In this document: one piece after another, positions 1 to 64,000 of the stretch | Numbering within the stretch: the stretch's first letter is position 1 | How the letters are laid out: each line of letters starts with the position of its first letter | Assembly (NCBI GenBank): GCA_017514665.1 | Contig: JAFWIX010000005.1 | Span: 26,991 to 90,990, forward strand | DNA from: Candidatus Saccharimonadota bacterium | Lineage (GTDB): Bacteria > Patescibacteriota > Saccharimonadia > Saccharimonadales > Saccharimonadaceae | Reading direction: 5' to 3' | Length of the DNA: 64,000 bases | Made by a program: the position numbers and the translations under genes | Notes under the pieces: generated by a model | The model's database searches: none | Told to the model about the DNA's origin: nothing | The model's input: only the letters and a program-made list of their open reading frames with translations

Positions 1-258
1 TACGCACTCGGTCGTTACCAAATGGGCGCTCAAACCGTCGGTCAAATTGCCGACTATTATGCCGATGGCTACTTCCTCGGTCATGAAATTTCACCTTATA
101 ATCACGCGCCTGCACTAATTAAAAATATTGATAAATCTAATATTGTCGATTTGGCGCGCGAATTTGCCGGCTCTGGCATCAACGCCATGGTAGCTGTTAG
201 TTCTTGCGAAAAAACCCTCATCAATGAGCTCGAAGAACGCTTAAACGCTTTATTTTAA
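1..258 (+). CDS. 3' end of probable M16 (insulinase-family) peptidase, truncated by window edge
   Basis: C-terminal segment QTVGQIADYY...IKNIDKSNIVDLAREF resembles the M16 C-domain; only a fragment is visible. Confidence 0.5.
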   Translation, partial: YALGRYQMGAQTVGQIADYYADGYFLGHEISPYNHAPALIKNIDKSNIVDLAREFAGSGINAMVAVSSCEKTLINELEERLNALF

Positions 259-1518
259 TTTATTCACAATCTCCACAAACTGCGCACCACGATCGTAGAC
301 ATTTTTAAACATATCAAAACTTGCTGCCGCCGGACTCATTAATACGGTGTTTCCTGTGTCGGCAAATTCGCGCGCCTTTTCTACAGCGCTCTTTAAATCT
401 TTCTCTAAGACAAATTTTGCATTCTCATATTTCTTCATTAGTTCATGACCAGATTCGCCAATCAACACTACTTTTTTAACCAAACTATTATCACTTAATA
501 ACTTATTTAGTTCTGGCAAATCCTCGTAATCTGTCTTGTCGCGTCCGCCCACAATCATTACTAGCGGTGTATTAAAGGCTTCGATAGCCACTTTAGTAGA
601 AGCTACGTTCGTAGCAAAATTATCATCATAATATTTCACACCATTAAGTTCGCGGATTAATTGCAGACGATGTGGCAAACCTTTAAATTCCTTAAATCCT
701 TTGCAAATTTCATTTAGGTGCTCATTCAATAATTCCTTAATATCTATGCCAAGATAACCACAGACCGCCAACATTGCCGCCTGTGCATTTTCCATATTGT
801 GCCTGCCAACAATCGACAGGGAATTAAGTGCTTTTTCTAATTTATTTAATAGCTGCGTTTTTTCTTCCTCATTATTAGTCACTGCCTCAATCAATTCACC
901 GACCGGATAAGCTAATTTTTCCTCGGCTGGTGATTTTTCTGCAATACTAACCGAGTCTTTATTATCCTTATAATATACGCATACATCGCCTTCATTCTGC
1001 CACTTCACAATATTGCTTTTAGCATCTACATACTCGGCAAAATCTTTGTGTACATTCAGATGGTCTGGTTCGATTCCTAACACCACTGCTACGCTCGGCG
1101 AACGATATAAATCCCATAATTGGAAACTCGACATTTCATATACTACTACATCGCCAGACGCTATATCATCTAAAACTTCTATCGCCGGCACACCAATATT
1201 GCCAACTAACCACACCTTGCGGCCCATTGCCCCAAACACAGATTTAATCAACGAACAAGTGGTACCTTTGCCCTTAGTGCCAGTTACGCCAATGATGCGT
1301 GCTGGACATTTTTCAAAAAAGTACTTAGTGCTACTACTCCAATCGCCTTGCGGTCGTACCGATGGGCTACGCATCACCAAATCATATTGATCTAAATTAA
1401 AATCCTTAACGTCCTCGTCAGCAAAATTCTCAAAAACCTTACATTCATCACCATGCGCTTCAAAATAAGCCTTCGCGGCTTGACCTTCCTTACCGTTTCC
1501 TAAAATCGCTATTTTCAT
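250..1518 (-). CDS. murD: UDP-N-acetylmuramoyl-L-alanine--D-glutamate ligase
   Basis: GVTGTKGKGTT P-loop, VYEMSSFQL, PDHLNVH, YYDDNFATN, SPAAASFDMF motifs; SD AAGGAG upstream. Confidence 0.95.
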   Translation of the reverse strand: MKIAILGNGKEGQAAKAYFEAHGDECKVFENFADEDVKDFNLDQYDLVMRSPSVRPQGDWSSSTKYFFEKCPARIIGVTGTKGKGTTCSLIKSVFGAMGRKVWLVGNIGVPAIEVLDDIASGDVVVYEMSSFQLWDLYRSPSVAVVLGIEPDHLNVHKDFAEYVDAKSNIVKWQNEGDVCVYYKDNKDSVSIAEKSPAEEKLAYPVGELIEAVTNNEEEKTQLLNKLEKALNSLSIVGRHNMENAQAAMLAVCGYLGIDIKELLNEHLNEICKGFKEFKGLPHRLQLIRELNGVKYYDDNFATNVASTKVAIEAFNTPLVMIVGGRDKTDYEDLPELNKLLSDNSLVKKVVLIGESGHELMKKYENAKFVLEKDLKSAVEKAREFADTGNTVLMSPAAASFDMFKNVYDRGAQFVEIVNKLK

Positions 1519-1597
1519 AGTAACTCCTTTCCTTAATTATATCACGCTAATTAAATAAAAACTCCTCTTTTTAACATAATCGTGATATAATCAAAAT

Positions 1598-3076
1598 ATG
1601 GTAAAGCGTCTATCGTTTTTAAGTGTTGCCGCCTTCGCAATGTTAATTGGTACTTTTGCTATTTCTAGCACATTTAATATAGGGGATGGTTCAGTTTCTG
1701 CCACAGCTAATGGCGCCACAGCCTCCCTCGAACTAGATTCAGTCATAGATATCTCAGCTCCTAGTACAGTAACTCTAAACTGTACCCCAGGCTCTACGGA
1801 TGCTACTTCTGAGTTATGTACTAGTAATGCTACAGTTACTGTTAATACTAACAATACTGCTGGCTATACTCTACAAATGAATACTACTAATGGTTCTTCT
1901 AATAGCCTTACTAATACTGGTATTACTCCTAATGCTACTATACCTACCTTATCTCAAGCTTATTCTGCTGCTAACTTTCCCGTAAACTCTTGGGGCTACA
2001 CTGGAGGAACCGATAAATCAAGTGAAACTGGTGGTTATAATTGCTCTACTAACTATTGTCCCATTCTAGCCTATAACAGCGACCCTACTACTTATTCTCC
2101 TAACCATATCATCAACCAAACCGATGCTCCATCTACCGCTTCTACCACCTCTATTACCTTTGCTGGTAAAGTCAACACTACCAAACCTTCTGGTACTTAT
2201 GCTACTTCTGTGACCTTTACAGCTGTAACTAACTATGTACCTCATCCTATTACTAATAGTATGAGTATGACAGACATAGATGCTAATACTTGTTCAGATA
2301 CACCACTAGAAACTACCTATACTGTAGTAGACCCAAGAGATAATAAATCCTATGCTGTAGCTAAACTAGCTGATGGCAATTGTTGGATGCAAGACAACCT
2401 TGCTTTAGACTTAGTCGCTTCGGGGAGCAACATCACTTCATCAAACACTAACGCTTCAGATACTTATCTAAACTACCTTAAAGGTAACAGTACTGGCACT
2501 ACTTCAGACCAATATCCCACTGCTGGAGTAAGCTATTGGACTAGTAGCTACAGCTATTCTGCTCCCCTTATTGCAATCAAAAACGCTAATGACGATACCT
2601 GGAATCCAGACACTGTAGCCTCCGTCACTTATGGCAATGGTAGTGGCAAAATTGGTATCTACTATAACTACTGTGCTGCTTCGGCTGGCTCATATTGCTA
2701 TGGTAATGGCACAAGCTCTACCGGCTCTCCCTCTTCAGACCCTAAATCCGGCACTCTCTACGATATAGACGCTGATATCTGCCCAGCTGGCTGGCATATA
2801 CCTACTACAGATTCTGGTGGTGAATACCAATATCTGTACAACACCGCCTACTCCTCTAATGCCACTAATTTCAGAAACGCTCTCTCTACGCCTCTTTCTG
2901 GCAACTTCTACGATGGCTTAGTGCTTGAACAAGAGTACGGGGATTTCTGGTCTTCTACTTGGTACAGCACAAATAGCATGAGGAGTCTCGATGTAGATTC
3001 TAATTATGTATATCTCCTCGATGGTTACGATCGCTATGATGGTTACTCATTGAGATGCGTAATAAACGGATCGTAG
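1598..3076 (+). CDS. Secreted FISUMP (Fib_succ_major)-domain surface protein, paralog 1
   Basis: Signal peptide, S/T-rich beta domain ending SGTYATSVTFTA, DPRDNKSYAVAKLADGNCWM, ICPAGWHIP, FWSST, C-terminal GYSLRCV. Confidence 0.85.
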   Translation: MVKRLSFLSVAAFAMLIGTFAISSTFNIGDGSVSATANGATASLELDSVIDISAPSTVTLNCTPGSTDATSELCTSNATVTVNTNNTAGYTLQMNTTNGSSNSLTNTGITPNATIPTLSQAYSAANFPVNSWGYTGGTDKSSETGGYNCSTNYCPILAYNSDPTTYSPNHIINQTDAPSTASTTSITFAGKVNTTKPSGTYATSVTFTAVTNYVPHPITNSMSMTDIDANTCSDTPLETTYTVVDPRDNKSYAVAKLADGNCWMQDNLALDLVASGSNITSSNTNASDTYLNYLKGNSTGTTSDQYPTAGVSYWTSSYSYSAPLIAIKNANDDTWNPDTVASVTYGNGSGKIGIYYNYCAASAGSYCYGNGTSSTGSPSSDPKSGTLYDIDADICPAGWHIPTTDSGGEYQYLYNTAYSSNATNFRNALSTPLSGNFYDGLVLEQEYGDFWSSTWYSTNSMRSLDVDSNYVYLLDGYDRYDGYSLRCVINGS

Positions 3077-3119
3077 CGGATTTAGGTTTTCTATATCTTC
3101 TGTATGCTATAATTACTCT

Positions 3120-4193
3120 ATGCGCGACTTGCAAAAACAAGCTGAAAACTTAAATGGCCAACTCAATGAACTTTGGCAAAAATTAAATCTTGACGAAAAA
3201 CTTGCTAAAATTACTAAACTAGAGGCCGAGGTTTCTGAGCCCGAAATTTGGACCAATCCTGAAAACGCCAAGAATAAAAACACCAAACTCGCCAAGCTTC
3301 AAGAAGAAACTCACGATTTTCTCATGCTCAAAACCCAACTTAACGATATCAACGAGCTTCTAGATCTCGAAAGCGCTAACTTAAAAACCGAAATCACCGA
3401 CCAGCTTGAAGCTATTGCCAAAAAACTTGAAGAGCTCAGCCAAACCCTCAAATTCACTGGCAAATACGACCACGGTGGCGCAATCTTGCGCATCACTTCT
3501 GGTGCTGGCGGTACCGAAGCTATGGATTGGGCTGGTATGCTCGAGCGTATGTATCTCAGGTTCTGCGAAAATCATCATTTCAAAGCCACTCAACTTGATC
3601 GCACCGTCGGTGAAGAGGCTGGTATCAAAACTGCCGTTTATGAAATCACCGGCCAAGATGCCTATGGCATGCTCAAGTCTGAACACGGCGTACATCGCCT
3701 GGTTCGCCTTAGCCCCTTCAATGCTAACAACCTTCGCCAAACTTCTTTTGCATTGGTAGAAGTCTTGCCCATCATTGATCAAGATACTGATTTTACTATT
3801 GATGAAAAAGATTTGCGCATTGATGTTTATCGCAGTGGCGGTCACGGCGGCCAGGGAGTTAACACTACCGATTCAGCGGTACGTATTACTCATATACCTA
3901 CCAACACTGTTGTTGCCATCCAAAACGAACGTTCCCAAATTCAAAACCGCGCTAAAGCCATGGAAGTTTTAAAAGGTAAGCTCATTCAAATGCAACAAGA
4001 GCAACATGCTCAGTCTATCGGCGAATTACGTGCTGGCGAATCCGCCGGTTGGGGCCAACAAATCCGCAATTACGTCCTTCAACCATATAAGTTAGTTAAG
4101 GATACCCGCACCAAATACGAAAGCAAAGACCCCGACGCCGTCCTTGATGGCAAGCTTGACGAGTTTGTTGACGCCTACTTGCGCTTATGCTAA
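3120..4193 (+). CDS. prfB: Peptide chain release factor 2
   Basis: [11 protein letters not shown] (GGQ), LVRLSPF (SPF anticodon mimic), WGQQIRNYVLQPY; continuous ORF. Confidence 0.97.
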   Translation: MRDLQKQAENLNGQLNELWQKLNLDEKLAKITKLEAEVSEPEIWTNPENAKNKNTKLAKLQEETHDFLMLKTQLNDINELLDLESANLKTEITDQLEAIAKKLEELSQTLKFTGKYDHGGAILRITSGAGGTEAMDWAGMLERMYLRFCENHHFKATQLDRTVGEEAGIKTAVYEITGQDAYGMLKSEHGVHRLVRLSPFNANNLRQTSFALVEVLPIIDQDTDFTIDEKDLRIDVYRSGGHGGQGVNTTDSAVRITHIPTNTVVAIQNERSQIQNRAKAMEVLKGKLIQMQQEQHAQSIGELRAGESAGWGQQIRNYVLQPYKLVKDTRTKYESKDPDAVLDGKLDEFVDAYLRLC

Positions 4194-4202
4194 AATAATA
4201 GT

Positions 4203-4958
4203 ATGATTCTACTTGACCGCGTCACGAAAATGTACCCGGGTGATAATGAGCCGGCCCTTGATAATGTCTCAATTCATATTGAGCCCAATGAATTTGTCTT
4301 TTTAGTGGGTAAATCTGGCGCTGGCAAATCTACTCTCATGAAAATGATTACCAAAGAAGAAATCCCCGACAGCGGCAAGATTATCATCGGTGGCATCGAT
4401 CTTGATTACGTCAAAAAGCGCCACATTCCTCATTATCGTCGTCGTATTGGCGTGGTTTTCCAAGATTTCAAACTCTTGCCGATGCGCACTGTTTACGAAA
4501 ACGTCGCGTTTGCTCTCGAAATTGCTGGTATGAGCAACAAAGAAATTCGCCGTACTGTACCCAAAGTTCTTGAACTCGTCGGTCTTGCCGATAAAGGCAA
4601 TAAATTTCCCGATCAACTTTCCGGCGGGGAACAGCAACGTGTCTCAATCGCTCGTTCGGTCGCTCGCCAACCCAAGATTCTAATTGCTGACGAACCTACT
4701 GGCAACCTCGACAAGCTGACTCGCGCCGAAATTATTGACCTTCTCCAAAAAATCAATGATTTCGGCACCACTGTGCTGGTCACTACTCACGACGAAAATA
4801 TCGTTAATCACTTACAAAAGCGTGTCATCACTTTGAAAGACGGCCGCATTATCGGCGACCAGAAACGCCATGGTGTTTATCGTCTAGAGACTGCCGGTCC
4901 AGCTCGTGCTAATTCTAACGATCGTCCATCCGCCGCTAAAAGAATAAAGAGTTTATAG
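4203..4958 (+). CDS. ftsE: Cell division ABC ATPase FtsE
   Basis: [27 protein letters not shown]; upstream of ftsX. Confidence 0.93.
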
Positions 4959-4967
4959 GGTTATCAT

Positions 4968-6014
4968 ATGACTAAAAAAGCAAATGTCAGCAACAAAGAA
5001 ATCAAGCACGCAATCAAACACGAACAGTCCGTGGTACGTGACCATCTCAAAACTCTCTCGCGCAATTCCAATTCGCACTTCTTCCTTACTTATGGTCGTA
5101 TCATTAAATATGGCACTTTTAGCTTCTTCCGCAATATTTGGTTATCTACCGCCGCCACTCTCGTCATGACCGTAACGCTAGTTATTTTGATGATTACCGT
5201 TTTTGCTAGTGTTGTTCTTTCGAGCACCGCCGCTAGCATGAAAGAAAAAATCGATATTACTGTTTATTTCAAACCCACTACATCTGACGAAACTCTTGTC
5301 GAGCTTTCCGAAATTATGAAAAAGGATAGCAATGTGCGTGAAGTTACCACTACTAATTCCGAAGTCGAAACCCAAAAAGCTCTCGAAGAACAAGGTGGCA
5401 ACTCCGACGTTTCTGACGTACTTTCAAGCGACGACATCAAAGAACTATTGCTCAGCGCCATGCCGGCCACCATGCGTATTTCGGTCTATGAACCCAACAA
5501 TCTAGACAGCGTTAAAAGCATCGTCGAAAACGACTCTACCTTCAAAGAAAATCTTGATACCAAAGAACCTTCATATGCCGCCAATCAAAACGAAATCAAC
5601 ACCATCACCAAATGGGCCAATGTTGCCAAAAATGGCGGTCTTATCCTTAGTGGGATCTTCTTAATCATTTCCATTCTGGTCATCTTTAATACCATTCGCA
5701 TGGCTATCTTCTCCCGCCGTGAAGAAATTTACATGATGAAACTAGTCGGTGCCGACAATACCTTTATCCGTGGTCCATTCTTGGTCGAAGCCGAATTCTG
5801 TGGTATTATTTCTGGTATTCTCGCTAGCCTGATTGCCGTGTTCGGTTTTAAGCTCGTTTCATCTAATCTCCAAAACTTCGGTGTCGATATCACTCCTATT
5901 GTTAATATTACCGATTCTAGCTTAGTTATCTTCCTCTTCCTTACCATGATTGCTCTTGGCATCATTATTGGTTCAATCTCTGCTCGTCTTGCCGTTCACA
6001 AGTACCTCCGTTAA
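4968..6014 (+). CDS. ftsX: Cell division permease FtsX
   Basis: 4-TM permease with RREEIYMMKLVGA...FIRGPFLVE motif. Confidence 0.9.
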   Translation: MTKKANVSNKEIKHAIKHEQSVVRDHLKTLSRNSNSHFFLTYGRIIKYGTFSFFRNIWLSTAATLVMTVTLVILMITVFASVVLSSTAASMKEKIDITVYFKPTTSDETLVELSEIMKKDSNVREVTTTNSEVETQKALEEQGGNSDVSDVLSSDDIKELLLSAMPATMRISVYEPNNLDSVKSIVENDSTFKENLDTKEPSYAANQNEINTITKWANVAKNGGLILSGIFLIISILVIFNTIRMAIFSRREEIYMMKLVGADNTFIRGPFLVEAEFCGIISGILASLIAVFGFKLVSSNLQNFGVDITPIVNITDSSLVIFLFLTMIALGIIIGSISARLAVHKYLR

Positions 6015-6053
6015 CCTTTGACGCTTACGCTTAAGTGTGATATAATGAAAAAT

Positions 6054-7172
6054 ATGAAGTTTCAACATAAACATCTAGTCTACCCAGTAATTTTCACTCT
6101 ATTAGCGGTACCAGTATTTCAGTTTTTTACAGCCGCTAAACCAGCGAACGCTACCACTTATTCGCCTTTCTGTACCAGCAAGACTTGTCGCGAAGCTGCC
6201 GACCGTGAGGCTGCTGCCCAGAAAAAAGCCGACGAACTTTCTAGCCAAGCTAACACTCTACAAGGCAAAGTCGACTCTTTGAATGCCGAAATTGCTGCCG
6301 TCGAAGCCGAAATTGCTTCCTATGAAGCTATCGCTAAAGATTTGGCCGAACAAATCAAAGTTACCGAAGCTAAACTTGAAAAACAACAGCAAGCCTTGGT
6401 TGATTTAACTGTTGAAATGCATTTAAATGAAGATCCTGATGCTATCACCATTCTAGCTAGTAGTGATAATTTAGGTGATTTCACTGAACGCAAAACTCGC
6501 AAAGAGACCGTCCAAGAACAAGTCGTGGCTGCCGCCAAAGAAGTTCGTCGTGTCAAAGAAGATTTAGCTCAGAAAAAAGCCAGTAATGATGCCATTATCA
6601 ACAGCAAAAGCAGCAAGCGTGCCGAAATCGCCCAAAAGCGTAATGAGCAAAACACCCTAATAGCTAACTACAAAGATAACGCCGATGCCTATAGTGCCGA
6701 TGCCGAAAAAGCTCGCAAAATCAAGGCCGAAGAAATCAACAAAGCCATTCGCGCTTCTAACAATTACGGCGCAGTTGCTAGTACTGGTGCCGATGCTAAC
6801 GGCAACTCTTATCCATATCGTGGCAAATGCCCCGGTATCAACCTTGCCTTCATTGCCTACGGCGGTTACGTCTGCCAATGTACTAGCTATGCCGGTTATA
6901 AAGTCGCCGAAGCCTATGGTTACTCTATTTCTGCCTGGGGCAATGCTAGCAACTGGGGTAATAGCGCTATCGCCCATGGTTTTCGTGTTGATAACAATCC
7001 CGCCCCTGGCACCGTTGCTTATTCTACCGCTGGTGCTTATGGCCACGTCATGTGGGTCGAATCTGTCAACGGTGGCACTATTACTCTCTCTGAATACAAC
7101 TATGTATACGGCGACTTCTCCCGTCGTAGCGGCGTCCCCGCTAGTGCTTATCGCTATATTCATTTTAATTAA
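6054..7172 (+). CDS. Coiled-coil + CHAP murein hydrolase (PcsB/CwlO-like FtsEX partner)
   Basis: Signal peptide, long coiled coil, CHAP motifs QCTSYA, WGNASNW, YGHVMWVE; start placed at ATG 6054 after TTGACG-17-TATAAT (6018-6046). Confidence 0.85.
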   Translation: MKFQHKHLVYPVIFTLLAVPVFQFFTAAKPANATTYSPFCTSKTCREAADREAAAQKKADELSSQANTLQGKVDSLNAEIAAVEAEIASYEAIAKDLAEQIKVTEAKLEKQQQALVDLTVEMHLNEDPDAITILASSDNLGDFTERKTRKETVQEQVVAAAKEVRRVKEDLAQKKASNDAIINSKSSKRAEIAQKRNEQNTLIANYKDNADAYSADAEKARKIKAEEINKAIRASNNYGAVASTGADANGNSYPYRGKCPGINLAFIAYGGYVCQCTSYAGYKVAEAYGYSISAWGNASNWGNSAIAHGFRVDNNPAPGTVAYSTAGAYGHVMWVESVNGGTITLSEYNYVYGDFSRRSGVPASAYRYIHFN

Positions 7173-7191
7173 TTTGTGCTAAAATAAGAAG

Positions 7192-8370
7192 ATGGAAAAA
7201 CCCGTAGAGCGTAAAGTTAGTCTTGGTGGCGCCATTATTGGCAGTGCAGTCGCACTGTTTGCTGGCGTCTTAATTGGCATTAACTGGCATTACTTCGCTA
7301 ATTTTTTGCCATATTTAGGTATTGATGTAATCCAAGAAAAAGATTGGTCAGCCCTCAATGAAGTTTATTCTACTCTTGAAAATAATTACGACGGGGAACT
7401 TGATCAAGACAAGCTCACTGATGGCGCCAAAAAAGGTCTCGTCAAAGCCGTTGGCGACGAATACACCACCTATATGACTGCCGAAGAGGCCAAAGAGTTC
7501 AAGAAGGATCTCGAGGGTGACGTCGGCTCTGGTATTGGTGTCGAAATCGCTACCCGTGATGGCTATGTCCGCGTCATTCGTACTCTTCCAGACAACCCCG
7601 CACGCGAAGCTGGGATGCTGGCTGGTGATATTTTCTATAAAATCGACGGCGAAGAAGTTTATGACTTGCCCAGCGACGAAATCGCCACTAAAATTCGCGG
7701 CGAAGAGGGAACTGAAGTCACCGTCACCGTAGTGCGCAACGGCGAAGAAAAGACCTTTACTATGAAGCGTGAAAAAATTAATAATGTTTCTGCTTATATT
7801 AATTATGATGGCAAAACCGCTATTCTTAAAATTGTTCGCTTTGACAATAGCACGGGTGATTTGGTACAAAAACTAGCCAAAGAAGCCAAAGATAAAGGTT
7901 GTAATAAAATCATTCTTGATCTCCGTGGCAACGGCGGTGGCTATGTCAACGCCGCCCAAGAAGTACTCAGTCTCTGGCTTGACGGCGATGCAATCGTCAC
8001 TCAAAAATCCATTCATTTCAGCGACAACACCACTTACGCCTCACGCGGCAAAGCCATTTTGAAAGATATGAAGACTATCGTTTTAGTTGATGGCACCACC
8101 GCTTCGGCTTCCGAAATTACCGCTGGTGCTCTTCAAGATTACGGTAAAGCCAAGCTTGTTGGCGAAAAAACTTACGGTAAAGGTGTGGTGCAGACTCTGC
8201 TAAACCTCTCTGGTAATTCATTGCTTAAAGTTACCACTGCTCACTGGTATACTCCTAACGACAACAATATTGACGGTAACGGCATCAAGCCTGACATTGA
8301 AGTCAAAAATACCTACGATGACACCAATCACGGACGTGATCCTCAGCTTGACAAAGCCAAGAAATTATGA
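7192..8370 (+). CDS. ctpA: S41 carboxyl-terminal processing protease
   Basis: PDZ (GIGVEI), LDLRGNGGG, TASASEI, TYGKGVVQ. Confidence 0.9.
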   Translation: MEKPVERKVSLGGAIIGSAVALFAGVLIGINWHYFANFLPYLGIDVIQEKDWSALNEVYSTLENNYDGELDQDKLTDGAKKGLVKAVGDEYTTYMTAEEAKEFKKDLEGDVGSGIGVEIATRDGYVRVIRTLPDNPAREAGMLAGDIFYKIDGEEVYDLPSDEIATKIRGEEGTEVTVTVVRNGEEKTFTMKREKINNVSAYINYDGKTAILKIVRFDNSTGDLVQKLAKEAKDKGCNKIILDLRGNGGGYVNAAQEVLSLWLDGDAIVTQKSIHFSDNTTYASRGKAILKDMKTIVLVDGTTASASEITAGALQDYGKAKLVGEKTYGKGVVQTLLNLSGNSLLKVTTAHWYTPNDNNIDGNGIKPDIEVKNTYDDTNHGRDPQLDKAKKL

Positions 8371-8387
8371 TATAATAAAAGGACCTT

Positions 8388-9650
8388 ATGAAAATCGCCA
8401 TCACTTCAGCAGTTTACTACCCTATGACCAACGGGATTGCTACTTTTGCTCATAATTTAGCCCTTGGCTTGGCTAATAAGGGCCATGAGGTAATGGTAAT
8501 TTGCCCCAGTTTTACTGGCAAATCCCACCAAGTCAAACGCCACGGCGTTACTACAGTCTATCTCAAATCTATTCGCATTCCATTTTATCCTGATCAAATT
8601 AATAAAGTTCCCGATAAAAAAGAAATTTTAGGTAAGGATCTACCTCGCCTCGCCTATCGCTATGGTCTCTGGGTGTCACCAAATCCATACCTAAGTGTAC
8701 GTCGTGCACTCAAAAAATTCAAACCCGACGTCATTCATAGTCAAACCTCTGAAATGATCGGCCAAGCCGCTCTAACCTATGCTGAGCGTCATCACATTCC
8801 AATTGTGGCTACTGGACACACTTACCCAGATACCGTCACTGGCCAATTTAAGCTTTTAAAGCCCATCAAACGCCCCGTTGATGCCGCTTTAGTCAAATAC
8901 ATGGCACGCTACCTCAAGCACAGCGATTACGCCACCATGCCTACCGAAATCGCCATTACCGACCTCACCCCCAAGAACAAACGTCGTTTCAAGGTACCAA
9001 TCGAAGCCCTATCAAATGGCGTTGATTTATCTAGCTTTAAGCCCGGTAAGGCTAATATTAAAACCTATTTAAAGTATAGATTGCCCACCGATCGCCCAAT
9101 TGTACTTTATGTTGGCCGTATTGACCCCGAAAAAAGTGTTTCCTTGGTGCTTGAAGCCTTTGCTAAGCTTTTAGAAAACGTGTCTGAAGCTTTATTAGTA
9201 GTGGTAGGGGAGGGGACTGACCGCGAACACCTCGAAGACTACGCCAAATATCTTGGCATCGATAAAAATATTAAGTTTCTCGGCCGTATTTTGCCACCCA
9301 CCATCACCGACATCTATCGTGCTGGTTCACTCTTTGTCACTGCCAGCGAAATTGAAACTCAGGGTATTGTTTTAATCGAAGCCGCTGCTACTGGTCTACC
9401 GTTAGTCGCTGTAGATGCTGGCGCAGTCAGTGAAATCTGTCACAATAATAAAAACGGCTATCTCTGTCAGCCCAAGGATGTCGACGGCATTTATGAAGGC
9501 ATGAAGAAAATCCTCAAAGATAAAGACCGTCAACACAGGTTCAGTCAAAACAGCCTGAAATTTGCTAAAGAGCACGACCTGAACAATACCATAGGTCGTT
9601 TTGAAGAAATCTACCAAACTGTTATTGACAGCAAAAACTCTAGCTCTTAA
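8388..9650 (+). CDS. GT4 family glycosyltransferase
   Basis: YVGRIDPEK, ETQGIVLIEAAATG (EX7E) motifs. Confidence 0.88.
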   Translation: MKIAITSAVYYPMTNGIATFAHNLALGLANKGHEVMVICPSFTGKSHQVKRHGVTTVYLKSIRIPFYPDQINKVPDKKEILGKDLPRLAYRYGLWVSPNPYLSVRRALKKFKPDVIHSQTSEMIGQAALTYAERHHIPIVATGHTYPDTVTGQFKLLKPIKRPVDAALVKYMARYLKHSDYATMPTEIAITDLTPKNKRRFKVPIEALSNGVDLSSFKPGKANIKTYLKYRLPTDRPIVLYVGRIDPEKSVSLVLEAFAKLLENVSEALLVVVGEGTDREHLEDYAKYLGIDKNIKFLGRILPPTITDIYRAGSLFVTASEIETQGIVLIEAAATGLPLVAVDAGAVSEICHNNKNGYLCQPKDVDGIYEGMKKILKDKDRQHRFSQNSLKFAKEHDLNNTIGRFEEIYQTVIDSKNSSS

Positions 9651-10392
9651 CGAATTCAGCAATTTTTTGCGCCACTAATTCTGGCACTTCATAGTTTAAG
9701 AGGTGTCCTTCTCTGGGCAAGAACTCTGTTTTACATTTCACTCCGCGTTTTTCTAATTCTGTCGCAAGTTTTTCAGTCTTTGCTTTCTTAATTAAATGAT
9801 CTTTGTCACCAGCCAAAAGCAATGTCTGCTGTTTAAATTTAAAGTCACCAACTTTATATTTCATTGAAAATTTTGCCACCTTTCTAACGTCACCACGGCT
9901 AGCAAACTTACGGCCACTTAAACACGATACCGCTAGCATTTCCCAGAATTTATCCCAGTCATTGGTATTTTTAAGATAAAGCGTGCATACTAAAGTCACT
10001 AAATCACTTGGCGCTATCGCAATTAAGGGCGCCAAACTAGTAAATACTCTAGCTGGCCTAGCCGATATTGGCGCCAATAGCACTAGTTTATCTGCTATCA
10101 CTTGAGTATATTCCGCTGCCGCTGCCGCCGCCACAATCGAGCCCATGGAATGACCTACTAATATCGGTTTCTTTAACTTCTGCTTTTTAATATAATTATT
10201 CACATAATCAGCATAAGTCTCGGGCGTATATTCCGCCATTGCTCCTGCTTTACCAAAGGGTGGTAAATCTGGAATAGCTACTTCCAATCCTTGTTTTTTG
10301 AGAGCCTTAGCCACATCCTCTAGCCCTTCACTAGTTCCTCTGAATCCATGCAAAAGCAGTACGGTTGGCCTCTGTTTTTTCGGCGTTTTCAT
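9640..10392 (-). CDS. Alpha/beta hydrolase
   Basis: LLHGF, GHSMG nucleophile elbow, GHLL catalytic His. Confidence 0.88.
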   Translation of the reverse strand: MKTPKKQRPTVLLLHGFRGTSEGLEDVAKALKKQGLEVAIPDLPPFGKAGAMAEYTPETYADYVNNYIKKQKLKKPILVGHSMGSIVAAAAAAEYTQVIADKLVLLAPISARPARVFTSLAPLIAIAPSDLVTLVCTLYLKNTNDWDKFWEMLAVSCLSGRKFASRGDVRKVAKFSMKYKVGDFKFKQQTLLLAGDKDHLIKKAKTEKLATELEKRGVKCKTEFLPREGHLLNYEVPELVAQKIAEFVKS

Positions 10393-10405
10393 GCGCGCTC
10401 CAATC

Positions 10406-10612
10406 TTACTTTTTTAGTGACTTCAAAGCCTTTTTGATAGCTGGACGGTCAAAACCCACAATTCGCTCACCATTGATTTCGGTCACTGGCACTACACTAA
10501 TCGAAGGATCTTCCTTAGCGCTAACTTCTTTATATTTAACACCTTGCTCATCCAACCAAGCCATCAAAGCGTGGCAATATGCGCAAGTAGTGGTGGTATA
10601 TACTTTTATCAT
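10406..10612 (-). CDS. Glutaredoxin/NrdH-like redoxin
   Basis: CAYC motif, VPVTEING, IVGFD. Confidence 0.85.
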   Translation of the reverse strand: MIKVYTTTTCAYCHALMAWLDEQGVKYKEVSAKEDPSISVVPVTEINGERIVGFDRPAIKKALKSLKK

Positions 10613-10681
10613 AAACTAATTATAGCACATTCAAAAGTTTATAAGTTTGAATAACATCGCTAGAAAAATTCCTAACCTTCG

Positions 10682-12166
10682 CTACGACCCACTCCTTAGG
10701 CACCTCAATGAGTTGCCGTTGACGCGATTGTTGGTATTGGACGGATACACAGTACTGGCATAGACGAGGAGGTAGCTCATATTGCTCGTACCGTACCAAG
10801 TAGAAGACCAGAAGCCGCCGAACGAACCCTGATTGCGCGCCGAGTCATCGTAGAAGAGGCCAGAGAGAGGCGTAGAGAGAGCGTTTTTGAAGTTAGTTTG
10901 GTTGGCAGAGTAGGCGGTATTATATAGGTAGTAATATTCACCACTACCAGAAGTAGTAGTAGGCATATGCCAACCAGCTGGGCAGATATCGGCGTCTATG
11001 TCGTAGAGAGTATCAGATTTAGGGTCTGATTCGGGAGAGCCGGTAGAACTTGTACCATTACCCCAACAATATGAGCCGGCCGAGGCGGCACAGTAGTTAT
11101 AGTAGACACCAATCTTGCCACTACCATTACCATAAGTAACAGAAGCTACGGTGTCTGGGTTCCAAGTATCGTCATTGGCGTTCTTAATAGCAATAAGAGG
11201 AGCGGAGTAGCTATAACTACTAGTCCAATAAGCTACTCCAGCAGTAGGGTATTGGTCTGAAGTAGTACCAGTATTTACACCTTTAAGGTAGTTTAGATAA
11301 GTATCTGAAGCGTTAGTGTTTGATGAGGTGATGTTGTTTTTAGAAGCAACTAAGTCTAAAGCTAAGTTATCTAGCATCCAACAATTACCATCAGCGAGTT
11401 TTGCTACAGCATAGGATTTATTGTCTCTTGGGTCTACTACAGTATAAGTAGTTTCTGTTGGTGTATCTGAACAAGTATTAGCATCTATGTCTATCATACT
11501 CATACCATTAGTAATGGGATGAGGTACATAGTTAGTTACAGCTGTAAAGGTAACAGAAGTAGAGTAGGTGCCAGAAGGTTTACTTATATCTACTTTAGCG
11601 CCAAAGGTAATGTCAGTATTTGAAGTAGTGGCAGGAGTATTAGTAGCTTTAATTACGTGGTTTGGCGCATAGTTAGAGGAAGTAGATTCGTAAGCTAACA
11701 CTGGGCAGTAGTTTGATGCACAGTTATAACCACCGGTCTCACTTGATTTATCTAGACCTCCAGTGTAGCCCCATGAGTTTACTGGAAAGTTTGATGAAGA
11801 ATAGGCTTGGCTTAGTGTAGGAATAGTGGCAGCAGGAGAAGCTGCAGAATTAGTAAGGGCTGTAGGAGAACCATTAGTGGTATTCATCTGCAATGTATAG
11901 CCAGTAATATTATTAGTACCTACACCAATAGAAGCTACTGTAGTACAAAGCTGTGCAGCAGCTGCTGTAGCTCCGGGAGTACAGTTAAGTGTAGCAGTAG
12001 ATGGAGCAGAGATATTAATTACACTATCTACATTTAACTGAACTTCAGTGTCTGTACTAGCGGAAGATTCTGCATAAGTAAGATTAATATTACTATTAAG
12101 GGCAAATAAACCAGAAAGTACAAAAAGGCTCATGATAGTTAGTCTTAATATATTCTTCTGCTTCAT
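10682..12166 (-). CDS. Secreted FISUMP-domain surface protein, paralog 2
   Basis: About 91% aa identical to paralog 1 over ~228 central residues; ends GNSLRCLRSGS; start placed at MKQKNILR (12166), downstream of TTGACA-18-TATAAT (12227-12198). Confidence 0.85.
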   Translation of the reverse strand: MKQKNILRLTIMSLFVLSGLFALNSNINLTYAESSASTDTEVQLNVDSVINISAPSTATLNCTPGATAAAAQLCTTVASIGVGTNNITGYTLQMNTTNGSPTALTNSAASPAATIPTLSQAYSSSNFPVNSWGYTGGLDKSSETGGYNCASNYCPVLAYESTSSNYAPNHVIKATNTPATTSNTDITFGAKVDISKPSGTYSTSVTFTAVTNYVPHPITNGMSMIDIDANTCSDTPTETTYTVVDPRDNKSYAVAKLADGNCWMLDNLALDLVASKNNITSSNTNASDTYLNYLKGVNTGTTSDQYPTAGVAYWTSSYSYSAPLIAIKNANDDTWNPDTVASVTYGNGSGKIGVYYNYCAASAGSYCWGNGTSSTGSPESDPKSDTLYDIDADICPAGWHMPTTTSGSGEYYYLYNTAYSANQTNFKNALSTPLSGLFYDDSARNQGSFGGFWSSTWYGTSNMSYLLVYASTVYPSNTNNRVNGNSLRCLRSGS

Positions 12167-12286
12167 ATCTGTTTTACGACCTTGTTTATACATAATCATT
12201 ATACATCTCAACAGAGACAAATGTCAATAAATATTGTCAAAATTACAACATTTTCTAAATACTTCGTCCGGTGATATAATTAAAAT

Positions 12287-12700
12287 ATGAGTAAACAGAA
12301 AACTCCGGCCACTATCACCGTTAACCGCCGCGCCCATTACGATTACCATCTCGGCGATGAACTTTCTTGTGGCCTTAGTTTGTCTGGCAATGAGGTTCGT
12401 TTGATTCGCGATAATCACGTTCAGCTCAAAGGTTCCTTCGTCACCGTTAAAGAGCACGAACTTTGGCTCAATAACCTCACGCTTGGCGCTGATACTGCCA
12501 AGAATATTAAACTACTGGCTACCAAAAAACAAATTGCCACTTTAGAGCGCGCCCGTCAAGACGGGCTGCAAATAGTTCCAGTGCGCCTACTCGCCGGTGG
12601 TCGCTATATTAAGCTTATCATTGCTACTGGAAAATCAAAGAAAAAATACGACAAACGCGAAACCATTAAAAAACGTGATTTAGAAAGGGGAAGATACTAA
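12287..12700 (+). CDS. smpB: SsrA-binding protein
   Basis: NRRAHYDY, GLSLSGNEV, KKKYDKRETIKKRD. Confidence 0.92.
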   Translation: MSKQKTPATITVNRRAHYDYHLGDELSCGLSLSGNEVRLIRDNHVQLKGSFVTVKEHELWLNNLTLGADTAKNIKLLATKKQIATLERARQDGLQIVPVRLLAGGRYIKLIIATGKSKKKYDKRETIKKRDLERGRY

Positions 12701-13476
12701 TGAAAATTTACTCTTGGAATGTCAACGGGCTCAGGGCAGTCTTGCGCAAAAACTCTTTGCAGGATTTCCTCGCTTCCGAAAAACCCGACATCGTCTGCCT
12801 CCAGGAAATCAAAGCCAAAAAAGATCAAGTTGAAGTCGATTTTCCCGAATTTGTCGAATATTGGAATCCCGCCGAACGCGCCGGTTACTCTGGCACTGCT
12901 ACTTTTGTCGCCAACGGTGTCAATTGTCTTGGCGGCGTCACGCAACAACTCAATGGTTCCGACCCAGTAAACACCGAGGGGCGCATTCTTGTCACTGAAT
13001 TCCCATATTTTTATCTCGTCAACGTTTACACTCCCAATTCCAAGCGCGACCTTTCGCGACTCAAACTCCGTGAAGATTTTTGGGATCCTGAATTTCTCAA
13101 TCTCTTACGTCGCCTAGAACAAACTAAACCTATCGTCGCTTGTGGCGATTTCAATGCCGCTCATACTCCGCTTGACCTGGCTCGCCCCGATGCCAACACC
13201 AAAAATGCCGGCTTTACCGAAGAAGAACGCCAAGGAATTAAAAATCTCCTCTCGGCCGGTTTTATTGATACTTTCCGCCATTTTTATCCAAGCATTCAAC
13301 GCTACACCTGGTGGTCACACTGGGGCAATGCCCGCGCCAATAACGTCGGTTGGCGTATTGATTATTTCTTCATCTCGCCCAAACTTCTGCCTTATCTTAA
13401 AAATGCCGAAATCCACGAGCACATCGTGGGCTCTGACCACTGTCCTGTTTCCATCACTTTGGATTTGCCATTATGA
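12700..13476 (+). CDS. xth: Exodeoxyribonuclease III
   Basis: SWNVNGLRA, CLQEIK, CGDFNAAH, GWRIDYF, GSDHCP. Confidence 0.95.
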   Translation: MKIYSWNVNGLRAVLRKNSLQDFLASEKPDIVCLQEIKAKKDQVEVDFPEFVEYWNPAERAGYSGTATFVANGVNCLGGVTQQLNGSDPVNTEGRILVTEFPYFYLVNVYTPNSKRDLSRLKLREDFWDPEFLNLLRRLEQTKPIVACGDFNAAHTPLDLARPDANTKNAGFTEEERQGIKNLLSAGFIDTFRHFYPSIQRYTWWSHWGNARANNVGWRIDYFFISPKLLPYLKNAEIHEHIVGSDHCPVSITLDLPL

Positions 13477-14273
13477 ACCCAAATTATTGGCAAAAACAGT
13501 CAAAACCCCTCTTTGAAAATCTCACTTGGAATATTCCTGAACAAAAACAGGGAATTATCGCCCTAATCGGTGGCAACAGTCAAAATTTCCGCACTATCGA
13601 ACGCACTGCCAGCCACCTTGCCAACAATTTTCCTCTCAAATCAGTCGAAATTGTACTACCAGACAGTCTCGAAAAAAAGCTCCCGCCGCTCGAAAATTTT
13701 CACTTCATGCCTTCTACTACTAGTGGCTCATTTGCCAATTCTACTAAATTTACAAAGTTTTGTAGCGCGTCGCCAAACGCCGAATCTGCCTCTGTTATTT
13801 TGCTTGGTGATTTTTCCAAGAATGCCGAAACCGCCACTGCGCTCACCGAATTCATTAAACGCACCCCTAATCCCATTTATGCCACCCGCGACACCATAGA
13901 TTTAATTACCGAAGATGCCACCGGCTGGATCGAACAAAGCAATATCAACCTCATCGCCTCCATGGCGCAACTCCAAAAACTTTTCAAAGCAATCTATTTT
14001 CCCAAAATGTTATTGCTTTCTAGCCCGTTACTACCTATAATTGAAGCTTTGCACAAATTCACGCTCAGCTACCCATGCACTATTACTACTTTTCACGAAG
14101 GTCAAATTATCACCGCTCACGACGGTAATATTGTCACTACGCCCATTAAAAACACCAAATATAGCCCCATTTCACTATGGAATGGTACTCTTACGGCTAA
14201 TATCGCCACGATGAACCTATTTAGTCCCGAAAAAACTCTTGAAGCCTCAGCAGCTGCGATATATCTCGATTAA
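13473..14273 (+). CDS. YjeF C-terminal / NnrD-like ribokinase-fold protein (divergent)
   Basis: KQGIIALIGGNS N-terminal motif typical of NnrD; C-terminal motif degenerate (LWNGTL in place of GxGDxL). Confidence 0.55.
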   Translation: MNPNYWQKQSKPLFENLTWNIPEQKQGIIALIGGNSQNFRTIERTASHLANNFPLKSVEIVLPDSLEKKLPPLENFHFMPSTTSGSFANSTKFTKFCSASPNAESASVILLGDFSKNAETATALTEFIKRTPNPIYATRDTIDLITEDATGWIEQSNINLIASMAQLQKLFKAIYFPKMLLLSSPLLPIIEALHKFTLSYPCTITTFHEGQIITAHDGNIVTTPIKNTKYSPISLWNGTLTANIATMNLFSPEKTLEASAAAIYLD

Positions 14274-15470
14274 TTCGTCAATTTTTGCGGATTGCAAGAT
14301 TTCTTTGCGGTGTTTTAGCATCACTTGACTCATCTTTTTAATCCTATCTGGATGCTTTGCCAAATCTCGCAAGGCTTTTACCATTGCTTCTACTGATGGC
14401 TCTTTGGTGCATACATAGCTCCCAGTCGGCATCACTTCTTTCATATCCGGATCACAGAAAAACACCGGACAACCATTGGCCTCTGACTCAAGTAGCGTCA
14501 TAGATTGTATATCAAAATTATACGAAGTCAACGCGCTGATATGACATTCACTCATTTTGGCAAAAATTTCTTTGCGTTCAGCTGAGCCGTATAATTTAGC
14601 ATTTAGATTCCATCGCAAAATTATCGCTTGTGCCACCAAAAAATCATTACCGATGCCATAAGCGTGTAATTCATAAGGCATATCTAAATCTTTTAAGGCC
14701 AGCAAAAAACCACGAAACCGTTTTTCTCGCGAAATCCGACTGTGCCAAATTATTTTTAGTGGCTCTCCTTCTTTTAGCTCGCGCACCTTTACATTTTTTA
14801 TCAATAAATTATCCGCTACGCCATTTGACAACTGCTGAATTGGCTGTTTTACACCGTAATGTTTTAATTTTTTACCAAAATGTTTGGACGGAACCACCAC
14901 AATATCTGCCATATTAGCGTGATTGACCATTAGTTCCCACATCTTGGCTCTCGTCAAGCTAGTTGCTAGATAATCATCTTTGTGCACTTTAATCTTATGT
15001 GGAATATAGCCAGCATGCGCTCTATTTAGAACCGTTGCCACAAAAGCCTTAAATGGATGCGGCACATTTACTGCTATGGCCGAATCTTCACGCCCATGCA
15101 TCGTCTGTACCAATGGTATTTTAAATTGTTTTGCCAACAAAATTCCCGCCAAACTGCAACCAGCTTCATAATGTACATGTACCACATCAAAGCTTGCAAA
15201 ATTTGGATATTTCCGAATAATAAAATCACGCACGCATCCCGGATTACGTGCCATCGGCACGCCACCAAAATGCCACACTTTGCAAGTTGGTACGACTATC
15301 ACATTCTTACGCTCTGTGGGGGGTAATTTTACTAAGGAGCCGTCTAGGCCAGGACAGAACAATATTACTTCATGTCCTAGGCGTTCTAGGCCCTGTTTTT
15401 GTGCCCTTACCGACGAAGCAATTCCGCTTGCCACTTCCAAGTAAGCGTCAGTAAAAATTGCAATTTTCAT
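14247..15470 (-). CDS. GT4 family glycosyltransferase
   Basis: MKIAIFTDAY, HSRISREK, DIQSMTLLESEANG. Confidence 0.85.
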   Translation of the reverse strand: MKIAIFTDAYLEVASGIASSVRAQKQGLERLGHEVILFCPGLDGSLVKLPPTERKNVIVVPTCKVWHFGGVPMARNPGCVRDFIIRKYPNFASFDVVHVHYEAGCSLAGILLAKQFKIPLVQTMHGREDSAIAVNVPHPFKAFVATVLNRAHAGYIPHKIKVHKDDYLATSLTRAKMWELMVNHANMADIVVVPSKHFGKKLKHYGVKQPIQQLSNGVADNLLIKNVKVRELKEGEPLKIIWHSRISREKRFRGFLLALKDLDMPYELHAYGIGNDFLVAQAIILRWNLNAKLYGSAERKEIFAKMSECHISALTSYNFDIQSMTLLESEANGCPVFFCDPDMKEVMPTGSYVCTKEPSVEAMVKALRDLAKHPDRIKKMSQVMLKHRKEILQSAKIDELIEIYRSC

Positions 15471-15525
15471 GCTTTTATTTTACCATATTTCAAGGTATAA
15501 TATAACAGTAATAAAAAGGAGCTAT

Positions 15526-16491
15526 ATGTATAAAACCGCCGAAAGCGTTTCGCCCAAACACCCAGATAAATTATGCGATCAAATTAGTGATGCCATTCTA
15601 GATGCTCATTTCGAACAAGACCCCAATTCTCGCGTCGCCGTAGAAGTTTGCGGCGGCCACGAACAAGTTTTTATCACTGGTGAAGTCACTTCTACTACTA
15701 AAGTGACCGACGACGAAATCAAAGCCATTGTTGATCGCATTACCGGCGAAAAATACAAAATCTTCATTAATCTAGTTAAACAATCACCCGAAATCGCTCA
15801 AGGTGTTGATACTGGCGGTGCCGGCGACCAGGGAATTATGATCGGTTATGCCACCGACGAGACCCCTGAAATGTTACCACGCGAAGTTGTCCTCGCTCGT
15901 CGTCTCAATCAATTTATTTACGAAAAATATCCTTATGATGGCAAAACCCAATTTACTTTAAAAGATGACGCCGTAGATTCTATTGTTGCTAGTTTTCAGA
16001 ATGTCAGTACTAAAGATTTAAAAGCCCGTGTCGAAGAGTTCCTCAAAAATAATCACATCACAGAAAAACCCACTATGCACCTTAATCCCGCCGGCGACTG
16101 GCATCAAGGTGGTTTTGCTGCTGATACTGGTCTCACTGGTCGCAAATTAATCGTCGATAATTATGGTCCTCGCATTCCCATCGGTGGTGGTGCTTTTTCC
16201 GGCAAAGATCCTAGCAAAGTAGATCGCTCTGCTGCCTACATGGCTCGTCGTATCGCCGTAGATTATCTCAGAAAACGTCAAGCTCACGAAGTTTTTGTGC
16301 GCCTCGCTTACGCCATTGGTGTTGCTGAACCATTAGAGCAAACTGTCATCATTGACGGCAAACCCGAAATCATCGAAGGTTACGACCTTACACCAAAGGG
16401 AATCACCAAATATCTAGATTTGCTTCGTCCTATCTACGAAGCCACTGCTCGTTATGGCCACTTCGGCGAAGGGTTTGATTGGGATAAGTAA
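15526..16491 (+). CDS. metK: S-adenosylmethionine synthetase (compact)
   Basis: AESVSPKHPDKLCDQISD, GAGDQG, GLTGRK, GGGAFSGKD; start at ATG 15526 after SD AAAGGAG. Confidence 0.96.
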   Translation: MYKTAESVSPKHPDKLCDQISDAILDAHFEQDPNSRVAVEVCGGHEQVFITGEVTSTTKVTDDEIKAIVDRITGEKYKIFINLVKQSPEIAQGVDTGGAGDQGIMIGYATDETPEMLPREVVLARRLNQFIYEKYPYDGKTQFTLKDDAVDSIVASFQNVSTKDLKARVEEFLKNNHITEKPTMHLNPAGDWHQGGFAADTGLTGRKLIVDNYGPRIPIGGGAFSGKDPSKVDRSAAYMARRIAVDYLRKRQAHEVFVRLAYAIGVAEPLEQTVIIDGKPEIIEGYDLTPKGITKYLDLLRPIYEATARYGHFGEGFDWDK

Positions 16492-16503
16492 TTAGTTCTT
16501 TGC

Positions 16504-19500
16504 TTAAAAACTACCTCCACCGCCGCCACCAGCCCCAAAAGCATTAGGGTTCATCAAATCACCCAAATAAGCATACGAGTAATGGCTCGGTGGAGCTAAT
16601 TCTCTACAACCAGGCCAATAATCGGTATAGCCGTTATGCCATGACGCTTCGCAAATCACAATCTTTTTGCCACCATCACTCACACCCATTACTACACCTG
16701 TATGATTAGGGCTGTTTGTACTAAATACTGCATATGGCTGCGGTTCGTTTCCAGTTTTAACTCCATGTTCGCTAGCTAACTTATTGACAGTATCAGATCC
16801 TTGGCGCAACCCAACACCTTTCGGGCCTAATGTTGTATATCGATTTGCAAACCATTGCGAAAACGCTGAACAGTTATTTAATGTCCCATGAGGCGAACAG
16901 CCACCACTAGGGCATTGGATCATTGCGCCCTCAAACATATACGTGCTCTTCTTCTCCTTTTTAGCGGCTTCCTTACGATAGCCAGATTCCATCCACGCTT
17001 TGGCCTCCGCCAATGTCATACCACCCTCTTTCAAACCAGTACCCCCTGTACTATCGCCCACCTCTTCGCAATAGTCGCAATTATCTTCAGCTGCTTTCTT
17101 TTCTTCCACTTTACCTTTGTAGCGAAAAACATGAAAGCCGCTCAAAACTTTTTTAACTTCTTTGTCAATCGCTCCGTAAGCTTTGTAATAATGTCCTTCT
17201 GACAAGTACCCCTTACCATCTACTTCCACGTATATTGCAGCATGTCCTTTTACGTTACCGGGCCTAATCAAAACATCGCCCGACTGATAATCAGATACCT
17301 TTTCTATTTTTACTTCCTCCCAGTTTTCCGTATCTTTCTGCAATTGTTTTTGAATCCACGACGGGCTACGATGTACTTTTTCGGTATCAATTACGCCAGC
17401 ATATTTTAAGACGGTAGTTGCATAAATAGAGCAGCTCGCCCCATCATTTGAAGTACCATACTTATACTTCTTTTTCGTAATTTCGTCAAAATACTTTCTA
17501 CCGGCTGGAGTCCAGTTGCCCTCTTTCGTGCTTCTGTTTACTTTATATTTAGATTTTGCTGTTCCTTTTGGCCAACCAAGTTCTAACGCCGCCGCCGCTA
17601 TATTACCAGTACCTCTTGCGCTTTCACCAGTTGTCGTACTAGTCTCTGTACTAGTTTCCGTACTATTCGTCGTACTGCTTGAAGCCTTTAAACTATTTGA
17701 GGTTCCGGCATTTTTTAACATTTCTTCGGTGATTACGGTCTGTTGCTCTTTGGCGTTCTTAGGACGCAAAGCCCAGGTAACACGTTCGTCGGAAGACTCC
17801 TCCACTGCCAAATAAGCTCCTGCTTTTCCATTATATTTTCTCTTCATATGGGACTGGACACCATAATGTTTATTGCCTATTTTACCTATATAAACCCAGA
17901 CGTGCCCTTCACGCAACGCTACATCACCAGGTTGGAAATCATCCAATGAGGATGTTTTTATAACGTCCCACTTTTTATTTCCGCCGTCTTTCGCAAGAGG
18001 AATCATGCCAGCACCCAAACCGCCAGGAAAATTCTTGTCAACGCCAGAATATCTCACGACGACTGCAGCACCAATATCGCAAGCAGCCCCTGAAGCACGC
18101 TGACCATTCCCGTGCCCCTTAAACACTGCATCATTCGCTGCTTTAAAGTTTGCCGTTGGATGACCACCATGCCAAGCTCGGTCTTTATCAGAAACATCTA
18201 TTGGATGTGCCAAACATATTGCCGTAGCCACCACATCCATATTGTTCTGTGCGCAATTACTGCCGCTGGACCCAGCAACACATTTTGGCGTACCTTGAGT
18301 ACGATAAATACGATAATTATCATTTCCACCAAAGAAGTTCTTATAGCCAGCCCAATAACCTGGATCGTTTTCTCCTGCTATCGACGCCGCCAAAATATAT
18401 CCCTGACCATCACGCTGCCCATAAATTTCGATATGTGAATCGCCCTTTACACGGATATCTCCTGGTTGATAAGTCTCTTCCTTTGAAGCATCGCCATTCA
18501 CTAATGTATATGTCTCAGGGTGATTCTTCATATATTCTTCTTGGGTACTAACATAGCCATATGGAAAATCACTATCAACACCAGATGCCCTCACTACTGT
18601 AGCTACATAATGTGTACAAGCTTTTCCGTGATCAACACAAGTACCCGGGCATTTCGCCTCTTCTTGTGCCTTTAGATACGCTTCAGTTGGTCCTTGTTTT
18701 GCTGAATCCATCGGTTGATCTGCTAACTCCCACGCCTTATCGTGCAAACTTGAAGTGACGTCGCTATTTGATGCTCCCACCGTAGATGACGATTCGCCGT
18801 TACTAATAAAAGTTCTACCAGATTGTCTGCTATATATCTCATTGGCCCGTTTACGGCGATTAGACATATTCTCGCCATTTATTTTGGCAGGGTCTACGCA
18901 GTCCGCACAACGTTCTACGCTTTTAGCGAAATAATTTGCCGCATCGTCAGGAGAATTCTTTTTATAAAGTTCCTGATAGCTCTTATCTATCTCGGACTTC
19001 AAAAATTCTATTTCCGCTTGATACAACTTATTTGCGTCTTCGTGACCAACTTTTTCAATAAACTGATCGCCAGAAAGTCCACCATAGGTTGACCCTTCTT
19101 CAAGATATTTGACTAAGCTAGGAAATCTCTTTTTAACGTAATTAGCCATTTCTGGTCGACGTCCACCATCCCACTGAATCAGACCCAAGCCCTTGCCAGA
19201 ATCTTTATCCCAGATTGAGCTCGAAAAACCATTGCCAGTACCTTGGTGACGGCTCGGGCCTAGACCGCTCTCGCCCACCATATTGCCCATCACGCCAGCT
19301 GCTTGTTCTTCCTTCATGAAGCTTGTTAACCCAGACCACACTTTTTCTTCAGCCGTAGTACCAGATATTGAAACTATACCACTCAAAAAACTATTGCCAC
19401 TACTTTCGGCCGTGCACGGTTCATAGAATACGATTCTGTTTTGTGAAAAAATCGTCTGCTCTTCTTTTATTAGAGGGTTTTCTTCGGCAAAAGCTAACTG

Positions 19501-19644
19501 GTTTGATAAGCATGATTTCGCTACTTTGAGATTTATCGTTCCGATAATTTTTGTAATTTCATTACCACTCAAAATTATACCAGATGCCAAAAACACTACT
19601 AATATCAAACCAAAGATTTTATGTTTTTGCACAAAATTAAACAT
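16504..19644 (-). CDS. Secreted multidomain peptidoglycan hydrolase: phage-tail-lysozyme-like domain plus four NlpC/P60-CHAP-like domains
   Basis: Signal anchor; [22 protein letters not shown]; four Cys...His pairs (KACTHY/SHIEIY, AACDIG/GHVWVY, ASCSIY/GHAAIY, NNCSAF/NHTGVV). Confidence 0.8.
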
Positions 19645-19707
19645 TATCTTTATTGTATCATATTTTTTATCAATTTATATCCCATTTTATGCTATAATAT
19701 ACCCATT

Positions 19708-19794
19708 GGGCGAGTGGCGGAATTGGTAGACGCGCTAGACTCAAAATCTGGTTCTTTCACGAGAGTAAGGGTTCAAGTCCCTTCTCGCCCACCA
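19708..19794 (+). tRNA. tRNA-Leu(CAA)
   Basis: GGGCGAG acceptor stem, anticodon loop CTCAAAA, long variable arm, GTTCAAG T-loop, encoded CCA. Confidence 0.97.
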
Positions 19795-19803
19795 TCAAAA
19801 ATT

Positions 19804-21985
<2,182 letters not shown>

Positions 21986-22003
21986 TTATGGTATAATAAG
22001 TCT

Positions 22004-23110
22004 ATGGATAATAATAACGGTGGGCTTTCTCCGACCGAGCGTCAACGCAAAACCGCCGCCGAAATCACCAGAAGAAGAGTGCTCGAAGCTTACGAAAAGC
22101 AAGGGCATTATACATCTGTCGAAAAATCCGAAAAACCCAAAGAACACATCAATAAAGAAGATTGGCAAAAATATCATTCTGCTTGGCAAAATTACTATCA
22201 GAAGTATTATGGTGATTATTATCGCAATGCGGCTCGCAATTACATCGCTAGCGAAAAACTCAAAGCCAAACGTCGCGCCGAAGAGGAAGAGCCGGAGCCC
22301 ACCATTAATCCTGCCGATACACTTCGCCAGCAAATCCAATCCGGCAACAAACCACGCCGCGCCCGAAAATTCTGGAAAAAGCACCATCGCCGCCTCATCC
22401 CTATTTTTGCTGGCGTCGCTGTAGTATTAGTATTCTTATTCTTGCAGTACAACCGCCTAATCTTTGCCCCAATTGCCGCCTATATATCACCAGGGAATGG
22501 CGAAGGCGCCACGATTACTGCGCTTGATTCTAGCACCAGTGTTAATGTTGGGCCAGACCCTAAACTCATCATTCCCAAACTCAACGTTGACGTACCAGTA
22601 CATTTCGGTATCAGTAACGACACTGCTACCGTCAATAATGCCATGAACAATGGTGTTGCGCACTTTGTGATTCCTGGAGGCAGCGCCTATCCAGGCCAGA
22701 TTGGCAATCTTATTATTACTGGGCACTCCGCCGGCGATGTTTATAGCAACAATCAATACAAATTTATCTTTTCGGGCCTAGAGCGCCTTGATGTTGGTGA
22801 CACTGTTTACATTAATTACGAATCTAAACGCTATACTTATTCGGTCGTCGGTTCCGAAATCGTCGAACCAGATGATCTTGCTGCTCTCACTAAAGAAACC
22901 GATAAACCCATGCTCACCCTCGTTACTTGCACGCCGCTTGGCACTTCGCGTTACCGCCTACTTGTTCACGCCGAGCAAATCAATCCGCCAGTTGACACCA
23001 ATACCGAAGCTGCCAACACCACCGCTTCTGCCGATCATTCTGAATCACTGCCGTCCAATGAAGATACTTTTTTTGAAGGCATCTGGAACTTTCTAACAGG
23101 TAAACAATAA
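22004..23110 (+). CDS. Sortase with long cytoplasmic N-terminal extension
   Basis: Single TM, ITGHS catalytic His, LTLVTCTPLGTSRYRL (TLxTC...R). Confidence 0.9.
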   Translation: MDNNNGGLSPTERQRKTAAEITRRRVLEAYEKQGHYTSVEKSEKPKEHINKEDWQKYHSAWQNYYQKYYGDYYRNAARNYIASEKLKAKRRAEEEEPEPTINPADTLRQQIQSGNKPRRARKFWKKHHRRLIPIFAGVAVVLVFLFLQYNRLIFAPIAAYISPGNGEGATITALDSSTSVNVGPDPKLIIPKLNVDVPVHFGISNDTATVNNAMNNGVAHFVIPGGSAYPGQIGNLIITGHSAGDVYSNNQYKFIFSGLERLDVGDTVYINYESKRYTYSVVGSEIVEPDDLAALTKETDKPMLTLVTCTPLGTSRYRLLVHAEQINPPVDTNTEAANTTASADHSESLPSNEDTFFEGIWNFLTGKQ

Positions 23111-23113
23111 TAA

Positions 23114-23199
23114 AGAAGGCTACTAGGTTTTTTGCGAGGGAGTAAAGCTTGGGCTAGCGCCCTTGAGCGCTCCCGAGCAAAAACGCCTAGCAGCCTTCT
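23114..23199. repeat. Multi-stem palindromic element E1 between convergent genes
   Basis: AGAAGGCTACTAGG-TTTTTTGC ... GCAAAAACGCCTAGCAGCCTTCT terminal inverted repeat; inner GGGAG/CTCCC and GGGC/GCCC stems. Confidence 0.7.
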
Positions 23200-24655
23200 A
23201 TCTTATTACTTCCCTTATCAAATTTCCACTGCTTACATAATAAAGGTATTTGTTGTTGCCGCTAATCATTACGGCACGGTCACTTACTCCATCTTTAACT
23301 ATTTCTCGTTCATTTGCGCCATCGAAATCCCAAACGACCACTTTATTATCTAGAACATCATACAGCATACTATCATCTATCCATTTCACTTTGTCACTCT
23401 TAGACTCGTAATTTACTATTTTATTAGTGTCAAGATCAATTGAGACAATATTCTTACCTTGTTTTGCTAATACATACTCACCACCACGGCTCACCGTTAA
23501 ATTGTCTGGTACGAAGCCAAAATTATACTCCAAAACTAGCTTCAAAGTTGAATCATCACTATCTAATAAAACTTTATTGTTGTTATTTTTCTTCATTTCG
23601 CTTGTATAAGCTGGGTACTCACCCGAATAAATATCTATCTTGTTGCCCACTGCATAAATCAAATACTCATCATCATAATAAGCACTGCTGCCTACCAGCA
23701 CTTTTTCATCTGTGTCTAAAACTTTTACTACTACACTTTCTTTAGCGCCATCTTTATAAATGCCGATATTGCGTTTACCGTCATCATTCTTGTCTGTCAC
23801 ATAAACTATGTCTGCGCCATGGTTGGTAAATCCTGCCACTTTTTCTACTAAAATGCGCGATATCGATTTATTTCCAATATCAATTTTGCGCAAATTACCA
23901 TTCTCGAGCGTTAAAATCCGTTCGGCTGAACCACTCGCTAATTCAATTCTATTAAAATTCATACCAAACTCTTTAGTGACATTGACGCTTTCAGTCACAT
24001 CCTTTAGGTCTATCAACGCCCATTCGGTGTTGCCCTCAAAGCTAGCCTTGACTAACACCTTATCTTCATCGCTATCCCATTTGATCTGCTCAATTTTGCC
24101 GGTAAATTTATTTTCTTTAATAAAAGTAAAGACTTTTGTTACGTCCACCTCTGTGGTTTCTACTTCGTCATTTTTAACGTTCATCAAAGTCCACTTGGTA
24201 CTATCTGGTTTAGCATATAATAAATAGTTGCGGTTTTCTGATGCGCTATAAAACATCAAATCTCCCAGAGCAATCACTTTTTCTGGTTTACGTTCTAACA
24301 AGAATAATCTCGGAGAATATAGGCGCATCAAACTACCTGGCTCCATAGTCACGGTTTTCTCCCAACTATCATAGCCATCTTTGGTAATTTTAATATAGTG
24401 CTCACCTGGAGATAAAGACTCGCTCAAATTAGAACGCGCAAACAAAACTTTGCCATCTATTTCAACCGTCGCCCCAGTAGGCATAGTATGAAGCTGCATC
24501 AACCCAGATTGTTCTATCTCGCCTTCTTTGCCGAATTTATAGCCCATCGCCACCAGAGTCATCACCACCACAATAGCTATCACGGCAAACACCATAAATG
24601 TCTCAGCTAGAACTGTAAAGATTTTTTGTCGTCGCTTTCTCTGTTCGCGATTCAT
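23198..24655 (-). CDS. PEGA-domain membrane protein with probable beta-propeller
   Basis: N-terminal TM, TMPTGATVEIDG..LSPGEHYIKITKDGY PEGA motif; start placed at MNREQR. Confidence 0.8.
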   Translation of the reverse strand: MNREQRKRRQKIFTVLAETFMVFAVIAIVVVMTLVAMGYKFGKEGEIEQSGLMQLHTMPTGATVEIDGKVLFARSNLSESLSPGEHYIKITKDGYDSWEKTVTMEPGSLMRLYSPRLFLLERKPEKVIALGDLMFYSASENRNYLLYAKPDSTKWTLMNVKNDEVETTEVDVTKVFTFIKENKFTGKIEQIKWDSDEDKVLVKASFEGNTEWALIDLKDVTESVNVTKEFGMNFNRIELASGSAERILTLENGNLRKIDIGNKSISRILVEKVAGFTNHGADIVYVTDKNDDGKRNIGIYKDGAKESVVVKVLDTDEKVLVGSSAYYDDEYLIYAVGNKIDIYSGEYPAYTSEMKKNNNNKVLLDSDDSTLKLVLEYNFGFVPDNLTVSRGGEYVLAKQGKNIVSIDLDTNKIVNYESKSDKVKWIDDSMLYDVLDNKVVVWDFDGANEREIVKDGVSDRAVMISGNNKYLYYVSSGNLIREVIR

Positions 24656-24747
24656 AAAATATATTATATCATAAAAATTAACAAAAATACTCTTGCTTTT
24701 CATTGTGCTTGACGTTATAATAAGTTAAAGCATAATGCGAGGTATAA

Positions 24748-25725
24748 ATGAACAAAGAGAAGCAATCTGTAAATAATTCAAGCTCGGTGGCACATCGTAA
24801 AATACAACGTTCTACTACGCTCAATCGCAAATACGTCAAACGACCTTCTGCTAAGGATATCGTCGAGGATCCTACCACCGTTAAGGTTAATGTCACCCCC
24901 AAAGTTAAAGTCAATTCCCGGACCTATGCTCACAAATCCAGCACCACCAAACAGTCTACCACCGGTATTATCCCCACAGCCAAAGCTGATATTCCTGCCC
25001 AACCCAATCCTTACGCCAAAGCCATCAAAGCTCGCAAAACCGCTCAAGTTAGAACTACCAAGCCCACCAGTCAACCTTCTGCTAAAGAATTAAAAGACCG
25101 CGCCATCCAGCAAGCTATGCGCTCAGTCGCCACTATGGATACTTCTACCGTTATCGCGAGTGAAAATTTGACACCTCAAACCATCAAATCTAGCAAAGTT
25201 AAATCTCAGCCCATCAAGGCCAAAAAGCAAAAGACCAAAAGGGCCGACAAGCCGATGAATACTGGCGGCAATGGTAAGCGTTTTGTCTTAGCTTTTGCTT
25301 GTGCTGCAGCTTGCGTAATCGCTTTAGCACTCTTTGTCAACGCTAACATGCCTGACATTTCAGTTCGCGTCGCTGCTATGCAGACCGGCATTGAAGCCTC
25401 CTATCCATCTTATGTACCACGCGAATATTCACTTTCTAATATTCTTTCCGAAGAGGGTAAAATCACCATGGAATTTACTAAATCTGACGGCGAGAAATTC
25501 ACCCTCACTGAACAAAAATCTTCCTGGGACAGCAACGCCTTACTCAATAATTATGTTAAAGAAAACTGGCAAGATAATTACATTACCACCCACGAGCAAG
25601 GTGTTACTATCTATATTAAGAATTCCAGCGCCGCCTGGGTTAATGGTGGCATCCTCTATACGCTTGAAGCTGCTGACAACACTTTGACCAAAAAGCAGAT
25701 CAACAGCATCGTCGTTTCTTTGTGA
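24748..25725 (+). CDS. Membrane-anchored hypothetical protein (basic disordered N-terminus, DUF4367-like C-terminus)
   Basis: K/T/S-rich N-terminal half, one TM, YPSYVPREY..AAWVNGGILYTL domain. Confidence 0.6.
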   Translation: MNKEKQSVNNSSSVAHRKIQRSTTLNRKYVKRPSAKDIVEDPTTVKVNVTPKVKVNSRTYAHKSSTTKQSTTGIIPTAKADIPAQPNPYAKAIKARKTAQVRTTKPTSQPSAKELKDRAIQQAMRSVATMDTSTVIASENLTPQTIKSSKVKSQPIKAKKQKTKRADKPMNTGGNGKRFVLAFACAAACVIALALFVNANMPDISVRVAAMQTGIEASYPSYVPREYSLSNILSEEGKITMEFTKSDGEKFTLTEQKSSWDSNALLNNYVKENWQDNYITTHEQGVTIYIKNSSAAWVNGGILYTLEAADNTLTKKQINSIVVSL

Positions 25726-25737
25726 TATAATTAAGAC

Positions 25738-27177
25738 ATGAAAACTCGCTTTGCCCCCAGTCCAACTGGCTACATTCATATTGGCAACGTTAGGAGTGCT
25801 ATTTATCCTTATTTACTCGCCAAACAAAAACATGGTAAATTTATTTTACGCATTGAAGATACTGATCGCGAACGTTACGTCGAAGGCGCCACCGAGCTTA
25901 TTATGGATACCTTAAAGTGGCTAGGATTAGATTGGGACGAAGGCCCCGTAATTGGTGGTCCCAACGCGCCATATTTTCAAACTGAGCGCAAGAGCATTTA
26001 TCACAAATGGGCACAAAAATTAATTGCTGAAGGCCGCGCTTATGCCGACCCTACCGCTCCAGATATTATTAATAAATATCGTCAGGAATGCACTGACAAA
26101 AAAATCCCGTTTTTGTATCGCAACTTTCGCCCTACTGACACGCCTGAATGGCACGAAGGATTGCCACTGCGTTTCAAATCCGACCCCAAGCCTCGCAAAT
26201 GGCATGATGTCGTAATGGGTGATTTATCGGTCGGATCAGAAGTTCAGGACGATATTATTTTAATCAAAAAAGACGGCTTACCAACTTATAATTTTGCTCA
26301 TATTGTCGATGATGCCGAAATGGACGTCACTCACGTCATTCGCGGCGCTGAATACCTTTCTAGCGTACCCAATTATCTTGCGCTTTACGAAGCCCTTGGC
26401 CTAGAAGTTCCAATACTAGTCACCTTGCCACATATCCTCGGTCCCACTGGCAATAAAAAGCTCAGCAAACGTGATGGCGCTAAATCTGTCGTCGATTATC
26501 GCGACGATGGTGTACTACCAGAAACTATGTTAAATTACCTTGCTTGTCTTGGTTGGAACGATGGCACTGAACAAGAAATTTATACACATGACGAATTAAT
26601 CGAGCGTTTCTCTTTAGAACGCATTCAGACTTCAGGCGCACGCTTTGATGAGACCAAATTGCTCTGGCTCAATGGTCAATGGTTGCGCCGCTTAGTCGAA
26701 GAACAGGGAATCGCTCAGTTCTATCCTCGCACTGAAGGGTTTTGGCCAGACAGCGCCAAAGCTTACGATGCTAAATACCGACAAAAAGTTTTTGCTATCA
26801 TTTATGATCGTCTCAAAGCTCTTTCAGACCTCCGCACTATGACTAGCTATTTCTTTGAAGATCCAAATATCGACCTCAAATTAATTATAGACAATAAATT
26901 CCTCAAAAAATTCTCTGAAAACGAGTTGGTTGATTTTCTCCAGCAATCTGTCGCTAAGCTTCAAGGCACCGATTGGGACGAAAAATCTCTACAGTCAGCA
27001 CTCAACCAATTACTCGAAACTACTACGCTCAAGCCCGCTGAACTATTTAGCCTGATTCGTATTGCTTTATCCTATGCACCCTTTAGTCCCGCGCTCAATC
27101 TCACTCTTGCCACGCTCGGTCGTGAAACTTCACTAGCACGCTTAAATTCCACCATCACCGCCCTTGCCAACGCTTAA
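25738..27177 (+). CDS. gltX: Glutamate--tRNA ligase
   Basis: RFAPSPTGYIHIG (HIGH), LRIEDTD, KKLSKR. Confidence 0.96.
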   Translation: MKTRFAPSPTGYIHIGNVRSAIYPYLLAKQKHGKFILRIEDTDRERYVEGATELIMDTLKWLGLDWDEGPVIGGPNAPYFQTERKSIYHKWAQKLIAEGRAYADPTAPDIINKYRQECTDKKIPFLYRNFRPTDTPEWHEGLPLRFKSDPKPRKWHDVVMGDLSVGSEVQDDIILIKKDGLPTYNFAHIVDDAEMDVTHVIRGAEYLSSVPNYLALYEALGLEVPILVTLPHILGPTGNKKLSKRDGAKSVVDYRDDGVLPETMLNYLACLGWNDGTEQEIYTHDELIERFSLERIQTSGARFDETKLLWLNGQWLRRLVEEQGIAQFYPRTEGFWPDSAKAYDAKYRQKVFAIIYDRLKALSDLRTMTSYFFEDPNIDLKLIIDNKFLKKFSENELVDFLQQSVAKLQGTDWDEKSLQSALNQLLETTTLKPAELFSLIRIALSYAPFSPALNLTLATLGRETSLARLNSTITALANA

Positions 27178-27223
27178 TACTTATGCTAAAATTAAACTAA
27201 ATTAAAGCGAGGAAATTTTGTTT

Positions 27224-28504
27224 ATGGAGAATACAACACCGCCAAATCCGTCAGTTATTGAATTCAGTGATGCTGATTTAGATGTTAACAGTAAGCCCCA
27301 CAAAAAATCTGGCAAAAAATCAAAAAAACCTCGCAAACCTTTAACTAAAAAACAGAAGATTATCATTATTGTCACTGCTGCCGTGTTGTGTTTGCTAATG
27401 ATTGGTTCAGCTATTTTGCTTTATACCCTAGCGCAAAAACAACTCGAACGCGAAGAGTCTGCCAAGTCAGAACCAATTTATAGTATCCTGACTGGCGAAA
27501 ACATCGAAAGCGAAGAGCTTAACAAATCACCCACTTTCTGTGTTCAGACCCCTAACGGTATGGACGGCGCTCGCCCTCAGGTCGGCTTAAACCAAGCTGG
27601 CGTAGTATTTGAGGCTATCGCCGAAGCTGGCATCACTCGCTTTGCTGCGATTTACCAGAATCCCACGTCTTCCGTAATCGGTCCGATCCGTTCACTTCGT
27701 ACTTATTACTTAGAATGGGATACACCTTTTGATTGTACTATTGTTCATGCTGGCGGTTCTGCTGAAGCAATTGCTGCTGTTTCTAAAGGTGGTTATCGCG
27801 ATCTTACCGAATCCACCGAATATATGTGGCGCGACTCTAGCGGGTATCATGCGCCCAACAATCTCTTCACCTCGCCTGAGTTATTGAAAAAATTTAATGA
27901 TAGCAAAGGTTATGAAACTTCTACGCTTACCGCTTTTCCACGCCTCACGCCAGTAGCTGCGCTTGATGCGGTTGACGCCAACTACGCCGCCGCCCACCCT
28001 GAAGAAGCCACCTCCGATGACGCCAATAGTGACTCCGAAGCTTCTCCAGCCGAAGCCATACCTCTAGTTGAAACGATTCACGTCAACTTCGGTTCTCAAC
28101 CTAATTTCAATACCGTCTACACCTATAACTACGAGAGTAATAGCTATCTTCGCTCCTACGCCAGTGGCGCCGCCCACATGGTCTATACTTGCCCCAATGA
28201 TCTCACCGGGGAAGTCAAGCCACAAAAAGATTGCGGCGAACCATCTCAAGTTGCACCAAAAGCTATCGCCGTCATGCGCGTCAACGAATCCACTGCTTCT
28301 GACAATTATCACCAAAACATTACTACCGTAGGTAGTGGCGAGGCTATCATTTTCCAAAACGGCCAAGCTATCAAAGGCACCTGGAAGAAAACCGCCGTCA
28401 AAGATCAGATTAAATTTACTGATGAATCCGGCAAAGACATTGCCTTTACCCCCGGCCAGCTCTGGATTGCCGCTGTTCCTCAATTTGGTTCAGTTGAATA
28501 TTAA
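27224..28504 (+). CDS. DUF3048-family membrane protein
   Basis: ARPQVGLNQAGVVFEAIAEAGITRF, IGPIRSLR, HAPNNLF. Confidence 0.8.
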   Translation: MENTTPPNPSVIEFSDADLDVNSKPHKKSGKKSKKPRKPLTKKQKIIIIVTAAVLCLLMIGSAILLYTLAQKQLEREESAKSEPIYSILTGENIESEELNKSPTFCVQTPNGMDGARPQVGLNQAGVVFEAIAEAGITRFAAIYQNPTSSVIGPIRSLRTYYLEWDTPFDCTIVHAGGSAEAIAAVSKGGYRDLTESTEYMWRDSSGYHAPNNLFTSPELLKKFNDSKGYETSTLTAFPRLTPVAALDAVDANYAAAHPEEATSDDANSDSEASPAEAIPLVETIHVNFGSQPNFNTVYTYNYESNSYLRSYASGAAHMVYTCPNDLTGEVKPQKDCGEPSQVAPKAIAVMRVNESTASDNYHQNITTVGSGEAIIFQNGQAIKGTWKKTAVKDQIKFTDESGKDIAFTPGQLWIAAVPQFGSVEY

Positions 28505-28564
28505 TCTGTTATAAAAAGCCCTTGACATTCTTGTTTTGCTCATGCTAAAATAGTAGCACAAGAT

Positions 28565-30682
28565 ATGAAGGTCATTAAAAACAAACATTTTAGCGTATAT
28601 AATTTTAGGTTATCCAAGGTCAAGTTAGCCTCAGTTTTTGGTAGTTTGGCATTATTGATTATGGGATTATTTATGGTACCTAATTTTGCACCAGAAGCTA
28701 CGCATGCTGAAGGCGCTAATGCAGATCCTACTATTTCGATTATTCCAGCTGGTGATTTAGAATTAGACGTTAATCCTACCGCTAGTGGTAACTTTGGTTC
28801 TGTTTCCGCTAACGTTTCGGTTAGCACTACTAATACTACCGGTTATACCTTCACTATGAGTACAGTAGGTACTAGTACTGATCTTACTAATAGTAGGATA
28901 GATTATACTCAGTCTGGCAACCAAAATCTTAAGATTACTAATCTTTCTGCCTCTACTGCTCAGTCTAGCTTTGCTAACAACAAATGGGGCTATAACGTTT
29001 CTAAATCAAACACTTATATCAAAGGTGCTGCTAATACTTATGTACCAGTACCAAACAGTAATAGCCAACAATCCGATAAAGAAATTGAAGTTACAGACAC
29101 TACTGGCTCTAATACTTATACCTTTAGATATGGCGTTAAAGCTGATTTAGCTCTGCCTTCTGGAGACTACAGTAATACTTTAGTCTACTCAGCTACGGCT
29201 AATCCCTTGCCTACTATGCAGAATTTTGATTATGCTGCTTGCCAAGCTCTTACTGCAGATCAGACTGTCACTTTGTATGACTCACGTGACGATACCCCTT
29301 ATACCGTAGCTAAACTCCAAGATGGTAACTGCTGGATGACCCAGAACCTAGAATTAGGCAAATACGGCACGTCCATGAATCTTACCAGTGACACTTCTAA
29401 TGTTTCATCTTCTGGTTATACTCTCAACTTCTCTTATGCTAATAACTCCGTTTATAAAGGCAACTCCAACAAATACGGTAATTACTATAGCTGGCCTCAA
29501 GCTACTGCTGGTTCTGGCACCACCACAGAGGGCGAAGACGCTCCATATGATATTTGTCCTAAAGGATGGCGTCTTCCTTCCGCTTCGTCTACCGGCGCTA
29601 CGGACAGCGAATTTTACACTATGCTTAACCACTACATTGCTACTGGTACCTGGTCTAGCAACTATTGGTCTGATGTTAACACATCTAATCTTACTAACGC
29701 CCCTGTATCCCTTGTATTCCCGGGCTATATGGATTCTTCTAACGGCTCCATAAGCGATCAAAATAGCAGAAGTGATTGGTGGTCTGCTACCGCTTCCGGT
29801 GTTTCTGGTGCATTTGATTTGCACGTTTACAAAAATAGTACAAACAGCAGTGTGAGTCCAAGAATTCGATATACTAACACTGGTGGTTTTTCTGTTCGTT
29901 GTTTACTCGACAAGCCTGTTATAAAAAATGGCATGTACATGCAGGATGTCACCCAGGAGCAAGTTTCTAATACCCCAACAGATGTAACATATACTCTCAA
30001 AGACAAACGTGATGAAAAAGAATATACTGTGGCCAAGCTCCAAGACGGCAACCTCTGGATGACACAGAATCTTGCTCTAGGTGATTCTACCGCTATGAAT
30101 CTCACTCAAGCTAATTCTAATGTAGGCCCTTCTGGCTTCACTCTCCCGGCTAGCGTGACTGAAGGTAGTTGGACCGGCTCTGACGATAACCCCGAATTCT
30201 TTAATTATGCCGGTAACTACGCATCTCAACAAGCTACTAATAAATACGGTAATTACTACAACTGGCCAGCCGCTACTGCCGGTTCTGGTACTAGTGCCAC
30301 CACTTCTGGTGACGCCCAGTATTCCATCTGTCCCAAGAACTGGCATCTTCCTTCTGCTGGCAACAGCTATACTGCTAGCGAGCAGTATATTATGTTAAAC
30401 AACTATATTACTACTGGCACCTGGAATTCTGGTACCTTTCCAAGCTGGTCTGATGTCACTATCACCGAATACGCAGACGCTCCTATTTCGCTTGTGTTCG
30501 CAGGCTACTACTCCGGAAATTTGAACGACCAGGGCAGTAGCAGCAATTGGTGGCAATCTACTGCTTACGATAATGACGATGCCTACTACTTTGGTGCGCG
30601 TAGTAATGGCCGCGTGACTCCGCGATTTAGCAGCTTTAAGCGTCTCGGTTTCTCCGTTAGGTGTTTAATGCCTGGCGCGTAA
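28565..30682 (+). CDS. Secreted protein with two tandem FISUMP domains (paralog 3)
   Basis: Two AKLQDGNxWMTQNL...ICPKxWxLPS...WW...GFSVRCL units; TTGACA-18-TAAAAT promoter upstream. Confidence 0.85.
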   Translation: MKVIKNKHFSVYNFRLSKVKLASVFGSLALLIMGLFMVPNFAPEATHAEGANADPTISIIPAGDLELDVNPTASGNFGSVSANVSVSTTNTTGYTFTMSTVGTSTDLTNSRIDYTQSGNQNLKITNLSASTAQSSFANNKWGYNVSKSNTYIKGAANTYVPVPNSNSQQSDKEIEVTDTTGSNTYTFRYGVKADLALPSGDYSNTLVYSATANPLPTMQNFDYAACQALTADQTVTLYDSRDDTPYTVAKLQDGNCWMTQNLELGKYGTSMNLTSDTSNVSSSGYTLNFSYANNSVYKGNSNKYGNYYSWPQATAGSGTTTEGEDAPYDICPKGWRLPSASSTGATDSEFYTMLNHYIATGTWSSNYWSDVNTSNLTNAPVSLVFPGYMDSSNGSISDQNSRSDWWSATASGVSGAFDLHVYKNSTNSSVSPRIRYTNTGGFSVRCLLDKPVIKNGMYMQDVTQEQVSNTPTDVTYTLKDKRDEKEYTVAKLQDGNLWMTQNLALGDSTAMNLTQANSNVGPSGFTLPASVTEGSWTGSDDNPEFFNYAGNYASQQATNKYGNYYNWPAATAGSGTSATTSGDAQYSICPKNWHLPSAGNSYTASEQYIMLNNYITTGTWNSGTFPSWSDVTITEYADAPISLVFAGYYSGNLNDQGSSSNWWQSTAYDNDDAYYFGARSNGRVTPRFSSFKRLGFSVRCLMPGA

Positions 30683-30699
30683 AATTTTTCCATAAAAAA

Positions 30700-30776
30700 T
30701 GGTGACTCCTGCGGGATTCGAACCCGCGATTTTCTGGATGAGAACCAGACGTCCTAAACCACTAGACGAAGGAGCC
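30700..30776 (-). tRNA. tRNA-Glu(CTC)
   Basis: Reverse complement folds to a cloverleaf: GGCTCCT acceptor, anticodon loop TTCTCAT, TTCGAAT, CCA. Confidence 0.97.
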
Positions 30777-30920
30777 GAACGAGAAGAAAAAGTTGAATTT
30801 ATTCATACTTTTTCTTCGAATGAGGTTCCGCAAGATTTTGCCGAAGGCAAAATCTTCAGGAGCCATAATCCTATCCTACCATACCTTGAATTCCTTATCA
30901 AGATATTATATAATAATCCC

Positions 30921-32270
30921 ATGAAAAATTTCCCCTTAGTCGCATTAATTGGCCAAACCAACGCCGGCAAATCTAGCCTGCTTAATCGTTTTGCGCACAA
31001 AAATATTGCCATTACGGCGCGCGAAGAGGGAACTACGCGCGACAACGTCGTTGCTACTATTGACAATCAATTTATCTTGATAGATACTGCTGGGCTTAAA
31101 GACCCTAATGATGATTTTGAAGCTAGTATTCAAGATCAAATTACTGATGCCATTGATTCTGCCGACCTGATACTACTCACGCTCGACAGTACTAAATATC
31201 CTGACCAAAAAGATAAGCAAATTGCCAAACAAGCTCTCAAATCCCAAAAACCAGTCTTGCTCCTCCTTAATAAATCCGACCAAGGCGAATCCTTGGACGA
31301 TGCCGAATTCCTCAGTCTCGGCATTAAGCCCGCCGAGACTTTCCGCACTTCCGCTACCACCGGTCACGGCACTAAAGAAGTCAAAGGAGCAATCTTGAGC
31401 GAGCTTGAGAATTCTGGGGTATTTCGGAGCGCGGCAGCGCGAGATATAGCGCCAGCCGCCCATGGCGATGGGCCGGCTGGACGCGACCCCAGAAGTCTCA
31501 AGCTTGCCCTAATCGGTCGTCCAAACGTCGGCAAATCCAGTCTCTTCAACTCTCTTGCCAAAAAGCAACAAGCCATCGTTAGCAGCCGTCAGGGCACTAC
31601 GCGCGATGTTAATCGCGTCAATCTTAAATTCAAAGGCCAGAACCTCGAAATTCTCGACACCGCCGGTTTGCGTAAACCCGGCAAACGCGAAGTTGGTATT
31701 GAAAAATTCAGCGCCATTCGTTCTCTCGCTGCCATCGAAGAAGCCGACGTCTGCGCTCTACTTATTGATGCCACTGAACCTCATAGTAAACTCGATCAAT
31801 CACTCGCCGGTCAAATCATTGACGCTGGCAAAGGTATCGTCCTCGTCGTCACCAAGTGTGATCTCATCGACTCTACTGATGAAATTCTTAACAATCTAGA
31901 GCGTGATTTTAATTTCTTGCCCTACGCACCCGTACTGCTTACCAGTGCCGAAACTGGCAAAAACGTTACTAAGCTCTTTGAATTAGCGCTTGAAATCGAC
32001 CAGACTCGCCACCAAGAAATCAAAACCAGTGAGCTTAATAAAATCCTCAACGATGCAATTATTAGCCATCCACCCGCTGGCCTCAAAAACACTCACCCTA
32101 AACCCAAATACATTGTTCAAACCGACACTTGTCCGCCCTGGTTTGTAGTGCATGGTCGCGAAATGGAACTCATGCACTGGTCATACAAACGTTTCTTAGA
32201 ACGTAAAATCCGTGAACAATATCCTTTTATCGGTACACCAATCTTTTTCTCTTTTAAAAATGACAAATAA
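30921..32270 (+). CDS. der: Ribosome biogenesis GTPase Der (EngA)
   Basis: Two G domains (GQTNAGKS, GRPNVGKS, DTAG) and KH-like C-terminus; start MKNFPL at 30921 (the ORF track over-extends into the tRNA). Confidence 0.95.
   Translation: MKNFPLVALIGQTNAGKSSLLNRFAHKNIAITAREEGTTRDNVVATIDNQFILIDTAGLKDPNDDFEASIQDQITDAIDSADLILLTLDSTKYPDQKDKQIAKQALKSQKPVLLLLNKSDQGESLDDAEFLSLGIKPAETFRTSATTGHGTKEVKGAILSELENSGVFRSAAARDIAPAAHGDGPAGRDPRSLKLALIGRPNVGKSSLFNSLAKKQQAIVSSRQGTTRDVNRVNLKFKGQNLEILDTAGLRKPGKREVGIEKFSAIRSLAAIEEADVCALLIDATEPHSKLDQSLAGQIIDAGKGIVLVVTKCDLIDSTDEILNNLERDFNFLPYAPVLLTSAETGKNVTKLFELALEIDQTRHQEIKTSELNKILNDAIISHPPAGLKNTHPKPKYIVQTDTCPPWFVVHGREMELMHWSYKRFLERKIREQYPFIGTPIFFSFKNDK
31402..31504. 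repeat. Palindromic element E2 embedded in frame in der
   Basis: 19-bp inverted repeat AGCTTGAGA(A/C)TTCTGGGGT at 31402-31420 and 31486-31504; inner GC hairpin CCAGCCG-CCCAT-GGCG-ATGGG-CCGGCTGG. Confidence 0.75.
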
Positions 32271-33201
32271 CATCTGGAACCAACTACCCAAACATTTTCT
32301 CTGCCTTGCCCCAATGGAAGGCATCACTGATATTTTGTTTCGCCAAGTCGTCGCTAAAGCTGGCCGTCCTGACCTCTTTTTTACTGAATTCACCAACGTT
32401 TCGAGTTACGCGTCCGAAAAAGGCCGAAATAACGCTCTAGAACGCTTTGAAATTGCTCCTACCGACTCACCAATCATTGCACAAATCTGGGGCAAAATCC
32501 CTGAGCATTATTCGGCGACCGCTCACGCGCTCAAATCACTTGGTTTTTCTGGTATTGATATCAATATGGGTTGCCCCGATCGTCATGTCAATCGCGCCGG
32601 TGGTGGCGCAGCGATGATTCGCACCCCTGAACTCGCTGTAGAATGTATTCAGAGCGCGTGCAAAAACGCCGAAAATCTCCCTGTTTCGATCAAAACCCGT
32701 CTTGGTTATACCTCTGTAGACGAATATAAAGACTGGCTATCAATTCTCTTAAGGCAAAATCTCGCCGCTCTCACTGTGCATTTACGCACCAAAAAAGAAA
32801 TGTCTAAGGTCGCCGCCCACCACGAACTTATCCCTGATATTACCGCCCTCAGAAATCAAATTGCACCAGACACCAAACTCATTATTAATGGTGATATTAA
32901 AAACAAACAACACGCCGAAAGAATCTGGCAAAAATACCCTGACATTGATGGCGTTATGATTGGTCGTGGCGTCTTGGAAAATCCCTACTGCTTTACCGAC
33001 CACCAACCCACCAAAAAAGAGCTGTTAGAGCTCTTAAACTACCACCTAGACCTCTTTGAAGAACACCCCCTCCACTCTTTTGAGCCCCTAAAGCATTATT
33101 TCAAAGTTTACATCAACAACTTCCCCGGCGCTAGCAATCTTCGCGCCCAGTTAATGGAATGTCACTCAGTGGCAGAAGCTAGAAAAATCTTAAAGCATTA
33201 A
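32260..33201 (+). CDS. dus: tRNA-dihydrouridine synthase
   Basis: LAPMEGIT, IDINMGCP, LTVHLRT, INGDI, MIGRG. Confidence 0.93.
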   Translation: MTNNIWNQLPKHFLCLAPMEGITDILFRQVVAKAGRPDLFFTEFTNVSSYASEKGRNNALERFEIAPTDSPIIAQIWGKIPEHYSATAHALKSLGFSGIDINMGCPDRHVNRAGGGAAMIRTPELAVECIQSACKNAENLPVSIKTRLGYTSVDEYKDWLSILLRQNLAALTVHLRTKKEMSKVAAHHELIPDITALRNQIAPDTKLIINGDIKNKQHAERIWQKYPDIDGVMIGRGVLENPYCFTDHQPTKKELLELLNYHLDLFEEHPLHSFEPLKHYFKVYINNFPGASNLRAQLMECHSVAEARKILKH

Positions 33202-33817
33202 ACGGAAAAATTCTCACTGATACCGGCCCAATTACGCGACAATAGGGAATCGTGCCAAGACCATTACGCGAATCATAAGAATTAGAGCCTTCACGATTGT
33301 CACCAGACACAAATATTTCACCCTCCGGCACCACTAAATCTACTTCGCCCGAAGTGTGTTCTTTGGGCCCATCCGAACCATCGCGCCAGCCATTATCATA
33401 AACAAAACCTTCTGGATGCTCTTCGTTGTAAATCGTCATCACGCCATCTTTTACTACCACGCGTTCGCCCGGAAACGCTATCACGCGCTTGATTAAATAT
33501 TGATCTTTGGTGTTAGCAGGAGGATCACAAGTTACCGGGCCCTCTGCGCTACCATTTGCAAAGACAACAATTTGGCCACGTCCTGGCACGTAAGCATTAC
33601 CTAGAAAATGTGACCACGTCACCGCTGCGCGATTAACAATAATTCTATCATCGTCTTGCAAAGTGTTTTCCATGCTAGAGCCCACTACATTGTAAGAGCG
33701 AAATACAAAAGCGTTCAAAATCAGCGTGCCAACCACTACGCAAGCAATAAAAATCGCCAGACTCAAAGCGTCTTTAAGCAGAGGATATTTCTGAAAAAAC
33801 TTCGCTTTCCCTTCCAT
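33179..33817 (-). CDS. lepB: Signal peptidase I
   Basis: GSSMENTL, LIKRVIA, GDNREGSNSYDSR. Confidence 0.92.
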   Translation of the reverse strand: MEGKAKFFQKYPLLKDALSLAIFIACVVVGTLILNAFVFRSYNVVGSSMENTLQDDDRIIVNRAAVTWSHFLGNAYVPGRGQIVVFANGSAEGPVTCDPPANTKDQYLIKRVIAFPGERVVVKDGVMTIYNEEHPEGFVYDNGWRDGSDGPKEHTSGEVDLVVPEGEIFVSGDNREGSNSYDSRNGLGTIPYCRVIGPVSVRIFPFNALRFF

Positions 33818-33918
33818 ACATTCTATTGTACCATAAAAACCACCTTTCCGCTTACATTTTTCTCGCACAAAACACAAATTTAAGTTTTTCTTAAGTTTTT
33901 TTGGTATAATATAACAGT

Positions 33919-34707
33919 ATGGCAGACTACATATTAATACGCAAAGGACGCAACGCTCTCAGCTCAATCATCTATATCATCTTAAATATTTTACTGGGTG
34001 TTGGTTCTATCGCCTTGACTATCATCACTAAAAGCTGGATTCCTGGTATCGCCCTGGTACTGCTTTCCAAATGGCGTATTTTTGCCGTTCGTCCATATTA
34101 TTGGTTGCTAAATATTAAATCAAACCTCGTTGATTTAATTGTCGGTTCTAGCTTTGTGCTGTTGGCATTTTCGGCTGGCGTCACTGAAATCTTACCAGTT
34201 CACTGGATCCTTGCTGCCGGTTATGCGATTTGGCTGACACTAATCAAACCTCGCACCTCGGCTCTCGCCAACGAAGCTCAGGCTCTAATTGCTGTTTTTC
34301 TCGGCATTAGCGCCGCGGTTATGCTTGGTGCTGCTTACAATTCTATTTGGTTGGTATTAGCGGCCTTTATCGTCGGTTATGGCGCTTCTCGTCACATTCT
34401 CGTTCAAAGTAGTGAAGAACACGATTTTACTCTCATTACGTTCATTTGCGGCCTTGTCGCCAGCGAAATTGCCTGGCTCTGTCACTCCTGGATGATTATT
34501 TACACTTTTGGCAATTCTGGTATTGCTTTGCCGCAACTCGCCATCATTCTAACGGTGCTTGGTTTTCTCTTTGGTCGTGTTCACAGGTCCATTCTCAAAC
34601 GTGATGGCAAATTCAAATTTGCCGATGTTGCTATCCCCACCATTTTCAGCTTTCTCATTCTTGCTATCATGATACTTTGGTTTAGTAAACCCGTCTTTGA
34701 TATTTAA
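33919..34707 (+). CDS. Conserved polytopic membrane protein of unknown function
   Basis: About 8 hydrophobic segments; LLSKWRIFAVRP motif. Confidence 0.7.
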   Translation: MADYILIRKGRNALSSIIYIILNILLGVGSIALTIITKSWIPGIALVLLSKWRIFAVRPYYWLLNIKSNLVDLIVGSSFVLLAFSAGVTEILPVHWILAAGYAIWLTLIKPRTSALANEAQALIAVFLGISAAVMLGAAYNSIWLVLAAFIVGYGASRHILVQSSEEHDFTLITFICGLVASEIAWLCHSWMIIYTFGNSGIALPQLAIILTVLGFLFGRVHRSILKRDGKFKFADVAIPTIFSFLILAIMILWFSKPVFDI

Positions 34708-34724
34708 TAAAATAAAGGAGGCCT

Positions 34725-35876
34725 ATGGAAGAACAAAATTCTTTTTCAAGCATCAAAAAACATATTAATACCAAACTTATTCTTTTCACTATTACCGGCC
34801 TAGCGCTTTTGGTTTCAATCGCTAGCCTCGCTTGCTGTGTTTACATGTTTTATCGCGGCAACACGCCTATCACTTTCAATTCCGAAAGCGATGGTAATTC
34901 CGCCAACTTTACAGAAGGTTCTATCGCTGATGTTGCCAACAAAGTTTCGCCCAGCGTAGTCTCAATCATCACCGAAACTCGCACGATGGGCTTTTGGGGC
35001 CAAGAATCTACGTCATCTGCCGCCGGTACCGGCATTGTGGTCTCCAGCGACGGCTACGTTCTCACCAACAAGCACGTCATCAACGGCGCCAACAACATCA
35101 ATGTCATCTTAGATAATGGTACTACCTATGACAAAGTTTCAGTCGTTACCACTGACCCAATCAACGATATAGCTTTTCTTAAAATTAAAGATGCTAATGA
35201 TCTCACGGTCGCCACACTCGGTAACTCCAAAACTATTAGCGTCGGTCAACAGGTAATTGCCATCGGCAACGCGCTTGGCCAATTCCAAAACACTGTCACT
35301 TCTGGTATTATTTCTGGTATCGGTCGCTCTGTTACTGCTTCCGATAGAAGTTCTTCTAGCGCTGAAGCTCTCACCGATATGATTCAAACCGATGCATCCA
35401 TTAACGCTGGTAACTCTGGCGGCCCGTTAGTCAATGCCGCTGGTGAAGTCATCGGCATCAACACCGCAGTTTCTGCCGACGGTGAAAACATCGGTTTTGC
35501 TATTCCAATTTCCAGCATCAAAGGTATGCTAAACAGCATTCTCGAAACTGGCTCGGCTGAACGCGCTTATCTCGGTGTTCATTATGTTAACGTCACTCCA
35601 GATATTGCCAAAGAATACGAGCTCCCCATCACTGCTGGCGCCTACGTCCACACTGATGATAAATATTCTTCTGTAGTCAAAGATGGTCCCGCCGACAAAG
35701 CCGGCGTCAAAGACAAAGATATTATCACCGCCGTCAATGGCACCAAAGTTGGTGCTGCCGGCTCAGTCTCCTCACTAATTGGCGAATACAAACCAGGTGA
35801 CACTGTCCAACTCACCATCCTTCGCGACGGCAAGCAAATGACTCTAAACGTGACGCTCGGTAGTTACAAACAATAA
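34725..35876 (+). CDS. htrA: HtrA/DegP serine protease
   Basis: TNKHV, DIAFLK, QTDASINAGNSGGPL, C-terminal PDZ; SD AAAGGAGG. Confidence 0.92.
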   Translation: MEEQNSFSSIKKHINTKLILFTITGLALLVSIASLACCVYMFYRGNTPITFNSESDGNSANFTEGSIADVANKVSPSVVSIITETRTMGFWGQESTSSAAGTGIVVSSDGYVLTNKHVINGANNINVILDNGTTYDKVSVVTTDPINDIAFLKIKDANDLTVATLGNSKTISVGQQVIAIGNALGQFQNTVTSGIISGIGRSVTASDRSSSSAEALTDMIQTDASINAGNSGGPLVNAAGEVIGINTAVSADGENIGFAIPISSIKGMLNSILETGSAERAYLGVHYVNVTPDIAKEYELPITAGAYVHTDDKYSSVVKDGPADKAGVKDKDIITAVNGTKVGAAGSVSSLIGEYKPGDTVQLTILRDGKQMTLNVTLGSYKQ

Positions 35877-36650
35877 ACCAAAACCATTAGTTTTTAGGTG
35901 CTTTAAAGTCTTTTCCTTGGCATATTTAATGATTTTTTGATGCTGACACGGATCTGCTTCTAGCACGAGGTACTTATCAATTTTACGCTCTGCTATTTGG
36001 TCAATTAATTCTTTGATCAGCTCTAACCCATCATCTTCTGCAAACAGAGCAATCTCTGGCTCATAATCTAAATTCTTATCCAACCAATCCCACTCGCGAT
36101 TTACGTAGGGGAGGTTAGCTACAACCACGTCATAACCTCTGTTAGGATTAAAATCACTCATCAAATCCGTCGGTGGCAAGAATCGCACCGATGCATGGTT
36201 AAAATTAGCATTAAAAATCGCTAAATCCAGCGCCTCCGGTGATATATCAGTGGCATATACCCTCGCCTTTGGCAATTGTTTCGCTAAACTAATCGCAATA
36301 CAACCGCTACCAGTACCAATATCGAGAATCTTAGGGAATCTACTGTCAATCTTCTTGGTGGCTTCTAGCGCCAAATCCACTACTAATTCCGTCTCAGGAC
36401 GGGGAATTAAAACATCACGGTTTAATCTAATCAAATTTCCATAAAACTCCGTTGCACCCATCACATAACCCATTGGCATACCATTTTTAAGATTCTTAAT
36501 CGCTGCATCAGCTTTCGCCTGGTCTTCTGTGTCAATTGCAAAGTCTTCATGCACCACGAGCCAAGATGGATCGTGCTTCAGTACCGTCGCTAAGACAATA
36601 TCGGCCTTTTTGACGTCTTTATTGTGTTTCAGCCAAGTTTTGACGTTCAT
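35844..36650 (-). CDS. prmC: Release factor glutamine methyltransferase
   Basis: [22 protein letters not shown]; downstream of prfA. Confidence 0.92.
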
Positions 36651-37665
36651 ATTTAGTCAATTCCTCTACCAAATCGTCGATATCACCATCCATCACCGCT
36701 GGAATATTGGACCTCGAATAATGAATGCGGTGATCAGTCACGCGATCTTGCGGAAAATTATAGGTACGAATCTTCTCCGAACGATCACCAGTACCAATTA
36801 AAGATTTGCGCGCATCTGAAGCTGCCGCTCTATCCTCTAATTTTTTCTTTTCTACCAATCTAGAGCGCAAAATCGCCATGGCCTTAACGCGGTTTTGTTG
36901 TTGCGAACGCTCGTCCTGCATTGCTACTACAATACCAGTTGGTAAGTGAGTAATTCTGACTGCCGAATCAGTGGTATTCACTCCCTGACCACCATGACCG
37001 CCACTTCTGTAAATATCAATTCTCAAATCCTCTGGATTGATCTCAATATCTCTTTCTTCCGCCTCTGGCAAGACCGCCACTGTCACTGTGGAAGTGTGAA
37101 TACGCCCTTGGGATTCGGTTACCGGTACGCGTTGCACTCTGTGCACGCCCCCTTCAAATTTTAATCTACCATACGCATTGTCGCCACTCACGCGGAAAAT
37201 TACTTCTTTCATACCGCCAGCTTCGTTCTCGTTTTTGGATACCAATTCAGATTTTAGGCCATGTTTTTCGGCATATTTGAGATACATTCGATAAAGTTCA
37301 GCCGCAAACAAGGAAGCTTCATCGCCTCCTGCGCCTGCTCTAATCTCAATAATTGCCGGTTTATCGTCGTCTGGATCGCGTGGCAACAGCATTTCTGCCA
37401 ATTTTTCTTGGTTTTGAACAACTTTTTTACTCAAGTTTTCCACATCCTCATGAGCCATCTCGCCAAGTTCGGGGTCGTTTTCAAGTTTTTTAGCTTCTAT
37501 TAGATTTTTTTGGTCAGTCTCAATCTCTTTTATTAAAGATATAATATCTTTTAATTCTGCCAAACGTTTCGACTTCGCAGCAAAATCTGGCCGCGCGTAA
37601 GCCTCCGGTTCCGCCAACCACTGTTCGATTTCATCAGCTTCTTGTTCAAACTTCTGTAAATCCAT
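36619..37665 (-). CDS. prfA: Peptide chain release factor 1
   Basis: RVPVTE (PxT), [16 protein letters not shown]. Confidence 0.96.
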
Positions 37666-37753
37666 GCTTCAATTATACCATGCTTTTAATAGTAAAAAAC
37701 AGACGACAAACCTATTATTTCGTCAAAAATCTTAATGTGTTATACTAAAAATA

Positions 37754-39478
37754 TTGAGTAATAAAATCAGGGAAAGTTTAATAAGCGCAATGAAGGGCGT
37801 AGAAAATCTTATCCATAAAATCAGAAAAAATAAACTCGTATTGAGTATATTTGTAATTATTTGCGTATCTATAGCCGCCCTATCTCCACTTCTAGGGAAT
37901 AATAGCTATATTCATGGACATGACACGACATGGCATGTCCAAACAATTGACGCCATGTCTCAACTCAAAATTGGGGAATTACTGGACGTCCGTATGGTAG
38001 GAAAAATGATGAACGATCTCGGCTACCCAGTTGGTATATTTTATCCGCAATTTGCACATATAGTAGCAACTTTTATATACAAAATAACGTCACCGCTAGG
38101 CGCATCAGTTTATGCCGCCGCCAAAGCAACACACTTTCTCATCTTATGTTTATCTGGCATCTTTATGTATTTGCTTCTACTGAAACTAACCAAAAGCCAT
38201 AAAATTTCCTTAGTTGCAGCAATAATATACATGGTAATGCCATATCATCTTGTAGATATTTTAATTCGAGACACCTTTGGCGAAGAACTCCTTTTTGTTT
38301 TTCTGCCGCTTTTGGGTTTATCCTTTTACTATCTAGCGCACGAAAAATTTGGCTTATACTTGCCTCTTTTCGTAGTAGCCTGCTTTGGTTTAGTAAACTC
38401 ACATTTAGCACTAGCTATGTATATAGCAATCTTTGGTGTTATTTTTATCCTATTGAATTTTAAAACATTCATAAATCCGAAAAAAATTTCTTTCTTAATC
38501 GCCGGAGGAATTTTAGCAATATCCGTTTGCACGCCTTTTATCCTGCCAATACTAGAGCAACACAGTACATCGGAAATCGTCGCTCTGTCTACAGACTACT
38601 TAACTGCAAATCGAGAATATCGCGCACACATAAGTCCTTACGCGCTCCTATTTTACGACCAAAACGCCGAGGTCGGCATACCATTCTTTTTAAATATTGC
38701 AGCCATAGCAATTATAGTTTATGCTCATATTTTTGGTAGCTTAAAGAACAAACAGCGAAAACAATTTTTTGTATCTTTAAGTATTATCGGCCTCATAATT
38801 ATTTTTATGATAGTGGGTATTTTTGTTAAAATGGATAGTTATCCAGAAACTCTAAAAATGATCCAATTTTTCTGGCGACTCGAGGTGATTCTAATATTTA
38901 CTTTAAGTATTCAGGCGGCCATATCATTAAAAAGTATTAGTAGTGAAAAAATAAAGTCTGCGGCTATGTTTTCCATGTTGATATTAGCAGCATTTGGTGT
39001 TGAAATTACTCTTGAACATATGCTACCGATTGAAACACGCGCAATACAACAAGAGTATGAAGAACAATACAGGTTTAGGGAATATCTGCCAGTAAAAGCC
39101 TTTGAAAATTTTGAATATCTAAAAAATAAGACGGAAGACGTCGTCGTAAAAGAAGGGGCGGCGAACGTCTCGGACGTTGTGCGCAATACTCCTAATTTAG
39201 ATTTTAAAGTTGAGACTAAAAAGGGAACAACGCTTGAACTGCCCCTGCTATACTACATAGGTTACGAAATAAAAAGCCTCGACGCCAATGAGAGCAAAGA
39301 TGTCGAATACAAGGAGAGCGAAAATGGGTTTATCGAAATATTTGTTCCTCAAAATGCAAATATAAGGGTTCGTTATGTTGGCACTAATATCATGCATATA
39401 TCAAAGGTTATCTTTTTCGTAGGCTCAATCACAACAATTATTTGCACCATATTGTTGCAAAGAAAAAATGAGCACTAG
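37754..39478 (+). CDS. Polytopic GT-C-fold membrane protein ('PTPS-related'/YfhO-like glycosyltransferase)
   Basis: GHDTTWH loop, GYPVGIFYP, MPYHLVDILIRDTFGE, QFFWR; A-rich codon usage unlike neighbours; start uncertain (TTG 37754 or ATG 37790). Confidence 0.65.
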   Translation: MSNKIRESLISAMKGVENLIHKIRKNKLVLSIFVIICVSIAALSPLLGNNSYIHGHDTTWHVQTIDAMSQLKIGELLDVRMVGKMMNDLGYPVGIFYPQFAHIVATFIYKITSPLGASVYAAAKATHFLILCLSGIFMYLLLLKLTKSHKISLVAAIIYMVMPYHLVDILIRDTFGEELLFVFLPLLGLSFYYLAHEKFGLYLPLFVVACFGLVNSHLALAMYIAIFGVIFILLNFKTFINPKKISFLIAGGILAISVCTPFILPILEQHSTSEIVALSTDYLTANREYRAHISPYALLFYDQNAEVGIPFFLNIAAIAIIVYAHIFGSLKNKQRKQFFVSLSIIGLIIIFMIVGIFVKMDSYPETLKMIQFFWRLEVILIFTLSIQAAISLKSISSEKIKSAAMFSMLILAAFGVEITLEHMLPIETRAIQQEYEEQYRFREYLPVKAFENFEYLKNKTEDVVVKEGAANVSDVVRNTPNLDFKVETKKGTTLELPLLYYIGYEIKSLDANESKDVEYKESENGFIEIFVPQNANIRVRYVGTNIMHISKVIFFVGSITTIICTILLQRKNEH

Positions 39479-39513
39479 CCCTAGTAAAAGCATGATATAA
39501 TAATATCAATCAC

Positions 39514-39590
39514 GGTTCCTTAGCTCAGTTGGCTAGAGCGTACGATTCACATTCGTAAGGTCACAGGTTCGAGCCCTGTAGGAACCACCA
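39514..39590 (+). tRNA. tRNA-Val(CAC)
   Basis: GGTTCCT acceptor, anticodon loop TTCACAT, GTTCGAG, CCA. Confidence 0.97.
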
Positions 39591-39645
39591 AACGGTTTAT
39601 GAAATTATCTTCAACTATTTCGCAATCTATAAATGCCTGTTAAAT

Positions 39646-39672
39646 CCCTCGTTAAAATAGAGGGTTATTTTT
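39646..39672 (+). terminator. Probable terminator downstream of tRNA-Val
   Basis: CCCTC-N9-GAGGG followed by TTATTTTT. Confidence 0.5.
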
Positions 39673-39769
39673 ATGCCATTTTTGCGACAAAAACATGCCA
39701 AAAATCGTAATTTACCTCTATAATTTTATCTGTTAAATCCCCAATAATTTGGTCAAAATATTTACGCAT

Positions 39770-39795
39770 AAAAAATGCCGCCAGATGCTGGCGGC
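39770..39795 (-). terminator. Intrinsic terminator ending the minus-strand non-coding unit
   Basis: GCCGCCAG-CAT-CTGGCGGC-A-TTTTTT on the minus strand. Confidence 0.8.
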
Positions 39796-40323
39796 TGGGA
39801 ACCCTTTCGGGTAGTGAAAACAATATTTTATCTTTTTCCTATTTTTTTCCAGATTGAGCAGTACTACTCTGCAAAGCTCTTTTGCAATCTGAATGATTGT
39901 ATGGGCAAGTATAAAACATCTTCGCATTCTCTTCTGATGATATGATCATAGTCATACGTTCTTCCAAAAATGTTTTTTCACTTAAAGTACTACTACCGAC
40001 AAAGAATATGGCTAAAGCCACTAAAGATTCCTCTCGTTTTGCCAAGCATTCCCGCTTAGACGACTTCTAATATTTCCCGCTATGACGGGAGCAATAAGAA
40101 GTTGCACTCGTCTAACGAGCTACGGTTCAGCCTTAAGACTTGTTTTCTTTTCGACTACGCATAGATTTCAGGATTCCATCCGGCTATGCCGTACGATCAA
40201 CTGAGGTTATCGTATCGAGTTTCAATAATCAGTGCATGATTATCAGAAAACTTACCTTACAAACAAACGTATCAGAATCATTCTTAAGTTACGCGACTCT
40301 TCGTCTCCCATAACTCGGAGCAT
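39770..40323 (-). ncRNA. Candidate large (~555 nt) highly structured ncRNA
   Basis: Bounded by a consensus promoter and an intrinsic terminator; no credible long ORF; more than a dozen hand-identified helices including long-range pairs. Confidence 0.65.
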
Positions 40324-40329
40324 GCATTA

Positions 40330-40358
40330 ATTATAGCACACTTTGGCAAAAAAGTCAA
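40330..40358 (-). promoter_or_regulatory. Sigma70 promoter for the candidate ncRNA
   Basis: TTGACT-17 nt-TATAAT with extended TG. Confidence 0.8.
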
Positions 40359-40447
40359 TAGTTTTTATGCTTTTTCCGACAAACAGTCAAATATTCTCCC
40401 TATATTCTGTTAAAACCTGGTTAATTAACTCCCACCATTTTTTTAGT

Positions 40448-41596
40448 TCAGTTCAGATCGGATTCGCCATATTTTTTATAAAACTCCTTAATCATCGGGA
40501 TCTGATTAATATACTTGTCCATGCCCACATATTCGCCCACCAACCCCCTACGATCCTTGGCGTCCCCCCAATATCCCCCTCCCTTGCGACCGTCTTGGTA
40601 AGCCATACCAGGAATATGATACTCATACAATGGGGTGACTAATGAGCCAGGTTCTACAAATTCTTCTTTTACCCCTAAAGATGAGATCTTTACGTTTTGA
40701 CACTCAACTCCGCCCACCCAAGCTCGACCTTCATCGTTTTGAAAGATAAGATATTTTAAACTCCCATCCTGTGACAAAAAGCTACGCGCAATAACGTCCC
40801 CATAAATATCACTTTTAGTCCGCCAGCTATCAATACAATTATCAAAAACAGGGGATAAGTTTTCTGCAATCCGACATTCTGCCGGATCTGCGATTTCAGC
40901 ATACAATGCAACGTCGTGCCGTTCTTGGCTTTTATCTATATGTCCCGGAGTTAAACTATCATTCTCAAAACCAGCACGCTTGTGAACAAAACCCGATATG
41001 TCACCGCTTTCCGAAGTTGTCACCTTATAGTCCTTAACAAGCTTATTCAGCGCTCCTAATGGCACACCTTCAACCATCGGGTGTTCTAAAAGCACTCTCT
41101 CTATCGCCGACTGCAATTCAAATGGAGCATTAATTGCATTTTCACCATAATCAGATTTGCAATAATGACTATTGTTTAATTTTGGCAAGAATCGCCAAAG
41201 CATAGAAGAATTACTGCGATAAAATAGTCGTGGCTCAAATTTTTCTTCGTCCTCTGTTTTTACATAAATTACAAGGTGAGGGCGCTCTCCGCATTGCATA
41301 ATATCGGATAAATAGAGCTCCGCCCCATCAATTTTCCCAATCTCGTATTTTGGAGCCGCCTCCTCGGCAACATACTCTCTACCTATCTTACTATTAAAAT
41401 GCGTCTTTTGCAAAACTCCTTCTATTTCATCTTTAGATAATTCTTTATACTCGAACCTCTTATTCTCACTATTGTCCTGGCGCTCTGTTTTAAATTTCTC
41501 AAAATCAGTCGATGCCGCCCCCATAGACTCTAAATCATTCAGCTCTGTTTCGTTATAATTTGCAATACCTTCATAATTTGTTGAGATTTTTTCCAT
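40448..41596 (-). CDS. Hypothetical protein (382 aa)
   Basis: Long ORF with acidic N-terminus and LFYRSNSSMLWRFLP..HYCKS motif; family not recognised. Confidence 0.75.
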   Translation of the reverse strand: MEKISTNYEGIANYNETELNDLESMGAASTDFEKFKTERQDNSENKRFEYKELSKDEIEGVLQKTHFNSKIGREYVAEEAAPKYEIGKIDGAELYLSDIMQCGERPHLVIYVKTEDEEKFEPRLFYRSNSSMLWRFLPKLNNSHYCKSDYGENAINAPFELQSAIERVLLEHPMVEGVPLGALNKLVKDYKVTTSESGDISGFVHKRAGFENDSLTPGHIDKSQERHDVALYAEIADPAECRIAENLSPVFDNCIDSWRTKSDIYGDVIARSFLSQDGSLKYLIFQNDEGRAWVGGVECQNVKISSLGVKEEFVEPGSLVTPLYEYHIPGMAYQDGRKGGGYWGDAKDRRGLVGEYVGMDKYINQIPMIKEFYKKYGESDLN

Positions 41597-41656
41597 GTTG
41601 CATACCTATTTATTAATTCTCATATTAATGATAGCATATCCATAGAATATTCTAAT

Positions 41657-41684
41657 AAAAAATCCCGCCATTTGCATGACGGGA
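41657..41684 (-). terminator. Intrinsic terminator after the 157-aa gene
   Basis: TCCCGTCAT-GCAA-ATGGCGGGA followed by a T-run on the minus strand. Confidence 0.7.
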
Positions 41685-41692
41685 CATGAGGG

Positions 41693-42166
41693 TCACAGGA
41701 GCTTGATATAGTTTTCGTTAATCCAGACAATTCCGTCCGGATCGTCTTTTATTTTCTCTGGAAACCAGCTCTTTCCTTCAGCTGTATCTAGAATATCAGA
41801 CACCTTCAAGCCAATGTATTTTCCATTGGTATCCAGACTTTTATCCATAGTATACACCTTCGAAACTTCAAGAGTGAAGTTACACTCTTTGGTAGTTCCA
41901 AAAGAGTTGCTCTCAGGAGAAGCGGCTGCAGCGATTGGTTCCGAGCGTACGTTCGGACAGTCATCGATGATCTTTACGCAAGATGCATTGAGCACTGTCT
42001 TCTCGTACAGGTCGCCATAATCTCTGCTGATTTCATGGTTCGTGCACACGTATTTAATTGCACAACCAAATACAAACGCTGCTGCCAGGAACAGCAACGC
42101 AGCAATAACGATTGTAGCCATACCCTTCAGACCAGTACGCCTGAGGTAATTATCGATATTTTTCAT
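41693..42166 (-). CDS. Membrane-anchored protein with possible SH3b-like domain
   Basis: N-terminal TM; PNVRSEP ... VWINENYI resemble the first and last strands of SH3b. Confidence 0.6.
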   Translation of the reverse strand: MKNIDNYLRRTGLKGMATIVIAALLFLAAAFVFGCAIKYVCTNHEISRDYGDLYEKTVLNASCVKIIDDCPNVRSEPIAAAASPESNSFGTTKECNFTLEVSKVYTMDKSLDTNGKYIGLKVSDILDTAEGKSWFPEKIKDDPDGIVWINENYIKLL

Positions 42167-42296
42167 ACTATCACTCCCTTTCTGTTCCCATAACCCTATC
42201 TATATAAATGTACTAAATACAATATTTCTGATTGTCATATAATTATAGCACAAACGCTTTATTTTGTCAATACCTGCTTAGCTCACTCCACCAGAT

Positions 42297-42518
42297 TTAC
42301 TCTGAGATTTCAATTATTTTATGTTTAGAGGTTGCGCCCTTTACTATCTGTATTTTAGTCTTAGACACTCCAAAATGTTTCGCTAATAATTCAATCGTTG
42401 CTTTGTTAGCTTCGCCGTCATGAGCTTTTTTGCGGGTCCTGACAATCAATTCACCTTCACCAGCCCCTATTACTTCTTCTTTGAAACTCCTCGGTTTCAC
42501 CATTACATGGTAAATCAT
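42297..42518 (-). CDS. DUF167/YggU family protein
   Basis: VMVKPRS, AHDGEANKATIELLAKHFGV, GATSKHK. Confidence 0.85.
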   Translation of the reverse strand: MIYHVMVKPRSFKEEVIGAGEGELIVRTRKKAHDGEANKATIELLAKHFGVSKTKIQIVKGATSKHKIIEISE

Positions 42519-43021
42519 ATTCTTTCCACCACCGCCCGTAATATCTCTGGTAATTTTGTTTTTTCCTCTAGCGTAAATTTACTCAGCACAAAATCTACAT
42601 CGCCCAATTTGCGGCGCATTTCATTATTATCAGTACCTAATCTCAATCGAGGATAGTCCGAAGTCCCTAGATGTTTAGTGATAGATTTAAGACCATTATT
42701 GCCCCCATCTGATCCCTTAGCGCGATAACGCATCTCACCAAAATCCAGATTAAAATCATCACAAATTATCAAAATATCAGCCAATTTAATCTTATAAAAA
42801 TCTTTGAAGGCGCGCACCGGAATGCCGCTGTCATTGTAAAACGACTGAGGTTTGATAAAAATCGTATCATCTTCTTTATGATAAATCGCCCCAAACTTAG
42901 GGTGCTCCGCCCATTGCCAACCCTTTATCTTGGCATAAAAATCCAACGCCAAAAAGCCAAAATTATGACGCGTAAAGTTATACTGATCGCCCGGATTCCC
43001 CAGGCCAACAATAAGCTTCAT
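42515..43021 (-). CDS. pth: Peptidyl-tRNA hydrolase
   Basis: LIVGLGNPG, TRHNFGF, GGNNGLKSI, RLRLG. Confidence 0.95.
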   Translation of the reverse strand: MKLIVGLGNPGDQYNFTRHNFGFLALDFYAKIKGWQWAEHPKFGAIYHKEDDTIFIKPQSFYNDSGIPVRAFKDFYKIKLADILIICDDFNLDFGEMRYRAKGSDGGNNGLKSITKHLGTSDYPRLRLGTDNNEMRRKLGDVDFVLSKFTLEEKTKLPEILRAVVERI

Positions 43022-43116
43022 GACCTTATAATAGCTTAAACTAGGGCGAAAAGCAACTTTGCTTGCAAAAAATCATAATTTATGTTATAACGTGACTAAT
43101 CGTTAGGTTAAATAAT

Positions 43117-43356
43117 ATGAAAAGATTATTATTTCTAGCTGGGTTGATTTTGGCCCTCTATGGATTGGCTGTTTTTGTCTATTTTCCCATGTTCCGAGAA
43201 AACATTAACGCCACCTATGATTACTACGACAAAATTTGCGATATAGTCTATTCTGGCAACGCTAGCACAGCAGAATACAATACCTGCGCTACGTCAACTG
43301 AAATTCAAAACCACAAAAAAGCCCCGAATTATTCCGAGGCTTTTGCTCAAAAGTAA
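43117..43356 (+). CDS. Small membrane hypothetical protein
   Basis: Hydrophobic N-terminus; TGTTATAAC -10 upstream; 3' end runs through a terminator hairpin. Confidence 0.45.
   Translation: MKRLLFLAGLILALYGLAVFVYFPMFRENINATYDYYDKICDIVYSGNASTAEYNTCATSTEIQNHKKAPNYSEAFAQK
43317..43344. terminator. Bidirectional terminator-like hairpin
   Basis: AAAAGCCCCG-AATTATTC-CGAGGCTTTT between convergent genes. Confidence 0.55.
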
Positions 43357-43364
43357 ACACTAAA

Positions 43365-45746
43365 CTACTCATCCATTTTGGAGATCAACCCTGCTCTTTT
43401 AAAAGCATTGCCAAGATTGCCGAAATGTTTATAATACGTACCTGCGCTAGGCATGTCTGAATCCTGGGTTATGTCTTTCAAAGTTGGAACTCTGCCAAGT
43501 TTTTCAGCTTTAGCCTTTAATATTCTTAATAGTTCATCATCCGACACCCCCTTCTGACAAGCTGGCGCGACAAACACTCTAGCCGCCTTCAAAGCCTCAT
43601 TAAATGATCCAAATTCCGTTCTTAAAAAATAAGAACTTGGCATAGTCGGATCGTTATCCATATCCCTCTTAGTAGGAGCTTTGCCTAGTTGTTGCGTCTT
43701 TAGTCTTATTGAATTGATTAATTCGCTCCTTGAGGGACGAACTGATACTTTCTTTTTTGGCTTTCTTCCGTCTCTCTTTTCTATGACGTCCAACCTTTTT
43801 TTAATAGTGGCTAAGTTGAATAGTCTTGCAGGAGAATTGGGGTTACTATAGTTTGCAACAACAAACCTACAAAGTTCCTCATCATCAATAGGTAACCCAA
43901 GTTCTTGGTAAATTGCTAATGCCTTTTTATTGTTCATCGGCATTGGCTGTTCTACCGGAAGGTCAGCATACAATAATGCTGTTTGTAAATTTCCAAAAAT
44001 ATTTCTTATAGAAACCATGCCGGGAATATTTTTACCCTCACGTTTTCCTAACCTAATATCTTTTTGTCTAATTGGCCTATCGAGCTCTTCGTAAAATTTC
44101 TTTAAAGCACCTGGAATATTTTCTTTATCCCAAATTCTTACCCCATTCGGAAGCTGTTCATTACTTGGGTATATGCCTCGTCTCGCTAAAGCTTCTCGTA
44201 TTCCGCCAAAATGTAGTTGGTAATACTGCTGTGTAGGCATACCGACGCCTGACGTATTAATTTCGTTGTAACTCGGGACTCGACCAAGTCGATGAAATAG
44301 GCTCGCCAACAAATCAAGCGCTTCGTCTTCCGGAAAGCCCCTAGAACGATGCGTATAGTTGTTCCAATAATCCATACATCCTGCCAACATAGCAACGTTT
44401 CGCAAACTTCCAAAACGTTTACGGTACTCAGCACCAGGATGATATTTGAAATCGTCCTGGCCAGGAAAATGCCCCAATTCTTCACATTCTTTACAAAAAT
44501 CCTGAATCAACACTTCATCTGGAATAAAATGGGTATAATTTTTAGCCTCTTCAATCAGCTCGACAATATCCACCTTCCTTTCTTTAAACTTCGGCGTATC
44601 AATATCCAACGTAAACTTTTCACGCTGTTTTGCTGGTGCTCCCTTAGGCGTATTAACGCACCCTTTAAATTCATGTTCCAAATCAAAGATTTGTTCCAAT
44701 CGTTCGGCGGTTGCCACAAAATCAAGTACCAAAACCTTGTCTTTACCCTCAGCTAAACGCAACCCCCGCCCTAGCTGTTGATAAAACACAATTCTTGATT
44801 GCGTCACTCTCAAGAACACAATTACGTCGGTTCGCGGAATATCAATCCCTTCGTTCAACATATTCACCGAACAAACCGTCTTGATTTTTCCTGTGCGGAA
44901 TCCGTCAAGCCGCTCTTTGATGGCATAATCCGGCAACTGCGAATGAATCACTGCTGCATCGCCCATCAACTCTGCAAAATGCTCCGCATGTTCAATGGTT
45001 TGACAGAAAATAGTTGTCGTCGGGTTATCCTTTTCGGCGCTTCGCTCACGAATCAATCGAATAATTTCTTCATCCCGTTTTGGAATAAAAACTTCTCGAT
45101 TTAATTGCGCAGCTGATACTGATTTCTTAGAATTCAGAAACGTCTCCAGATTTTCTAGTTCATCCAGCTCCAACCGATAATCAATTTCCGACAACCAACC
45201 ATCATTTACTGCCGACACCAAATCGTATTCAAACACCGTCTCTCCAAAAACCTCGGAAAGATCCGCGTCGTCCATCCGGTCTGGCGTCGCCGTCATACCC
45301 AACAAAAATTCTGGTCGAAAATGTTCTATTGCTTTTCGGTAAGTTCTCGCTGGCGCATGATGTGCTTCATCCACTATTACGTAACAAAACTCATCTGAAA
45401 CAAATTTCTCACTATGCAAATTCACAGATTGCAAATTCGCAAATAAAAAATCCGTCCATTCTTCCGCTTTTTCGGCACCATTGTACATTCCGTAGCTATA
45501 ATTGTCGCCAAAGATTACCTTAAAGGTCTCCTTGGTCTGACTCAAAATCGCCGCCGAATGACACAACACCAACACTCGTTCACCTTCATGGGTTTGCAAA
45601 AACTCTCGAATATCAAACGTCGCGGTTAGAGTTTTGCCCAGTCCAGACGCCATCACAACCAAGGCTTTATTTGTGCCTTGCTCTCTAACTTCTGCAAGTT
45701 TTTCTAGGCATTCCTCTTGATAATTTCTCGGTTTATAAGCGTTCAC
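43365..45746 (-). CDS. SF2 (DEAH, ResIII-like) helicase fused to tandem homing-endonuclease-associated repeats
   Basis: MASGLGKT, VDEAHH, GMTATP, QQLGRGLR; C-terminal repeats of ExL...LGxxP..D......Y...FG....A..AG; GTG start with SD GAGGGGG. Confidence 0.85.
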   Translation of the reverse strand: MNAYKPRNYQEECLEKLAEVREQGTNKALVVMASGLGKTLTATFDIREFLQTHEGERVLVLCHSAAILSQTKETFKVIFGDNYSYGMYNGAEKAEEWTDFLFANLQSVNLHSEKFVSDEFCYVIVDEAHHAPARTYRKAIEHFRPEFLLGMTATPDRMDDADLSEVFGETVFEYDLVSAVNDGWLSEIDYRLELDELENLETFLNSKKSVSAAQLNREVFIPKRDEEIIRLIRERSAEKDNPTTTIFCQTIEHAEHFAELMGDAAVIHSQLPDYAIKERLDGFRTGKIKTVCSVNMLNEGIDIPRTDVIVFLRVTQSRIVFYQQLGRGLRLAEGKDKVLVLDFVATAERLEQIFDLEHEFKGCVNTPKGAPAKQREKFTLDIDTPKFKERKVDIVELIEEAKNYTHFIPDEVLIQDFCKECEELGHFPGQDDFKYHPGAEYRKRFGSLRNVAMLAGCMDYWNNYTHRSRGFPEDEALDLLASLFHRLGRVPSYNEINTSGVGMPTQQYYQLHFGGIREALARRGIYPSNEQLPNGVRIWDKENIPGALKKFYEELDRPIRQKDIRLGKREGKNIPGMVSIRNIFGNLQTALLYADLPVEQPMPMNNKKALAIYQELGLPIDDEELCRFVVANYSNPNSPARLFNLATIKKRLDVIEKRDGRKPKKKVSVRPSRSELINSIRLKTQQLGKAPTKRDMDNDPTMPSSYFLRTEFGSFNEALKAARVFVAPACQKGVSDDELLRILKAKAEKLGRVPTLKDITQDSDMPSAGTYYKHFGNLGNAFKRAGLISKMDE

Positions 45747-45858
45747 TTTTATCCCCCCTCTGAAAAATTAATGTACTCAGACTAATTATTGATTAAAACT
45801 ATAACTCTCTGTTCCTTAACTATATCATAAAATAGCCAAAAAGTCAATGGACAACCTC

Positions 45859-46770
45859 TTATGCCAGACCCCATTGGTTCATCCCCAGCGCCCTAATCTG
45901 CCCCTTAATTTCGAGCATCGTCACCGCTTGATTGAACTCTGCCACATCAATGTCGAGTGTCTTTATAATTTCTTCACCATCCCTGACGCCCTGATTTATT
46001 ACCCGTAAAATTGCCGTTTCCAACTCCGTATCACCCATCAATAGTTTCTTTTGCCGTTTTTTCGCACCAGGGAAGAGTAACGACGTTACATCATCCAGAC
46101 AAGTGTATGGCATTGCCCCCTGACGAATTAACCGATTACACCCCATCGACACCGGTCTTGTAATATCGCCCGGCACCGCCAATAAATCTCGCCCCTGTTC
46201 TAGGGCGTGCATTGCGGTATTTAAAGCCCCACTTTTCATCGCCGCTTCTACTATTACTACCACATCTGCTAGTCCCGAAATCAACCGATTACGCTCGAGA
46301 AAACTCACTTTATGTAATACTTGTGCATTTTGGGCATATTCACTCATAATGCAACCATTCTTGGCTAAAATTTCCTCGGCCAATTTAATATTGCCTCTTG
46401 GATGAATTTGGTCAATCGGTGTTCCCAATACCGCCACTGTTACGCCATTCGCCGCCACCGCACCATGATGCGCTGCCGCATCTATACCATATGCCAAACC
46501 CGAAATCACTATCACTCCCATTCGTGCTAATTCGTAAGCTAATTGATACGCCACCTCTTCACCATATTTCGTACAATGCCTAGAGCCCACTATTGCTACA
46601 CATTTCGGCCGTCTGTCAAACCCATTCAAAACCACATTTTCCGGCATTTTTCCATAGAAATACAACATTTTAGGCTTAACCGCAATAGAGTTTAACACCT
46701 CTGTAAAATTACCCTCTTGGGGTAGAATATGGTTGATTTTTTGAAAAAAGTGTGAAAAAAGTGTTGACAT
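45859..46770 (-). CDS. dprA: DNA processing protein DprA
   Basis: VAIVGSR, ISGLAYGIDAAAH, FLERNRLISGL, SGALNTA; SD AGGAG. Confidence 0.94.
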   Translation of the reverse strand: MSTLFSHFFQKINHILPQEGNFTEVLNSIAVKPKMLYFYGKMPENVVLNGFDRRPKCVAIVGSRHCTKYGEEVAYQLAYELARMGVIVISGLAYGIDAAAHHGAVAANGVTVAVLGTPIDQIHPRGNIKLAEEILAKNGCIMSEYAQNAQVLHKVSFLERNRLISGLADVVVIVEAAMKSGALNTAMHALEQGRDLLAVPGDITRPVSMGCNRLIRQGAMPYTCLDDVTSLLFPGAKKRQKKLLMGDTELETAILRVINQGVRDGEEIIKTLDIDVAEFNQAVTMLEIKGQIRALGMNQWGLA

Positions 46771-46792
46771 TTTATCTCCTGTGTGCTATAAT
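46764..46792 (+). promoter_or_regulatory. Perfect consensus sigma70 promoter driving a non-coding transcript
   Basis: TTGACA-17-TATAAT with extended TG; no ORF follows. Confidence 0.8.
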
Positions 46793-46799
46793 TTTACTT

Positions 46800-47073
46800 A
46801 GATGGGGTCCTAGACCTCATACCGCACCTCAAAAACTTTTTAATCTTTACAGATTGCGTGTTTTTAAAGTTCCTCCTTTTACTTCTTATTTTTAAAAAGT
46901 ATTACCTCCACTTTTTATCAAAGGTCTAAAACTTTAAAAACATAGCAATCCCTATAACCGGCGGACCCCGGATGTGTGAGGTGGGTCGCGCTCCGGAGTA
47001 TCCGGTGTCGCTAGGCGATGTGTTGTAGGGTAAAAAAACCCTAGGTGATGCCCACCCTTACCTAGGGTTTTTT
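46800..47073 (+). ncRNA. Candidate structured sRNA (6S-like long hairpin plus 3' stems)
   Basis: GGGGTCC(46804)/GGACCCC(46963) closing stem; 12-bp GTTTTTAAAGTT/AACTTTAAAAAC inner stem; ends at a terminator. Confidence 0.55.
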
Positions 47074-47170
47074 GATGCTTGGTTTTTAAACCAAACTCTG
47101 TTCAGTAAGAAACAGAAGGAGGAGTTTAAGGTACGATCGCCCCTAAAGTGCCCCTGTTAGACGCGATACG
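47032..47170 (-). ncRNA. Candidate ~140-nt sRNA convergent with the plus-strand sRNA
   Basis: TGATATAAT -10 at 47184-47176; hairpins ATCGC/GCGAT and AAACTC..GAGTTT; shares the terminator. Confidence 0.45.
47033..47073. terminator. Bidirectional intrinsic terminator
   Basis: Perfect 14-bp palindrome AAAAAACCCTAGGT / ACCTAGGGTTTTTT. Confidence 0.85.
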
Positions 47171-47263
47171 CCGCCATTATATCACACGCGTCAACCAGAA
47201 CCAAGCACTAGCTTGATATTTTTATTTTTTGCCAAAAAATCTTTTTCGTGTTATTTTATAACT

Positions 47264-49552
47264 ATGCCAAAAAATCTCGTCATCGTCGAGTCTCCTGCCA
47301 AAGCTAAGACTATTGAAAAATATCTTGGCGCTGATTTTAAAGTTTTATCATCGGTAGGGCACATTCGCAAGGACACAAAAATCGACCCTAAGCACGATTT
47401 TGCCGTTACTTACGAAATCGACCCCGATCATGCCAAAATTGTTTCTGAACTCAAAAAAGCCGTCAAATCCGCCAAGACTGTCTGGCTCGCTACCGATGAA
47501 GACCGCGAGGGGGAATCAATCTCTTGGCATCTAAGCGAAGTGTTAAATCTACCAAAAAACACTCATCGTATCACTTTTCATGAAATTACTGAGCCTGCGC
47601 TCGAGGAAGCCATCAAACACCCTCGTACCATCGATCAATTCATGGTTGAAAGTCAACAGGCTCGCCAGTCTCTAGATATGTTAGTGGGTTATGATTTATC
47701 TGGCGTAATTCGCAAAAAAGTCCCTGGCGCCAAGTCGGCTGGTCGCGTTCAATCACCCGCCGTCAAATTAGTAGTTGAAAAAGAACGCGAAATTGAGAAA
47801 TTTGATAAAACTTTTAATTTCAAAATCACCGGTGAGTTTGACAATTTTACTGCTACCGCCGAAACCACACCAGATACCGCCGAAGAGGTTAAGGCACTTT
47901 TTGAGAGCCTCAAAGATGCCAAATTCACAGTCACTAAAATTGAAAAAACTGAAAGTACCAAAGCCAATCCTATTCCTCTCACCACTGCTGCTATGCAAAT
48001 TGAGGCTAGCAATAAACTTGGTTTTTCTGCTAGCACCACTATGCGCGCCGCTCAGGCTCTTTACCAAGCCGGTTTGATTACTTATCACCGCACTGACTCT
48101 CTGAATCTTAGCAATCAAGCTATCGCTAGCATGGCTAATTATATCGAAAAGTCATTCGGCAAGAATTATCTCAAGACTCGTCATTTCAAAACCAAATCCG
48201 CTAGCGCTCAAGAAGCTCATGAGGCCATTCGCCCCACCGATATTACCCGCAACACCGCCGGCAAAAATGATTTTGAGAAAAAACTTTATCATCTCATCTG
48301 GTCACGCACTCTCGCCACACAAATGGCCAACGCCCGCATCGCGAGAACTACTATTTCACTCACTGCGACAAAAACGTTTGCATTTATCGCTAAAGGTGAA
48401 ATAGTTATCTTTGACGGTTTTCTCAAAGTTTATGGTAAGAGTAAGGACACTGAGCTGCCAGAATTAAAAAAAGGCGACGTGCTGACACCAAACGCCATTA
48501 TTGCACATCAAACCTTTGCCAAACCCCCCGCTCGTTATACTGAAGGCTCGCTTGTTAAAAAGCTCGAGGAGCTCGGCATCGGCCGCCCTAGTACTTATGC
48601 TGGTATTTTATCTGCTATCCAGGCACGCAATTACGTCCATAAAGGTGAAGGCGAGGGACGCGAGCGCAAAGTTATCGAAATCAAACTCGAAAATCATAAA
48701 ATCACCGAGTCTAAAGTCCCTGAAAAGGCTGGCGCTACCAAAGGCAAACTCTTGCCCACGCCAATTGGCGAATTAATCAGTGATTTTCTCGATAAACACT
48801 TTACTGATATTGTCGATTACGGTTTCACCGCCGATATTGAAAAACAGTTAGACCTCATTGCCGAACAAAAACTCGGCCGTGTTGAGATGCTAAAAAAATT
48901 CTATGGTCCATTCGAAAAATCCGTTGCTGCTTCCGATAACGCCGAACGCTTCAACGGCGCCATCAAACTTGGTGATGATCCCAAGACCAAAGAACCAATC
49001 TATGCCAAAATCGGCAAAAATGGTGGCTTTATCCAACTTGGCGACAACGAAAAAGAAACCGGCAAGAAACCGCGCTTTGCGCCACTTCCCAACGACGAAA
49101 CCATCAAGACTGTCACCCTAGAGCAAGCCCTAAAACAATTGACTTTACCGGCTCTACCACGCAGTCTCGGTCAAGCCAAAGACGGCACCGAAATCATCGC
49201 CGCCGCTGGTCCCTTCGGTCCCTATATCAAAGCCGGCAAATACAATATCCCGATTAAAGATTACGACCCTTATACTATCTCGCTCAAAGATGCTGAACTA
49301 ATTTATCAAAAGAAAATTGATTCTATCATTGCCGATTGGGGCGATATTATGATTATCAATGGCGCTTATGGGCCATATATCAAAGGTCCTGGTCGTCGCA
49401 ACAACCTGCGTATTGGCAAAGACGAAGATCCTAAGAAAATTACTAAAGAAGAAGCTGAAAAACGTCTCAAAAACAAGAAAAATACACCTACGCGTCGCGG
49501 CAAACGTGGTGCCAAAAAGGCCAGAAAATCCAAAAAATCTACCACAAAATAG
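47264..49552 (+). CDS. topA: DNA topoisomerase I
   Basis: LVIVESPAKAKTI, LATDEDREGE, AGRVQS, ITYHRTDS; basic C-terminal tail; start MPKNL at 47264. Confidence 0.96.
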   Translation: MPKNLVIVESPAKAKTIEKYLGADFKVLSSVGHIRKDTKIDPKHDFAVTYEIDPDHAKIVSELKKAVKSAKTVWLATDEDREGESISWHLSEVLNLPKNTHRITFHEITEPALEEAIKHPRTIDQFMVESQQARQSLDMLVGYDLSGVIRKKVPGAKSAGRVQSPAVKLVVEKEREIEKFDKTFNFKITGEFDNFTATAETTPDTAEEVKALFESLKDAKFTVTKIEKTESTKANPIPLTTAAMQIEASNKLGFSASTTMRAAQALYQAGLITYHRTDSLNLSNQAIASMANYIEKSFGKNYLKTRHFKTKSASAQEAHEAIRPTDITRNTAGKNDFEKKLYHLIWSRTLATQMANARIARTTISLTATKTFAFIAKGEIVIFDGFLKVYGKSKDTELPELKKGDVLTPNAIIAHQTFAKPPARYTEGSLVKKLEELGIGRPSTYAGILSAIQARNYVHKGEGEGRERKVIEIKLENHKITESKVPEKAGATKGKLLPTPIGELISDFLDKHFTDIVDYGFTADIEKQLDLIAEQKLGRVEMLKKFYGPFEKSVAASDNAERFNGAIKLGDDPKTKEPIYAKIGKNGGFIQLGDNEKETGKKPRFAPLPNDETIKTVTLEQALKQLTLPALPRSLGQAKDGTEIIAAAGPFGPYIKAGKYNIPIKDYDPYTISLKDAELIYQKKIDSIIADWGDIMIINGAYGPYIKGPGRRNNLRIGKDEDPKKITKEEAEKRLKNKKNTPTRRGKRGAKKARKSKKSTTK

Positions 49553-49719
49553 GCTTTTTTAACATTAGCACTATATTTTTTACCACAAATGTCAAAAATA
49601 TGATAAAATAAGAGTAGAAAAAGTAGATTTTTAGTTGACATTAAACAAAAAATATGCTATTATAAAATCTAAGTTTTTTACAATATTAACCATAAATTTG
49701 GTGGAATAAAGGAATTAGG

Positions 49720-50754
49720 ATGACCGCAAGCAAAAACGAAGAAATCATCAAACAAGCCATCGACGGCAGTCTGGGCATCATTGAACAAGAACGCGAGCGC
49801 GAAATTATCTCTCGTCGTTTCGGCCTTTTTGGCCCCAAAGAAACCCTAGAGCAAATCGGTGAAAGCTTGATGATTACCAGAGAGCGTGTTCGTCAGCTCG
49901 AAAAAGCTATTCTGATTCATCTCCGCATCGCCGCCGAAGATGGTAATATTCCTGGCATTGCTGCAGTTGAAAAGTTAATCATTCGCAATCTCACCGAAAC
50001 TGGTCGCGTTGCTCGTATTACCGACCTGAGCGACAAAATTTATGGTCGTCCTGCTACCGCTATTGAAAAAGCTAACATCACTTTTATTAGCAACATTTCT
50101 GCCGCACTGACTCCATTTAACGAAAACGACAGTTACCACCTAGCTACTGGCATCGCCGAATATGGTGACGAACGCGTTTTGCGTTCCAAGGTTGATGAAA
50201 TCGTCAAAGTGATTAAAGAAAACAAAACTTCCATGACACTTGACGAGCTCGATGAAAAACTTGACTACGCTCACCCTAGCTATATCGCCGCCATAGCTTC
50301 ACTTTCCAAAAAGCTCGCTACTTTGAACGGTCTCTGGGGTCTCGCCAAATGGCCAGAAGTCAATCCCCGCAATATTCGTGACAAAATTTACGTCATTCTT
50401 GAAAGCAACAAAGAACCAATGCATTTCAATGACATTGCTAAGGCCATTGCTGCCTCTGATTTTAAACGCAAAAATGTCACTACTCAAGCCATTCATAATG
50501 AATTAATCAAAGATAAACGCTTCATTTTAATCGGTCGTGGCATCTATGCATTAGACAGCTGGGGGTACAAAAAGGGAACCGTAGCCGAAATTATTTCTAG
50601 TGTATTAGGCGAAGCCAAAGATCCACTCACCAGAGAAGAAATCGTCAAACGCGTCCTTAAAACCCGTAAAGTCAAAGAATCCACCGTCTTGCTTAACCTC
50701 CAAGATAAGAAGTTGTTTAAAAAAGTCGATAAAAACAGTTATACATTAGCATAA
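49720..50754 (+). CDS. Sigma70 region-4 HTH + C-terminal winged-helix (HARE-HTH-like) protein
   Basis: RRFGL..ETLEQIGESLMITRERVRQLE region 4; no region 2; IHNELIKDKRFILIGRGIYAL. Confidence 0.75.
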   Translation: MTASKNEEIIKQAIDGSLGIIEQEREREIISRRFGLFGPKETLEQIGESLMITRERVRQLEKAILIHLRIAAEDGNIPGIAAVEKLIIRNLTETGRVARITDLSDKIYGRPATAIEKANITFISNISAALTPFNENDSYHLATGIAEYGDERVLRSKVDEIVKVIKENKTSMTLDELDEKLDYAHPSYIAAIASLSKKLATLNGLWGLAKWPEVNPRNIRDKIYVILESNKEPMHFNDIAKAIAASDFKRKNVTTQAIHNELIKDKRFILIGRGIYALDSWGYKKGTVAEIISSVLGEAKDPLTREEIVKRVLKTRKVKESTVLLNLQDKKLFKKVDKNSYTLA

Positions 50755-50772
50755 ATATGCTAAAATAGAATT

Positions 50773-53679
50773 ATGTTAGCTAACATCATCCACTTCATTT
50801 TAATGCCAATCGTCTGGATCCCCATCGTAGCGATTTTAGCTTTTTTGACTTACCGTAATTACAAGAAGCTCAATCAGCTCAAGGTCCTCAATGTCGATTC
50901 AGTACTTTTGATGTTAGAAATTCCTCGTACCAATGACAAGCAAGAGCTCGCCGCCGAACAACTCTTTGCCTCACTCCATGGTATTTTACGTGATGCTAGA
51001 GAGCTCAAAAACTCCGGTGGCGTCCAGGAGCACCTGTCATTTGAAATCGTTTCTACTGGCGGCCAAATTCGTTTCTATGTTTGGGTGCCCAAAATTCTTC
51101 AAAGTTTTGTCGAAGGTCAAATTTACGCCCAATACCCCACCGTCCAAATTTACAAAATCAAAGAAGATTACGTTGATAATTACGATAAATACCCCGTTAC
51201 TTACTCGTCCGAACTCACTCTTACCGACAACGAAGTCTTGCCAATCAAAACTTTTGATAGTTTCGAAGTCGACCCGCTAGCCGGCATTACCGGCACCCTT
51301 GCCAAATTAAACCCTGACAATTCCGAAGAGCTTTGGATTCAAATTCTCACTCGCCCGATTTCTGACGATTGGCACAAAAACACCACCGATCGCTGGGTCA
51401 GGCGCATCAAATCTGGCAAAAGGAGTCTTCGTTTTGGCAATTTTGATTTTGTTTGGTTAATTGAAGCTTTTGGTGCGCTCTTCCAACCACCTGCTGGTGG
51501 CACTAATAGCGAAGTCACAGTCGAACTCAGCGAACGCGACAAGACTCGCATTACCAAAGCCGAAGAAAAGGCCACCAAACTTGGCTACGAAGTCAAAATC
51601 CGCCTTGCTTATCTTGGTAACGACCAAATCAACGCCAAACTTAACATGCAAGCTCTTGTCGGTACCTTCAAGCAATATAATTCCACCAATTTAAATGGCT
51701 TCAAGCAGCTCGGCAGCAGCTTTAATAAAGATAGCCTAGAAGCTTATAAGCTACGTCAATTTAGCGATCATGGCTTTATTCTTAATATTTCCGAGCTTGC
51801 TTCAGTTTATCACTTACCTCACACTTCAGTAGAGACGCCCAATATCGTCTGGGCTTCTTCCAAAACCGCCGAACCGCCAGCCAAATTACCTCTGTTAACA
51901 GGGGACAAGGCTGTGGACGAAAACATTTCCGCTTTTGGTCTCACCAATTTCCGTGGCATTAATCACCAATTTGGCTTGCTTCGCCGCGACCGTTCACGCC
52001 ATGTCTATATCATCGGTCAAACTGGAGCAGGGAAGAGCGGACTTCTAGAGCTCCTTGCGCTCTCAGATATTTTTTACAATCAAGGCTATTGTATTATTGA
52101 TCCACACGGCGACTTTGCCATCAATAATCTCCGTTTTATCCCCAAATCACGCGTCAAAGACGTAGTCTATTTCGATCCTTCTGACACTGCGCACCCCATT
52201 GCTTTTAATCCATTAGAACTGTCCGACGATAATCGCAAGCCTAATGTCTGTTCCGAAGTAATCGGCGTCTTAAAGCGCATGTTTGGCGACTCTTGGGGCC
52301 CTCGCCTCGAGCATATTTTGCGCTACACTTTATTAGCTCTACTAGATCGCCCTGAGACTACCTTACTTGATATTTCACGTATCCTCACCGACAAAGAATT
52401 CCGCAAAGAGACTCTCGAGTATTGTACCGATGTTACAGTCTTACAATTTTGGAAACAAGAATTTGGCCAATGGAACGAGAAACAAGTCAACGAATCTATT
52501 GCTCCAGTACTCAACAAGGTCGGTGCCTTTACCGCCAACCCCATCATTCGTAATATTGTTGGTCAACCCAAATCATCCTTTGACGTTCGTCAAATTATGG
52601 ATGAAGGTAAAATTCTGGTAGTAAACCTTTCCAAAGGCCTAATCGGCGAAGACAACGCCGGCATCCTTGGTGCTTTCCTAGTCACCAAGATTCAACTTGC
52701 CGCTATGAGCCGCTCTGACATCCCCAACATCGCCGACCGTCGTCCGTTCTATCTTTACGTTGATGAATTCCAAAACTTTGCCACTGATTCCTTTGCCGTA
52801 ATTCTATCTGAGGCCCGCAAATACGGCCTTAATCTTACCGTAGCCAATCAATATGTCGCCCAAATGGCCGACGCTGTACGTGACGCCGTCTTTGGCAACG
52901 TGGGTACCACCATTTCTTTCCGTGTCTCTGCCGACGACGCTCCAATTCTCGTCAAACAATTTGAGCCTACTTTTGAAGAGGGTGATTTGATTCAAATGAA
53001 CAATCGTCATTTCGTCATTAGTATGATTATCAATGGTGAAAAAACTCCTGCCTTCTCGGCTACCACTCTATCGATTCCTAAGACTCCAAGTGATAATTTC
53101 GCTGCCATCATTGAACATTCCCGCGCCAATTACACCAGGCCACGCGAAGTAATTGAAAACGAAATTCGCGAAACTATCAATCAGTCCGAAAAATATAAGA
53201 GGGAATTATCAAATTCCGGACGTGTAGCCGGCCAAAATAGTCAAAAATTACAGGGGTCCACCTCTGTTAAAATCCCCGGTCTTGAGCTTAAAACCGGACA
53301 AAAACCGAACTTAAAACCAGCTGATTTACGCAAAGTTTCGCCCAACTCAGTCTCTGGCGAAGACCGTCCGACCCTAAAAGACCTCGGTAAATTAGCGGAA
53401 AAACAAAAATCAGAAAAATCCGCAAAATCCGCTGCAATTTTTTCCGAACCCGCAGGGAAACAGCCGGCCGCTAAACCTCATCGCAAAAAGAGCCATAAAA
53501 GCAAAAAGGCTGATTCCCCCTTAGTTACCCCTGTTAAGACCTCTAAAGCCACCCCTAAAGCTACCTCTAAGCACCCCAGTAAACACAAGAGCTCTACCCC
53601 TGTTAAAACCCCTGTTAAGCACGCTAAGCACTCAGCTAGTGATCATAAAGACGATCATTTACTAACTATAGAACATTAA
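50773..53679 (+). CDS. Type IV secretion coupling protein-like / HerA-FtsK family ATPase
   Basis: N-terminal TM, GQTGAGKS, LYVDEFQN, ILSEARKYGL; K/P/H-rich tail. Confidence 0.85.
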   Translation: MLANIIHFILMPIVWIPIVAILAFLTYRNYKKLNQLKVLNVDSVLLMLEIPRTNDKQELAAEQLFASLHGILRDARELKNSGGVQEHLSFEIVSTGGQIRFYVWVPKILQSFVEGQIYAQYPTVQIYKIKEDYVDNYDKYPVTYSSELTLTDNEVLPIKTFDSFEVDPLAGITGTLAKLNPDNSEELWIQILTRPISDDWHKNTTDRWVRRIKSGKRSLRFGNFDFVWLIEAFGALFQPPAGGTNSEVTVELSERDKTRITKAEEKATKLGYEVKIRLAYLGNDQINAKLNMQALVGTFKQYNSTNLNGFKQLGSSFNKDSLEAYKLRQFSDHGFILNISELASVYHLPHTSVETPNIVWASSKTAEPPAKLPLLTGDKAVDENISAFGLTNFRGINHQFGLLRRDRSRHVYIIGQTGAGKSGLLELLALSDIFYNQGYCIIDPHGDFAINNLRFIPKSRVKDVVYFDPSDTAHPIAFNPLELSDDNRKPNVCSEVIGVLKRMFGDSWGPRLEHILRYTLLALLDRPETTLLDISRILTDKEFRKETLEYCTDVTVLQFWKQEFGQWNEKQVNESIAPVLNKVGAFTANPIIRNIVGQPKSSFDVRQIMDEGKILVVNLSKGLIGEDNAGILGAFLVTKIQLAAMSRSDIPNIADRRPFYLYVDEFQNFATDSFAVILSEARKYGLNLTVANQYVAQMADAVRDAVFGNVGTTISFRVSADDAPILVKQFEPTFEEGDLIQMNNRHFVISMIINGEKTPAFSATTLSIPKTPSDNFAAIIEHSRANYTRPREVIENEIRETINQSEKYKRELSNSGRVAGQNSQKLQGSTSVKIPGLELKTGQKPNLKPADLRKVSPNSVSGEDRPTLKDLGKLAEKQKSEKSAKSAAIFSEPAGKQPAAKPHRKKSHKSKKADSPLVTPVKTSKATPKATSKHPSKHKSSTPVKTPVKHAKHSASDHKDDHLLTIEH

Positions 53680-53922
53680 ACGCCCGTCAAAAAACGGGAA
53701 CTACACCCAGCCAGAAATAAACATAACTAAAATATAGAGGCACACCACAAAAACTTTTGGGGTCTGGAGGTATAAGTTATCGTCTTTTGCAGAAAAACTT
53801 AATGTCGCACAATGTATATTTTACGAAACCAACCCATCCGCCCCCTAGTATATTCACAATACAGCAGAAGAGCAGCATAGCACCATTAAGCACCTAATAA
53901 TACGTTAAAGTTTTGTGTTTAA

Positions 53923-54074
53923 AGGAGCTTGTAAGGGTATTTTCGAGGTATTTTGCGCCCGACGGGGGCGCAAGATAACGAGCGAGGCCCGTAACGCTCA
54001 CCCCTCGGGGCGCGAATTGCCGAAGGCAAACGGGCCCGAGCGAGTGTGCCGAGAAAATACCCTCATAGGCTCCT
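53923..54074. repeat. Multi-stem palindromic element E3
   Basis: AGGAGCTTGTAAGGGTATTTTC / GAAAATACCCTCATAGGCTCCT imperfect IR; inner TTGCCGAAGGCAA, GGCCCGT/ACGGGCC and GCGCCC..GGCGC stems. Confidence 0.7.
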
Positions 54075-54228
54075 ATTTGGCCCAAATTTGACAATTTGAC
54101 AATTCCCTTATTTAATTCCCTATTTTTACTTTTCCATAGCCAATCTCCCCTCCCCTACCCCTATAACAACTCGCATTTTCGTTAATTCACCAGAACAAAA
54201 ACCGAACAGAAGGACAGGGCACCATCGC

Positions 54229-54747
54229 CTATTTATAGTACCCTTTTCCCTCTACACGCACATCAATATACTCAAATTCTCCTCCGTTCAGATATTTAAT
54301 CATTCTATCCGCATCCTCTACGCTCACCCCTGTCCCGCGATCAATATTCATCTTGATATAACCCTTATATCCATCCAAGCTTACTAATAATTCCCTGCTT
54401 TTATCTCTCGGCAAATCCACTCGCGTCATGGTATAACCCAGTTCTTTAAAATCTTGCTCCAACCAAGCAATATATTCTTTAATTCTATTTGACACGCCCA
54501 CGCCAGCTTCATCGTTAATTTCAACCGTTGGCTCCGGCGTGGTCGGCTCAGTATCTGGCTTGATAATTTGATCTTTAAACAGCACTTGCCAGCCCATTAC
54601 GCCCAAGATCGTCAAAATAATCAAAATCAAAACTACCGCTACCACCGACAAAATGCGTTTGTTTTTCATTTTTTTGCGTGCCAACATACGCTCCGACGCC
54701 GATTCTTGTCGTTCCCTTTCCGCTACGATAGTTTGCCCACGCTTCAT
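54229..54747 (-). CDS. Short FtsQ/DivIB-like cell division protein
   Basis: Single TM, C-terminal YIDVRVEGKGYYK; located after murG. Confidence 0.55.
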   Translation of the reverse strand: MKRGQTIVAERERQESASERMLARKKMKNKRILSVVAVVLILIILTILGVMGWQVLFKDQIIKPDTEPTTPEPTVEINDEAGVGVSNRIKEYIAWLEQDFKELGYTMTRVDLPRDKSRELLVSLDGYKGYIKMNIDRGTGVSVEDADRMIKYLNGGEFEYIDVRVEGKGYYK

Positions 54748-55985
54748 TATTCGCTTATCCTCTTTCTACTATTGTCAAGCAAAATTTGCGCGATATTTTT
54801 GGCTGCATCGGTCTGTGCTTGTCCGTGCAAATTCTCCGCCAAAGTCTTGCGCTCTTTCGGGCTTCGTACCAAATGTTTAACTGCTTCTAGTAATACACCT
54901 GGTTGATTTACCATTCTGTCATCACGCACCGTCACCGTTGCTTGCATCTTGGTCAATCTATCGGCATTTTTAACCTGATGACCACCTGGTAACTTTTCAA
55001 AGGGCACTAAGACTACAGCCTTTTTCAAGGCCGCTAGTTCTGCAATTGTAGTGGCGCCAGCGCGCGACACTACCACATCGGCCGCTCCCATAATTTCTTC
55101 CATCACACTACTAAAATTCCATAGTCTAAAGTTTGATACTAGGTGCGCCTTATCCCATTCTTCATAATCTTTCAAGTCCACCATTTCTTCATAATGTTTG
55201 CGTCCAGCAATCAGACCTACGCTAGCAAATTCCAGCATCTCTGGCAAAATATCTCGCATCGCTTCGTTAATATGCACCGAACCTTGACTACCACCCGTCA
55301 CAATTACTAGCGGTTTGTTTTCGTCAAAGCCCAAAGTCTTTTTCAGCGACTTTTGCTTGCTTTCACTCACCGGCTTAAACTCCGCCGCCACTGGCGTACC
55401 GGTAAAAACATGGTGTTCGGCCTGCTCCTCTTCACAAATCCCCATACACACCACAGCGGCATGCTTCATCAATAAGCGATTGGCCAACCCTGGCACTGCA
55501 TCCGACTCATGAATCACATACGGGATTCCCAGCACGCGCGCCACCAACCCCACTGGTAACCCCACAAATCCCCCCTTCAAAAAGATTACATCAGGTCTTT
55601 TATCATAACTAAATAGCCTGACAAAACTTTGCAAAATTCCCCCTATAAACCCGCAAAATCCGACTATATTTCCCCAAATAATATCCTTCAAGGTAATCTG
55701 CCAATTTTCGAAATAATCAATTAGTTTCCAGCCCGCATAACGATGAAACTTCCCGGCCATAATCTTGCGTACTCTAATATAGGGTTTTTTCGCACCACTT
55801 CCCTGTTCTTCTTCGCCCCACCTCATTCCAATTTCTGTTGTAATTTTTACAACGTTTTTATAGTACTTGCGATCAGTCCAGAATTCAATTCTGGTTCTAG
55901 GCTTTAGTTCTAGTAGTTCACGCACTACGGCGACGGCTGGAGTGATATGCCCCCCCGAGCCTCCGCCCACGACTAATACTTTCAT
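54747..55985 (-). CDS. murG: UDP-GlcNAc--lipid I GlcNAc transferase
   Basis: GGGSGGHITP, KGGFV, HESD..PGLANR, GGSQG, SRAGATT. Confidence 0.93.
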   Translation of the reverse strand: MKVLVVGGGSGGHITPAVAVVRELLELKPRTRIEFWTDRKYYKNVVKITTEIGMRWGEEEQGSGAKKPYIRVRKIMAGKFHRYAGWKLIDYFENWQITLKDIIWGNIVGFCGFIGGILQSFVRLFSYDKRPDVIFLKGGFVGLPVGLVARVLGIPYVIHESDAVPGLANRLLMKHAAVVCMGICEEEQAEHHVFTGTPVAAEFKPVSESKQKSLKKTLGFDENKPLVIVTGGSQGSVHINEAMRDILPEMLEFASVGLIAGRKHYEEMVDLKDYEEWDKAHLVSNFRLWNFSSVMEEIMGAADVVVSRAGATTIAELAALKKAVVLVPFEKLPGGHQVKNADRLTKMQATVTVRDDRMVNQPGVLLEAVKHLVRSPKERKTLAENLHGQAQTDAAKNIAQILLDNSRKRISE

Positions 55986-57123
55986 TTCTTACCTCTCTTC
56001 CAGTATAACACGAAAGTTGCAAACATAAACCCAGTGCCCCCGACATTATCAACAAACTCGTGCCGCCATAACTCAAAAGTGGTAATGTAATACCTGTCAA
56101 CGGAATCAATCCCGTCATCGCCATAATATTTACCACTACATGCGCCGCCGCCCACGCAAATGCGCCTATCACCACCAAAGATTGCTCCGACTGCAATCCT
56201 TCCGCTGTTTTAAGCAGTCGCGTCAACAAGATTGCAAAGCAAATCACAATCACCATCAACCCTACAAATCCAAAGGTCTCGCCCATCACCGCAAACACCG
56301 AGTCATTTATCGATTCTGGTAAATATCCCGTCGCCTGTACGCTATTACCAATCCCCACACCAAACAATCCACCTGTGCCAATCGCAATCATCGCATTTTC
56401 AATATGGTAACTACTATTTTCGTCCCCTTCTCCACTAAAGGTCATTAAGCGTTCCAAGCGATGCGGCGAACTCACAACCGCCAAAATCCCAGCCACACCC
56501 ACTGCCGCCAGTATCAACAAAAACCTCTTCATTGGAATGCCACTCATAAATAAAATCGCCAAAATTATCGCTAATATTGACACGCCCGTACCCAAATCTT
56601 TCTGTGCTACCACTACAAAGAATAGCGACACACCGCACACTGCAATAAACGGCAACCAAAAATCCTTGCTCATAGTGTCCAGTCGGCCATCTTTCTGGAA
56701 TTTCGCCACTAATTGCGCCAAATATAACACCAAGCCCAACTTCAAAATTTCCGCCGGCTGTACACTGAGAGAACCCAAACTAAACCACCTACACGCCCCC
56801 AATTGGCAATTTACAATGCTCGCTCCTACCCACGACAAAACCCACATCAAAACACTCAAGCCAATTCCTATAATTACCAACCATTTAGCCCATTTACGAA
56901 TTATTTCGTATGGCACCTTAAACATCAGAGCAAACGCTAGTAACGCCAAAGTCACACTAATCGCTTGGTGAATAAAGAAGTACTGCTCATTATAATCTAG
57001 TCCATAAGCTGAATTTAATACATTCACTCGCATTGGTCCAATTGCATAAATTACAATCAGCCCTAACCCCATTAAAAATATCGTCAAAATACCAATCAAG
57101 CGATCACTACGATGCCTGCGCAT
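55918..57123 (-). CDS. ftsW: SEDS protein FtsW
   Basis: SVQPAEILK, QKDLGT, YLPESINDSVF, LPLLSYGG. Confidence 0.92.
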   Translation of the reverse strand: MRRHRSDRLIGILTIFLMGLGLIVIYAIGPMRVNVLNSAYGLDYNEQYFFIHQAISVTLALLAFALMFKVPYEIIRKWAKWLVIIGIGLSVLMWVLSWVGASIVNCQLGACRWFSLGSLSVQPAEILKLGLVLYLAQLVAKFQKDGRLDTMSKDFWLPFIAVCGVSLFFVVVAQKDLGTGVSILAIILAILFMSGIPMKRFLLILAAVGVAGILAVVSSPHRLERLMTFSGEGDENSSYHIENAMIAIGTGGLFGVGIGNSVQATGYLPESINDSVFAVMGETFGFVGLMVIVICFAILLTRLLKTAEGLQSEQSLVVIGAFAWAAAHVVVNIMAMTGLIPLTGITLPLLSYGGTSLLIMSGALGLCLQLSCYTGREVRNESISRGRRLGGAYHSSRRRSA

Positions 57124-58152
57124 CTAAACGATTCCCCCTGCTGCTGCGATAAATATACCAACCAAAGCAAAAATACCTGCAATTACCCAAAAACGCATCA
57201 CAATCTTGGCTTCACCCCAACCTTTCGCTTCCAGGTGATGATGTATTGGTGCCGATATAAACAACTTTTTCTTAAACACCGCCTTCCAGAACATTTGCAA
57301 AAGTGACGAACCAGCCTCTATTACCAACAATATGCCAATTACCGGAAGCAACAAGAACGCGTTGGTCATCATTGCCACTACGCCGAGGCCCGCACCCAAC
57401 GCAAATGAGCCCACGTCGCCCATCATAAACCGCGCTGGCGGTACATTAAACCACACGTAACTAAGTAACCAACCAATCACCGTCAAACAAAAACCTGCTA
57501 GCATCCATTGGCCCTGAAATAGCGCTATTACGCCATACGCACCATAAGCTAACATCATAATTCCCCCCGCTAAACCATCTAGTCCATCCGAAATATTTAC
57601 CGCATTTGATGTCGACACCACCGCAAAGGCAAACAGTAGTAACATTCCTATCATGCCGATTTCCCAGTTACCAATAAATGGTACGTGTACACTTGTCCAG
57701 CCTAGCCTACTGACAAAGAACCAACCGAGCACCAAGCCGACAATACTAATCAGAGCAAATTTCACCGGTGCACGCAATCCTGCTGCGCCTTTACCATTAC
57801 CAAACACGTTAATCAAATCATCAATTAAGCCCACTAAGCTACCACCAATAAAACCAGCTAGTGGCAACCAAGTTTGTCCACGATCTAAGTTGCAAATCAC
57901 TGTCACAATAAATACTGCCACCACGCCAATCACGCCCGCCATCGTCGGGAACACGCGGTCAAATTTGTGAGCATGCAACTTAGTCATCACTGGCAATTTA
58001 TCGCCCTGCGCTGTGGTTTTCTTCTGCTTCTTCCAAAACTTATATTTATAAGCAAAATGCGTGTAAATCGGCGTCAAAGACATTGATAAAATAAACGCAC
58101 CTAATGTTAGGATCAAGTTGTAAAATAATTCGTTACTAAAATCTGCATTCAT
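57124..58152 (-). CDS. mraY: Phospho-N-acetylmuramoyl-pentapeptide transferase
   Basis: PTMAG, GLIDD, NAVNISDGLDGL, FMMGDVGS, APIHHH. Confidence 0.95.
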   Translation of the reverse strand: MNADFSNELFYNLILTLGAFILSMSLTPIYTHFAYKYKFWKKQKKTTAQGDKLPVMTKLHAHKFDRVFPTMAGVIGVVAVFIVTVICNLDRGQTWLPLAGFIGGSLVGLIDDLINVFGNGKGAAGLRAPVKFALISIVGLVLGWFFVSRLGWTSVHVPFIGNWEIGMIGMLLLFAFAVVSTSNAVNISDGLDGLAGGIMMLAYGAYGVIALFQGQWMLAGFCLTVIGWLLSYVWFNVPPARFMMGDVGSFALGAGLGVVAMMTNAFLLLPVIGILLVIEAGSSLLQMFWKAVFKKKLFISAPIHHHLEAKGWGEAKIVMRFWVIAGIFALVGIFIAAAGGIV

Positions 58153-58172
58153 GGTTCTATTATCTCATATTT

Positions 58173-59906
58173 TTACGCTTTTGGTTTAATTTTTAAATAA
58201 TTCTGAGTGTAGTTACTTAGTTCATCAAATATCGGCATTGCGTGTTTTTCGCCTTCCATATGTTGTCCTGCTCCCCAAATTTTCACCATTATTACGTACT
58301 CAGGCATTTCTCCATCCGTGCCGCCAAACCCTACATAACTAGCAATTGTTTCACCCATTGCATCAGAATAAGTACCGTCCTCTTGAACTACTTGCGCTGT
58401 ACCAGTCTTGCCACCCACAAAATAGCCAGCTTTATCTGTACCATTTGCCTGCCTAGACGCCCTGGTACCACGTAACATATTACGCATTGTTGCACTAGTT
58501 TCTTCACTAATAGTTTCACGCACTGCCGGTTTTGCATCTTTCTTCACAAACTCACCGTTTTTCATAGTCCCCGCTACTATTGTCGGTGTATAATACTTGC
58601 CACCATTAATCACCGAGGAAAACGCGCTCGCTACCTGTACCGTCGTCAAATTTAAACCCTGGCCAAACGTCATATTAGCGTAAGTCAGATCCATTGCCCA
58701 ACCATCATTTGGCTCCACAATATACCCAGGCGATTCGCTTAATTCAATATCAGTATATTGGCCTAAACCAAATCTATCGTGATAATATTCGTATAGCTTT
58801 TGTCGACCCGCTTCACTAATTTCGGTTTCCGATCCCGACAACAACCTCAAAGCCTGTATACTACCGGTATTCAAGGAATAATTTAACACTGTTTGCATAT
58901 TTATTACTCCCAGTTGTCCCTTATAGGCGTTCTCGATTTTTTCGCCATCTATTTCTACCGAACCAGTATTCGTATAAGTAGTCTCTGGCGTCATTACGCC
59001 TTCATTGATTGCCGTGGCAAAAGTAAATACCTTACACACACTAGCTGGCTCATATGGTTCTTCTATTGTGTAGTTAATAAAGCTCTTTGCATCTTCTACG
59101 TCTGCATAATTTGCTGGGTCATAATTCGGTACGTTTGCCATTGCTAAAACTCTACCATCTCTCGGATCCATTACAATTGCACTGGCATTAGTCGCCGCAG
59201 TTCGGTTTACTGCATTAGTTAAAATCTTCTCCACGCCATGTTCTAAATTACGGTCCACGCTTAAAACCACCGTTTCACCGTTTTTAGCTGGCATTCTGAT
59301 ATTATTTTCGCCAATCGACAAAATCACATTGTTAATATCTTTTGTTGTTTTCAGCAGTCCATTCTCCCCCGCTAATAGTTTATCCAAAGAACCTTCCACG
59401 CCATACTGTCCACTACCTTCCATGTTCACAAAACCGAGCAGTCTTGAAGCCAAATCACCTTCTGGGTATACTCTTCTAGTATTTTCTTGCAAAATCACAC
59501 CGTTCAAATCTGCTTCGGCAATTTTTTCCGCCGCTGCTCGTTTCACGTCTTTTGCTATCACAAAATAGCGCAATTCCTTATTCTGGAATGCCTCTTCCCA
59601 GCTAACGATTTTTTGTTCGCCCGCATTCTCGTCTATCACCTGCCTGACCTTCTCTTCATCTACGATCTTCGGATCTATAATCACCGACCATACCGTTTCG
59701 TTCATCGCTATTGGCGCCGGTTCACTACCGTCCATCATGTAAATTTCGCCGCGTTTAGCGATTATCGTATTAGTAGAAGTTTGCTGTTCGTCTGCCTTCG
59801 CCTGCCAATCATCATGCTCTACGATTTGAATGAAAAAAAGTCGAACCGCTATCACCCCTACAATTATTGCTAAACATATTTTGAGGGCCTTGTTTCGACT
59901 TTTCAT
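58173..59906 (-). CDS. ftsI: Class B penicillin-binding protein
   Basis: EPASVCK (SxxK), SLN, KTGTAQ. Confidence 0.88.
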   Translation of the reverse strand: MKSRNKALKICLAIIVGVIAVRLFFIQIVEHDDWQAKADEQQTSTNTIIAKRGEIYMMDGSEPAPIAMNETVWSVIIDPKIVDEEKVRQVIDENAGEQKIVSWEEAFQNKELRYFVIAKDVKRAAAEKIAEADLNGVILQENTRRVYPEGDLASRLLGFVNMEGSGQYGVEGSLDKLLAGENGLLKTTKDINNVILSIGENNIRMPAKNGETVVLSVDRNLEHGVEKILTNAVNRTAATNASAIVMDPRDGRVLAMANVPNYDPANYADVEDAKSFINYTIEEPYEPASVCKVFTFATAINEGVMTPETTYTNTGSVEIDGEKIENAYKGQLGVINMQTVLNYSLNTGSIQALRLLSGSETEISEAGRQKLYEYYHDRFGLGQYTDIELSESPGYIVEPNDGWAMDLTYANMTFGQGLNLTTVQVASAFSSVINGGKYYTPTIVAGTMKNGEFVKKDAKPAVRETISEETSATMRNMLRGTRASRQANGTDKAGYFVGGKTGTAQVVQEDGTYSDAMGETIASYVGFGGTDGEMPEYVIMVKIWGAGQHMEGEKHAMPIFDELSNYTQNYLKIKPKA

Positions 59907-59922
59907 AATCTATATTATATCA

Positions 59923-60276
59923 CTACTCAGCATAGCCGGCAGGAGATGCGTCCTCCATCGCCACAGCCACCTCTGAAGTTTCTGCAGCCGCAATTGAGGT
60001 TAGACGCGCTTTTTCTACTGCCAAATCTTCCTTCTTTGATTGCAAATCGACAATTTCCGTTTCGATTTCGGAAAGTTCATAATCATAGTTCGTCGCTTTA
60101 GTGCCTTGAGCCACATAAATCAGACCAACTATCAGCACGAGCAATCCCACAATCATCGCATGAGAAACCGAACCAAGCGATTTATGCTGATGGCGCACCG
60201 TATTGCGATTCCTAGTCCAAGTAGTAGTCGCAGCCATATCACCACTGCGCCTTGTCATATAAGTCTGGTTCCTCAT
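59923..60276 (-). CDS. ftsL: FtsL-like cell division protein
   Basis: Cytoplasmic tail-TM-coiled coil; lies between rsmH and ftsI. Confidence 0.6.
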   Translation of the reverse strand: MRNQTYMTRRSGDMAATTTWTRNRNTVRHQHKSLGSVSHAMIVGLLVLIVGLIYVAQGTKATNYDYELSEIETEIVDLQSKKEDLAVEKARLTSIAAAETSEVAVAMEDASPAGYAE

Positions 60277-60330
60277 TTTTTTATTTTTGTTTTTAACTCC
60301 AAATTAGTTTTTATGTTTGTTTTTTGTTTC

Positions 60331-60476
60331 CTAGTCCGGAGCGCCTACACTAGCACCACCATCGATAACTAATGCGCTACTCCGGGAAGGTCATGTAGTT
60401 TTTGACACACTCTACTGTCTAATAATCACAGAGTGGTGGACCTTATTAGGGTCCTCGCAAGTAAAATTCCGACTAA
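60331..60476 (-). ncRNA. Structured RNA element between the microprotein ORF and ftsL
   Basis: Closing TAGTCCGGA/TCCGACTA stem enclosing GGACC/GGTCC, ACTCT/AGAGT, GTCA/TGAC and CCGGAGCGC..GCGC..CTCCGG hairpins. Confidence 0.5.
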
Positions 60477-60478
60477 AA

Positions 60479-60547
60479 TCATTTGACGAACTTTACTTGA
60501 ACTTTTTGGGCACGAGATCTACTCGTAACAACGATTTTGCGTGGCAT
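60479..60547 (-). CDS. Unannotated 22-aa basic microprotein MPRKIVVTSRSRAQKVQVKFVK
   Basis: AAGGAGGG SD 7 nt upstream of ATG; TGA stop; co-oriented with the dcw operon. Confidence 0.55.
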   Translation of the reverse strand: MPRKIVVTSRSRAQKVQVKFVK

Positions 60548-60591
60548 ATATTTGCCCTCCTTTTTGTTTATGTTTTTTTGTTTTTATCAAT

Positions 60592-61473
60592 CTAGACGCG
60601 CCTACACGCTCTTAACTTGGCACTGCGCGCTCTAGGGTTGATAACTAATTCACCTTTTCCCGCAACCAGTGGTTTTTTATTGATAATCTCAAGTTCCGAT
60701 TCTACACCGTAACTTGTTGCTTCCGTCAAATAATTCTTTACCAAGCGGTCTTCTAAACTATGAAAAGTAATAAACGCCGCTCTACCACCTGGTCTTAATA
60801 ACCTCGGGATTAGCGGTAAGGTACGCTCAATTTCGTCCAACTCATCGTTTACCACAATCCGAATCGCCTGAAAAATACGCGTTGCCGGATGCGTCATTCT
60901 GTTCCTGCGCCCCTTCGCGGCAATCACTGTAGCTAACTCAGCCGTCGTATTATAGGGACGATTATGGACAATTTCGCGAGCAATTATTCTTGCTTGACCA
61001 GGTTTTTCTTCACCATATTTAATAAATATTTCCGTCAGTTCCCTTTCGCTCCACTTGTTCACAATATCAGCAGCAGTCAATTTCTGCTTTTGATCCATGC
61101 GCATATCCAACGGTCCTGTCTTTGCAAACGAAAAACCCCGCTTCTCCTCATCTAATTGCGGAGAAGACACTCCAAAATCCGCCAGTAATAAATCAAAGGA
61201 ATTTCCACACTGTATTTCCTGTAGCGCCGCACTATAAAAATCTGAATTTACAATTTTAATTGATTCACGCTGAGCGTACTTCTCTTTTAAAATCTCACAA
61301 GCAAATTCATCTCGGTCAATCAAGACCGCTTCTTTATAATTCCGCGTCACATCCAAAATTTTACTTGCGTGCCCTGCATACCCGGCCGTTAAATCTATGT
61401 ATGATTCTCCCGGTTTGGGATTCAGCACCTCAAGTACTTCCTTCAGCATCACTGGTTGATGAAGTTCTTCCAT
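60592..61473 (-). CDS. rsmH: 16S rRNA m4C1402 methyltransferase
   Basis: HQPVML, DFGVSSPQLD, GPLDMRMD, FQAIRI, TFHSLEDR, RSAKLR. Confidence 0.96.
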   Translation of the reverse strand: MEELHQPVMLKEVLEVLNPKPGESYIDLTAGYAGHASKILDVTRNYKEAVLIDRDEFACEILKEKYAQRESIKIVNSDFYSAALQEIQCGNSFDLLLADFGVSSPQLDEEKRGFSFAKTGPLDMRMDQKQKLTAADIVNKWSERELTEIFIKYGEEKPGQARIIAREIVHNRPYNTTAELATVIAAKGRRNRMTHPATRIFQAIRIVVNDELDEIERTLPLIPRLLRPGGRAAFITFHSLEDRLVKNYLTEATSYGVESELEIINKKPLVAGKGELVINPRARSAKLRACRRV

Positions 61474-61489
61474 GCTTCTATTATACTAT

Positions 61490-61742
61490 GTTTGAGATCG
61501 TTCAACTAGAAACTTTAGCGGGTTTGTGTTTGATTTGATGTTTGTTTTACTTTTGCGGCATCTACTGCAATTTATCAGCGCAAAGCTAATCTCATTTTTG
61601 CAGCCGTTGAGAGATCACCGCAGAAAAGTCATGATCATTAGATCTATAGAGTTAATTGGGAGGTGTCAATAATAGGTACCAATGGTTTTGATTACGCGTA
61701 TCCTAAACGCGCGCCAAAACTCCTAGTTGGTCGATCTCAAAC
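61490..61742 (-). ncRNA. Candidate ~250-nt structured RNA upstream of rsmH
   Basis: 20-bp terminal IR (18/20) enclosing several hairpins and an H-type pseudoknot; upstream promoter TTGCAT-17-TAAAAT (61837-61809). Confidence 0.5.
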
Positions 61743-61792
61743 TATTTTAAGGTGCAATTAATTGTTTTTTGTTTCGTGGTGTTTGTATAATT

Positions 61793-61931
61793 TTTTCCAC
61801 TTGTGCCTATTTTATACGATTTTTCAAATAAATGCAAGTACTTTTTTTGACTTTTTTTATAAAAACTTGTGGAAAAGTTTTTGGTCCTTTTTACAACAAT
61901 TCTCGCTTCAATCTGTAAAACCTGTGGAAAA
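61793..61931. promoter_or_regulatory. Cluster of DnaA-box-like sites upstream of the dcw operon
   Basis: TTTTCCACA on the minus strand at 61868-61876 and 61923-61931; 1-mismatch TTTTCCACT at 61793-61801. Confidence 0.5.
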
Positions 61932-62007
61932 CTTTCGCATTTCCCTGTTCCCGCCCGATTTGACAACAGCTAACCTTTCATGTTCTAAAAACCCGAACAA
62001 CCCGAAC

Positions 62008-62122
62008 AAAACGAGGCTGAAGCTATTATGGCGGCATTTTGCGACGACGGGAGCAACATGAGCGACGAAGCCTGTAACGACAGGCCTGAGGAGCGTCCGC
62101 TATGATAGCTTTAACTCGTTTT
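62008..62122. repeat. Multi-stem palindromic element E4
   Basis: AAAACGAG..AAGCTATTATGGCGG / CCGCTATGATAGCTT..CTCGTTTT IR; inner GCCTGT-AACG-ACAGGC. Confidence 0.65.
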
Positions 62123-62146
62123 GTCTTGTGTTATAATTAGAGTATT

Positions 62147-63121
62147 ATGAAAGATTTCGATGTATTTTTATGGGCCAACGAGGTCGACGAAGTCAAAAAC
62201 AACGTCTCGGTTGAGCTCTTCTTATTCAACAAAAACTATACCCCATTTAAAGTAAGGTACTCCGACAGCCTCACCAGCACGGTTAAATCCATGTTTATGC
62301 AAGAAGCTGTCAGTTTTATTATTAAAGAAGCCGACAAAGGCTTGGAATGCCGCGAATACGAGAAAAGCGACGGCGAAGAAAACGTCATCTACCACACCAA
62401 GCTTAAATCCGTCGGCCGCGCCGAGACTCTCATTACTTTAATCGAAAACGAATATAAAAATATCGATACCTTTAGCAATGACGACTATGGTTTTAAGAAA
62501 ATCAAGGGCATCATCGCCAAGTTTACCTATCCAGGCGGCGAAACCGGCAACAAGACTTTTTATATCGCCAAGGGTATTACCGCCAGTTCCGCTCTTAAGG
62601 GCAGCAGTAGCTGGGAATTGAATGGCGAGAGTTTTGAGCCCTTCTCTGCTGAAATTGCTATTCGTATGCCCGAAGATAACCAAGTTGCCATTATCGACAG
62701 CACAGTCATTATTTTCAATCAATCCAAATTCGAAAAACTTTTCCAATATGATTTCAAAACCCAAGTCATTGCCGATGCCAAAGCCAAAGAACTTTCTGAA
62801 AAGTATAAACTATCTTTTGCCGAAGGTTTGACTTTAAATTCACTCCTCCAAGATCGCAAGCCTTTACTTAAAAAACTCCAAGCTCTCGATATTGCTGAAG
62901 AGATGTCTCAAGATAAATTGATTGATTATGCCGACGAAATGCAACTAGAGCTCATGACCGACGAAGACAATTCCATCATCATCATGGATGACAAAGATCT
63001 GTCCATGCTCGTCAATCTTATCAACGAAGATTACTACATTTCTCCCGTCAATGGTAAGCGCTACGAAATCAAATCAAAGAAGTTATTAGCGGAACCGGAT
63101 GGAGAACCACCTAGGGGGTAA
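62147..63121 (+). CDS. KwaB-like (DUF4868) protein
   Basis: FNQSKFEKLFQY, LVNLINEDYYISPVNGKRYEIKSK C-terminal pattern typical of DUF4868/KwaB. Confidence 0.65.
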   Translation: MKDFDVFLWANEVDEVKNNVSVELFLFNKNYTPFKVRYSDSLTSTVKSMFMQEAVSFIIKEADKGLECREYEKSDGEENVIYHTKLKSVGRAETLITLIENEYKNIDTFSNDDYGFKKIKGIIAKFTYPGGETGNKTFYIAKGITASSALKGSSSWELNGESFEPFSAEIAIRMPEDNQVAIIDSTVIIFNQSKFEKLFQYDFKTQVIADAKAKELSEKYKLSFAEGLTLNSLLQDRKPLLKKLQALDIAEEMSQDKLIDYADEMQLELMTDEDNSIIIMDDKDLSMLVNLINEDYYISPVNGKRYEIKSKKLLAEPDGEPPRG

Positions 63122-63215
63122 ATTTGGCGAATATGTGTTTTTCGGAACATAAAGACTTGGCCAGAGCGGCCCGGAGCGTGTCCGAAGGACACGCATTCGC
63201 CAAATTTACCCTCTA
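63112..63215. repeat. Multi-stem palindromic element E5 overlapping both convergent stop codons
   Basis: 21-bp IR TAG(G/A)GGGTAAATTTGGCGAAT; inner GCGTGTCCGAAGGACACGC and TGTGTT-TTTCG-GAACATA hairpins. Confidence 0.75.
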
Positions 63216-63752
63216 ATGTTTTTGTATTTCGGCGTATGATTCGTTGACAATATTAGTTTGTCCTAATACCTTGAAGGTCTTCACTAAATCTTCTCGTACT
63301 TCCCTGACGTTTTCCCCCTCTTCTAACATCGCTTCCATCTTTGCATAATACCCTGGTATATTTTCGAGTTTATCTAAATAAATTATTACTCCGGGACCCA
63401 TTACGATTTTCATTCTGCGGCGACTGGTTTCAGCATATTTGACAAATCCTAATTGATGAATCATCAACGACGCTTCAGAATAATCTTTGACCACCGTCTG
63501 ATTAACGATGTCAATACCACTATCTTCAATATGTCGCTTTAACACTAAATAATACCGCGCTGGTCTATCTACTGCCGCCATTTCGGTGCGCATAATTAAA
63601 CGAGGATAATTCTGTCCCTTTTTGTAACTACGTGGATAATATACTCTATCGTGTTGCCAATAAGTCCTTTCAAAGCGCATATCAACTTCGGCTAGTCTAG
63701 TTTCAAATTCTTCACGATTTCTCAATTTACATTTGACAATAACTTTTTTCAT
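63213..63752 (-). CDS. CYTH-like (class IV adenylate cyclase/triphosphate tunnel) protein, divergent
   Basis: QHDRVYY, RLIMR, IYLDKLE..GYYAKME; the N-terminal ExExK motif is replaced by IVKCK. Confidence 0.7.
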   Translation of the reverse strand: MKKVIVKCKLRNREEFETRLAEVDMRFERTYWQHDRVYYPRSYKKGQNYPRLIMRTEMAAVDRPARYYLVLKRHIEDSGIDIVNQTVVKDYSEASLMIHQLGFVKYAETSRRRMKIVMGPGVIIYLDKLENIPGYYAKMEAMLEEGENVREVREDLVKTFKVLGQTNIVNESYAEIQKH

Positions 63753-64000
63753 AATTTTGCTCCTTCTCTAGCTTTATTGGCCCATTCATCCGCCAGTTCG
63801 TTCATTTCTGTCCCCACATGACCGCGTGTCCATACCAGTTTTACATTATATTTATTATACAATTTCCAAGCCTTTTTAACCAACTCTAAATTCGCAATTT
63901 CGCCCTTGTTTTTCTTCCAGCCGCGCGCTTCCCAGCCTGCGGCCCACTTTGTTAACACATTTACCCAAAATTCCGAATCTGTGTGAATTTCACAACCTTC
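63749..64000 (-). CDS. rnhA: Ribonuclease HI, 3' part (5' end outside window)
   Basis: IHTDSEFW, GWEARGWKK, ANLELVK, WTRGHVG..NELAD. Confidence 0.88.
   Translation of the reverse strand, partial: EGCEIHTDSEFWVNVLTKWAAGWEARGWKKNKGEIANLELVKKAWKLYNKYNVKLVWTRGHVGTEMNELADEWANKAREGAKL

Follow-up and report, generated by a model that had tools for sequence, protein, structure and literature searches.

The C-terminal tips of two paralogous FISUMP-domain genes, located in the 64,000-nt stretch of Saccharibacteria DNA analysed here as a whole (the window), were probably written by a diversity-generating retroelement (DGR) in the past, and would now persist as fixed, orphaned variable regions that recombination between paralogs may reshuffle.

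The FISUMP gene pair and its tips

Paralog 1 (1598..3076, + strand) and paralog 2 (10682..12220, - strand) encode proteins of 492 and 512 aa, respectively, each defined by its ORF and by a match to TIGR02145; public gene calls give paralog 2 a length of 503-505 aa. Their assignment to the FISUMP family, made in the original prediction, stands with the NCBIfam model TIGR02145, of which both are members (49.4 bits for paralog 1 and 43.1 bits for paralog 2; cut-off 41.65). It does not stand with Pfam PF09603, to which paralog 1 scored 19.4 bits and paralog 2 gave no match, both under the cut-off of 33.9; many homologues carry this Pfam domain. A third, distant FISUMP gene, found by tblastn at 28565..30682 on the + strand, encodes 705 aa (~30% identity; two homologous halves) and scores 100.8 bits with TIGR02145. 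The N-terminus of paralog 1 includes a hydrophobic segment consistent with a signal peptide. The model predicted for the C-terminal 257 aa of paralog 2 (pLDDT 95.7) has as its best Foldseek match 4EPS, a Bacteroides fimbrial protein, which is weak (E = 0.12), followed by weak matches to snaclecs, Langerin and the mannose-receptor CRD (E = 1-7); a sequence search of the PDB with the paralog gave no match. We propose that both paralogs are secreted surface proteins of Saccharibacteria with a FISUMP (C-type-lectin-like) domain at the C-terminal end, the last ~50 codons of which would form the ligand-binding surface.

Based on a codon-level alignment, residues 206-433 differ between the paralogs at 19 of 228 positions plus one codon indel, while residues 434-492 differ at 31 of 59 plus one 3-nt indel, which reproduces the earlier counts. 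The former segment is a middle block (2213..2899, + strand, in paralog 1; 10862..11551, - strand, in paralog 2) with ~87% nucleotide identity between the two genes, a likely recombination substrate; the latter is the tip, at 2900..3076 (+) in paralog 1 and 10682..10861 (-) in paralog 2. The N-terminal 205 residues have diverged as well (identities 23/60, 39/60 and 58/85); thus, the middle is the unusually similar part of these proteins, and the tip is not uniquely dissimilar. Both genes do have the fixed tip scaffold (TTC TGG TCT TCT ACT TGG TAC; ATG; CGC; TCA TTG AGR TGC; TCG TAG) and the common post-stop sequence TCGTAGCG..TTAGG..TTTTCTA that had been described for them.

Among the 28 amino-acid-variable tip codons, 23 in paralog 1 end in C or T, as first counted, and 24 in paralog 2, one fewer than reported. 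This NNY bias and the contrast between the paralogs had been taken as signs of a DGR, but they amount to no more than the gene background of 0.76/0.70, the enrichment being non-significant in paralog 1 (p = 0.29) and paralog 2 (p = 0.051). The idea of a single template behind both tips is contradicted by their third codon positions, which disagree at 25 of 59 and show the same base in 13 of the 28 variable codons; therefore, the two tips cannot derive from one common template.

Template footprint and DGR cassettes of sister lineages

Our footprint analysis covered five distinct paralog-2-type tips from close relatives, the paralog 2 tip included. These tips vary at codon positions 1 and 2 and keep a column-specific third base, which is invariant in 38 of 49 tip codons versus 140 of 420 gene-body codons and, among amino-acid-variable codons, in 24 of 30 versus 36 of 152 (Fisher p = 8e-9). 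Pairwise differences at codon positions 1, 2 and 3 number 15-19, 11-16 and 3-9 of 51 in the tips versus 9-50, 6-29 and 45-94 of ~228 in the middle block; for paralog 2 against its relatives, they are 18, 11 and 5 of 51 in the tip and 11, 7 and 59 of 228 in the gene middle. When the paralog 2 tip was left out, it mismatched the other four at 4 of the 88 sites invariant among them, including 1 of 39 third positions. Its variable codons have a C:T ratio of 16:8 versus 96:222 in the gene body (p = 2e-4), and a by-eye count of 18 hypervariable columns gave a third base C in 13 and T in 5. At least one of the five tips holds A at 47 of the 52 variable position-1/2 sites, the A-specificity of paralog 2 being read by proxy from the codon-position pattern. 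Additionally, the variable columns of 67 homologues are rich in Y, S, N, D and G, and K, E, Q, M and W make up 5.2% of them versus 13.2% of the rest of the domain. On this footprint, the paralog 2 tip fits a common AAY-rich template.

The paralog 1 tip, which does not fit this proxy, mismatches the five paralog-2-type tips at 20 of their 82 invariant sites, including 14 of 38 third positions; its scaffold is altered (GSA to GLV), one codon has been deleted, and its third-base C:T ratio of 9:14 resembles that of the gene body. It resembles a variable region that is older, has decayed or had another template, in agreement with the suggestion that this gene is an older or retired target. Third-position divergence is lower in the paralog-2-type tips (6-18%) than in the gene bodies (20-41%), which indicates that templating was recent relative to the divergence of the paralogs; such recent templating agrees equally well with a DGR that has been lost and with one that persists elsewhere in the genome. 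The claim that the tips are of DGR type is upheld in kind by the paralog 2 footprint and by the sister cassettes described below, although the evidence first given for it, drawn from the window, equals the gene background.

The notion of an AAY/Asn-rich template proved productive, since the peptide derived from it, used as a query, retrieved 13 short Asn-rich ORFs, and in the three contigs fetched from this set the ORF is a real template adjoining an RVT_1 gene of sister gut Saccharibacteria. We checked six cassettes, three obtained by this template-peptide search and three via RT homologues. Mismatches between template and variable region fall at template adenines in 39/40 cases for cassette L125, 17/20 for L122 (GCA_017512165.1, JAFWGZ010000078.1), 23/23 for L123, 23/23 for L132, 23/24 for L142 and 16/18 for L147. 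Judged by these counts, all six are canonical DGRs with homologous Asn-rich templates. Their RTs carry the IGNLTSQ and YVDD motifs, in a family of 1987 members at E <= 1e-20.

The sister cassettes share habitat and phylum with the window, their targets match the paralogs at 39-43% identity across the C-terminal domain, and their tip scaffold is homologous to that of the window tips codon for codon (LSTPLSG.F..GSA..QGS.G.FWSST....M..L.V....V.P.....R..G.S.RC). They differ from the window in their longer targets (544-990 aa) and in the adjoining accessory gene of 307-397 aa, RT and template, which the window lacks; each of the six real targets has 45-60 nt after the stop, GTTCC included, in common with its own template. 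Every window-lineage tip shows at least 28 non-adenine mismatches to each of the six sister templates; thus, none of these is cognate to the window tips. Remote and degenerate variable regions occur in DGR surveys, and L123 has a second, decayed one with 24 adenine and 11 non-adenine template mismatches. The paralog 1 tip has a like excess of non-A-type change, but the decayed region of L123 lies within 4 kb of its cassette, whereas paralog 1 has no cassette in sight.

The literature lists Fib_succ_major/DUF1566 among the target classes of DGRs (PMC5758913), and its C-type-lectin-like variable regions constitute 'CLec2', category d of Wu et al. 2018, with Legionella LdtA as the type example. 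Like the paralogs, CLec2 targets are secreted or surface-located and have a TIGR02145 domain with the variable region at the extreme C-terminus, ending in ..R-C, in which a fixed scaffold alternates with AAY-derived codons. Unlike CLec2 DGRs, the window has no RT, accessory gene, template or post-stop homology, and its tips are static in populations.

The original prediction that the window holds no RT or template was borne out by each search: a Pfam scan of 38 window ORFs revealed no RVT_1, three Saccharibacteria DGR RTs and the accessory proteins of three cassettes, used as tblastn queries, had no match in either the window or 12 related loci, and blastn-short found no template-like third copy of the tip in the window. 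The ~18 kb beyond the two ends of the window are also free of an RT. No Asn-rich ORF with the window-lineage scaffold was present among 5.8 billion proteins, and a template-specific pattern had 0 matches in JGI metagenomes, a collection that holds only 2 related tips and is hence uninformative. The post-stop GTTCC element occurs in 0 of the 2 window tips and 0 of 13 other tips of the lineage, and no significant hairpin was found; the post-stop motif once considered IMH-like is unlike the 45-60 nt element common to the six real pairs of variable region and template. Neither a cognate template nor its RT was recovered anywhere, so DGR authorship of the window tips rests on the footprint and on homology to the sister systems.

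Static tips and mosaic paralogs

Each tip was recovered with its flank on a single contig, with 0 differences, in runs from 4 independent metagenome studies, and the exact protein occurs on 7 public contigs for paralog 1 and 9 for paralog 2. In one strain among these studies, the flanking genes have diverged by 1-3% and the tips are still identical. Population hypervariation confined to the tips, as would befit ongoing diversification, was seen in none of the 4 studies and 7-9 assemblies, a check made on assembled Logan contigs, which drop rare variants, so that low-frequency diversification could be missed.

Judged from their alignments, the paralogs are mosaics. L101_a and L101_d have identical tips on N-termini 71% identical, while L101_b and L101_d have N-termini 99% identical and tips 77% identical. 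The longest exact stretches common to both middle blocks of the window genes measure 48, 35 and 34 nt, and the 34-nt stretch (2272..2305, + strand; 11459-11492, - strand) is the switch point of a recombinant contig, L105. This contig is 100% identical to paralog 1 and its upstream sequence as far as 2271 and, past that position, 100% identical to paralog 2, the paralog 2 tip and 600 nt downstream, with one clean crossover and no N. On the evidence of this one contig, the two genes may have undergone an inversion, the candidate invertible segment being 2306..11458, which contains prfB, ftsE, ftsX, CHAP and S41 peptidases, a glycosyltransferase and a hydrolase. The window's arrangement is represented by 7-9 contigs against this 1 recombinant, and the reciprocal product was not seen among the best matches listed.

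As in pilE/pilS-type gene conversion, the paralogs carry N-terminal, middle and tip modules in different combinations, with a conserved block beside a variable end; likewise, the window's inverted gene pair with one recombinant isomer resembles known inversion between inverted paralogs. Unlike known shuffling systems, the window, studied through assemblies only, showed no dedicated recombinase or short specific site, and L105 crosses over within coding sequence that is ordinary and 87% identical. A site-specific invertible element of the shufflon or invertase-switch type was rejected, given that no recombinase or invertase family appeared among the Pfam matches of the window ORFs scanned and that the crossover lies in 34 nt of ordinary homologous coding sequence.

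Origin and significance of the tips

In the history that we favour, an RT would have made cDNA from an AAY-rich template RNA, misreading adenines, and this cDNA would then have overwritten the tip. The paralog 2 tip would have been written fairly recently, from a template that also served for at least four other tips in close relatives, and the paralog 1 tip may go back to an earlier event or to another template, followed by drift through ordinary mutation. We infer that a DGR in the window's lineage made the footprint and that it no longer acts on paralogs 1 and 2. Since the retroelement is absent from the region and the tips lack the cis element, the tips would by now be variable regions that are orphaned and fixed. 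Homologous recombination between paralogs would account for the current variation in the family, through module swapping and middle-block gene conversion, and it may also flip the 9-kb segment that separates the inverted genes, with exchange of their tips.

A tentative alternative, which we regard as doubtful, is that the tips are active remote targets: a cassette of target, ~325-aa accessory gene, RT and template elsewhere in the ~1-Mb genome would act in trans, rewriting paralog 2 and perhaps further paralog-2-type tips at a low rate, with paralog 1 retired. The five paralog-2-type tips agree almost completely at non-variable and third-codon sites on bodies 10-25% diverged, as continual resetting from one template would produce, but the window tips are identical in four studies and 7-9 assemblies, and within one array different paralogs bear exact copies of a tip. 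Gut Saccharibacteria very commonly have DGR RTs; nevertheless, the six real cassettes all adjoin a matched target with the post-stop GTTCC stretch missing from the window tips, no RT lies within 10 kb of any related paralog locus fetched, and of 6 accessioned NCBI RTs, none has an accession within the range of the related MAG IKF33. The part of the genome inspected amounts to ~90 kb, window included, and the tip of L101_c, from a tandem array, occurs in the window's runs at roughly twice the depth of the window, as expected for two copies; still, the genome-holding runs yielded no template-like contig at least 80% alike, while an 82%-alike tip was recovered in run X12.

An unlikely variant is a two-tier system in an episymbiont of reduced genome, in which one DGR elsewhere in the genome writes at least 5-6 dispersed FISUMP paralogs in trans without the usual post-stop element, after which homologous recombination (tandem-array conversion, inversion) joins tips to different N-terminal modules, or in which the DGR has been lost and a stored library of written tips is used.

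It is very improbable that no retroelement was ever involved and that the tips arose by ordinary point mutations, which strong diversifying selection would have favoured on a lectin-like binding surface, and by paralog gene conversion, the NNY look reflecting codon usage plus a bias towards Tyr, Asn, Ser, Asp and Gly. In favour of this reading, the paralogs are pervasively recombined and mosaic, NNY codons make up 70-76% along the whole of the genes with no significant enrichment between paralogs 1 and 2, and many lectins and antibodies have Y/S/N/D/G-rich binding sites, but amino-acid selection does not explain a third base kept column by column while positions 1 and 2 are scrambled, both the greater third-position conservation of the tip than of the gene body and the C-over-T excess against a 2:1 T-rich background are left unexplained, and the retrieval of genuine templates beside RTs, with the same scaffold, was a successful prediction of the DGR model.

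Our conclusions stay within known biology. For Saccharibacteria, which live attached to bacterial hosts, the range of usable hosts probably depends on the surface adhesins. FISUMP tips are a major DGR target family in ruminant-gut Saccharibacteria, and some lineages carry many already-diversified tips with no cassette nearby. For annotation, this means that DGR-like tips alone are no proof of an active DGR. With this family, one can study in a concrete case how the diversity written by DGRs is maintained, retired and recombined.

The FISUMP paralogs and their tips

The tips of the two FISUMP adhesin genes are best read as variable regions (VRs) of a known target class, written by a diversity-generating retroelement (DGR) and located in a region without a DGR. 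Fib_succ_major/DUF1566 tips are a published class of DGR targets (PMC5758913, PMC4159848), and DGRs are known from CPR bacteria (PMC8144416, PMC10221324). Paralog 1 (1598..3076, + strand, 492 aa) and paralog 2 (10682..12220, - strand, 512 aa) are inverted with respect to each other and enclose prfB, ftsEX, two peptidases, a glycosyltransferase and a hydrolase. Both passed the NCBIfam FISUMP model TIGR02145 (49.4 and 43.1 bits, respectively; cut-off 41.65) and failed the cut-off of Pfam PF09603. A third FISUMP gene, a distant relative, is located at 28565..30682. Among the matches listed in the homologue search, the best-matching named proteins were of Saccharibacteria MAG origin, and the metagenome runs containing the window genome were from gut and bovine gut. 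One public call of paralog 1, P0255, reads both TAG codons after the gene as Gln, giving 504 aa; this read-through is a genetic-code artefact of the gene caller and no true variant.

The full-length structure model was unusable (pLDDT 51.5), while the C-terminal 257 residues of paralog 2 were modelled with a pLDDT of 95.7. The top PDB match of this C-terminal model was a weak one, 4EPS (E = 0.12), a Bacteroides fimbrial protein and DUF1566 example, followed by C-type lectins (E = 1-7). Though weak, these matches would agree with the expected fold.

Comparison of the two paralogs reproduced exactly the difference counts of the original prediction, i.e., 19 of the 228 residues that precede the tip and, within the tip (2900-3076 versus 10861-10682), 31 of 59 residues plus a codon indel. 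However, the N-terminal 205 residues have diverged too, so that the unusually alike part is the middle block, which weakens the within-window argument for a DGR. The proposed enrichment of NNY codons did not hold, since the 23 and 24 such codons at the 28 variable positions are no excess over the 70-76% background of the genes themselves (p = 0.29 and 0.051). Additionally, the third positions of the two tips are unlike at 25 of 59 codons, and the two have the third base in common at only 13 of the 28 variable codons. This disagreement rules out adenine mutagenesis of a single template, the origin that had been proposed for both tips.

Several other features of the window were annotated. A KwaB-like protein of the Kiwa defence family (62147-63121; Pfam PF16162, E = 5e-9) was identified, as were a 1046-aa protein with a phage-tail-lysozyme domain (16504-19644), a ResIII helicase with four HNH-associated repeats (43365-45746) and a TrwB/VirD4-like coupling ATPase of 968 aa (50773-53679). 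The stretch 38000-42200, with a G+C content of 0.36 versus about 0.43, may be acquired DNA; it adjoins two unannotated ORFs, 40448..41596 (-) and 41693..42166 (-), neither of which has a Pfam match.

The codon footprint and the DGR cassettes of sister lineages

The DNA of close homologues was fetched for codon-level comparison, and a five-tip set was formed by paralog 2, the three distinct tips of a related four-gene tandem array (L101) and the tip of P0006 (locus L117). In this set, the tips differ at about 15-19, 11-16 and 3-9 of 51 codons at the first, second and third codon positions, respectively, while the corresponding values in the middle part of the genes concerned are 9-50, 6-29 and 45-94 of ~228. 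In the tips, 38 of 49 codons have an invariant third base, versus 140 of 420 in the gene bodies; for amino-acid-variable codons alone, the proportions are 24 of 30 versus 36 of 152 (Fisher p = 8e-9). Counted by eye, 18 of 23 hypervariable codon columns keep a column-specific third base (13 C, 5 T). The C:T ratio at the last base of the variable codons of paralog 2 is 16:8, against 96:222 in its T-rich body (p = 2e-4), and A is present in at least one copy at 47 of the 52 variable sites of positions 1 and 2. In 67 homologues, the variable columns are rich in Y/S/N/D/G, and K/E/Q/M/W account for 5.2% of residues versus 13.2% elsewhere in the domain. Judged from these codon comparisons, the pattern is the apparent signature of an AAY-rich template overwriting the tip.

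In a leave-one-out comparison, paralog 2 deviates at 4 of 88 sites invariant in the other four tips. Paralog 1 deviates at 20 of 82 invariant sites, including 14 of 38 third positions, in line with the earlier guess that it is an older or retired target. The signature appears to be carried by paralog 2, and paralog 1 lacks it or has lost it.

The inferred template was translated (..LSGNFNNGSANNQGSNGNFWSSTWN..NNNNRNNGNSLRC..) and searched against 5.8 billion proteins, among which just 13 were matched. Each is 65-114 aa long and Asn-rich exactly at the variable positions, and the three whose contigs were fetched all adjoin RVT_1 genes on Saccharibacteria contigs. This retrieval of templates linked to a reverse transcriptase (RT) is a successful prediction from the inferred template. 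Three further cassettes were reached via RT homologues. All six loci hold a canonical DGR, with a target of 544-990 aa, an accessory ORF of 307-397 aa, an RT with IGNLTSQ and YVDD motifs, and a template repeat (TR). Mismatches between TR and VR fall at template A in 39 of 40 cases in L125, 17/20 in L122, 23/23 in both L123 and L132, 23/24 in L142 and 16/18 in L147. At E <= 1e-20, the RT family comprises 1987 proteins, and a Saccharibacteria MAG name is attached to many of them.

In every cassette, the end of the accessory ORF meets or overlaps the RT start (L122, 9898-11091; L123, 11337-12260; L125, 2453-3430; L132, 6355-7320; L142, 9075-10004; L147, 9027-10004). None of the three accessory proteins scanned matched Pfam, Avd-type families included. 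Avd is a protein of ~130 aa, and the accessory proteins of these cassettes are longer and unlike it. L123 contains a second VR (13652-13845), which departs from the template at 24 adenines and 11 other bases (11/35 non-A); it is a decaying target near an apparently active DGR and a good analogue of the paralog 1 tip.

Search for the cognate DGR components

The original prediction that the window holds no RT or template was confirmed. No RT was detected by Pfam analysis of 38 window ORFs, a YxDD regular expression or tblastn with real Saccharibacteria RTs, no accessory gene was found, and blastn-short with both tips matched just the two genes, revealing no template-like third copy. RT, accessory gene and template were also absent from the sequence beyond the window (about 8 kb on its upstream side and 10 kb on its downstream side), and from 10 kb on each side of the fetched related paralog loci; no RT is present at the locus of the larger protein P0039, whose tip is of the FWSSTW..SLRC type. 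The six RT-linked templates were rejected as cognate, each differing from every tip of the window lineage at 28 or more non-A positions.

In all six real pairs, VR and TR have in common a post-stop stretch of 45-60 nt with a GTTCC motif, which is absent from both window tips and from all 13 others of the lineage. The IMH-like element proposed earlier, TCGTAGCG..TTAGG after the stop, is common to the paralogs only and looks like an ancestral gene end rather than a homing element. No significant hairpin was found 3′ of the stop in any sequence, real targets included. A FISUMP gene of Candidatus Nanosyncoccus (L020, about 2449-2520) has an L142-type GTTCC post-stop element and no RT in the 8 kb covered, and might represent a remotely targeted gene of a different genus.

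A genome-contig scan with TTCTGGTCTTCTNCTTGG, over representatives that do not include the window species, listed 100 matches, mostly due to chance, among which only four were Saccharibacteria FISUMP genes (about 50% identity). In JGI metagenomes, where the lineage is barely sampled, the template-specific pattern gave no matches and the general pattern two. Viral contigs yielded chance matches only and no FISUMP relative, and none of six accessioned NCBI RTs was within the accession range of the related MAG IKF33.

Population stability and recombination of the tips

The population check was based on Logan contigs only, which show no per-site frequencies or inversion joints; because they drop rare variants, rare tip variants could still occur. 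Each tip with its unique flank is spanned by one zero-difference contig in runs from four studies, and the tips are unchanged also in a strain from bovine gut with 1-3% divergence in its flanking genes. The exact proteins are found on seven (paralog 1) and nine (paralog 2) public contigs. The remaining contigs at 80% likeness are other paralogs, alike in the scaffold half only, and no template was seen among them. A full-length tip 82% alike was recovered in one run, so a template would probably have been caught too. The chance that a cognate cassette persists in another part of the genome is rather low, and we would put it at about a quarter.

Sequence comparison shows that the FISUMP family is a mosaic. 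The tips of L101 genes a and d are identical but their N-termini only 71% so, genes b and d have N-termini 99% identical and tips 77% identical, and P0003 and P0007 have one tip common to different bodies. Each paralog-2-type tip is followed, some 57 nt past its stop, by the decayed copy of a gene end of paralog-1 type (AATAAACGAATCGTAGCAGGCTTAGG versus AATAAACGGATCGTAGCGGATTTAGG in the window; L101 7352-7420 and the corresponding stretches behind the other array genes; L117 11549-11620). The arrangement resembles the insertion of a tip cassette in front of an older gene end.

Contig L105, which comes from a different sample, matches the window at 100% identity from upstream through paralog 1 as far as 2271. 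Beyond the crossover, its identity is again 100%, here to paralog 2 with its tip and 600 nt of downstream flank, and the contig is free of N. The single clean crossover lies in 34 nt identical in both paralogs (2272-2305, +; 11459-11492, -). L105 is thus a candidate for the product expected if the two inverted paralogs had recombined with each other and so inverted 2306-11458 (about 9.15 kb). Alternatively, it could be an assembly chimera, as there is only one contig of this type versus 7-9 in the window arrangement; no reciprocal product was among the matches listed in the homologue search.

Considering the tips as DGR-written, that of paralog 2 would be a recent product of a template absent from the sequences found so far, and that of paralog 1 would be older or otherwise templated and since drifted. 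Both tips are at present fixed in all samples covered, and homologous recombination appears to reshuffle the family. The case is a useful example of orphaned DGR targets, and shows how, with no more than a set of paralogs, a template can be predicted.

Follow-up and report, generated by a model that had tools for sequence, protein, structure and literature searches.

A transcription unit beside a tRNA-Val gene

The window, i.e., the whole 64-kb stretch of Candidatus Saccharimonadota DNA that was analysed, contains on its minus strand a unit of about 550 nt that is bracketed by its own promoter and its own intrinsic terminator and faces a convergent tRNA-Val gene (Table 1). A sequence-only reading of this DNA had proposed a unit with a near-consensus promoter, an intrinsic terminator, a neighbouring tRNA-Val gene and no convincing ORF. 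All four elements were recovered: the promoter is the best promoter-like site of the 3 kb scanned, the terminator stem is followed by a T-run, the tRNA-Val(CAC) gene is in place, and the unit contains short ORFs only. The strands of the helices proposed in that reading were also correctly positioned (CTTAAGA at 40288-40282 and TCTTAAG at 40138-40132; GAATGATT at 40283-40276 and AATCATTC at 39898-39891; AGTGAAAA at 39982-39975 and TTTTCACT at 39820-39813). No transcript coverage from the weaker upstream promoter-like box was seen among the metatranscriptome contigs. On the plus strand, a promoter-like site at 39695-39724 is directed into the unit.

Table 1. Features of the RNA locus in window coordinates
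Feature	Position	Strand	Remarks
RNA gene, ~549 nt	39775..40323	-	predicted start 7 nt past the -10 box; end at the terminator U-tract
Sigma-70-type promoter, TTGACT-17-TGnTATAAT	40330..40358	-	11/12 matches plus TG extension; kept in all 8 loci
Weaker upstream promoter-like box, TTGACT-17-TAAAAA	40362..40390	-	read from sequence; kept by homologues
Intrinsic terminator	39770..39795	-	8-bp stem (39795-39777; 7 G-C pairs), then T-run/U-tract
tRNA-Val(CAC)	39514..39590	+	convergent with the RNA
Predicted 5' domain, helices H1-H9	40116..40317	-	compensatory pairs 40242/40226 and CGGC/GCCG (~40190/40182)
Predicted central domain, H11-H16	39985..40109	-	houses the most conserved core
Predicted 3' domain, H18-H25	39814..39981	-	best supported; one-sequence and alignment predictions agree
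Invariant 10-nt palindrome UAUGAUCAUA	39941..39950	-	in a conserved island common to divergent variants
CCC-GAAA-GGG hairpin	39802..39811	-	in L002, a nested stem-loop longer by 41 nt stands here instead
68-aa ORF within the RNA, not a gene	39839..40045	-	frame broken in relatives
Cassette upstream edge TGGTGGGAGTTAATTAACC	40419..40437	-	opens with the complement of a CCACCA end; inter-locus similarity begins here
Motif copy 1, GGWTTTAACAG-N-TATAGRG	40399..40417	-	upstream of the promoter
Conserved spacer, terminator to tRNA	39591..39769	-	motif copies 2 (39740-39717) and 3 (39647-39626)

The unit gives rise to an abundant transcript with the predicted limits. In 9 metatranscriptome runs from several studies, assembled contigs span positions ~39813-40311 only, at a depth of 5-100, and depth over both flanks and the flanking genes is zero. 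The longest transcript contigs (454 nt) fall inside the promoter-terminator limits, and more than 20 RNA runs contain 34-53% of the 31-mers of the RNA. The transcript was found in cow and sheep rumen, far above the neighbouring mRNAs; the contigs are undirected, and its strand is assigned on the evidence of the alignment given below. More distant metatranscriptome relatives have three islands only in common with the RNA, and in one divergent rumen variant the apical part of the 5' domain (40172-40246) is swapped for other sequence.

Conservation and predicted fold

Seven full-length homologues (L001, L002, L014 and L019-L022), all from Ca. Saccharibacteria of animal guts, exhibit 90-97% identity and form two or three clades. 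When the window, L001 and L021 were compared, the RNA was 90-93% identical, tRNA-Val 86-97%, and prfA 66% at the nucleotide and 71% at the amino acid level; across these aligned loci the RNA is more conserved than the neighbouring protein and tRNA genes. Scanning JGI metagenomes for an exact 20-mer yielded 2 loci. Among GTDB species representatives, a two-anchor exact pattern, which is satisfied by every known copy and detects the close clade, was found in 4 species, all of them close relatives. No blastn match was obtained among 50,697 phage records, three exact-pattern scans of IMG/VR came back empty, and plasmid searches returned no match to the RNA.

The window RNA has a minimum free energy (MFE) of -154.3 kcal/mol, whereas dinucleotide shuffles average -134.0 +/- 7.5 (z = -2.69, 2 of 100 shuffles being as good), and the L021 homologue reaches z = -5.48. 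Since the antisense strand scores z = -2.64, close to the sense value, single-sequence energy does not decide the strand. The consensus fold of the alignment comprises 186 pairs, with 98.8% of cells paired. Eight of these pairs are changed on both sides, versus 0-2 in slid controls, and the structure predicted from the window sequence alone gives an identical count of compensatory pairs; the covariation score of the alignment was matched by none of 500 shuffles. With seven sequences that are 90-97% identical and fall into two or three clades, these compensatory events are few and not independent. Substitutions in further metatranscriptome variants mostly keep pairing. Judging from the compensatory changes, the structure itself is under selection. 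A G-U state occurs in 29 of the 44 variable pairs and an A-C state in 8, and the consensus energy is -149.3 kcal/mol in sense versus -111.0 in antisense; both the wobble changes and the energy favour the minus strand, which we infer to be the transcribed one.

The fold predictions, which consist of nested pairs only, divide the RNA into three domains (Table 1); an almost invariant core of ~150 nt lies at 40032-40177. While the topology of the 5' and central domains differs between single-sequence and consensus predictions, the two agree in the 3' domain, where helix H21 (39920-39907 with 39834-39822) contains 3-4 compensatory pairs. Compensatory C-G to U-A changes were also detected in hairpin H16 (40021-40008) of L020 and in the terminator stem of L014. 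The palindrome UAUGAUCAUA is a possible self-pairing (dimerisation) site. As to the local hairpins proposed earlier, most fit the homologues, but TACGAT/ATCGTA is broken by substitutions in L019 and L021, and GCATAG/CTATGC in L002 and L019; a CGGC-AUA-GCCG hairpin, with a G-C to A-U swap, fits in place of the latter. The long-range pair of GAATGATT with AATCATTC, 385 nt apart, is contradicted by the homologues because a change in L014 breaks it yet improves helix H23. The proposal that nearly the whole unit can pair was overstated, as ~66% of bases are paired in the window MFE fold.

Searches of Rfam with 566 nt (permissive filters) and 1201 nt returned no family match by gathering score or at E<=10, and the 7 homologous loci gave none at gathering thresholds. 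Abundant, conserved, covarying and without a match to a known family, the RNA is therefore a promising candidate for a large bacterial RNA of a new class. We consider it likely that an abundant, structured non-coding RNA of ~550 nt is encoded here by a gene of its own and belongs to a family not yet described.

Conserved flanks and the tRNA context

Similarity between loci begins at the same upstream edge in the window, L002, L019, L020 and L021, and TGGTGGGRG occurs a single time in the window, at this edge. Likewise, the motif GGWTTTAACAG-N-TATAGRG has 3 copies in the 64-kb window, all of them at the RNA locus, and on the plus strand the hairpin between copies 2 and 3 has the form of a terminator for the tRNA itself. 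Lineages with 66% identity in prfA share 77-81% in the spacer, which DNA metagenomes cover 15 times as deeply as the RNA body. As the untranscribed flanks are thus also conserved, part of the sequence conservation may reflect recent horizontal spread and not selection acting on the RNA. A convergent tRNA lies within ~250 nt after the RNA in 6 of the 7 complete loci, the adjoining tRNAs differing by locus (Val-CAC, Val-UAC and Gln-UUG), and the genes upstream of the RNA are different in every locus. None of the neighbouring proteins at RNA loci is conserved, matches a PHROG or is an integrase. We infer from these observations that the RNA gene lies within a conserved, protein-less cassette of ~0.85 kb abutting tRNA 3' ends.

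The tRNA-Val/prfA slot, the only one followed in other Saccharibacteria, is empty or otherwise occupied there. Synteny walks from prfA, using P0004, P0008, P0023, P0113, P0079, P0122, P0124, P0126, P0130 and P0172, led either to a tRNA-Val/prfA pair without the RNA or to a contig break at the tRNA, and nhmmer --max found no match in these loci. A 1.3-kb gap by a tRNA in L027, considered as a divergent copy, was rejected; it encodes a 112-aa membrane protein behind a promoter of the same type.

In its position at tRNA 3' ends, its CCACCA-type bounding repeats, the duplicated tRNA 3' fragment of one locus and its presence/absence pattern, the cassette is reminiscent of tRNA-targeting integrative elements and their protein-less derivatives (CIME-like elements), from which it differs in its size of 0.85 kb, its cargo of a single RNA gene and the fact that no integrase was found nearby. 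It is possible, though on balance doubtful, that the cassette moves among co-resident gut Saccharibacteria as a small, non-autonomous mobile element and that the RNA serves this element and not host housekeeping. Either natural transformation or an integrase supplied in trans and acting on tRNA 3' ends would move such an element, and its RNA would play a role in, e.g., maintenance, exclusion, defence or counter-defence. This account agrees with the preferred one on the identity of the RNA and differs from it on the reason for its presence. Consistent with mobility, the RNA and spacer show 77-93% identity between lineages in which prfA shows 66%, the carriers are spread over the phylogeny, with the slot empty in closer relatives, and the RNA stands beside different tRNAs. 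Moreover, CCACCA-type ends bound the cassette, with a duplicated 20-nt tRNA 3' fragment at its edge in L002, a contig of the same species diverges exactly past the terminator, and contigs of metagenome X1 run straight from 39727 to 40408 and from 39754 to 40403, from motif copy to motif copy, with the RNA missing. However, no integrase, transposase or phage gene lies near any copy of the RNA, the X1 joints, anchored by 26-30 nt within A/T-rich repeats, could be mis-joins, and the flank motifs could be regulatory sites instead of recombination sites.

The same surroundings bear on a regulatory function, in which an RNA of incidental structure would work either in trans, as a long antisense or sponge RNA, or in cis, as leader or antisense of the neighbouring genes. 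Its own promoter, its high expression and the plus-strand site aimed into the unit (39695-39724) would suit such a function, but we deem it improbable. The terminator stops the transcript ahead of the convergent tRNA, so the RNA cannot be a leader; the upstream genes vary from locus to locus, complementarity to the tRNAs of the window is no better than in shuffles, and the compensatory changes argue that the structure is selected.

Relation to known RNAs and probable mode of action

Similar to ROOL and GOLLD in size, in abundance and in its tRNA context, the RNA nevertheless belongs to neither class. ROOL RNAs, with an average of 581 nt, were first seen in cow rumen, lie near tRNA genes and are abundant (PMC5737381, PMC12286853); they are reported from three phyla (Weinberg et al. 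2017, PMC5737381) and form a nanocage as seen by cryo-EM (PMC12286853). The RNA described here is, like ROOL (RF03087), a stand-alone and very abundant RNA of similar length (~550 nt) from the rumen with adjoining tRNA genes, a predicted multi-domain fold and no conserved protein partner, and it also appears non-essential or accessory. Unlike ROOL, it is hosted by Saccharibacteria, outside the three phyla, and no covariance-model match was obtained at any threshold tried; while ROOL is often found in phages or prophages, no such context was found for the Saccharibacteria RNA, whose sequence is far more conserved than that of ROOL with its few highly conserved nucleotides. GOLLD is likewise a large non-coding RNA near tRNA genes that combines a conserved core with a more variable part, but it is phage-associated, usually exceeds 800 nt and has a conserved 3' region, against ~549 nt and no match to its model here. 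OLE shares a length of ~600 nt, abundance, a highly conserved sequence and lineage restriction; it is, however, vertically inherited in extremophilic Firmicutes beside its partner genes oapA, oapB and oapC, whereas the present RNA has no such neighbours and does not match the OLE model. Finally, raiA motif RNAs are abundant and structured with their own promoter and terminator, but measure ~200 nt and occur in Firmicutes and Actinobacteria, and their model gave no match either.

The sequence-only reading had left open whether the unit was a divergent member of the ROOL, GOLLD or OLE classes or a new class. A divergent member missed by the covariance models would explain the resemblance to the published description of ROOL in size, rumen habitat, tRNA neighbours and abundance (PMC5737381, PMC12286853). 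We regard this as very unlikely, since the ROOL, GOLLD and OLE models found no match on the 566 nt at E<=10 and none in the 7 loci at gathering thresholds, there is no phage or prophage context, and the Patescibacteria differ from the described hosts. While the first alternative thus finds no support, a new class is supported by the transcript, its conservation, its compensatory changes, its non-coding character and the outcome of the Rfam searches. Each of the four outcomes that would have spoken against the earlier reading, namely a missing transcript, a folding energy like that of shuffles, homologues without covariation and a conserved ORF, was looked for, and none was found.

Even less credible is a small protein encoded by the 38-68-aa ORF at 39839-40045, the RNA being its mRNA. 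In favour of this, the last 38-42 codons are open in all 7 homologues, and the gene caller of one assembly predicted a 64-aa gene there. However, the N-terminal part of the ORF is frameshifted in 4 of the 7 (L002, L019, L020 and L021), and in the portion that stays open variable sites number 4, 7 and 5 by codon position, without a third-position excess. Most changes in the ORF alter the amino acid and fall on compensatory RNA pairs. The ORF has no Pfam match, a chimeric six-frame translation found no relatives in a set of 5.8 billion proteins, and the ORF occupies less than 40% of the transcript, the most conserved part of which lies upstream. On the pattern of these substitutions, the RNA is not translated.

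Least credible of all is a disguised housekeeping RNA (tmRNA, RNase P, 6S or SRP) of a fast-evolving lineage of the candidate phyla radiation (CPR), of which high abundance and strong conservation would be typical, given that the Rfam models of these four RNAs did not match, that ARAGORN reported three tRNAs only and no tmRNA, in line with the earlier reading, that neither a tag-like ORF, in the three sense frames read by eye, nor tRNA-like end pairing or P4-type conserved motifs were seen in the sequence, that the two-anchor pattern confines the close clade to 4 GTDB species representatives, and that the tRNA-Val slot is empty in other lineages.

The preferred reading is consequently that of a gene for a structured RNA of a family not yet described. 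Such an RNA would fold into three domains, each shut by a long-range helix, around the almost invariant core of ~150 nt, and would act in trans through its structure. It would not be a universal housekeeping RNA but would be carried by a ~0.85-kb cassette consisting of upstream element, promoter, RNA, terminator and spacer. Given that it appears accessory and cassette-borne, with a slot that is empty elsewhere, the most likely mode of action, by analogy with ROOL and GOLLD, would be that of an accessory high-copy architectural RNA, which may serve as a scaffold or assemble itself into a particle, binding or enclosing a conserved cellular partner. More speculatively, and in our estimation rather unlikely, a mobile protein-less cassette might encode an RNA-only architecture, e.g., a homo-oligomeric particle nucleated by the invariant palindrome and by self-complementary loops.

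Few large bacterial non-coding RNAs are known (OLE, GOLLD, ROOL, raiA and HEARO), and they were recently found to form unexpected RNA-only assemblies; to our knowledge, no large non-coding RNA class is known from the CPR, where genomes are tiny and can accommodate little dispensable sequence. The RNA reported here is abundant enough to assemble in many independent rumen metatranscriptomes, and its conservation exceeds that of a tRNA and, by far, that of a release-factor gene. It offers an immediately testable target in vitro and, because Saccharibacteria are naturally transformable, deleting it from a culturable carrier should be feasible. The way it is placed by tRNA genes, like a cassette, bears on the link between large RNAs and tRNA loci. 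If an oligomeric RNA borne by a mobile cassette were confirmed, the CPR would possess a counterpart of the ROOL and GOLLD nanocages built on an unrelated fold, and would for the first time have a large "ornate" RNA class confined to it.

A minus-strand transcription unit beside tRNA-Val

The minus-strand promoter ranks first among all sites in the 3 kb scanned, and an intrinsic terminator follows after ~550 nt holding short ORFs only, ending the unit before the convergent tRNA gene. The sequence-only reading had proposed such signals around ~555 nt beside tRNA-Val; both were found where it placed them, and all of its strings and coordinates re-read in the window proved correct. The promoter is strong and independent, its core appearing to be widely reused in Saccharibacteria, which explains the very high metagenomic depth of this core.

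Features of the RNA locus (window coordinates)
Feature	Position	Strand	Details
Promoter	40358-40330	minus	TTGACT-17-TATAAT with TG extension; promoter scan, 11/12 matches
Intrinsic terminator (stem)	39795-39777	minus	8-bp stem with 7 G-C pairs, then T-run
tRNA-Val(CAC)	39514-39590	plus	convergent with the RNA unit
Flank motif, copy 1	40417-40399	minus	GGWTTTAACAG, 3-7 nt, TATAGRG (~25 nt); before the promoter
Flank motif, copy 2	39740-39717	minus	as copy 1; in the terminator-tRNA spacer
Flank motif, copy 3	39647-39626	minus	as copy 1; in the terminator-tRNA spacer
382-aa protein gene	40448-41596	minus	upstream of the RNA
157-aa protein gene	41693-42166	minus	upstream of the RNA

Gut and rumen metagenomes contain the stretch, as do over 20 metatranscriptomes of cow and sheep rumen, where 34-53% of its 31-mers are present. 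Contigs from nine RNA runs of several studies, placed on the locus, cover ~39813-40311 at a contig depth of ~5-100, single contigs reaching across 359-454 nt, whereas depth in the same runs is zero on the upstream 382-aa gene and the downstream spacer. Since DNA contamination would cover these flanks, the signal is RNA. The predicted transcript therefore exists, at a high steady-state level far above that of the neighbouring mRNAs. A promoter-like site on the plus strand (ATGCCA-18-TATAAT, 39695-39724, 10/12 matches) coincides in part with motif copy 2 and is directed antisense into the RNA gene; no metatranscriptome contig covered 39650-39811.

Homologues and a selected secondary structure

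Named relatives of its prfA identify the source of the window as a Candidatus Saccharibacteria bacterium. Seven homologous loci were retrieved: two metagenome contigs (L001, L002) with an exact 20-mer, four GTDB species representatives (L019-L022, all Candidatus Saccharibacteria MAGs from animal guts) with a two-anchor pattern, and one same-species contig (L014) through the neighbouring 382-aa protein. RNA identity among the eight copies is 90-97%. Between the window, L001 and L021, identity is ~71% (protein) and 66% (DNA) for prfA, 86-97% for tRNA-Val and 90-93% for the RNA; judged by prfA, the carrier hosts are distant from each other. Invariant stretches of 20-46 nt recur in all copies, and 40032-40177 is nearly invariant. 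More distant relatives are expressed in cow and sheep rumen (runs X25, X27 and X33; contigs of 390, 483, 168 and 501 nt), matching three islands only (40098-40139, 39931-39977 and 39871-39902) with unchanged spacing and sharing the hairpin CCCGUCRUAGCGGG; one rumen variant carries other sequence in place of 40172-40246.

This conservation is not that of a protein. A 68-aa ORF within the unit is frameshifted in 4 of 7 copies, in keeping with the earlier view that no convincing ORF is present, and it has no Pfam match. Its final 38-42 codons stay open, with 4, 7 and 5 variable sites at codon positions 1, 2 and 3, hence no third-position excess, and the changes there are mostly non-synonymous and coincide with compensatory RNA pairs. 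The ORF was accordingly rejected as a gene; the RNA is not translated.

What is maintained is the fold. The 554-nt window sequence folds at -154.3 kcal/mol with about two thirds of its bases paired, better than dinucleotide shuffles (-134.0 ± 7.5; z = -2.69), and the L021 homologue reaches z = -5.48. RNAalifold on the seven full-length copies gave a consensus of 186 pairs at -149.3 kcal/mol, with standard pairs in 98.8% of cells. In eight pairs both bases had changed and still paired; sliding the 3' partners by 1-3 columns left 0-2 such pairs, and none of 500 column shuffles reached the covariation score. Because the consensus derives from the same alignment, the count was repeated on the minimum-energy structure of the window alone, again giving eight compensatory pairs versus 0-2. 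Seven sequences from two or three clades make these events few and not independent, and we consider the covariation evidence real but thin.

All folds predict the same 3' domain (39981-39814), and its helix H21 (39920-39907 with 39834-39822) alone holds three to four compensatory pairs. Others fall in hairpin 40244-40224 (U-A, C-G, U-G), CGGC/GCCG (G-C to A-U), GUGGCU/AGCCAU (C-G to U-A) and the terminator stem (C-G to U-A). L002 exchanges the CCC-GAAA-GGG hairpin for a nested stem-loop 41 nt longer, and most substitutions in further metatranscriptome variants keep the pairing. Predictions disagree on the topology of the 5' and central domains. Three pairings from the sequence-only reading are contradicted by homologues: TACGAT/ATCGTA is broken in L019 and L021, GCATAG/CTATGC in L002 and L019, and the 385-nt long-range pair GAATGATT/AATCATTC by a change in L014 that turns a U-G of helix H23 into C-G. 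An invariant 10-nt perfect palindrome, UAUGAUCAUA (39950-39941, minus strand), lies inside an island shared with the divergent rumen variants; two RNA molecules could dimerise through this palindrome, which is in competition with the local hairpin H20.

As the RNA-run contigs carry no direction, strand assignment rests on three other observations. The promoter and terminator are kept on the minus strand in all copies. The consensus fold is weaker on the antisense strand (-111.0 kcal/mol); for the window sequence the antisense z is similar (-2.64) and the absolute energy weaker (-133.6). Finally, a G-U pair on one strand is a C-A mismatch on the opposite one, and among 44 variable pairs 29 show a G-U state and 8 an A-C state.

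A conserved module at tRNA 3' ends

Conservation extends past the RNA over a ~0.85-kb module, from TGGTGGGRGTTAATTARCC (40437-40419) to the CCACCA end of the tRNA; the module start, TGGTGGG, is the complement of a CCACCA tRNA end. The flank motif is confined to this locus within the 64-kb window, is kept in L001, L002 and L019-L021, and could be a protein-binding or recombination site. Non-transcribed flanks are 77-81% identical. L002 carries a duplicated 20-nt 3' fragment of its own tRNA-Val(UAC) at the module edge (~3830-3850), and L020 a tRNA-less fragment and, after it, another upstream element before a deformylase-like gene (~3610-3640). In DNA metagenomes the flanks (39585-39750 and 40315-40430) are covered 15-30 times as deeply as the RNA body and neighbouring genes, on contigs of many variants, some running into unrelated sequence; the flanks must thus be present in far more genomes, or at far more sites, than the RNA. 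Some putative contig joints skip the RNA (39727>40408, 39754>40403) and others are tandem-like (40431>39585, 39751>39585).

Each locus has different upstream genes (unknown proteins, L31, an L-PSP protein, a glycosyltransferase-like protein), none of them an integrase or phage gene, so the RNA stands as a gene of its own with no conserved protein partner. Neither the 382-aa nor the 157-aa protein has a Pfam, PHROG or NCBIfam match, and both are restricted to the locus as it occurs in this species. Downstream, a convergent tRNA lies within ~250 nt in 6 of 7 complete loci (Val-CAC three times, Val-UAC, Gln-UUG, and a cut tRNA in L019).

Nearly every Saccharibacteria locus retrieved has the tRNA-Val/prfA neighbourhood, whose slot 3' of the tRNA holds the RNA only in the window, L001 and L021. 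The slot is empty in L030, L034 and L036/37, and in L027 (9370-9829) it holds a 112-aa predicted membrane protein behind the same promoter type, TATTGACTTTTT...TGTGCTATAATTAA. In L004-L007, with prfA 86% identical, the RNA is absent and a tRNA alone separates pth from prfA; the window interval spans ~4.8 kb (37754-42518) in a different gene orientation, with a DUF6541 membrane protein, tRNA-Val, the RNA, the 382-aa and 157-aa proteins and a DUF167-like gene. L014 is 99.6% identical to window 43999-39761 and diverges exactly after the RNA terminator (L014 5839 onward), continuing into tRNA-Gln(UUG) and a 980-aa gene that matches no known family where the window has tRNA-Val, DUF6541 and prfA; either the strain is rearranged here or the assembly is chimeric at a repeat.

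Scattered carriers, conserved non-transcribed flanks and differing tRNA partners suggest that the module may have spread horizontally among co-resident gut Saccharibacteria, absence being judged at the tRNA-Val/prfA slot. Flanks and peripheral helices vary but the core does not, from which we infer that purifying selection on the RNA is probably layered on this spread.

Family assignment and possible role

The locus is very probably a true gene for a structured ncRNA, one that belongs to a new family. Rfam 15 at gathering scores found only three tRNAs in the window and only tRNAs in the seven homologous loci, and nothing relevant at E<=10 on 1201 nt and 566 nt. ARAGORN found no tmRNA, phage and plasmid records showed no similarity to the RNA, three exact-pattern scans of IMG/VR gave no match, and the literature searched describes no Saccharibacteria RNA of this sort. 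The sequence-only reading had left open a divergent ROOL, GOLLD or OLE member or a new class, and these results favour the latter. ROOL and GOLLD are non-essential where tested, have no known function and assemble into RNA-only cages (PMC5737381, PMC12286853). Our RNA is comparably abundant and tRNA-associated, but differs from them in lacking a covariance-model match and a phage context and in coming from a different phylum.

The RNA would act in trans, with its function residing in the fold. No dedicated protein gene adjoins it, and it seems to be an accessory RNA, not a universal one; on these grounds, and given its ROOL/GOLLD-like abundance and tRNA association, an architectural role is the leading candidate, albeit a tentative one. 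The RNA may then be a scaffold or self-assembling particle engaging a conserved cellular component. Self-pairing could run through UAUGAUCAUA and through loops that are self-complementary, for example GUAC and UGCA.

Large, abundant bacterial ncRNAs of unknown function are a known kind, and the RNA is most aptly classed among them as a new family, which would be the first from the candidate phyla radiation. Also unusual is that it appears to be carried by a cassette located at tRNA 3' ends that encodes no protein.

What the first reader, a model, noticed from the sequence alone, without database searches (positions are those of the whole stretch)
46764..47184. Convergent pair of promoter-driven small RNAs sharing one bidirectional terminator between dprA and topA
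A perfect TTGACA-17-TG.TATAAT promoter fires a ~270-nt plus-strand RNA. Its first ~170 nt form a closing stem (46804-46810/46963-46969), an asymmetric open region and a long inner stem (46853-46871/46930-46949), which is 6S-like in size and shape. TAGACCT/AGGTCTA offers an alternative or pseudoknot pairing, and a CCGGAT/ATCCGG hairpin follows. A TGATATAAT promoter fires a ~140-nt RNA the opposite way. Both end in the same 14-bp palindrome, so their 3' ends are complementary, as in type I toxin-antitoxin or sRNA/anti-sRNA pairs, but no SD-led toxin ORF is visible. The plus promoter's -35 overlaps the dprA start codon, suggesting coupling to competence.
Basis: partly seen in the sequence, partly recalled or inferred. 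Interest (0 to 1): 0.6.

Follow-up and report, generated by a model that had tools for sequence, protein, structure and literature searches.

The report
New structured RNA gene beside dprA
Between dprA and topA lies a stand-alone gene for a roughly 275-base folded RNA that matches no catalogued RNA family, is kept next to dprA throughout the Saccharibacteria, and displays a copy of the ribosomal RNA tail that normally recognises messenger RNAs.

Summary
A perfect sigma-70 promoter (46764-46792) and an intrinsic terminator (47032-47073) bracket a ~275-nt non-coding RNA gene. Homologues (250-500 nt) are single-copy. They occur in 41 of 45 sampled genomes of the order by covariance model, and the 4 misses were recovered by synteny. 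They also occur in 20 of 20 other families of the class and in two families outside it, always divergent from dprA. It does not support the proposed closing stem, so the RNA is not 6S-shaped. No Rfam 15 family matches. It is not SRP RNA, because Ffh and FtsY are missing. The most conserved element is a hairpin loop (46901-46909) that copies the 16S rRNA 3' tail (anti-Shine-Dalgarno). My best guess, which is inferred, is a trans-acting RNA that acts on translation initiation, by masking Shine-Dalgarno sites or by titrating a protein that binds the 16S tail. The minus-strand "sRNA" is doubtful: its promoter-like box is shared only with the closest relative and looks like an inverted relic of a topA promoter. 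No expression data could be obtained.

The parts
46764..46792 (+). Promoter of the RNA gene: -35 TTGACA (46764-69), TG (46784-85), -10 TATAAT (46787-92). The spacer carries CTCC (46777-80), which is the Shine-Dalgarno box of dprA on the other strand.
   Evidence: 12 of 12 matches, TG present; 1 of 18 perfect sites in the genome; conserved in relatives
46799..47073 (+). Predicted primary transcript of the non-coding RNA, about 275 nt. The start is inferred from the -10 box and the end from the terminator T-run.
   Evidence: MFE -92.6 kcal/mol, z -5.61; no ORF of 20 aa or more in the conserved core; homologues
46804..46818 (+). P1, a local 5' hairpin (GGGGUC-cua-GACCUC).
   Evidence: compensated variation among genus members; also in the MFE fold
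46821..46830 (+). Conserved single-stranded joiner ACCGCACCUC. Its core GCACCU is kept across the order and reads GCACCUCC in another family of the class.
46842..46855 (+). P2 hairpin, reduced here to AAUCU-uuac-AGAUU. In relatives it is a 14-bp or branched hairpin.
46852..46871 (+).
   Evidence: 84% of cells paired, 15 of 18 pairs compensatory, 0 of 500 shuffles
46894..46916 (+). Hairpin with stem 46894-46900/46910-46916 and 9-nt loop AUUACCUCC (46901-46909). The loop is identical to the 3' tail of this order's 16S rRNA (anti-Shine-Dalgarno). This is the most conserved element of the family.
   Evidence: stem of 3 bp or more in 47 of 47, 4 bp or more in 46 of 47, with compensated variants; 16S tail; kept across the class and beyond
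46930..46950 (+). P3, 3' strand
46950..46958 (+). P5, 5' strand (CCCUAUAAC)
   Evidence: 9 pairs, 100% paired, 4 with compensatory change; the alignment was fitted to the model
46960..47019 (+). Variable domain enclosed by P5. It holds P6 (46960-69 with about 46984-90), the G-rich Shine-Dalgarno-like GUGAGGUGGG (46976-85), hairpin P7 (46991-47007) and a small hairpin (47007-19). In relatives this domain ranges from about 30 to about 200 nt.
47022..47030 (+). P5, 3' strand (GUUGUAGGG)
47032..47073 (.). Bidirectional intrinsic terminator with stems 47038-46/47060-68 flanked by A7 and T6. The 13-nt loop GAUGCCCACCCUU (47047-59) is conserved and is complementary to GGUGGG at 46980-85, a possible pseudoknot. 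The loop and its partner do not vary within the order, so covariation cannot test the pairing.
47031..47184 (-). Hypothetical minus-strand unit: an extended -10-like TGATATAAT (47176-84) and a transcript of about 139 nt running to the shared terminator. An unpaired CUCCUCCUU lies at 47114-47124.
   Evidence: sequence; not listed by the promoter scan; conserved only in L002; aligns with the plus-strand topA promoter of L003; fold z -4.0, much of it from the terminator
45859..46770 (-). dprA (DNA_processg_A), the divergent neighbour
   Evidence: E 1.7e-65
47264..49552 (+). topA, with its own promoter-like site at 47229-47257 ending 6 nt before the ATG. It is probably leaderless.

Best explanation
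Window 46799-47073 (+) is an independent gene for a highly structured, trans-acting non-coding RNA. It belongs to an RNA family that I could not find described. The family is single-copy, always transcribed divergently from dprA, near-universal in the class Saccharimonadia (Candidatus Saccharibacteria) and present in at least two other Patescibacteria families.

Shown here:
- promoter, terminator and absence of coding potential;
- conservation across the class;
- helices P3 and P5 and a hairpin stem supported by compensatory change;
- a modular variable domain.

Inferred, not shown: the working part is the hairpin loop 46901-46909. This loop reproduces the 3' tail of the organism's own 16S rRNA (anti-Shine-Dalgarno). 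It is assisted by a second CACCU(C) element, a G-rich Shine-Dalgarno-like segment and a C-rich terminator loop. I propose that the abundant RNA acts on translation initiation in one of two ways. It may pair with Shine-Dalgarno regions of mRNAs and so compete with 30S subunits. Or it may offer a decoy or docking site to a protein that normally recognises the 16S tail or an SD/anti-SD duplex, as bS21 does on OLE RNA. The minus-strand 'partner' is probably a lineage-specific by-product and not part of the system.
For: GENE
- Perfect promoter and terminator.
- No ORF of 20 aa or more in the core.
- MFE z-score -5.61.

CONSERVATION
- blastn finds the core in 21 of 24 same-genus genomes.
- CM R1 gives one hit each in 54 of 151 genomes of the order.
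- CM R2 hits 41 of 45 order genomes. The 4 missed genomes carry the RNA beside dprA.
- 20 of 20 other families of the class carry it upstream of dprA.
- Outside the class, CM R3 hits 6 of 142 genomes, in families f80 and f125. A synteny scan finds 2 of 40.

STRUCTURE
- P3: 15 of 18 pairs compensatory, 84% paired against 28-47% when slid.
- P5: 9 of 9 pairs fully paired, 4 compensatory (that alignment was fitted to the model).
- Hairpin stem present in 47 of 47 sequences.

MIMICRY OF THE 16S TAIL
- The loop AUUACCUCC equals the 16S tail ...GGAUUACCUCCUUU read in two genomes of the order. G000 itself carries that tail at C5:115-129.
- The class consensus CACCCUCCUUU differs from the 16S CACCUCCUUU by one extra C.
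- The base before ACC follows the 16S variant in 15 of 18 genomes outside the order. The U-type tail is found in 20 of 46 order genomes and the C-type in 0 of 46. In family f151 the counts are reversed, 0 of 25 and 14 of 25.

CONTEXT
- Shine-Dalgarno boxes are used in this genome: 197 of 581 crude ORFs against 4% background.
- A bS21 gene is present.
- Precedent: OLE RNA carries an anti-SD mimic bound by bS21 (PMC12054373, passages read).

NOT A topA LEADER
- topA has its own promoter, and the downstream genes vary.
Against: - No transcript data. No RNA run holds the stretch, so abundance, ends and even expression are inferred from sequence signals alone.
- The mimicry argument rests on resemblance. 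The CCUCC core never varies, so no covariation can show whether it pairs in trans, pairs inside the RNA or binds a protein.
- G-rich segments inside the RNA (GAGGU, GGUGGG, GGGGG) could pair with the loop.
- The 15 of 18 agreement between loop and 16S variant is among related genomes and may reflect very few events. 3 of 18 disagree.
- Some family members have altered loops (CCCCUUCCCC in G352, UCUCCCUCC in G422).
- The elaborate conserved fold exceeds what a simple pairing sRNA needs.
- The constant dprA neighbourhood is not explained by a translation role.
Confidence: 0.5

Rival explanations
1. The RNA is a scaffold, ribozyme or ligand-binding RNA whose C-rich loops (ACCUCC, CCCACCC, CACCU) serve only as intramolecular tertiary contacts with its G-rich segments. 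On this reading the likeness to the 16S tail is incidental and the function has nothing to do with translation. It could concern competence or DNA processing, given the dprA link.
For: - Complex, modular fold with expansion domains, like RNase P, raiA or OLE RNAs.
- The terminator loop CCCACC is perfectly complementary to the internal GGUGGG.
- G-rich partners for the hairpin loop exist in every lineage inspected.
- dprA synteny is invariant.
- raiA RNA offers a parallel: single copy, abundant, beside the competence gene comFC, function unknown (PMC10861870, passages read).
Against: - The loop matches the 16S tail over 9 nt here and 10 of 11 nt in the class consensus, and its flanking base tracks the 16S variant in 15 of 18 genomes.
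- The minimal versions in family f151 lack both GGUGGG and the CCCACCC loop yet keep the hairpin.
- There are more C-rich elements than G-rich partners.
Confidence: 0.25
2. It is a cis or neighbourhood regulator of dprA. The very strong divergent promoter, and here the overlap of its spacer with the dprA ribosome-binding site, would set dprA expression by promoter competition or by antisense overlap of the 5' ends. The RNA product itself would be secondary.
For: - dprA was the divergent neighbour in 10 of 10 loci tested by Pfam and lay beside the RNA in 20 of 20 further families reached through dprA.
- In this genome the dprA ATG overlaps the -35 box and its GGAG lies in the promoter spacer. 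The dprA mRNA must therefore start inside or beyond the RNA promoter.
Against: - The overlap is specific to this genus. In other families dprA starts 30-100 nt from the -35 box.
- A mere promoter effect would not conserve 250-500 nt of covarying structure, a hairpin loop and a terminator loop.
Confidence: 0.1
3. One reading: a 6S-like RNA that sequesters RNA polymerase, paired with a convergent antisense sRNA that shares the terminator (an sRNA/anti-sRNA or type I toxin-antitoxin-like module).
For: - No Rfam 6S match anywhere in the genome, so a divergent 6S is not excluded by presence elsewhere.
- The strong promoter and the size of the conserved core (about 180 nt) fit.
- An extended -10-like box on the minus strand and a truly bidirectional terminator exist.
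- The minus-strand RNA folds with z -4.0.
Against: - The ends do not pair and the proposed closing stem is not conserved.
- The architecture is P1, P2, P3 holding a hairpin, P5 holding a variable domain, and a terminator. It is not a rod with a central bubble.
- The minus-strand block is shared only with the closest relative and is absent from 19 of the 20 other same-genus genomes that carry the core.
- Its promoter-like box aligns, inverted, with the topA promoter of L003, 26 of 29 positions.
- There is no toxin ORF.
Confidence: 0.05
4. It is a long 5' leader, attenuator or riboswitch of topA.
For: - Same strand as topA and ends in a terminator.
- In 4 of the genus loci topA follows the RNA.
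Against: - The downstream gene varies: pth in 3 of 10, ABC ATPase, sigma factor, Vut_1, or none identified.
- Downstream genes carry their own TGnTAnAAT promoters, and topA appears leaderless.
- No riboswitch family matches.
Confidence: 0.02

Closest known systems
OLE RNA (P6 SD/anti-SD mimic bound by ribosomal protein bS21)
   Same: A large, conserved, structured bacterial ncRNA that contains an exact copy of the host's 16S anti-Shine-Dalgarno sequence, together with an SD-like G-rich segment in the same RNA (PMC12054373, passages read). A bS21 gene is present here.
   Different: No sequence or Rfam similarity. This RNA is about 275-500 nt, against about 600 nt for OLE as that paper states. 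Here the mimic sits in a hairpin loop, not in a duplex. The phylum differs (Patescibacteria against Bacillota). I did not search for the OapA/B/C partner genes. Binding to bS21 is untested.
raiA motif RNA (RF03072)
   Same: Single-copy and trans-acting, with its own promoter. It has many invariant nucleotides, a variable domain in two forms, and a position beside a natural-competence gene (comFC there, dprA here). Its function is unknown (PMC10861870, passages read).
   Different: RF03072 gives no match in the genome at E<=10 or in the loci. The helices and conserved motifs differ. raiA RNA is reported from Bacillota and Actinomycetota only.
C-rich-loop base-pairing sRNAs of Gram-positive bacteria (RoxS/RsaE, LhrC type; recalled, not from a call)
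   Same: Several exposed C-rich or CCUCC-like motifs that could pair with Shine-Dalgarno regions.
   Different: Those sRNAs are roughly 100-nt simple hairpin RNAs. This RNA is two to four times larger, with long-range helices, expansion domains and class-wide synteny. No target has been identified.
6S RNA (RF00013)
   Same: Strong promoter, probable high abundance, and a conserved core of about 180 nt. No other 6S candidate is present in the genome.
   Different: No closing stem formed by the two ends, no central bubble architecture, and no model match.
SRP RNA (RF00169 / RF01854)
   Same: A universal housekeeping RNA that is otherwise missing from this genome. Its size is similar to the large bacterial SRP RNA.
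   Different: No model match. The protein partners are missing: the Ffh M domain is found in 0 of 41 genomes and no SRP54-type GTPase scores over the cut-off.

Membership tests
6S RNA | Match to the Rfam 6S covariance model | tested here: not met
   RF00013: 0 matches at E<=10 in the whole genome. It is not among the hits at E<=10 in 46600-47350.
6S RNA | The 5' and 3' ends pair into a closing stem that flanks a large central bubble | tested here: not met
   The 5' end forms a local hairpin with compensated changes, and the 3' end is a terminator hairpin.
6S RNA | Binds sigma-70 holoenzyme and templates product RNAs | not testable with these tools
   Needs RNA polymerase co-purification and small-RNA sequencing.
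SRP RNA | Match to RF00169 or RF01854 (domain IV motifs) | tested here: not met
   0 of 41 relatives score over the cut-off.
SRP RNA | The partner protein Ffh is encoded | tested here: not met
   PF02978 is found in 0 of 41 genomes. PF00448 gives only a sub-threshold P-loop hit.
Type I toxin-antitoxin or convergent sRNA/anti-sRNA pair | A small toxin ORF with a ribosome-binding site | tested here: not met
   No ORF of 20 aa or more lies in the conserved core 46897-47080. The few short ORFs elsewhere in 46771-47264 have no Shine-Dalgarno box that I noted. The AGGAGG at 47119-24 is followed by no start codon.
Type I toxin-antitoxin or convergent sRNA/anti-sRNA pair | Both convergent transcription units are conserved together | tested here: not met
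   The minus-strand block is shared only with L002. It is absent from 19 of the 20 other same-genus genomes that carry the core.
Riboswitch or attenuator leader of topA | Constant cis position upstream of the regulated gene, with no separate promoter in between | tested here: not met
   Downstream genes vary. Separate promoters follow the terminator.
raiA motif RNA | Match to RF03072 | tested here: not met
   (no match at E<=10).
OLE RNA | Match to the Rfam OLE model | tested here: not met
   No Rfam family of any kind reaches E<=1 in 35 homologous loci. None reaches the gathering score in the window.
OLE-like working principle (anti-SD mimic bound by bS21) | An exact copy of the host's 16S anti-SD sequence within the RNA | tested here: met
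   The loop AUUACCUCC (46901-09) equals the 16S tail read in L199 and L200 and at G000:C5:115-129.
OLE-like working principle (anti-SD mimic bound by bS21) | Specific binding of bS21 | not testable with these tools
   A bS21 gene is present. Binding needs a biochemical assay.
The new dprA-divergent RNA family (defined here) | Strong promoter; P3 enclosing a hairpin with a (Y)ACC(C)UCC loop; P5 enclosing a variable domain; terminator; divergent dprA | tested here: met
   The window copy has every element.

The most novel reading that the evidence does not exclude
A previously unrecognised housekeeping RNA, or RNP RNA, of Saccharibacteria and some other ultrasmall Patescibacteria. On this reading the cell makes, from one of its strongest promoters, an ornate RNA carrying a free copy of its own 16S rRNA 3' tail. 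The RNA would govern translation initiation globally. It could do so by titrating a protein that binds the 16S tail (bS21, Era or a maturation nuclease), or by masking Shine-Dalgarno sites so that leaderless mRNAs such as topA are favoured. It may couple this control to the competence/DprA programme in organisms that have also lost the SRP system.
Probability: 0.3. Interest if true: 0.85.

Novelty: categorically new. Interest (0 to 1): 0.72.

Why it matters
Large, highly conserved bacterial RNAs are few, and almost every one whose job is known does something fundamental. Orphan classes such as OLE and raiA are actively studied for that reason.

This RNA is a candidate for another such class. 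It occurs in the episymbiotic Saccharibacteria, whose 0.6-1 Mb genomes keep very little that is dispensable. PGAP finds only 2 ncRNAs in a closed Nanosynbacter genome (PMC8830319, passage read).

It is directly testable. Cultured, naturally transformable strains exist (PMC10633639, passages read). The predicted working part is a 9-nt loop. An OLE/bS21 precedent also offers a concrete biochemical assay.

"New" here means two things: no match in Rfam 15, and no report in the searches listed under Tried and rejected. The function is inferred, not shown.

Tried and rejected
RFAM. The gathering-score scan of the whole window found only 3 tRNAs. E-value scans of 46600-47350, of 15 genus loci and of 20 order loci gave nothing sensible.

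KNOWN RNAs IN THE GENOME. RNase P and tmRNA are present elsewhere. SRP small, SRP large, 6S and raiA were not found.

EXPRESSION. The look-up of sequencing runs listed no RNA holder.

LITERATURE. The following searches found no report of this RNA:
- Saccharibacteria + noncoding RNA;
- Saccharibacteria + signal recognition particle;
- Patescibacteria + 6S RNA;
- candidate phyla radiation + structured + ncRNA + covariation;
- Saccharibacteria/Ffh/FtsY;
- Saccharibacteria + dprA;
- anti-Shine-Dalgarno/mimic terms;
- a six-term TM7/RNA motif search.
Weinberg 2017 mentions only the lysM-TM7 motif (passages). The Cell 2023 genetics paper has no ncRNA, ffh or SRP term in its main text (passages). In PMC10768705 the SRP genes mentioned carry APY09 locus tags, which I take to be the host's.

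MODEL SENSITIVITY. The negative result of CM R2 outside the order turned out to be a sensitivity failure. Synteny found the RNA in 20 of 20 other families. "Not found" outside the class is therefore weak evidence.

SPECIFIC mRNA TARGETS. I looked for targets by extended complementarity to the loop. This gave only ordinary ribosome-binding sites and a second copy of the hairpin, so I did not pursue it.

PSEUDOKNOT. A pairing between GGUGGG and the terminator loop was considered. Both partners are invariant within the order, so it remains unproven.

16S IN G000. The first regex and RF00177 found no 16S in G000. The tail was later found at a contig start.

UNPUBLISHED GENOME. G057 (locus L034) is 1 of 34 rows of A3 and 1 of 32 rows of A4. 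It therefore entered model R2 and the counts.
Full report
WHAT IS IN THE SEQUENCE

The 494-bp gap lies between dprA (minus strand, 45859-46770; Pfam DNA_processg_A, E 1.7e-65) and topA (plus strand, ATG at 47264).

It opens with a perfect TTGACA-17-TATAAT promoter carrying the TG of an extended -10 box (46764-46792). The organism plainly uses this consensus. There are 18 perfect sites in 670 kb, against about 0.08 expected by my arithmetic.

About 275 nt downstream lies a textbook bidirectional terminator. It has seven A, a 9-bp G+C-rich stem, a 13-nt loop and six T (47032-47073). No ORF of 20 aa or more lies in the conserved core. The stretch folds far better than shuffles, -92.6 kcal/mol with z -5.61.

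WHO HAS IT

The genome is a 670-kb, 10-contig assembly. A pattern drawn from the conserved core hit 120 or more records titled Candidatus Saccharibacteria, Nanosyncoccus or Saccharimonadales.

- blastn found the core (window 46897-47080) in 21 of 24 same-genus genomes and in 0 of 16 genomes of other families of the order.
- A covariance model of the 3' domain (R1) found exactly one hit each in 54 of 151 genomes of the order.
- A model of the 5' domain (R2) found it in 41 of 45 order genomes of a class-wide draw, but in only 2 of 105 outside the order.

That low outside figure was a sensitivity problem. I located dprA in the class (132 of 151 genomes) and read the DNA upstream of it in 20 genomes of other families. 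All 20 showed the same unit: promoter, long helix, C-rich hairpin, second helix with a variable insert, and terminator. 18 were found by a motif search and 2 by eye.

The 4 same-family genomes that R2 missed also carry it. One is cut by a contig end and three have variant loops.

Outside the class, a third model (R3) found it in 6 of 142 genomes, 5 of 6 in family f80 and one in f125. A synteny scan found 2 of 40. Given the earlier sensitivity failure, absence elsewhere in the phylum is not established.

dprA was the divergent upstream neighbour in all 10 order-level loci tested by Pfam. The downstream neighbour varies.

STRUCTURE

RNA lengths run from about 250 to about 500 nt.

On a MAFFT alignment of 32 5' domains (A4), the long-range helix that corresponds to 46852-46871/46930-46950 has 84% of cells paired against 28-47% when partners are slid. 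15 of 18 pairs carry compensatory change, and 0 of 500 shuffles reach the observed values.
- P5 (46950-58/47022-30) is paired in every sequence, and 4 of its 9 pairs change in a compensated way. The alignment was fitted to the model.
- The 5' end forms a local hairpin with compensated changes. Neither are the TAGACCT/AGGTCTA and CCGGAT/ATCCGG pairings, which relatives do not keep.
- Inside P3 sits a hairpin whose stem is present in 47 of 47 sequences. It is 4 bp or longer in 46 of them, with variants such as GCGU/ACGC replacing AAGU/ACUU. Its loop is almost invariant.
- P5 encloses a domain that ranges from about 30 to about 200 nt in at least two architectures.
- This genome and its closest relative have a reduced form in which P2 and an extra hairpin have shrunk.

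Overall this is the anatomy of a multi-domain functional RNA, not of a 6S rod.

WHAT IT IS NOT

- No Rfam 15 family matches at the gathering score, or at E<=1 to 10 in 36 homologous loci.
- RNase P RNA and tmRNA are elsewhere in the genome.
- SRP RNA is undetectable (0 of 41 relatives over the cut-off). This RNA is not its replacement, because the proteins are missing too. The Ffh M domain is found in 0 of 41 genomes, and no SRP54-type GTPase scores over the cut-off.
- 6S and raiA models find nothing.
- It is not a topA leader. In relatives topA has an extended -10 box 6-7 nt before its ATG, and other loci have other genes downstream with their own promoters.

THE CONSERVED LOOP COPIES THE 16S TAIL

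The hairpin loop reads AUUACCUCC here (46901-46909). It reads (U/C)UACCCUCC in the rest of the order, and (N)CACCCUCC followed by UUU in most other families.

The 16S rRNA of two genomes of the order ends ...GGAUUACCUCCUUU. G000's own copy of that tail lies at a contig start. The loop in this genome is therefore a 9-nt exact copy of the anti-Shine-Dalgarno tail. The class consensus differs from the tail by one inserted C.

The order has an unusual U where most bacteria have C:
- The U form is found in 20 of 46 order genomes and the C form in 0 of 46.
- In family f151 the counts are 0 of 25 and 14 of 25.

The RNA loop follows this variant. Among the 18 genomes outside the order where both could be read, 15 agree and 3 do not. 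These genomes are kin, so this may amount to only one or two events. I treat it as suggestive.

Other elements of the same flavour:
- A second element, GCACCU(C/U), is also anti-SD-like and reads GCACCUCC in one family.
- A G-rich GAGGUG/GGUGGG segment resembles a Shine-Dalgarno box.
- The terminator loop (CCCACCC or CCACCU) is complementary to that G-rich segment.

Shine-Dalgarno boxes are in real use in this genome: 197 of 581 crude ORFs against 4% background. A bS21 gene is present.

The one precedent I found is OLE RNA. Its P6 carries an exact anti-SD copy paired to an SD-like strand and binds bS21 (PMC12054373, passages read). That Era's KH domain binds the same 16S tail is my recollection, not a result of any call.

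MOST LIKELY MECHANISM AND ITS STATUS

Shown: an independent, conserved, structured RNA gene.

Inferred: high expression, from promoter strength, and trans action, from the variable downstream genes and the single copy.

Proposed: the exposed anti-SD copy either pairs with SD regions of mRNAs or acts as a decoy or dock for a protein that recognises the 16S tail or an SD/anti-SD duplex.

I put about 0.95 on the first layer and about 0.3-0.35 on the translation-initiation mechanism. The main rival, about 0.25, is that the C-rich loops are only internal tertiary contacts of a scaffold or ribozyme whose role relates to its constant neighbour dprA.

THE MINUS-STRAND HALF

TGATATAAT is at 47176-47184 on the minus strand. 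It has no -35 box, and the scan did not call it a promoter.

The block 47110-47215 is conserved only between this genome and its closest relative, L002. The other same-genus genomes have unrelated sequence or go straight to the next gene.

Read on the minus strand, the box and 20 nt upstream align with the plus-strand topA promoter of L003: 26 of 29 positions, score 36 against a shuffle maximum of 25. The alignment with L008, L010 and L015 does not extend beyond the -10 box. An inverted relic of a promoter is therefore the simplest reading, supported by one relative.

If transcribed, the RNA of about 139 nt would share the terminator and expose CUCCUCCUU. That is curious, but I have no evidence that it is made. 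No toxin ORF exists. The AGGAGG at 47119-24 is followed by GTA here, and by a GTG with an 8-codon frame in L002.

LINK TO dprA

In this genus the dprA ATG overlaps the -35 box, and its GGAG lies in the promoter spacer (46777-80 on the plus strand reads CTCC). The dprA mRNA must therefore begin within or beyond the RNA promoter, so the two units probably interfere with each other.

In other families the genes are 30-100 nt further apart. Overlap is thus not the conserved feature. Adjacency is. Why adjacency is kept across a whole class is unexplained.

LIMITS

- No RNA-seq run holds the stretch.
- Supplements were closed.
- E-values from my models are rough.
- The first-look filter of the genome search scores only about 18 candidates per genome, so "no match" counts are lower bounds.
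- One unpublished genome (G057, locus L034) is a single row in alignments A3 and A4.

Noticed in passing
whole genome G000 and 40 relatives (not a window feature): The SRP system appears to be missing. No SRP RNA was found (RF00169, RF01854). The Ffh M domain (PF02978) is found in 0 of 41 genomes of the order, and PF00448 gives no hit over the cut-off in G000. All controls were positive. My searches found no paper stating this for Saccharibacteria.
   Followed up: partly
G000:C1:1810-1850 (about 25 kb upstream of the window start; outside the window): A second copy of the anti-SD hairpin, a 22-nt exact repeat of window 46893-46914, sits inside a longer stem. It lies in a roughly 300-nt intergenic region upstream of a 60-codon ORF. 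It could be a paralogous small RNA or a leader.
   Followed up: partly
16S rRNA 3' end: G000:C5:115-129; L199; L200: The order carries GGAUUACCUCCUUU in place of the canonical GGAUCACCUCCUUU. The U form is in 20 of 46 order genomes and the C form in 0 of 46. Most other families of the class have the C form.
   Followed up: yes
window 47229-47266: topA seems to be leaderless. A TG-extended -10-like box ends 6 nt before the ATG, with no Shine-Dalgarno box. The same arrangement is seen in L003, L008, L010 and L015.
   Followed up: partly
window 47110-47215: This block is conserved only with the closest relative. It holds an orphan AGAAGGAGGAG (47114-24) with no start codon here (GTA), but a GTG and an 8-codon frame in L002. 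Two small hairpins lie just upstream of it, at about 47085-47113.
   Followed up: partly
L006 and L013 (same genus): The terminal hairpin with the conserved loop is duplicated in tandem. In L006 the first copy lacks a T-run.
   Followed up: no
L055 and L060 (same order): Large insertions sit inside the RNA gene, about 150-200 extra nt between P3 and P5 or within P2. The nature of the inserts is unknown.
   Followed up: no
window 19708-19794, 30700-30776, 39514-39590: Three tRNA genes, Leu-CAA, Glu-CTC and Val-CAC. They are the only Rfam hits at the gathering score in the window.
   Followed up: no

Follow-up and report, generated by a model that had tools for sequence, protein, structure and literature searches.

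A class-wide microprotein gene and a narrowly distributed structured RNA between rsmH and ftsL of Saccharibacteria

The rsmH-ftsL spacer of this Saccharibacteria genome carries a cassette of two elements: a 22-codon open reading frame (ORF), which comparison with relatives establishes as a genuine protein-coding gene missed by gene callers, and, following it, an RNA that the same kind of comparative evidence establishes as a real, new and narrowly distributed structured motif. The encoded microprotein is one of a family whose members, 19-27 residues long, occur across the class Saccharimonadia and are invariably encoded between rsmH and ftsL. All features of the cassette lie on the minus strand of the window, by which we mean the whole 64,000-nucleotide stretch of DNA that was analysed. 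The first-pass annotation had described a cationic ORF of 22 amino acids, led by a Shine-Dalgarno (SD) sequence, in a cassette flanked by unstructured CAA-rich sequence, and had suggested that relatives be searched for conservation of the ORF and covariation of the RNA. The ORF is present on the minus strand (ATG at 60547, TGA at 60481-60479) and encodes seven Lys or Arg and no acidic residues, A-rich spacers lie on both sides of the cassette, and both conservation and covariation are found, far above chance, in the relatives, which are gut genomes (ruminant and mouse) of ‘Candidatus Saccharibacteria’, one of them named Ca. Nanosyncoccus. The genes and translation signals of the locus are as follows.

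60592..61473, minus strand: rsmH (16S rRNA m4C1402 methyltransferase), 293 aa; ORF, 44-55% identical to rsmH across the phylum
60555..60562, minus strand: Shine-Dalgarno AAGGAGGG of the microORF, 7 nt upstream of its ATG
60479..60547, minus strand: microprotein gene, 22 codons plus TGA; ORF, in-frame pN/pS, and synteny in all Saccharimonadia loci examined
60277..60328, minus strand: A/CA-rich unstructured spacer preceding ftsL, 52 nt; sequence and fold, with an equivalent spacer in all relatives
59923..60276, minus strand: ftsL-like gene, 117 aa, with one transmembrane helix and a coiled coil; a homologue is found after the microORF in almost all loci that extend downstream
58173..59906, minus strand: ftsI; ORF

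The end of rsmH (60592) and the strong SD of the microORF are separated by 29 A-rich nt, and the microORF in turn lies 202 nt upstream of ftsL. The ftsL ATG at 60276, which aligns with that of relatives, has its nearest GGAG 20 nt upstream, where most relatives have GCGAGGAA 8-10 nt upstream, and a second ATG at 60258 has GAGGAA 10 nt upstream; initiation of ftsL in this genome may be weak, or may occur from the second ATG.

Several independent features of the ORF identify it as coding. When relatives were searched at the DNA level, the ORF region stood out as the best-conserved stretch of the spacer, and intact ORFs of 21-23 codons are found in all loci of the genus where the ORF could be located. 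The ORF is intact in 99 of 99 loci (83 distinct sequences), with lengths of 19-27 codons, and in all of them residue 2 is Pro, Ser, Thr or Ala, the residues that permit removal of the initiator Met. In 72 of the 83 distinct loci, a GGAG or GAGG sequence occurs no more than 18 nt from the start (median spacing, 6 nt). Substitutions are concentrated at third codon positions, pairwise differences at the first, second and third positions numbering 165/110/445 (19-codon group) and 6379/5032/14853 (21-codon group), and pN/pS is 0.20 and 0.28, respectively, in frame, compared with 1.26-1.87 in the two shifted frames. Conserved Arg residues alternate between CGN and AGA codons, and conserved Ser residues between TCN and AGY, which are unlinked codon families. 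The third-position excess, the low in-frame pN/pS and these codon-family switches together argue for selection on the protein and not on the RNA. Purifying selection extends along the length of the microprotein, which contains no run of one codon.

Every rsmH-ftsL spacer opened elsewhere in the class, whether from another genus, family or order, contained a homologous ORF of 19-27 codons with a strong SD at the equivalent position. With a loose cut-off (E ≤ 1), a first profile matched 152 of 301 genomes of the class; an improved profile, built from 25 diverse members, gave a match in 262 of 400 good class genomes at E ≤ 0.01, nearly always a single one (the 400 include one unpublished genome, G501, on which no specific claim rests). 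On inspection, diverged copies of the microORF are present in genera that the profile misses, and likewise in other orders, and two genomes of the genus that lack a microprotein match also lack an rsmH match with the query used. Outside the class, the microORF is absent at all 40 rsmH loci from other Patescibacteria classes, both by inspection and by profile, and in most of these ftsL follows rsmH directly or within ~70 nt. The family has no counterpart among known proteins in the collections searched: no family in Pfam-A or NCBIfam matches at E ≤ 10, the best profile match among PDB chains (E = 3.9) is not significant, six tested members, including the peptide of the window, are absent from a 15-billion-protein collection, and no description of the family was found in the literature searched. 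The best PDB match (profile A4, E about 4) falls on the beta strands with which the coat protein of phage fr binds RNA, and an S-x-A-Y-K-V pattern is shared with these strands. A new microprotein, one of two possibilities raised in the first-pass annotation, is thus borne out by class-wide occurrence, fixed position and purifying selection at the amino-acid level; the role in division that had been attached to it is a possibility suggested by placement in the dcw operon.

The conserved pattern of the family consists of Met, a small residue (Pro, Ala, Ser or Thr), a short strand of alternating Ile/Val, a variable and usually basic turn, often S-R-A, and a second strand K-V-K-V-x-F/V, so that the core comprises two short stretches of alternating Ile/Val (or Phe) with a variable turn between them. 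The turn is basic in most lineages and neutral or acidic in some, and net charge across the family ranges from 0 to +8; the constant feature is therefore the beta-hairpin-like hydrophobic pattern, not the charge. The microprotein has no membrane segment. It could act as a free two-stranded beta-hairpin that would dock on a partner, although the fold, like any partner, is our guess from this pattern.

An origin of the microprotein from a duplicated C-terminal tail of RsmH is a plausible lead. The tail (N-P-R-x-R-S-A-K-L-R, then the last beta strand) is encoded by the adjacent gene and shares with the microprotein a basic S-R-A / K-hydrophobic-K/R-V pattern, and the weak top matches of the profile in other classes fall on this conserved tail. 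The AF2 model of the RsmH of this genome (pLDDT 90) has the tail as its final beta strand. For 12 of 22 microproteins, the best local match inside their own RsmH (290-310 residues) is the last 25 residues. Statistical support is weak: hhalign of the microprotein profile with the RsmH tail gives P = 0.016 at a probability of about 3% (2.8%), and in a shuffle test of each microprotein with its own RsmH only 2 of the 22 pairs reach p < 0.05, one of them individually convincing (p = 0.004). Fission of the microORF from the N-terminus of FtsL was ruled out, as the FtsL of Saccharimonadia retains its own cytoplasmic tail.

Very short, division-linked proteins missed by annotation pipelines are known from other bacteria, namely MciZ of Bacillus subtilis (40 aa), which contributes a beta strand to the protein on which it acts, and SidA of Caulobacter (29 aa). 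The Saccharimonadia microprotein has no sequence similarity to either and differs from them in being located constitutively inside the dcw operon and kept class-wide, and its proposed link to division comes from gene position.

The second element of the cassette is the RNA. The 184 nt from 60510 to 60327 have a predicted folding energy of -54.2 kcal/mol, compared with -41.2 ± 3.9 kcal/mol for 200 dinucleotide shuffles (z = -3.3), none of which folds as well. A nested structure of ~145 nt had been noted after the stop codon; a structured run of ~150 nt is indeed found after the ORF, arranged not as a nest but as four successive hairpins, P0-P3. Its elements, where A1 denotes an alignment of 20 sequences from the genus and R1 a covariance model, are the following.

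60458..60499, minus strand: P0 helix, 12 bp, pairing ORF codons 17-20 (60499-60488) with 60470-60458, the stop codon in the loop; MFE and centroid folds
60434..60454, minus strand: P1 hairpin (GGACC / GGUCC), then single-stranded ACCA; covariation
60408..60435, minus strand: P2 hairpin of variable length, with conserved GAGUGU on its 3′ strand; MFE fold, outside the consensus model
60386..60395, minus strand: conserved single-stranded segment, AUGACCUUC invariant in A1; invariant columns, with GACCUUC kept in a second genus
60336..60385, minus strand: P3 stem-loop, with an outer helix (60385-60381 with 60340-60336), an inner helix and a conserved loop of 15-18 nt (60369-60352); covariation
60329..60457, minus strand: match to R1 (core of the RNA motif), 129 nt; 77.6 bits, E = 3e-15, the sole match in this genome

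Aligned across the genus, the spacer has a conserved core of P1 followed by R-C-C-A, a variable hairpin with GAGUGU, the unpaired AUGACCUUC, a two-part P3 and a GACUA-type tail. Covariation was scored on 55 distinct sequences in an alignment fitted to R1, and an unfitted MAFFT alignment gave the same helices. Overall, pairing is kept in 98.3% of cells, and compensatory double changes are seen in 13 of 15 pairs; sliding the partners by one column reduces pairing to ~50%, the slid controls reaching 53% at most. In P1, all six pairs vary, five of them with compensatory changes, at 98.8% of cells paired, and A1 has no variation in the CC of the tail; in P3, eight of nine modelled pairs show compensatory changes, at 95.6-99.6% of cells paired. 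The place of P2 is occupied by different hairpins in relatives. A TCCGGA segment had been proposed to choose between two alternative partners, a switch that was not recovered: the 3′ UCCGG (60340-60336) pairs with CCGGA (60385-60381), an interaction backed by covariation, and no second conserved partner was found. By inspection, candidate pseudoknots of the P3 loop with upstream GAGU elements or with CCACCAC show no covariation in outlier clades, and pairing of the anti-SD-like CCUUCC with either SD extends over only 4-6 bp, includes wobble and is not conserved. The G·U pairs fix the strand of the RNA as the gene strand; an antisense RNA gene on the plus strand was ruled out, as the G·U pairs of several helices would become A-C mismatches. 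Covarying structure and conserved unpaired nucleotides, the two marks of a structured cis-regulatory RNA, are thus both present.

The RNA has a much narrower range than the peptide. Of 151 genomes of the genus, 141 contain a single R1 match each, as do 98 of the 101 that are of good quality; in 150 genomes of the order outside the genus, R1 gives no match. Across 73 genera of the family, and in 25 spacers scored unfiltered, one further genus was found, with a diverged copy at the same position that keeps P1, GAGUGUGU, GACCUUC and the base of P3 and does not keep the loop. In loci of this second genus (L354-L357), one to three copies of a UUUUGACCGAUAA-like repeat occur upstream of the RNA core, the core itself carrying UUUUGACCUUC; these repeats may constitute a multi-site binding motif. 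Two relatives within the first genus (L004 and L005) contain a highly structured insertion of 385 nt (MFE about -165 kcal/mol) between the microORF and P1.

No known RNA family accounts for the motif. A cmscan of 59800-61000 with Rfam 15 at E ≤ 10 returned three chance-level matches only, and at gathering thresholds the whole window contains 3 tRNAs only. Among the candidates considered, 6S RNA has no model match anywhere in the genome, RNase P RNA and tmRNA are both located elsewhere in it, and SRP RNA has no model match genome-wide, while the RNA itself lacks a GNRA-capped helix-8-like motif. A phage or mobile origin was rejected, as a 14-mer scan of viral contigs gave chance matches, none fitting R1, and so was an independent transcript, neither a promoter-like nor a terminator-like site being found at the RNA.

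The SRP searches gave a result of separate interest. The SRP RNA models RF00169 and RF01854 have no matches in this genome, and RF00169 has none over the cut-off in 31 genomes of 13 families, with one weak match at E = 0.012. The Ffh M domain (PF02978) has no matches in 41 genomes of 17 families, and the SRP54-type GTPase domain (PF00448) none above the cut-off in this genome; control genomes all gave matches. If real, this pattern would amount to a lineage-wide loss of SRP.

The end of the microORF is predicted to pair into the first helix of the downstream RNA. P0 is retained in the closest relative through two wobble-compatible changes. In ~40% of the other sequences of the genus, a helix enclosing a GC-rich hairpin joins the stop codon, together with the 4-6 nt after it, to a GGGACUA-like segment that lies 45-60 nt further on; many compensatory variants of this helix occur. 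Because the last codons or the stop codon of the ORF lie inside a helix, a terminating ribosome would have to open it and so remodel the RNA. We consider it probable, though with some reserve, that the microprotein gene and the RNA act together to control ftsL. In such a mechanism, ribosomes finishing the microORF would open P0 and so change the RNA fold, and the RNA would serve as a cis-acting post-transcriptional control element in the ftsL 5′ UTR that would determine how stable the ftsL-ftsI message is or how well it is translated. The two may also be functionally unrelated neighbours, as the peptide is conserved where the RNA is absent.

The first-pass annotation had offered a leader peptide/attenuator as its other possibility. 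The classical form of this model is not supported, given the lack of a U-tract terminator, the retention of the peptide where there is no RNA and a distance from microORF to ftsL of about 70 to 750 nt across loci; a weaker coupling, through the pairing of the ORF end into the first helix, is supported. No terminator-like site is found on the minus strand between 60592 and 60277, and none of the hairpins predicted after the ORF in this genome is followed by a U-tract. A short translated-type ORF does lie upstream, as an attenuator has it, whereas neither a terminator/antiterminator pair nor regulatory codons in an otherwise free peptide are found. A strong hairpin follows the microORF in every family, in most cases with A-rich sequence and no U-tract after it, which argues that a structured barrier between the microORF and ftsL is ancestral and that the P1-P3 domain is a later addition. 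In one genus with neither a MraZ match nor the RNA (locus L113), the spacer has a hairpin and U-run resembling a classical intrinsic terminator.

The best-placed alternative to joint action, which we nonetheless regard as unlikely, is that the ORF is a regulatory leader (uORF) only, whose translation, and not its product, controls ftsL through RNA remodelling or unmasking of the ftsL ribosome-binding site. The helix over the ORF end and the hairpin common to all families would suit such a leader, as would the pairing between the ORF end and the ftsL SD region that RNAalifold predicts in the main clade and that one clade (two loci) has as a 13-bp compensatory version, ranking first of about 235 windows. 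Overall, this duplex has a mean z of -0.9 and is rarely the best window, being no better than other windows in most genomes and not evident in this one, and ftsL has its own SD. The amino-acid-level selection on the peptide, which holds across orders with unrelated downstream RNAs, the variable distance to ftsL and the lack of a U-tract after the hairpins of this spacer also speak against a leader whose product is irrelevant.

The RNA could instead work independently of the microORF, as a ligand- or protein-sensing, riboswitch-like riboregulator or as a processed trans-acting small RNA, a reading that we find rather improbable. Invariant unpaired nucleotides (a 9-nt junction and a 15-nt loop) combined with freely covarying helices form a pattern typical of aptamers, and the RNA is single-copy and fixed in position before cell-wall and division genes. 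It also occurs in lineages where MraZ, the usual repressor of the dcw operon, was not found: none was detected in this genome (region upstream of rsmH, about 61474-62146, minus strand), a match was obtained in 1 of 36 other genomes sampled from the genus, and none of 4 genomes from the second genus with the RNA gave one. By contrast, 22 of 24 other families of the order, and 66 of the 73 genera in the family, do have MraZ. Against a sensing function stand the narrow range of two genera, the loss of the conserved loop in the second of these and the lack of a recognisable expression platform, with neither a terminator nor a clear SD-masking helix found, or of a promoter-like site of its own. The distribution is compatible with the RNA having arisen inside a clade without MraZ, a correlation that comprises one or two events; at least three further genera of the family have no MraZ match, and at least two of the other genera without MraZ also lack an R1-type RNA. 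Distinctly improbable is a fuller proposal in which the microprotein would be a core component, throughout the class, of division or of the maturation of the small subunit. As a free copy of the RsmH last-strand region, it would dock on RsmH, the 30S subunit or FtsL, and the RNA would be a sensing riboregulator that replaced the lost MraZ in dcw control.

Least probable of all is that the hairpins are an intercistronic processing and stability element. Cleavage near the P1-RCCA minihelix would then part the ftsL message from a stable message for rsmH and the microORF, and would thereby set the ratio of the two. In favour of this reading, P1 is a GC-rich hairpin with a conserved R-C-C-A, like a minimal RNase P substrate, RNase P RNA is encoded in the genome, and the hairpins after the ORF mostly lack a U-tract. 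Against it, the stem of P1 is short (5-6 bp), one clade has the CCA engaged in P2 pairing, and the invariant GACCUUC and P3 loop are left unexplained.

Joint action of the microORF and the RNA can be set beside several known systems. In trp-type leaders and in the coat-replicase pairing of MS2, the 3′ end of a short ORF is likewise paired downstream and ribosomes must open the structure; this locus differs from them in having no terminator/antiterminator pair, no regulatory codons and a conserved peptide sequence. The mraW RNA motif (RF01746) and Clostridium-PBP RNA (RF03091) are also candidate cis-regulatory RNAs beside rsmH/mraW or penicillin-binding-protein genes, but neither matches significantly here at E ≤ 10, Clostridium-PBP reaching 19.8 bits against a threshold of 94.4 bits and resting on the SD, and the position of the present RNA, after rsmH and before ftsL, is different. 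UpsM, a 5′ UTR-derived sRNA of the Rhodobacter dcw cluster, is located upstream of mraZ and ends at a Rho-independent terminator (PMC5089854). It resembles the present RNA in being a long structured leader RNA of the dcw cluster, found in one family only and proposed to regulate division genes (PMC5089854), whereas the RNA described here lies between rsmH and ftsL, follows a microORF and has no terminator.

Saccharibacteria are ultra-small episymbionts with about 700 genes; to our knowledge, very few of their lineage-specific genes are understood, and we know of almost no regulatory RNAs in the phylum. A gene that is conserved class-wide inside the most conserved division operon, and that annotation pipelines do not see, is a concrete target for study, and its 22-residue product is within reach of chemical synthesis and tagging, for assays with RsmH, 30S subunits or FtsL. 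The RNA adds to the phylum a new structured motif with good covariation and, since the lineages that carry it are ones where searches for MraZ gave almost no match, it provides a testable instance in which control by an RNA may have replaced a protein regulator.
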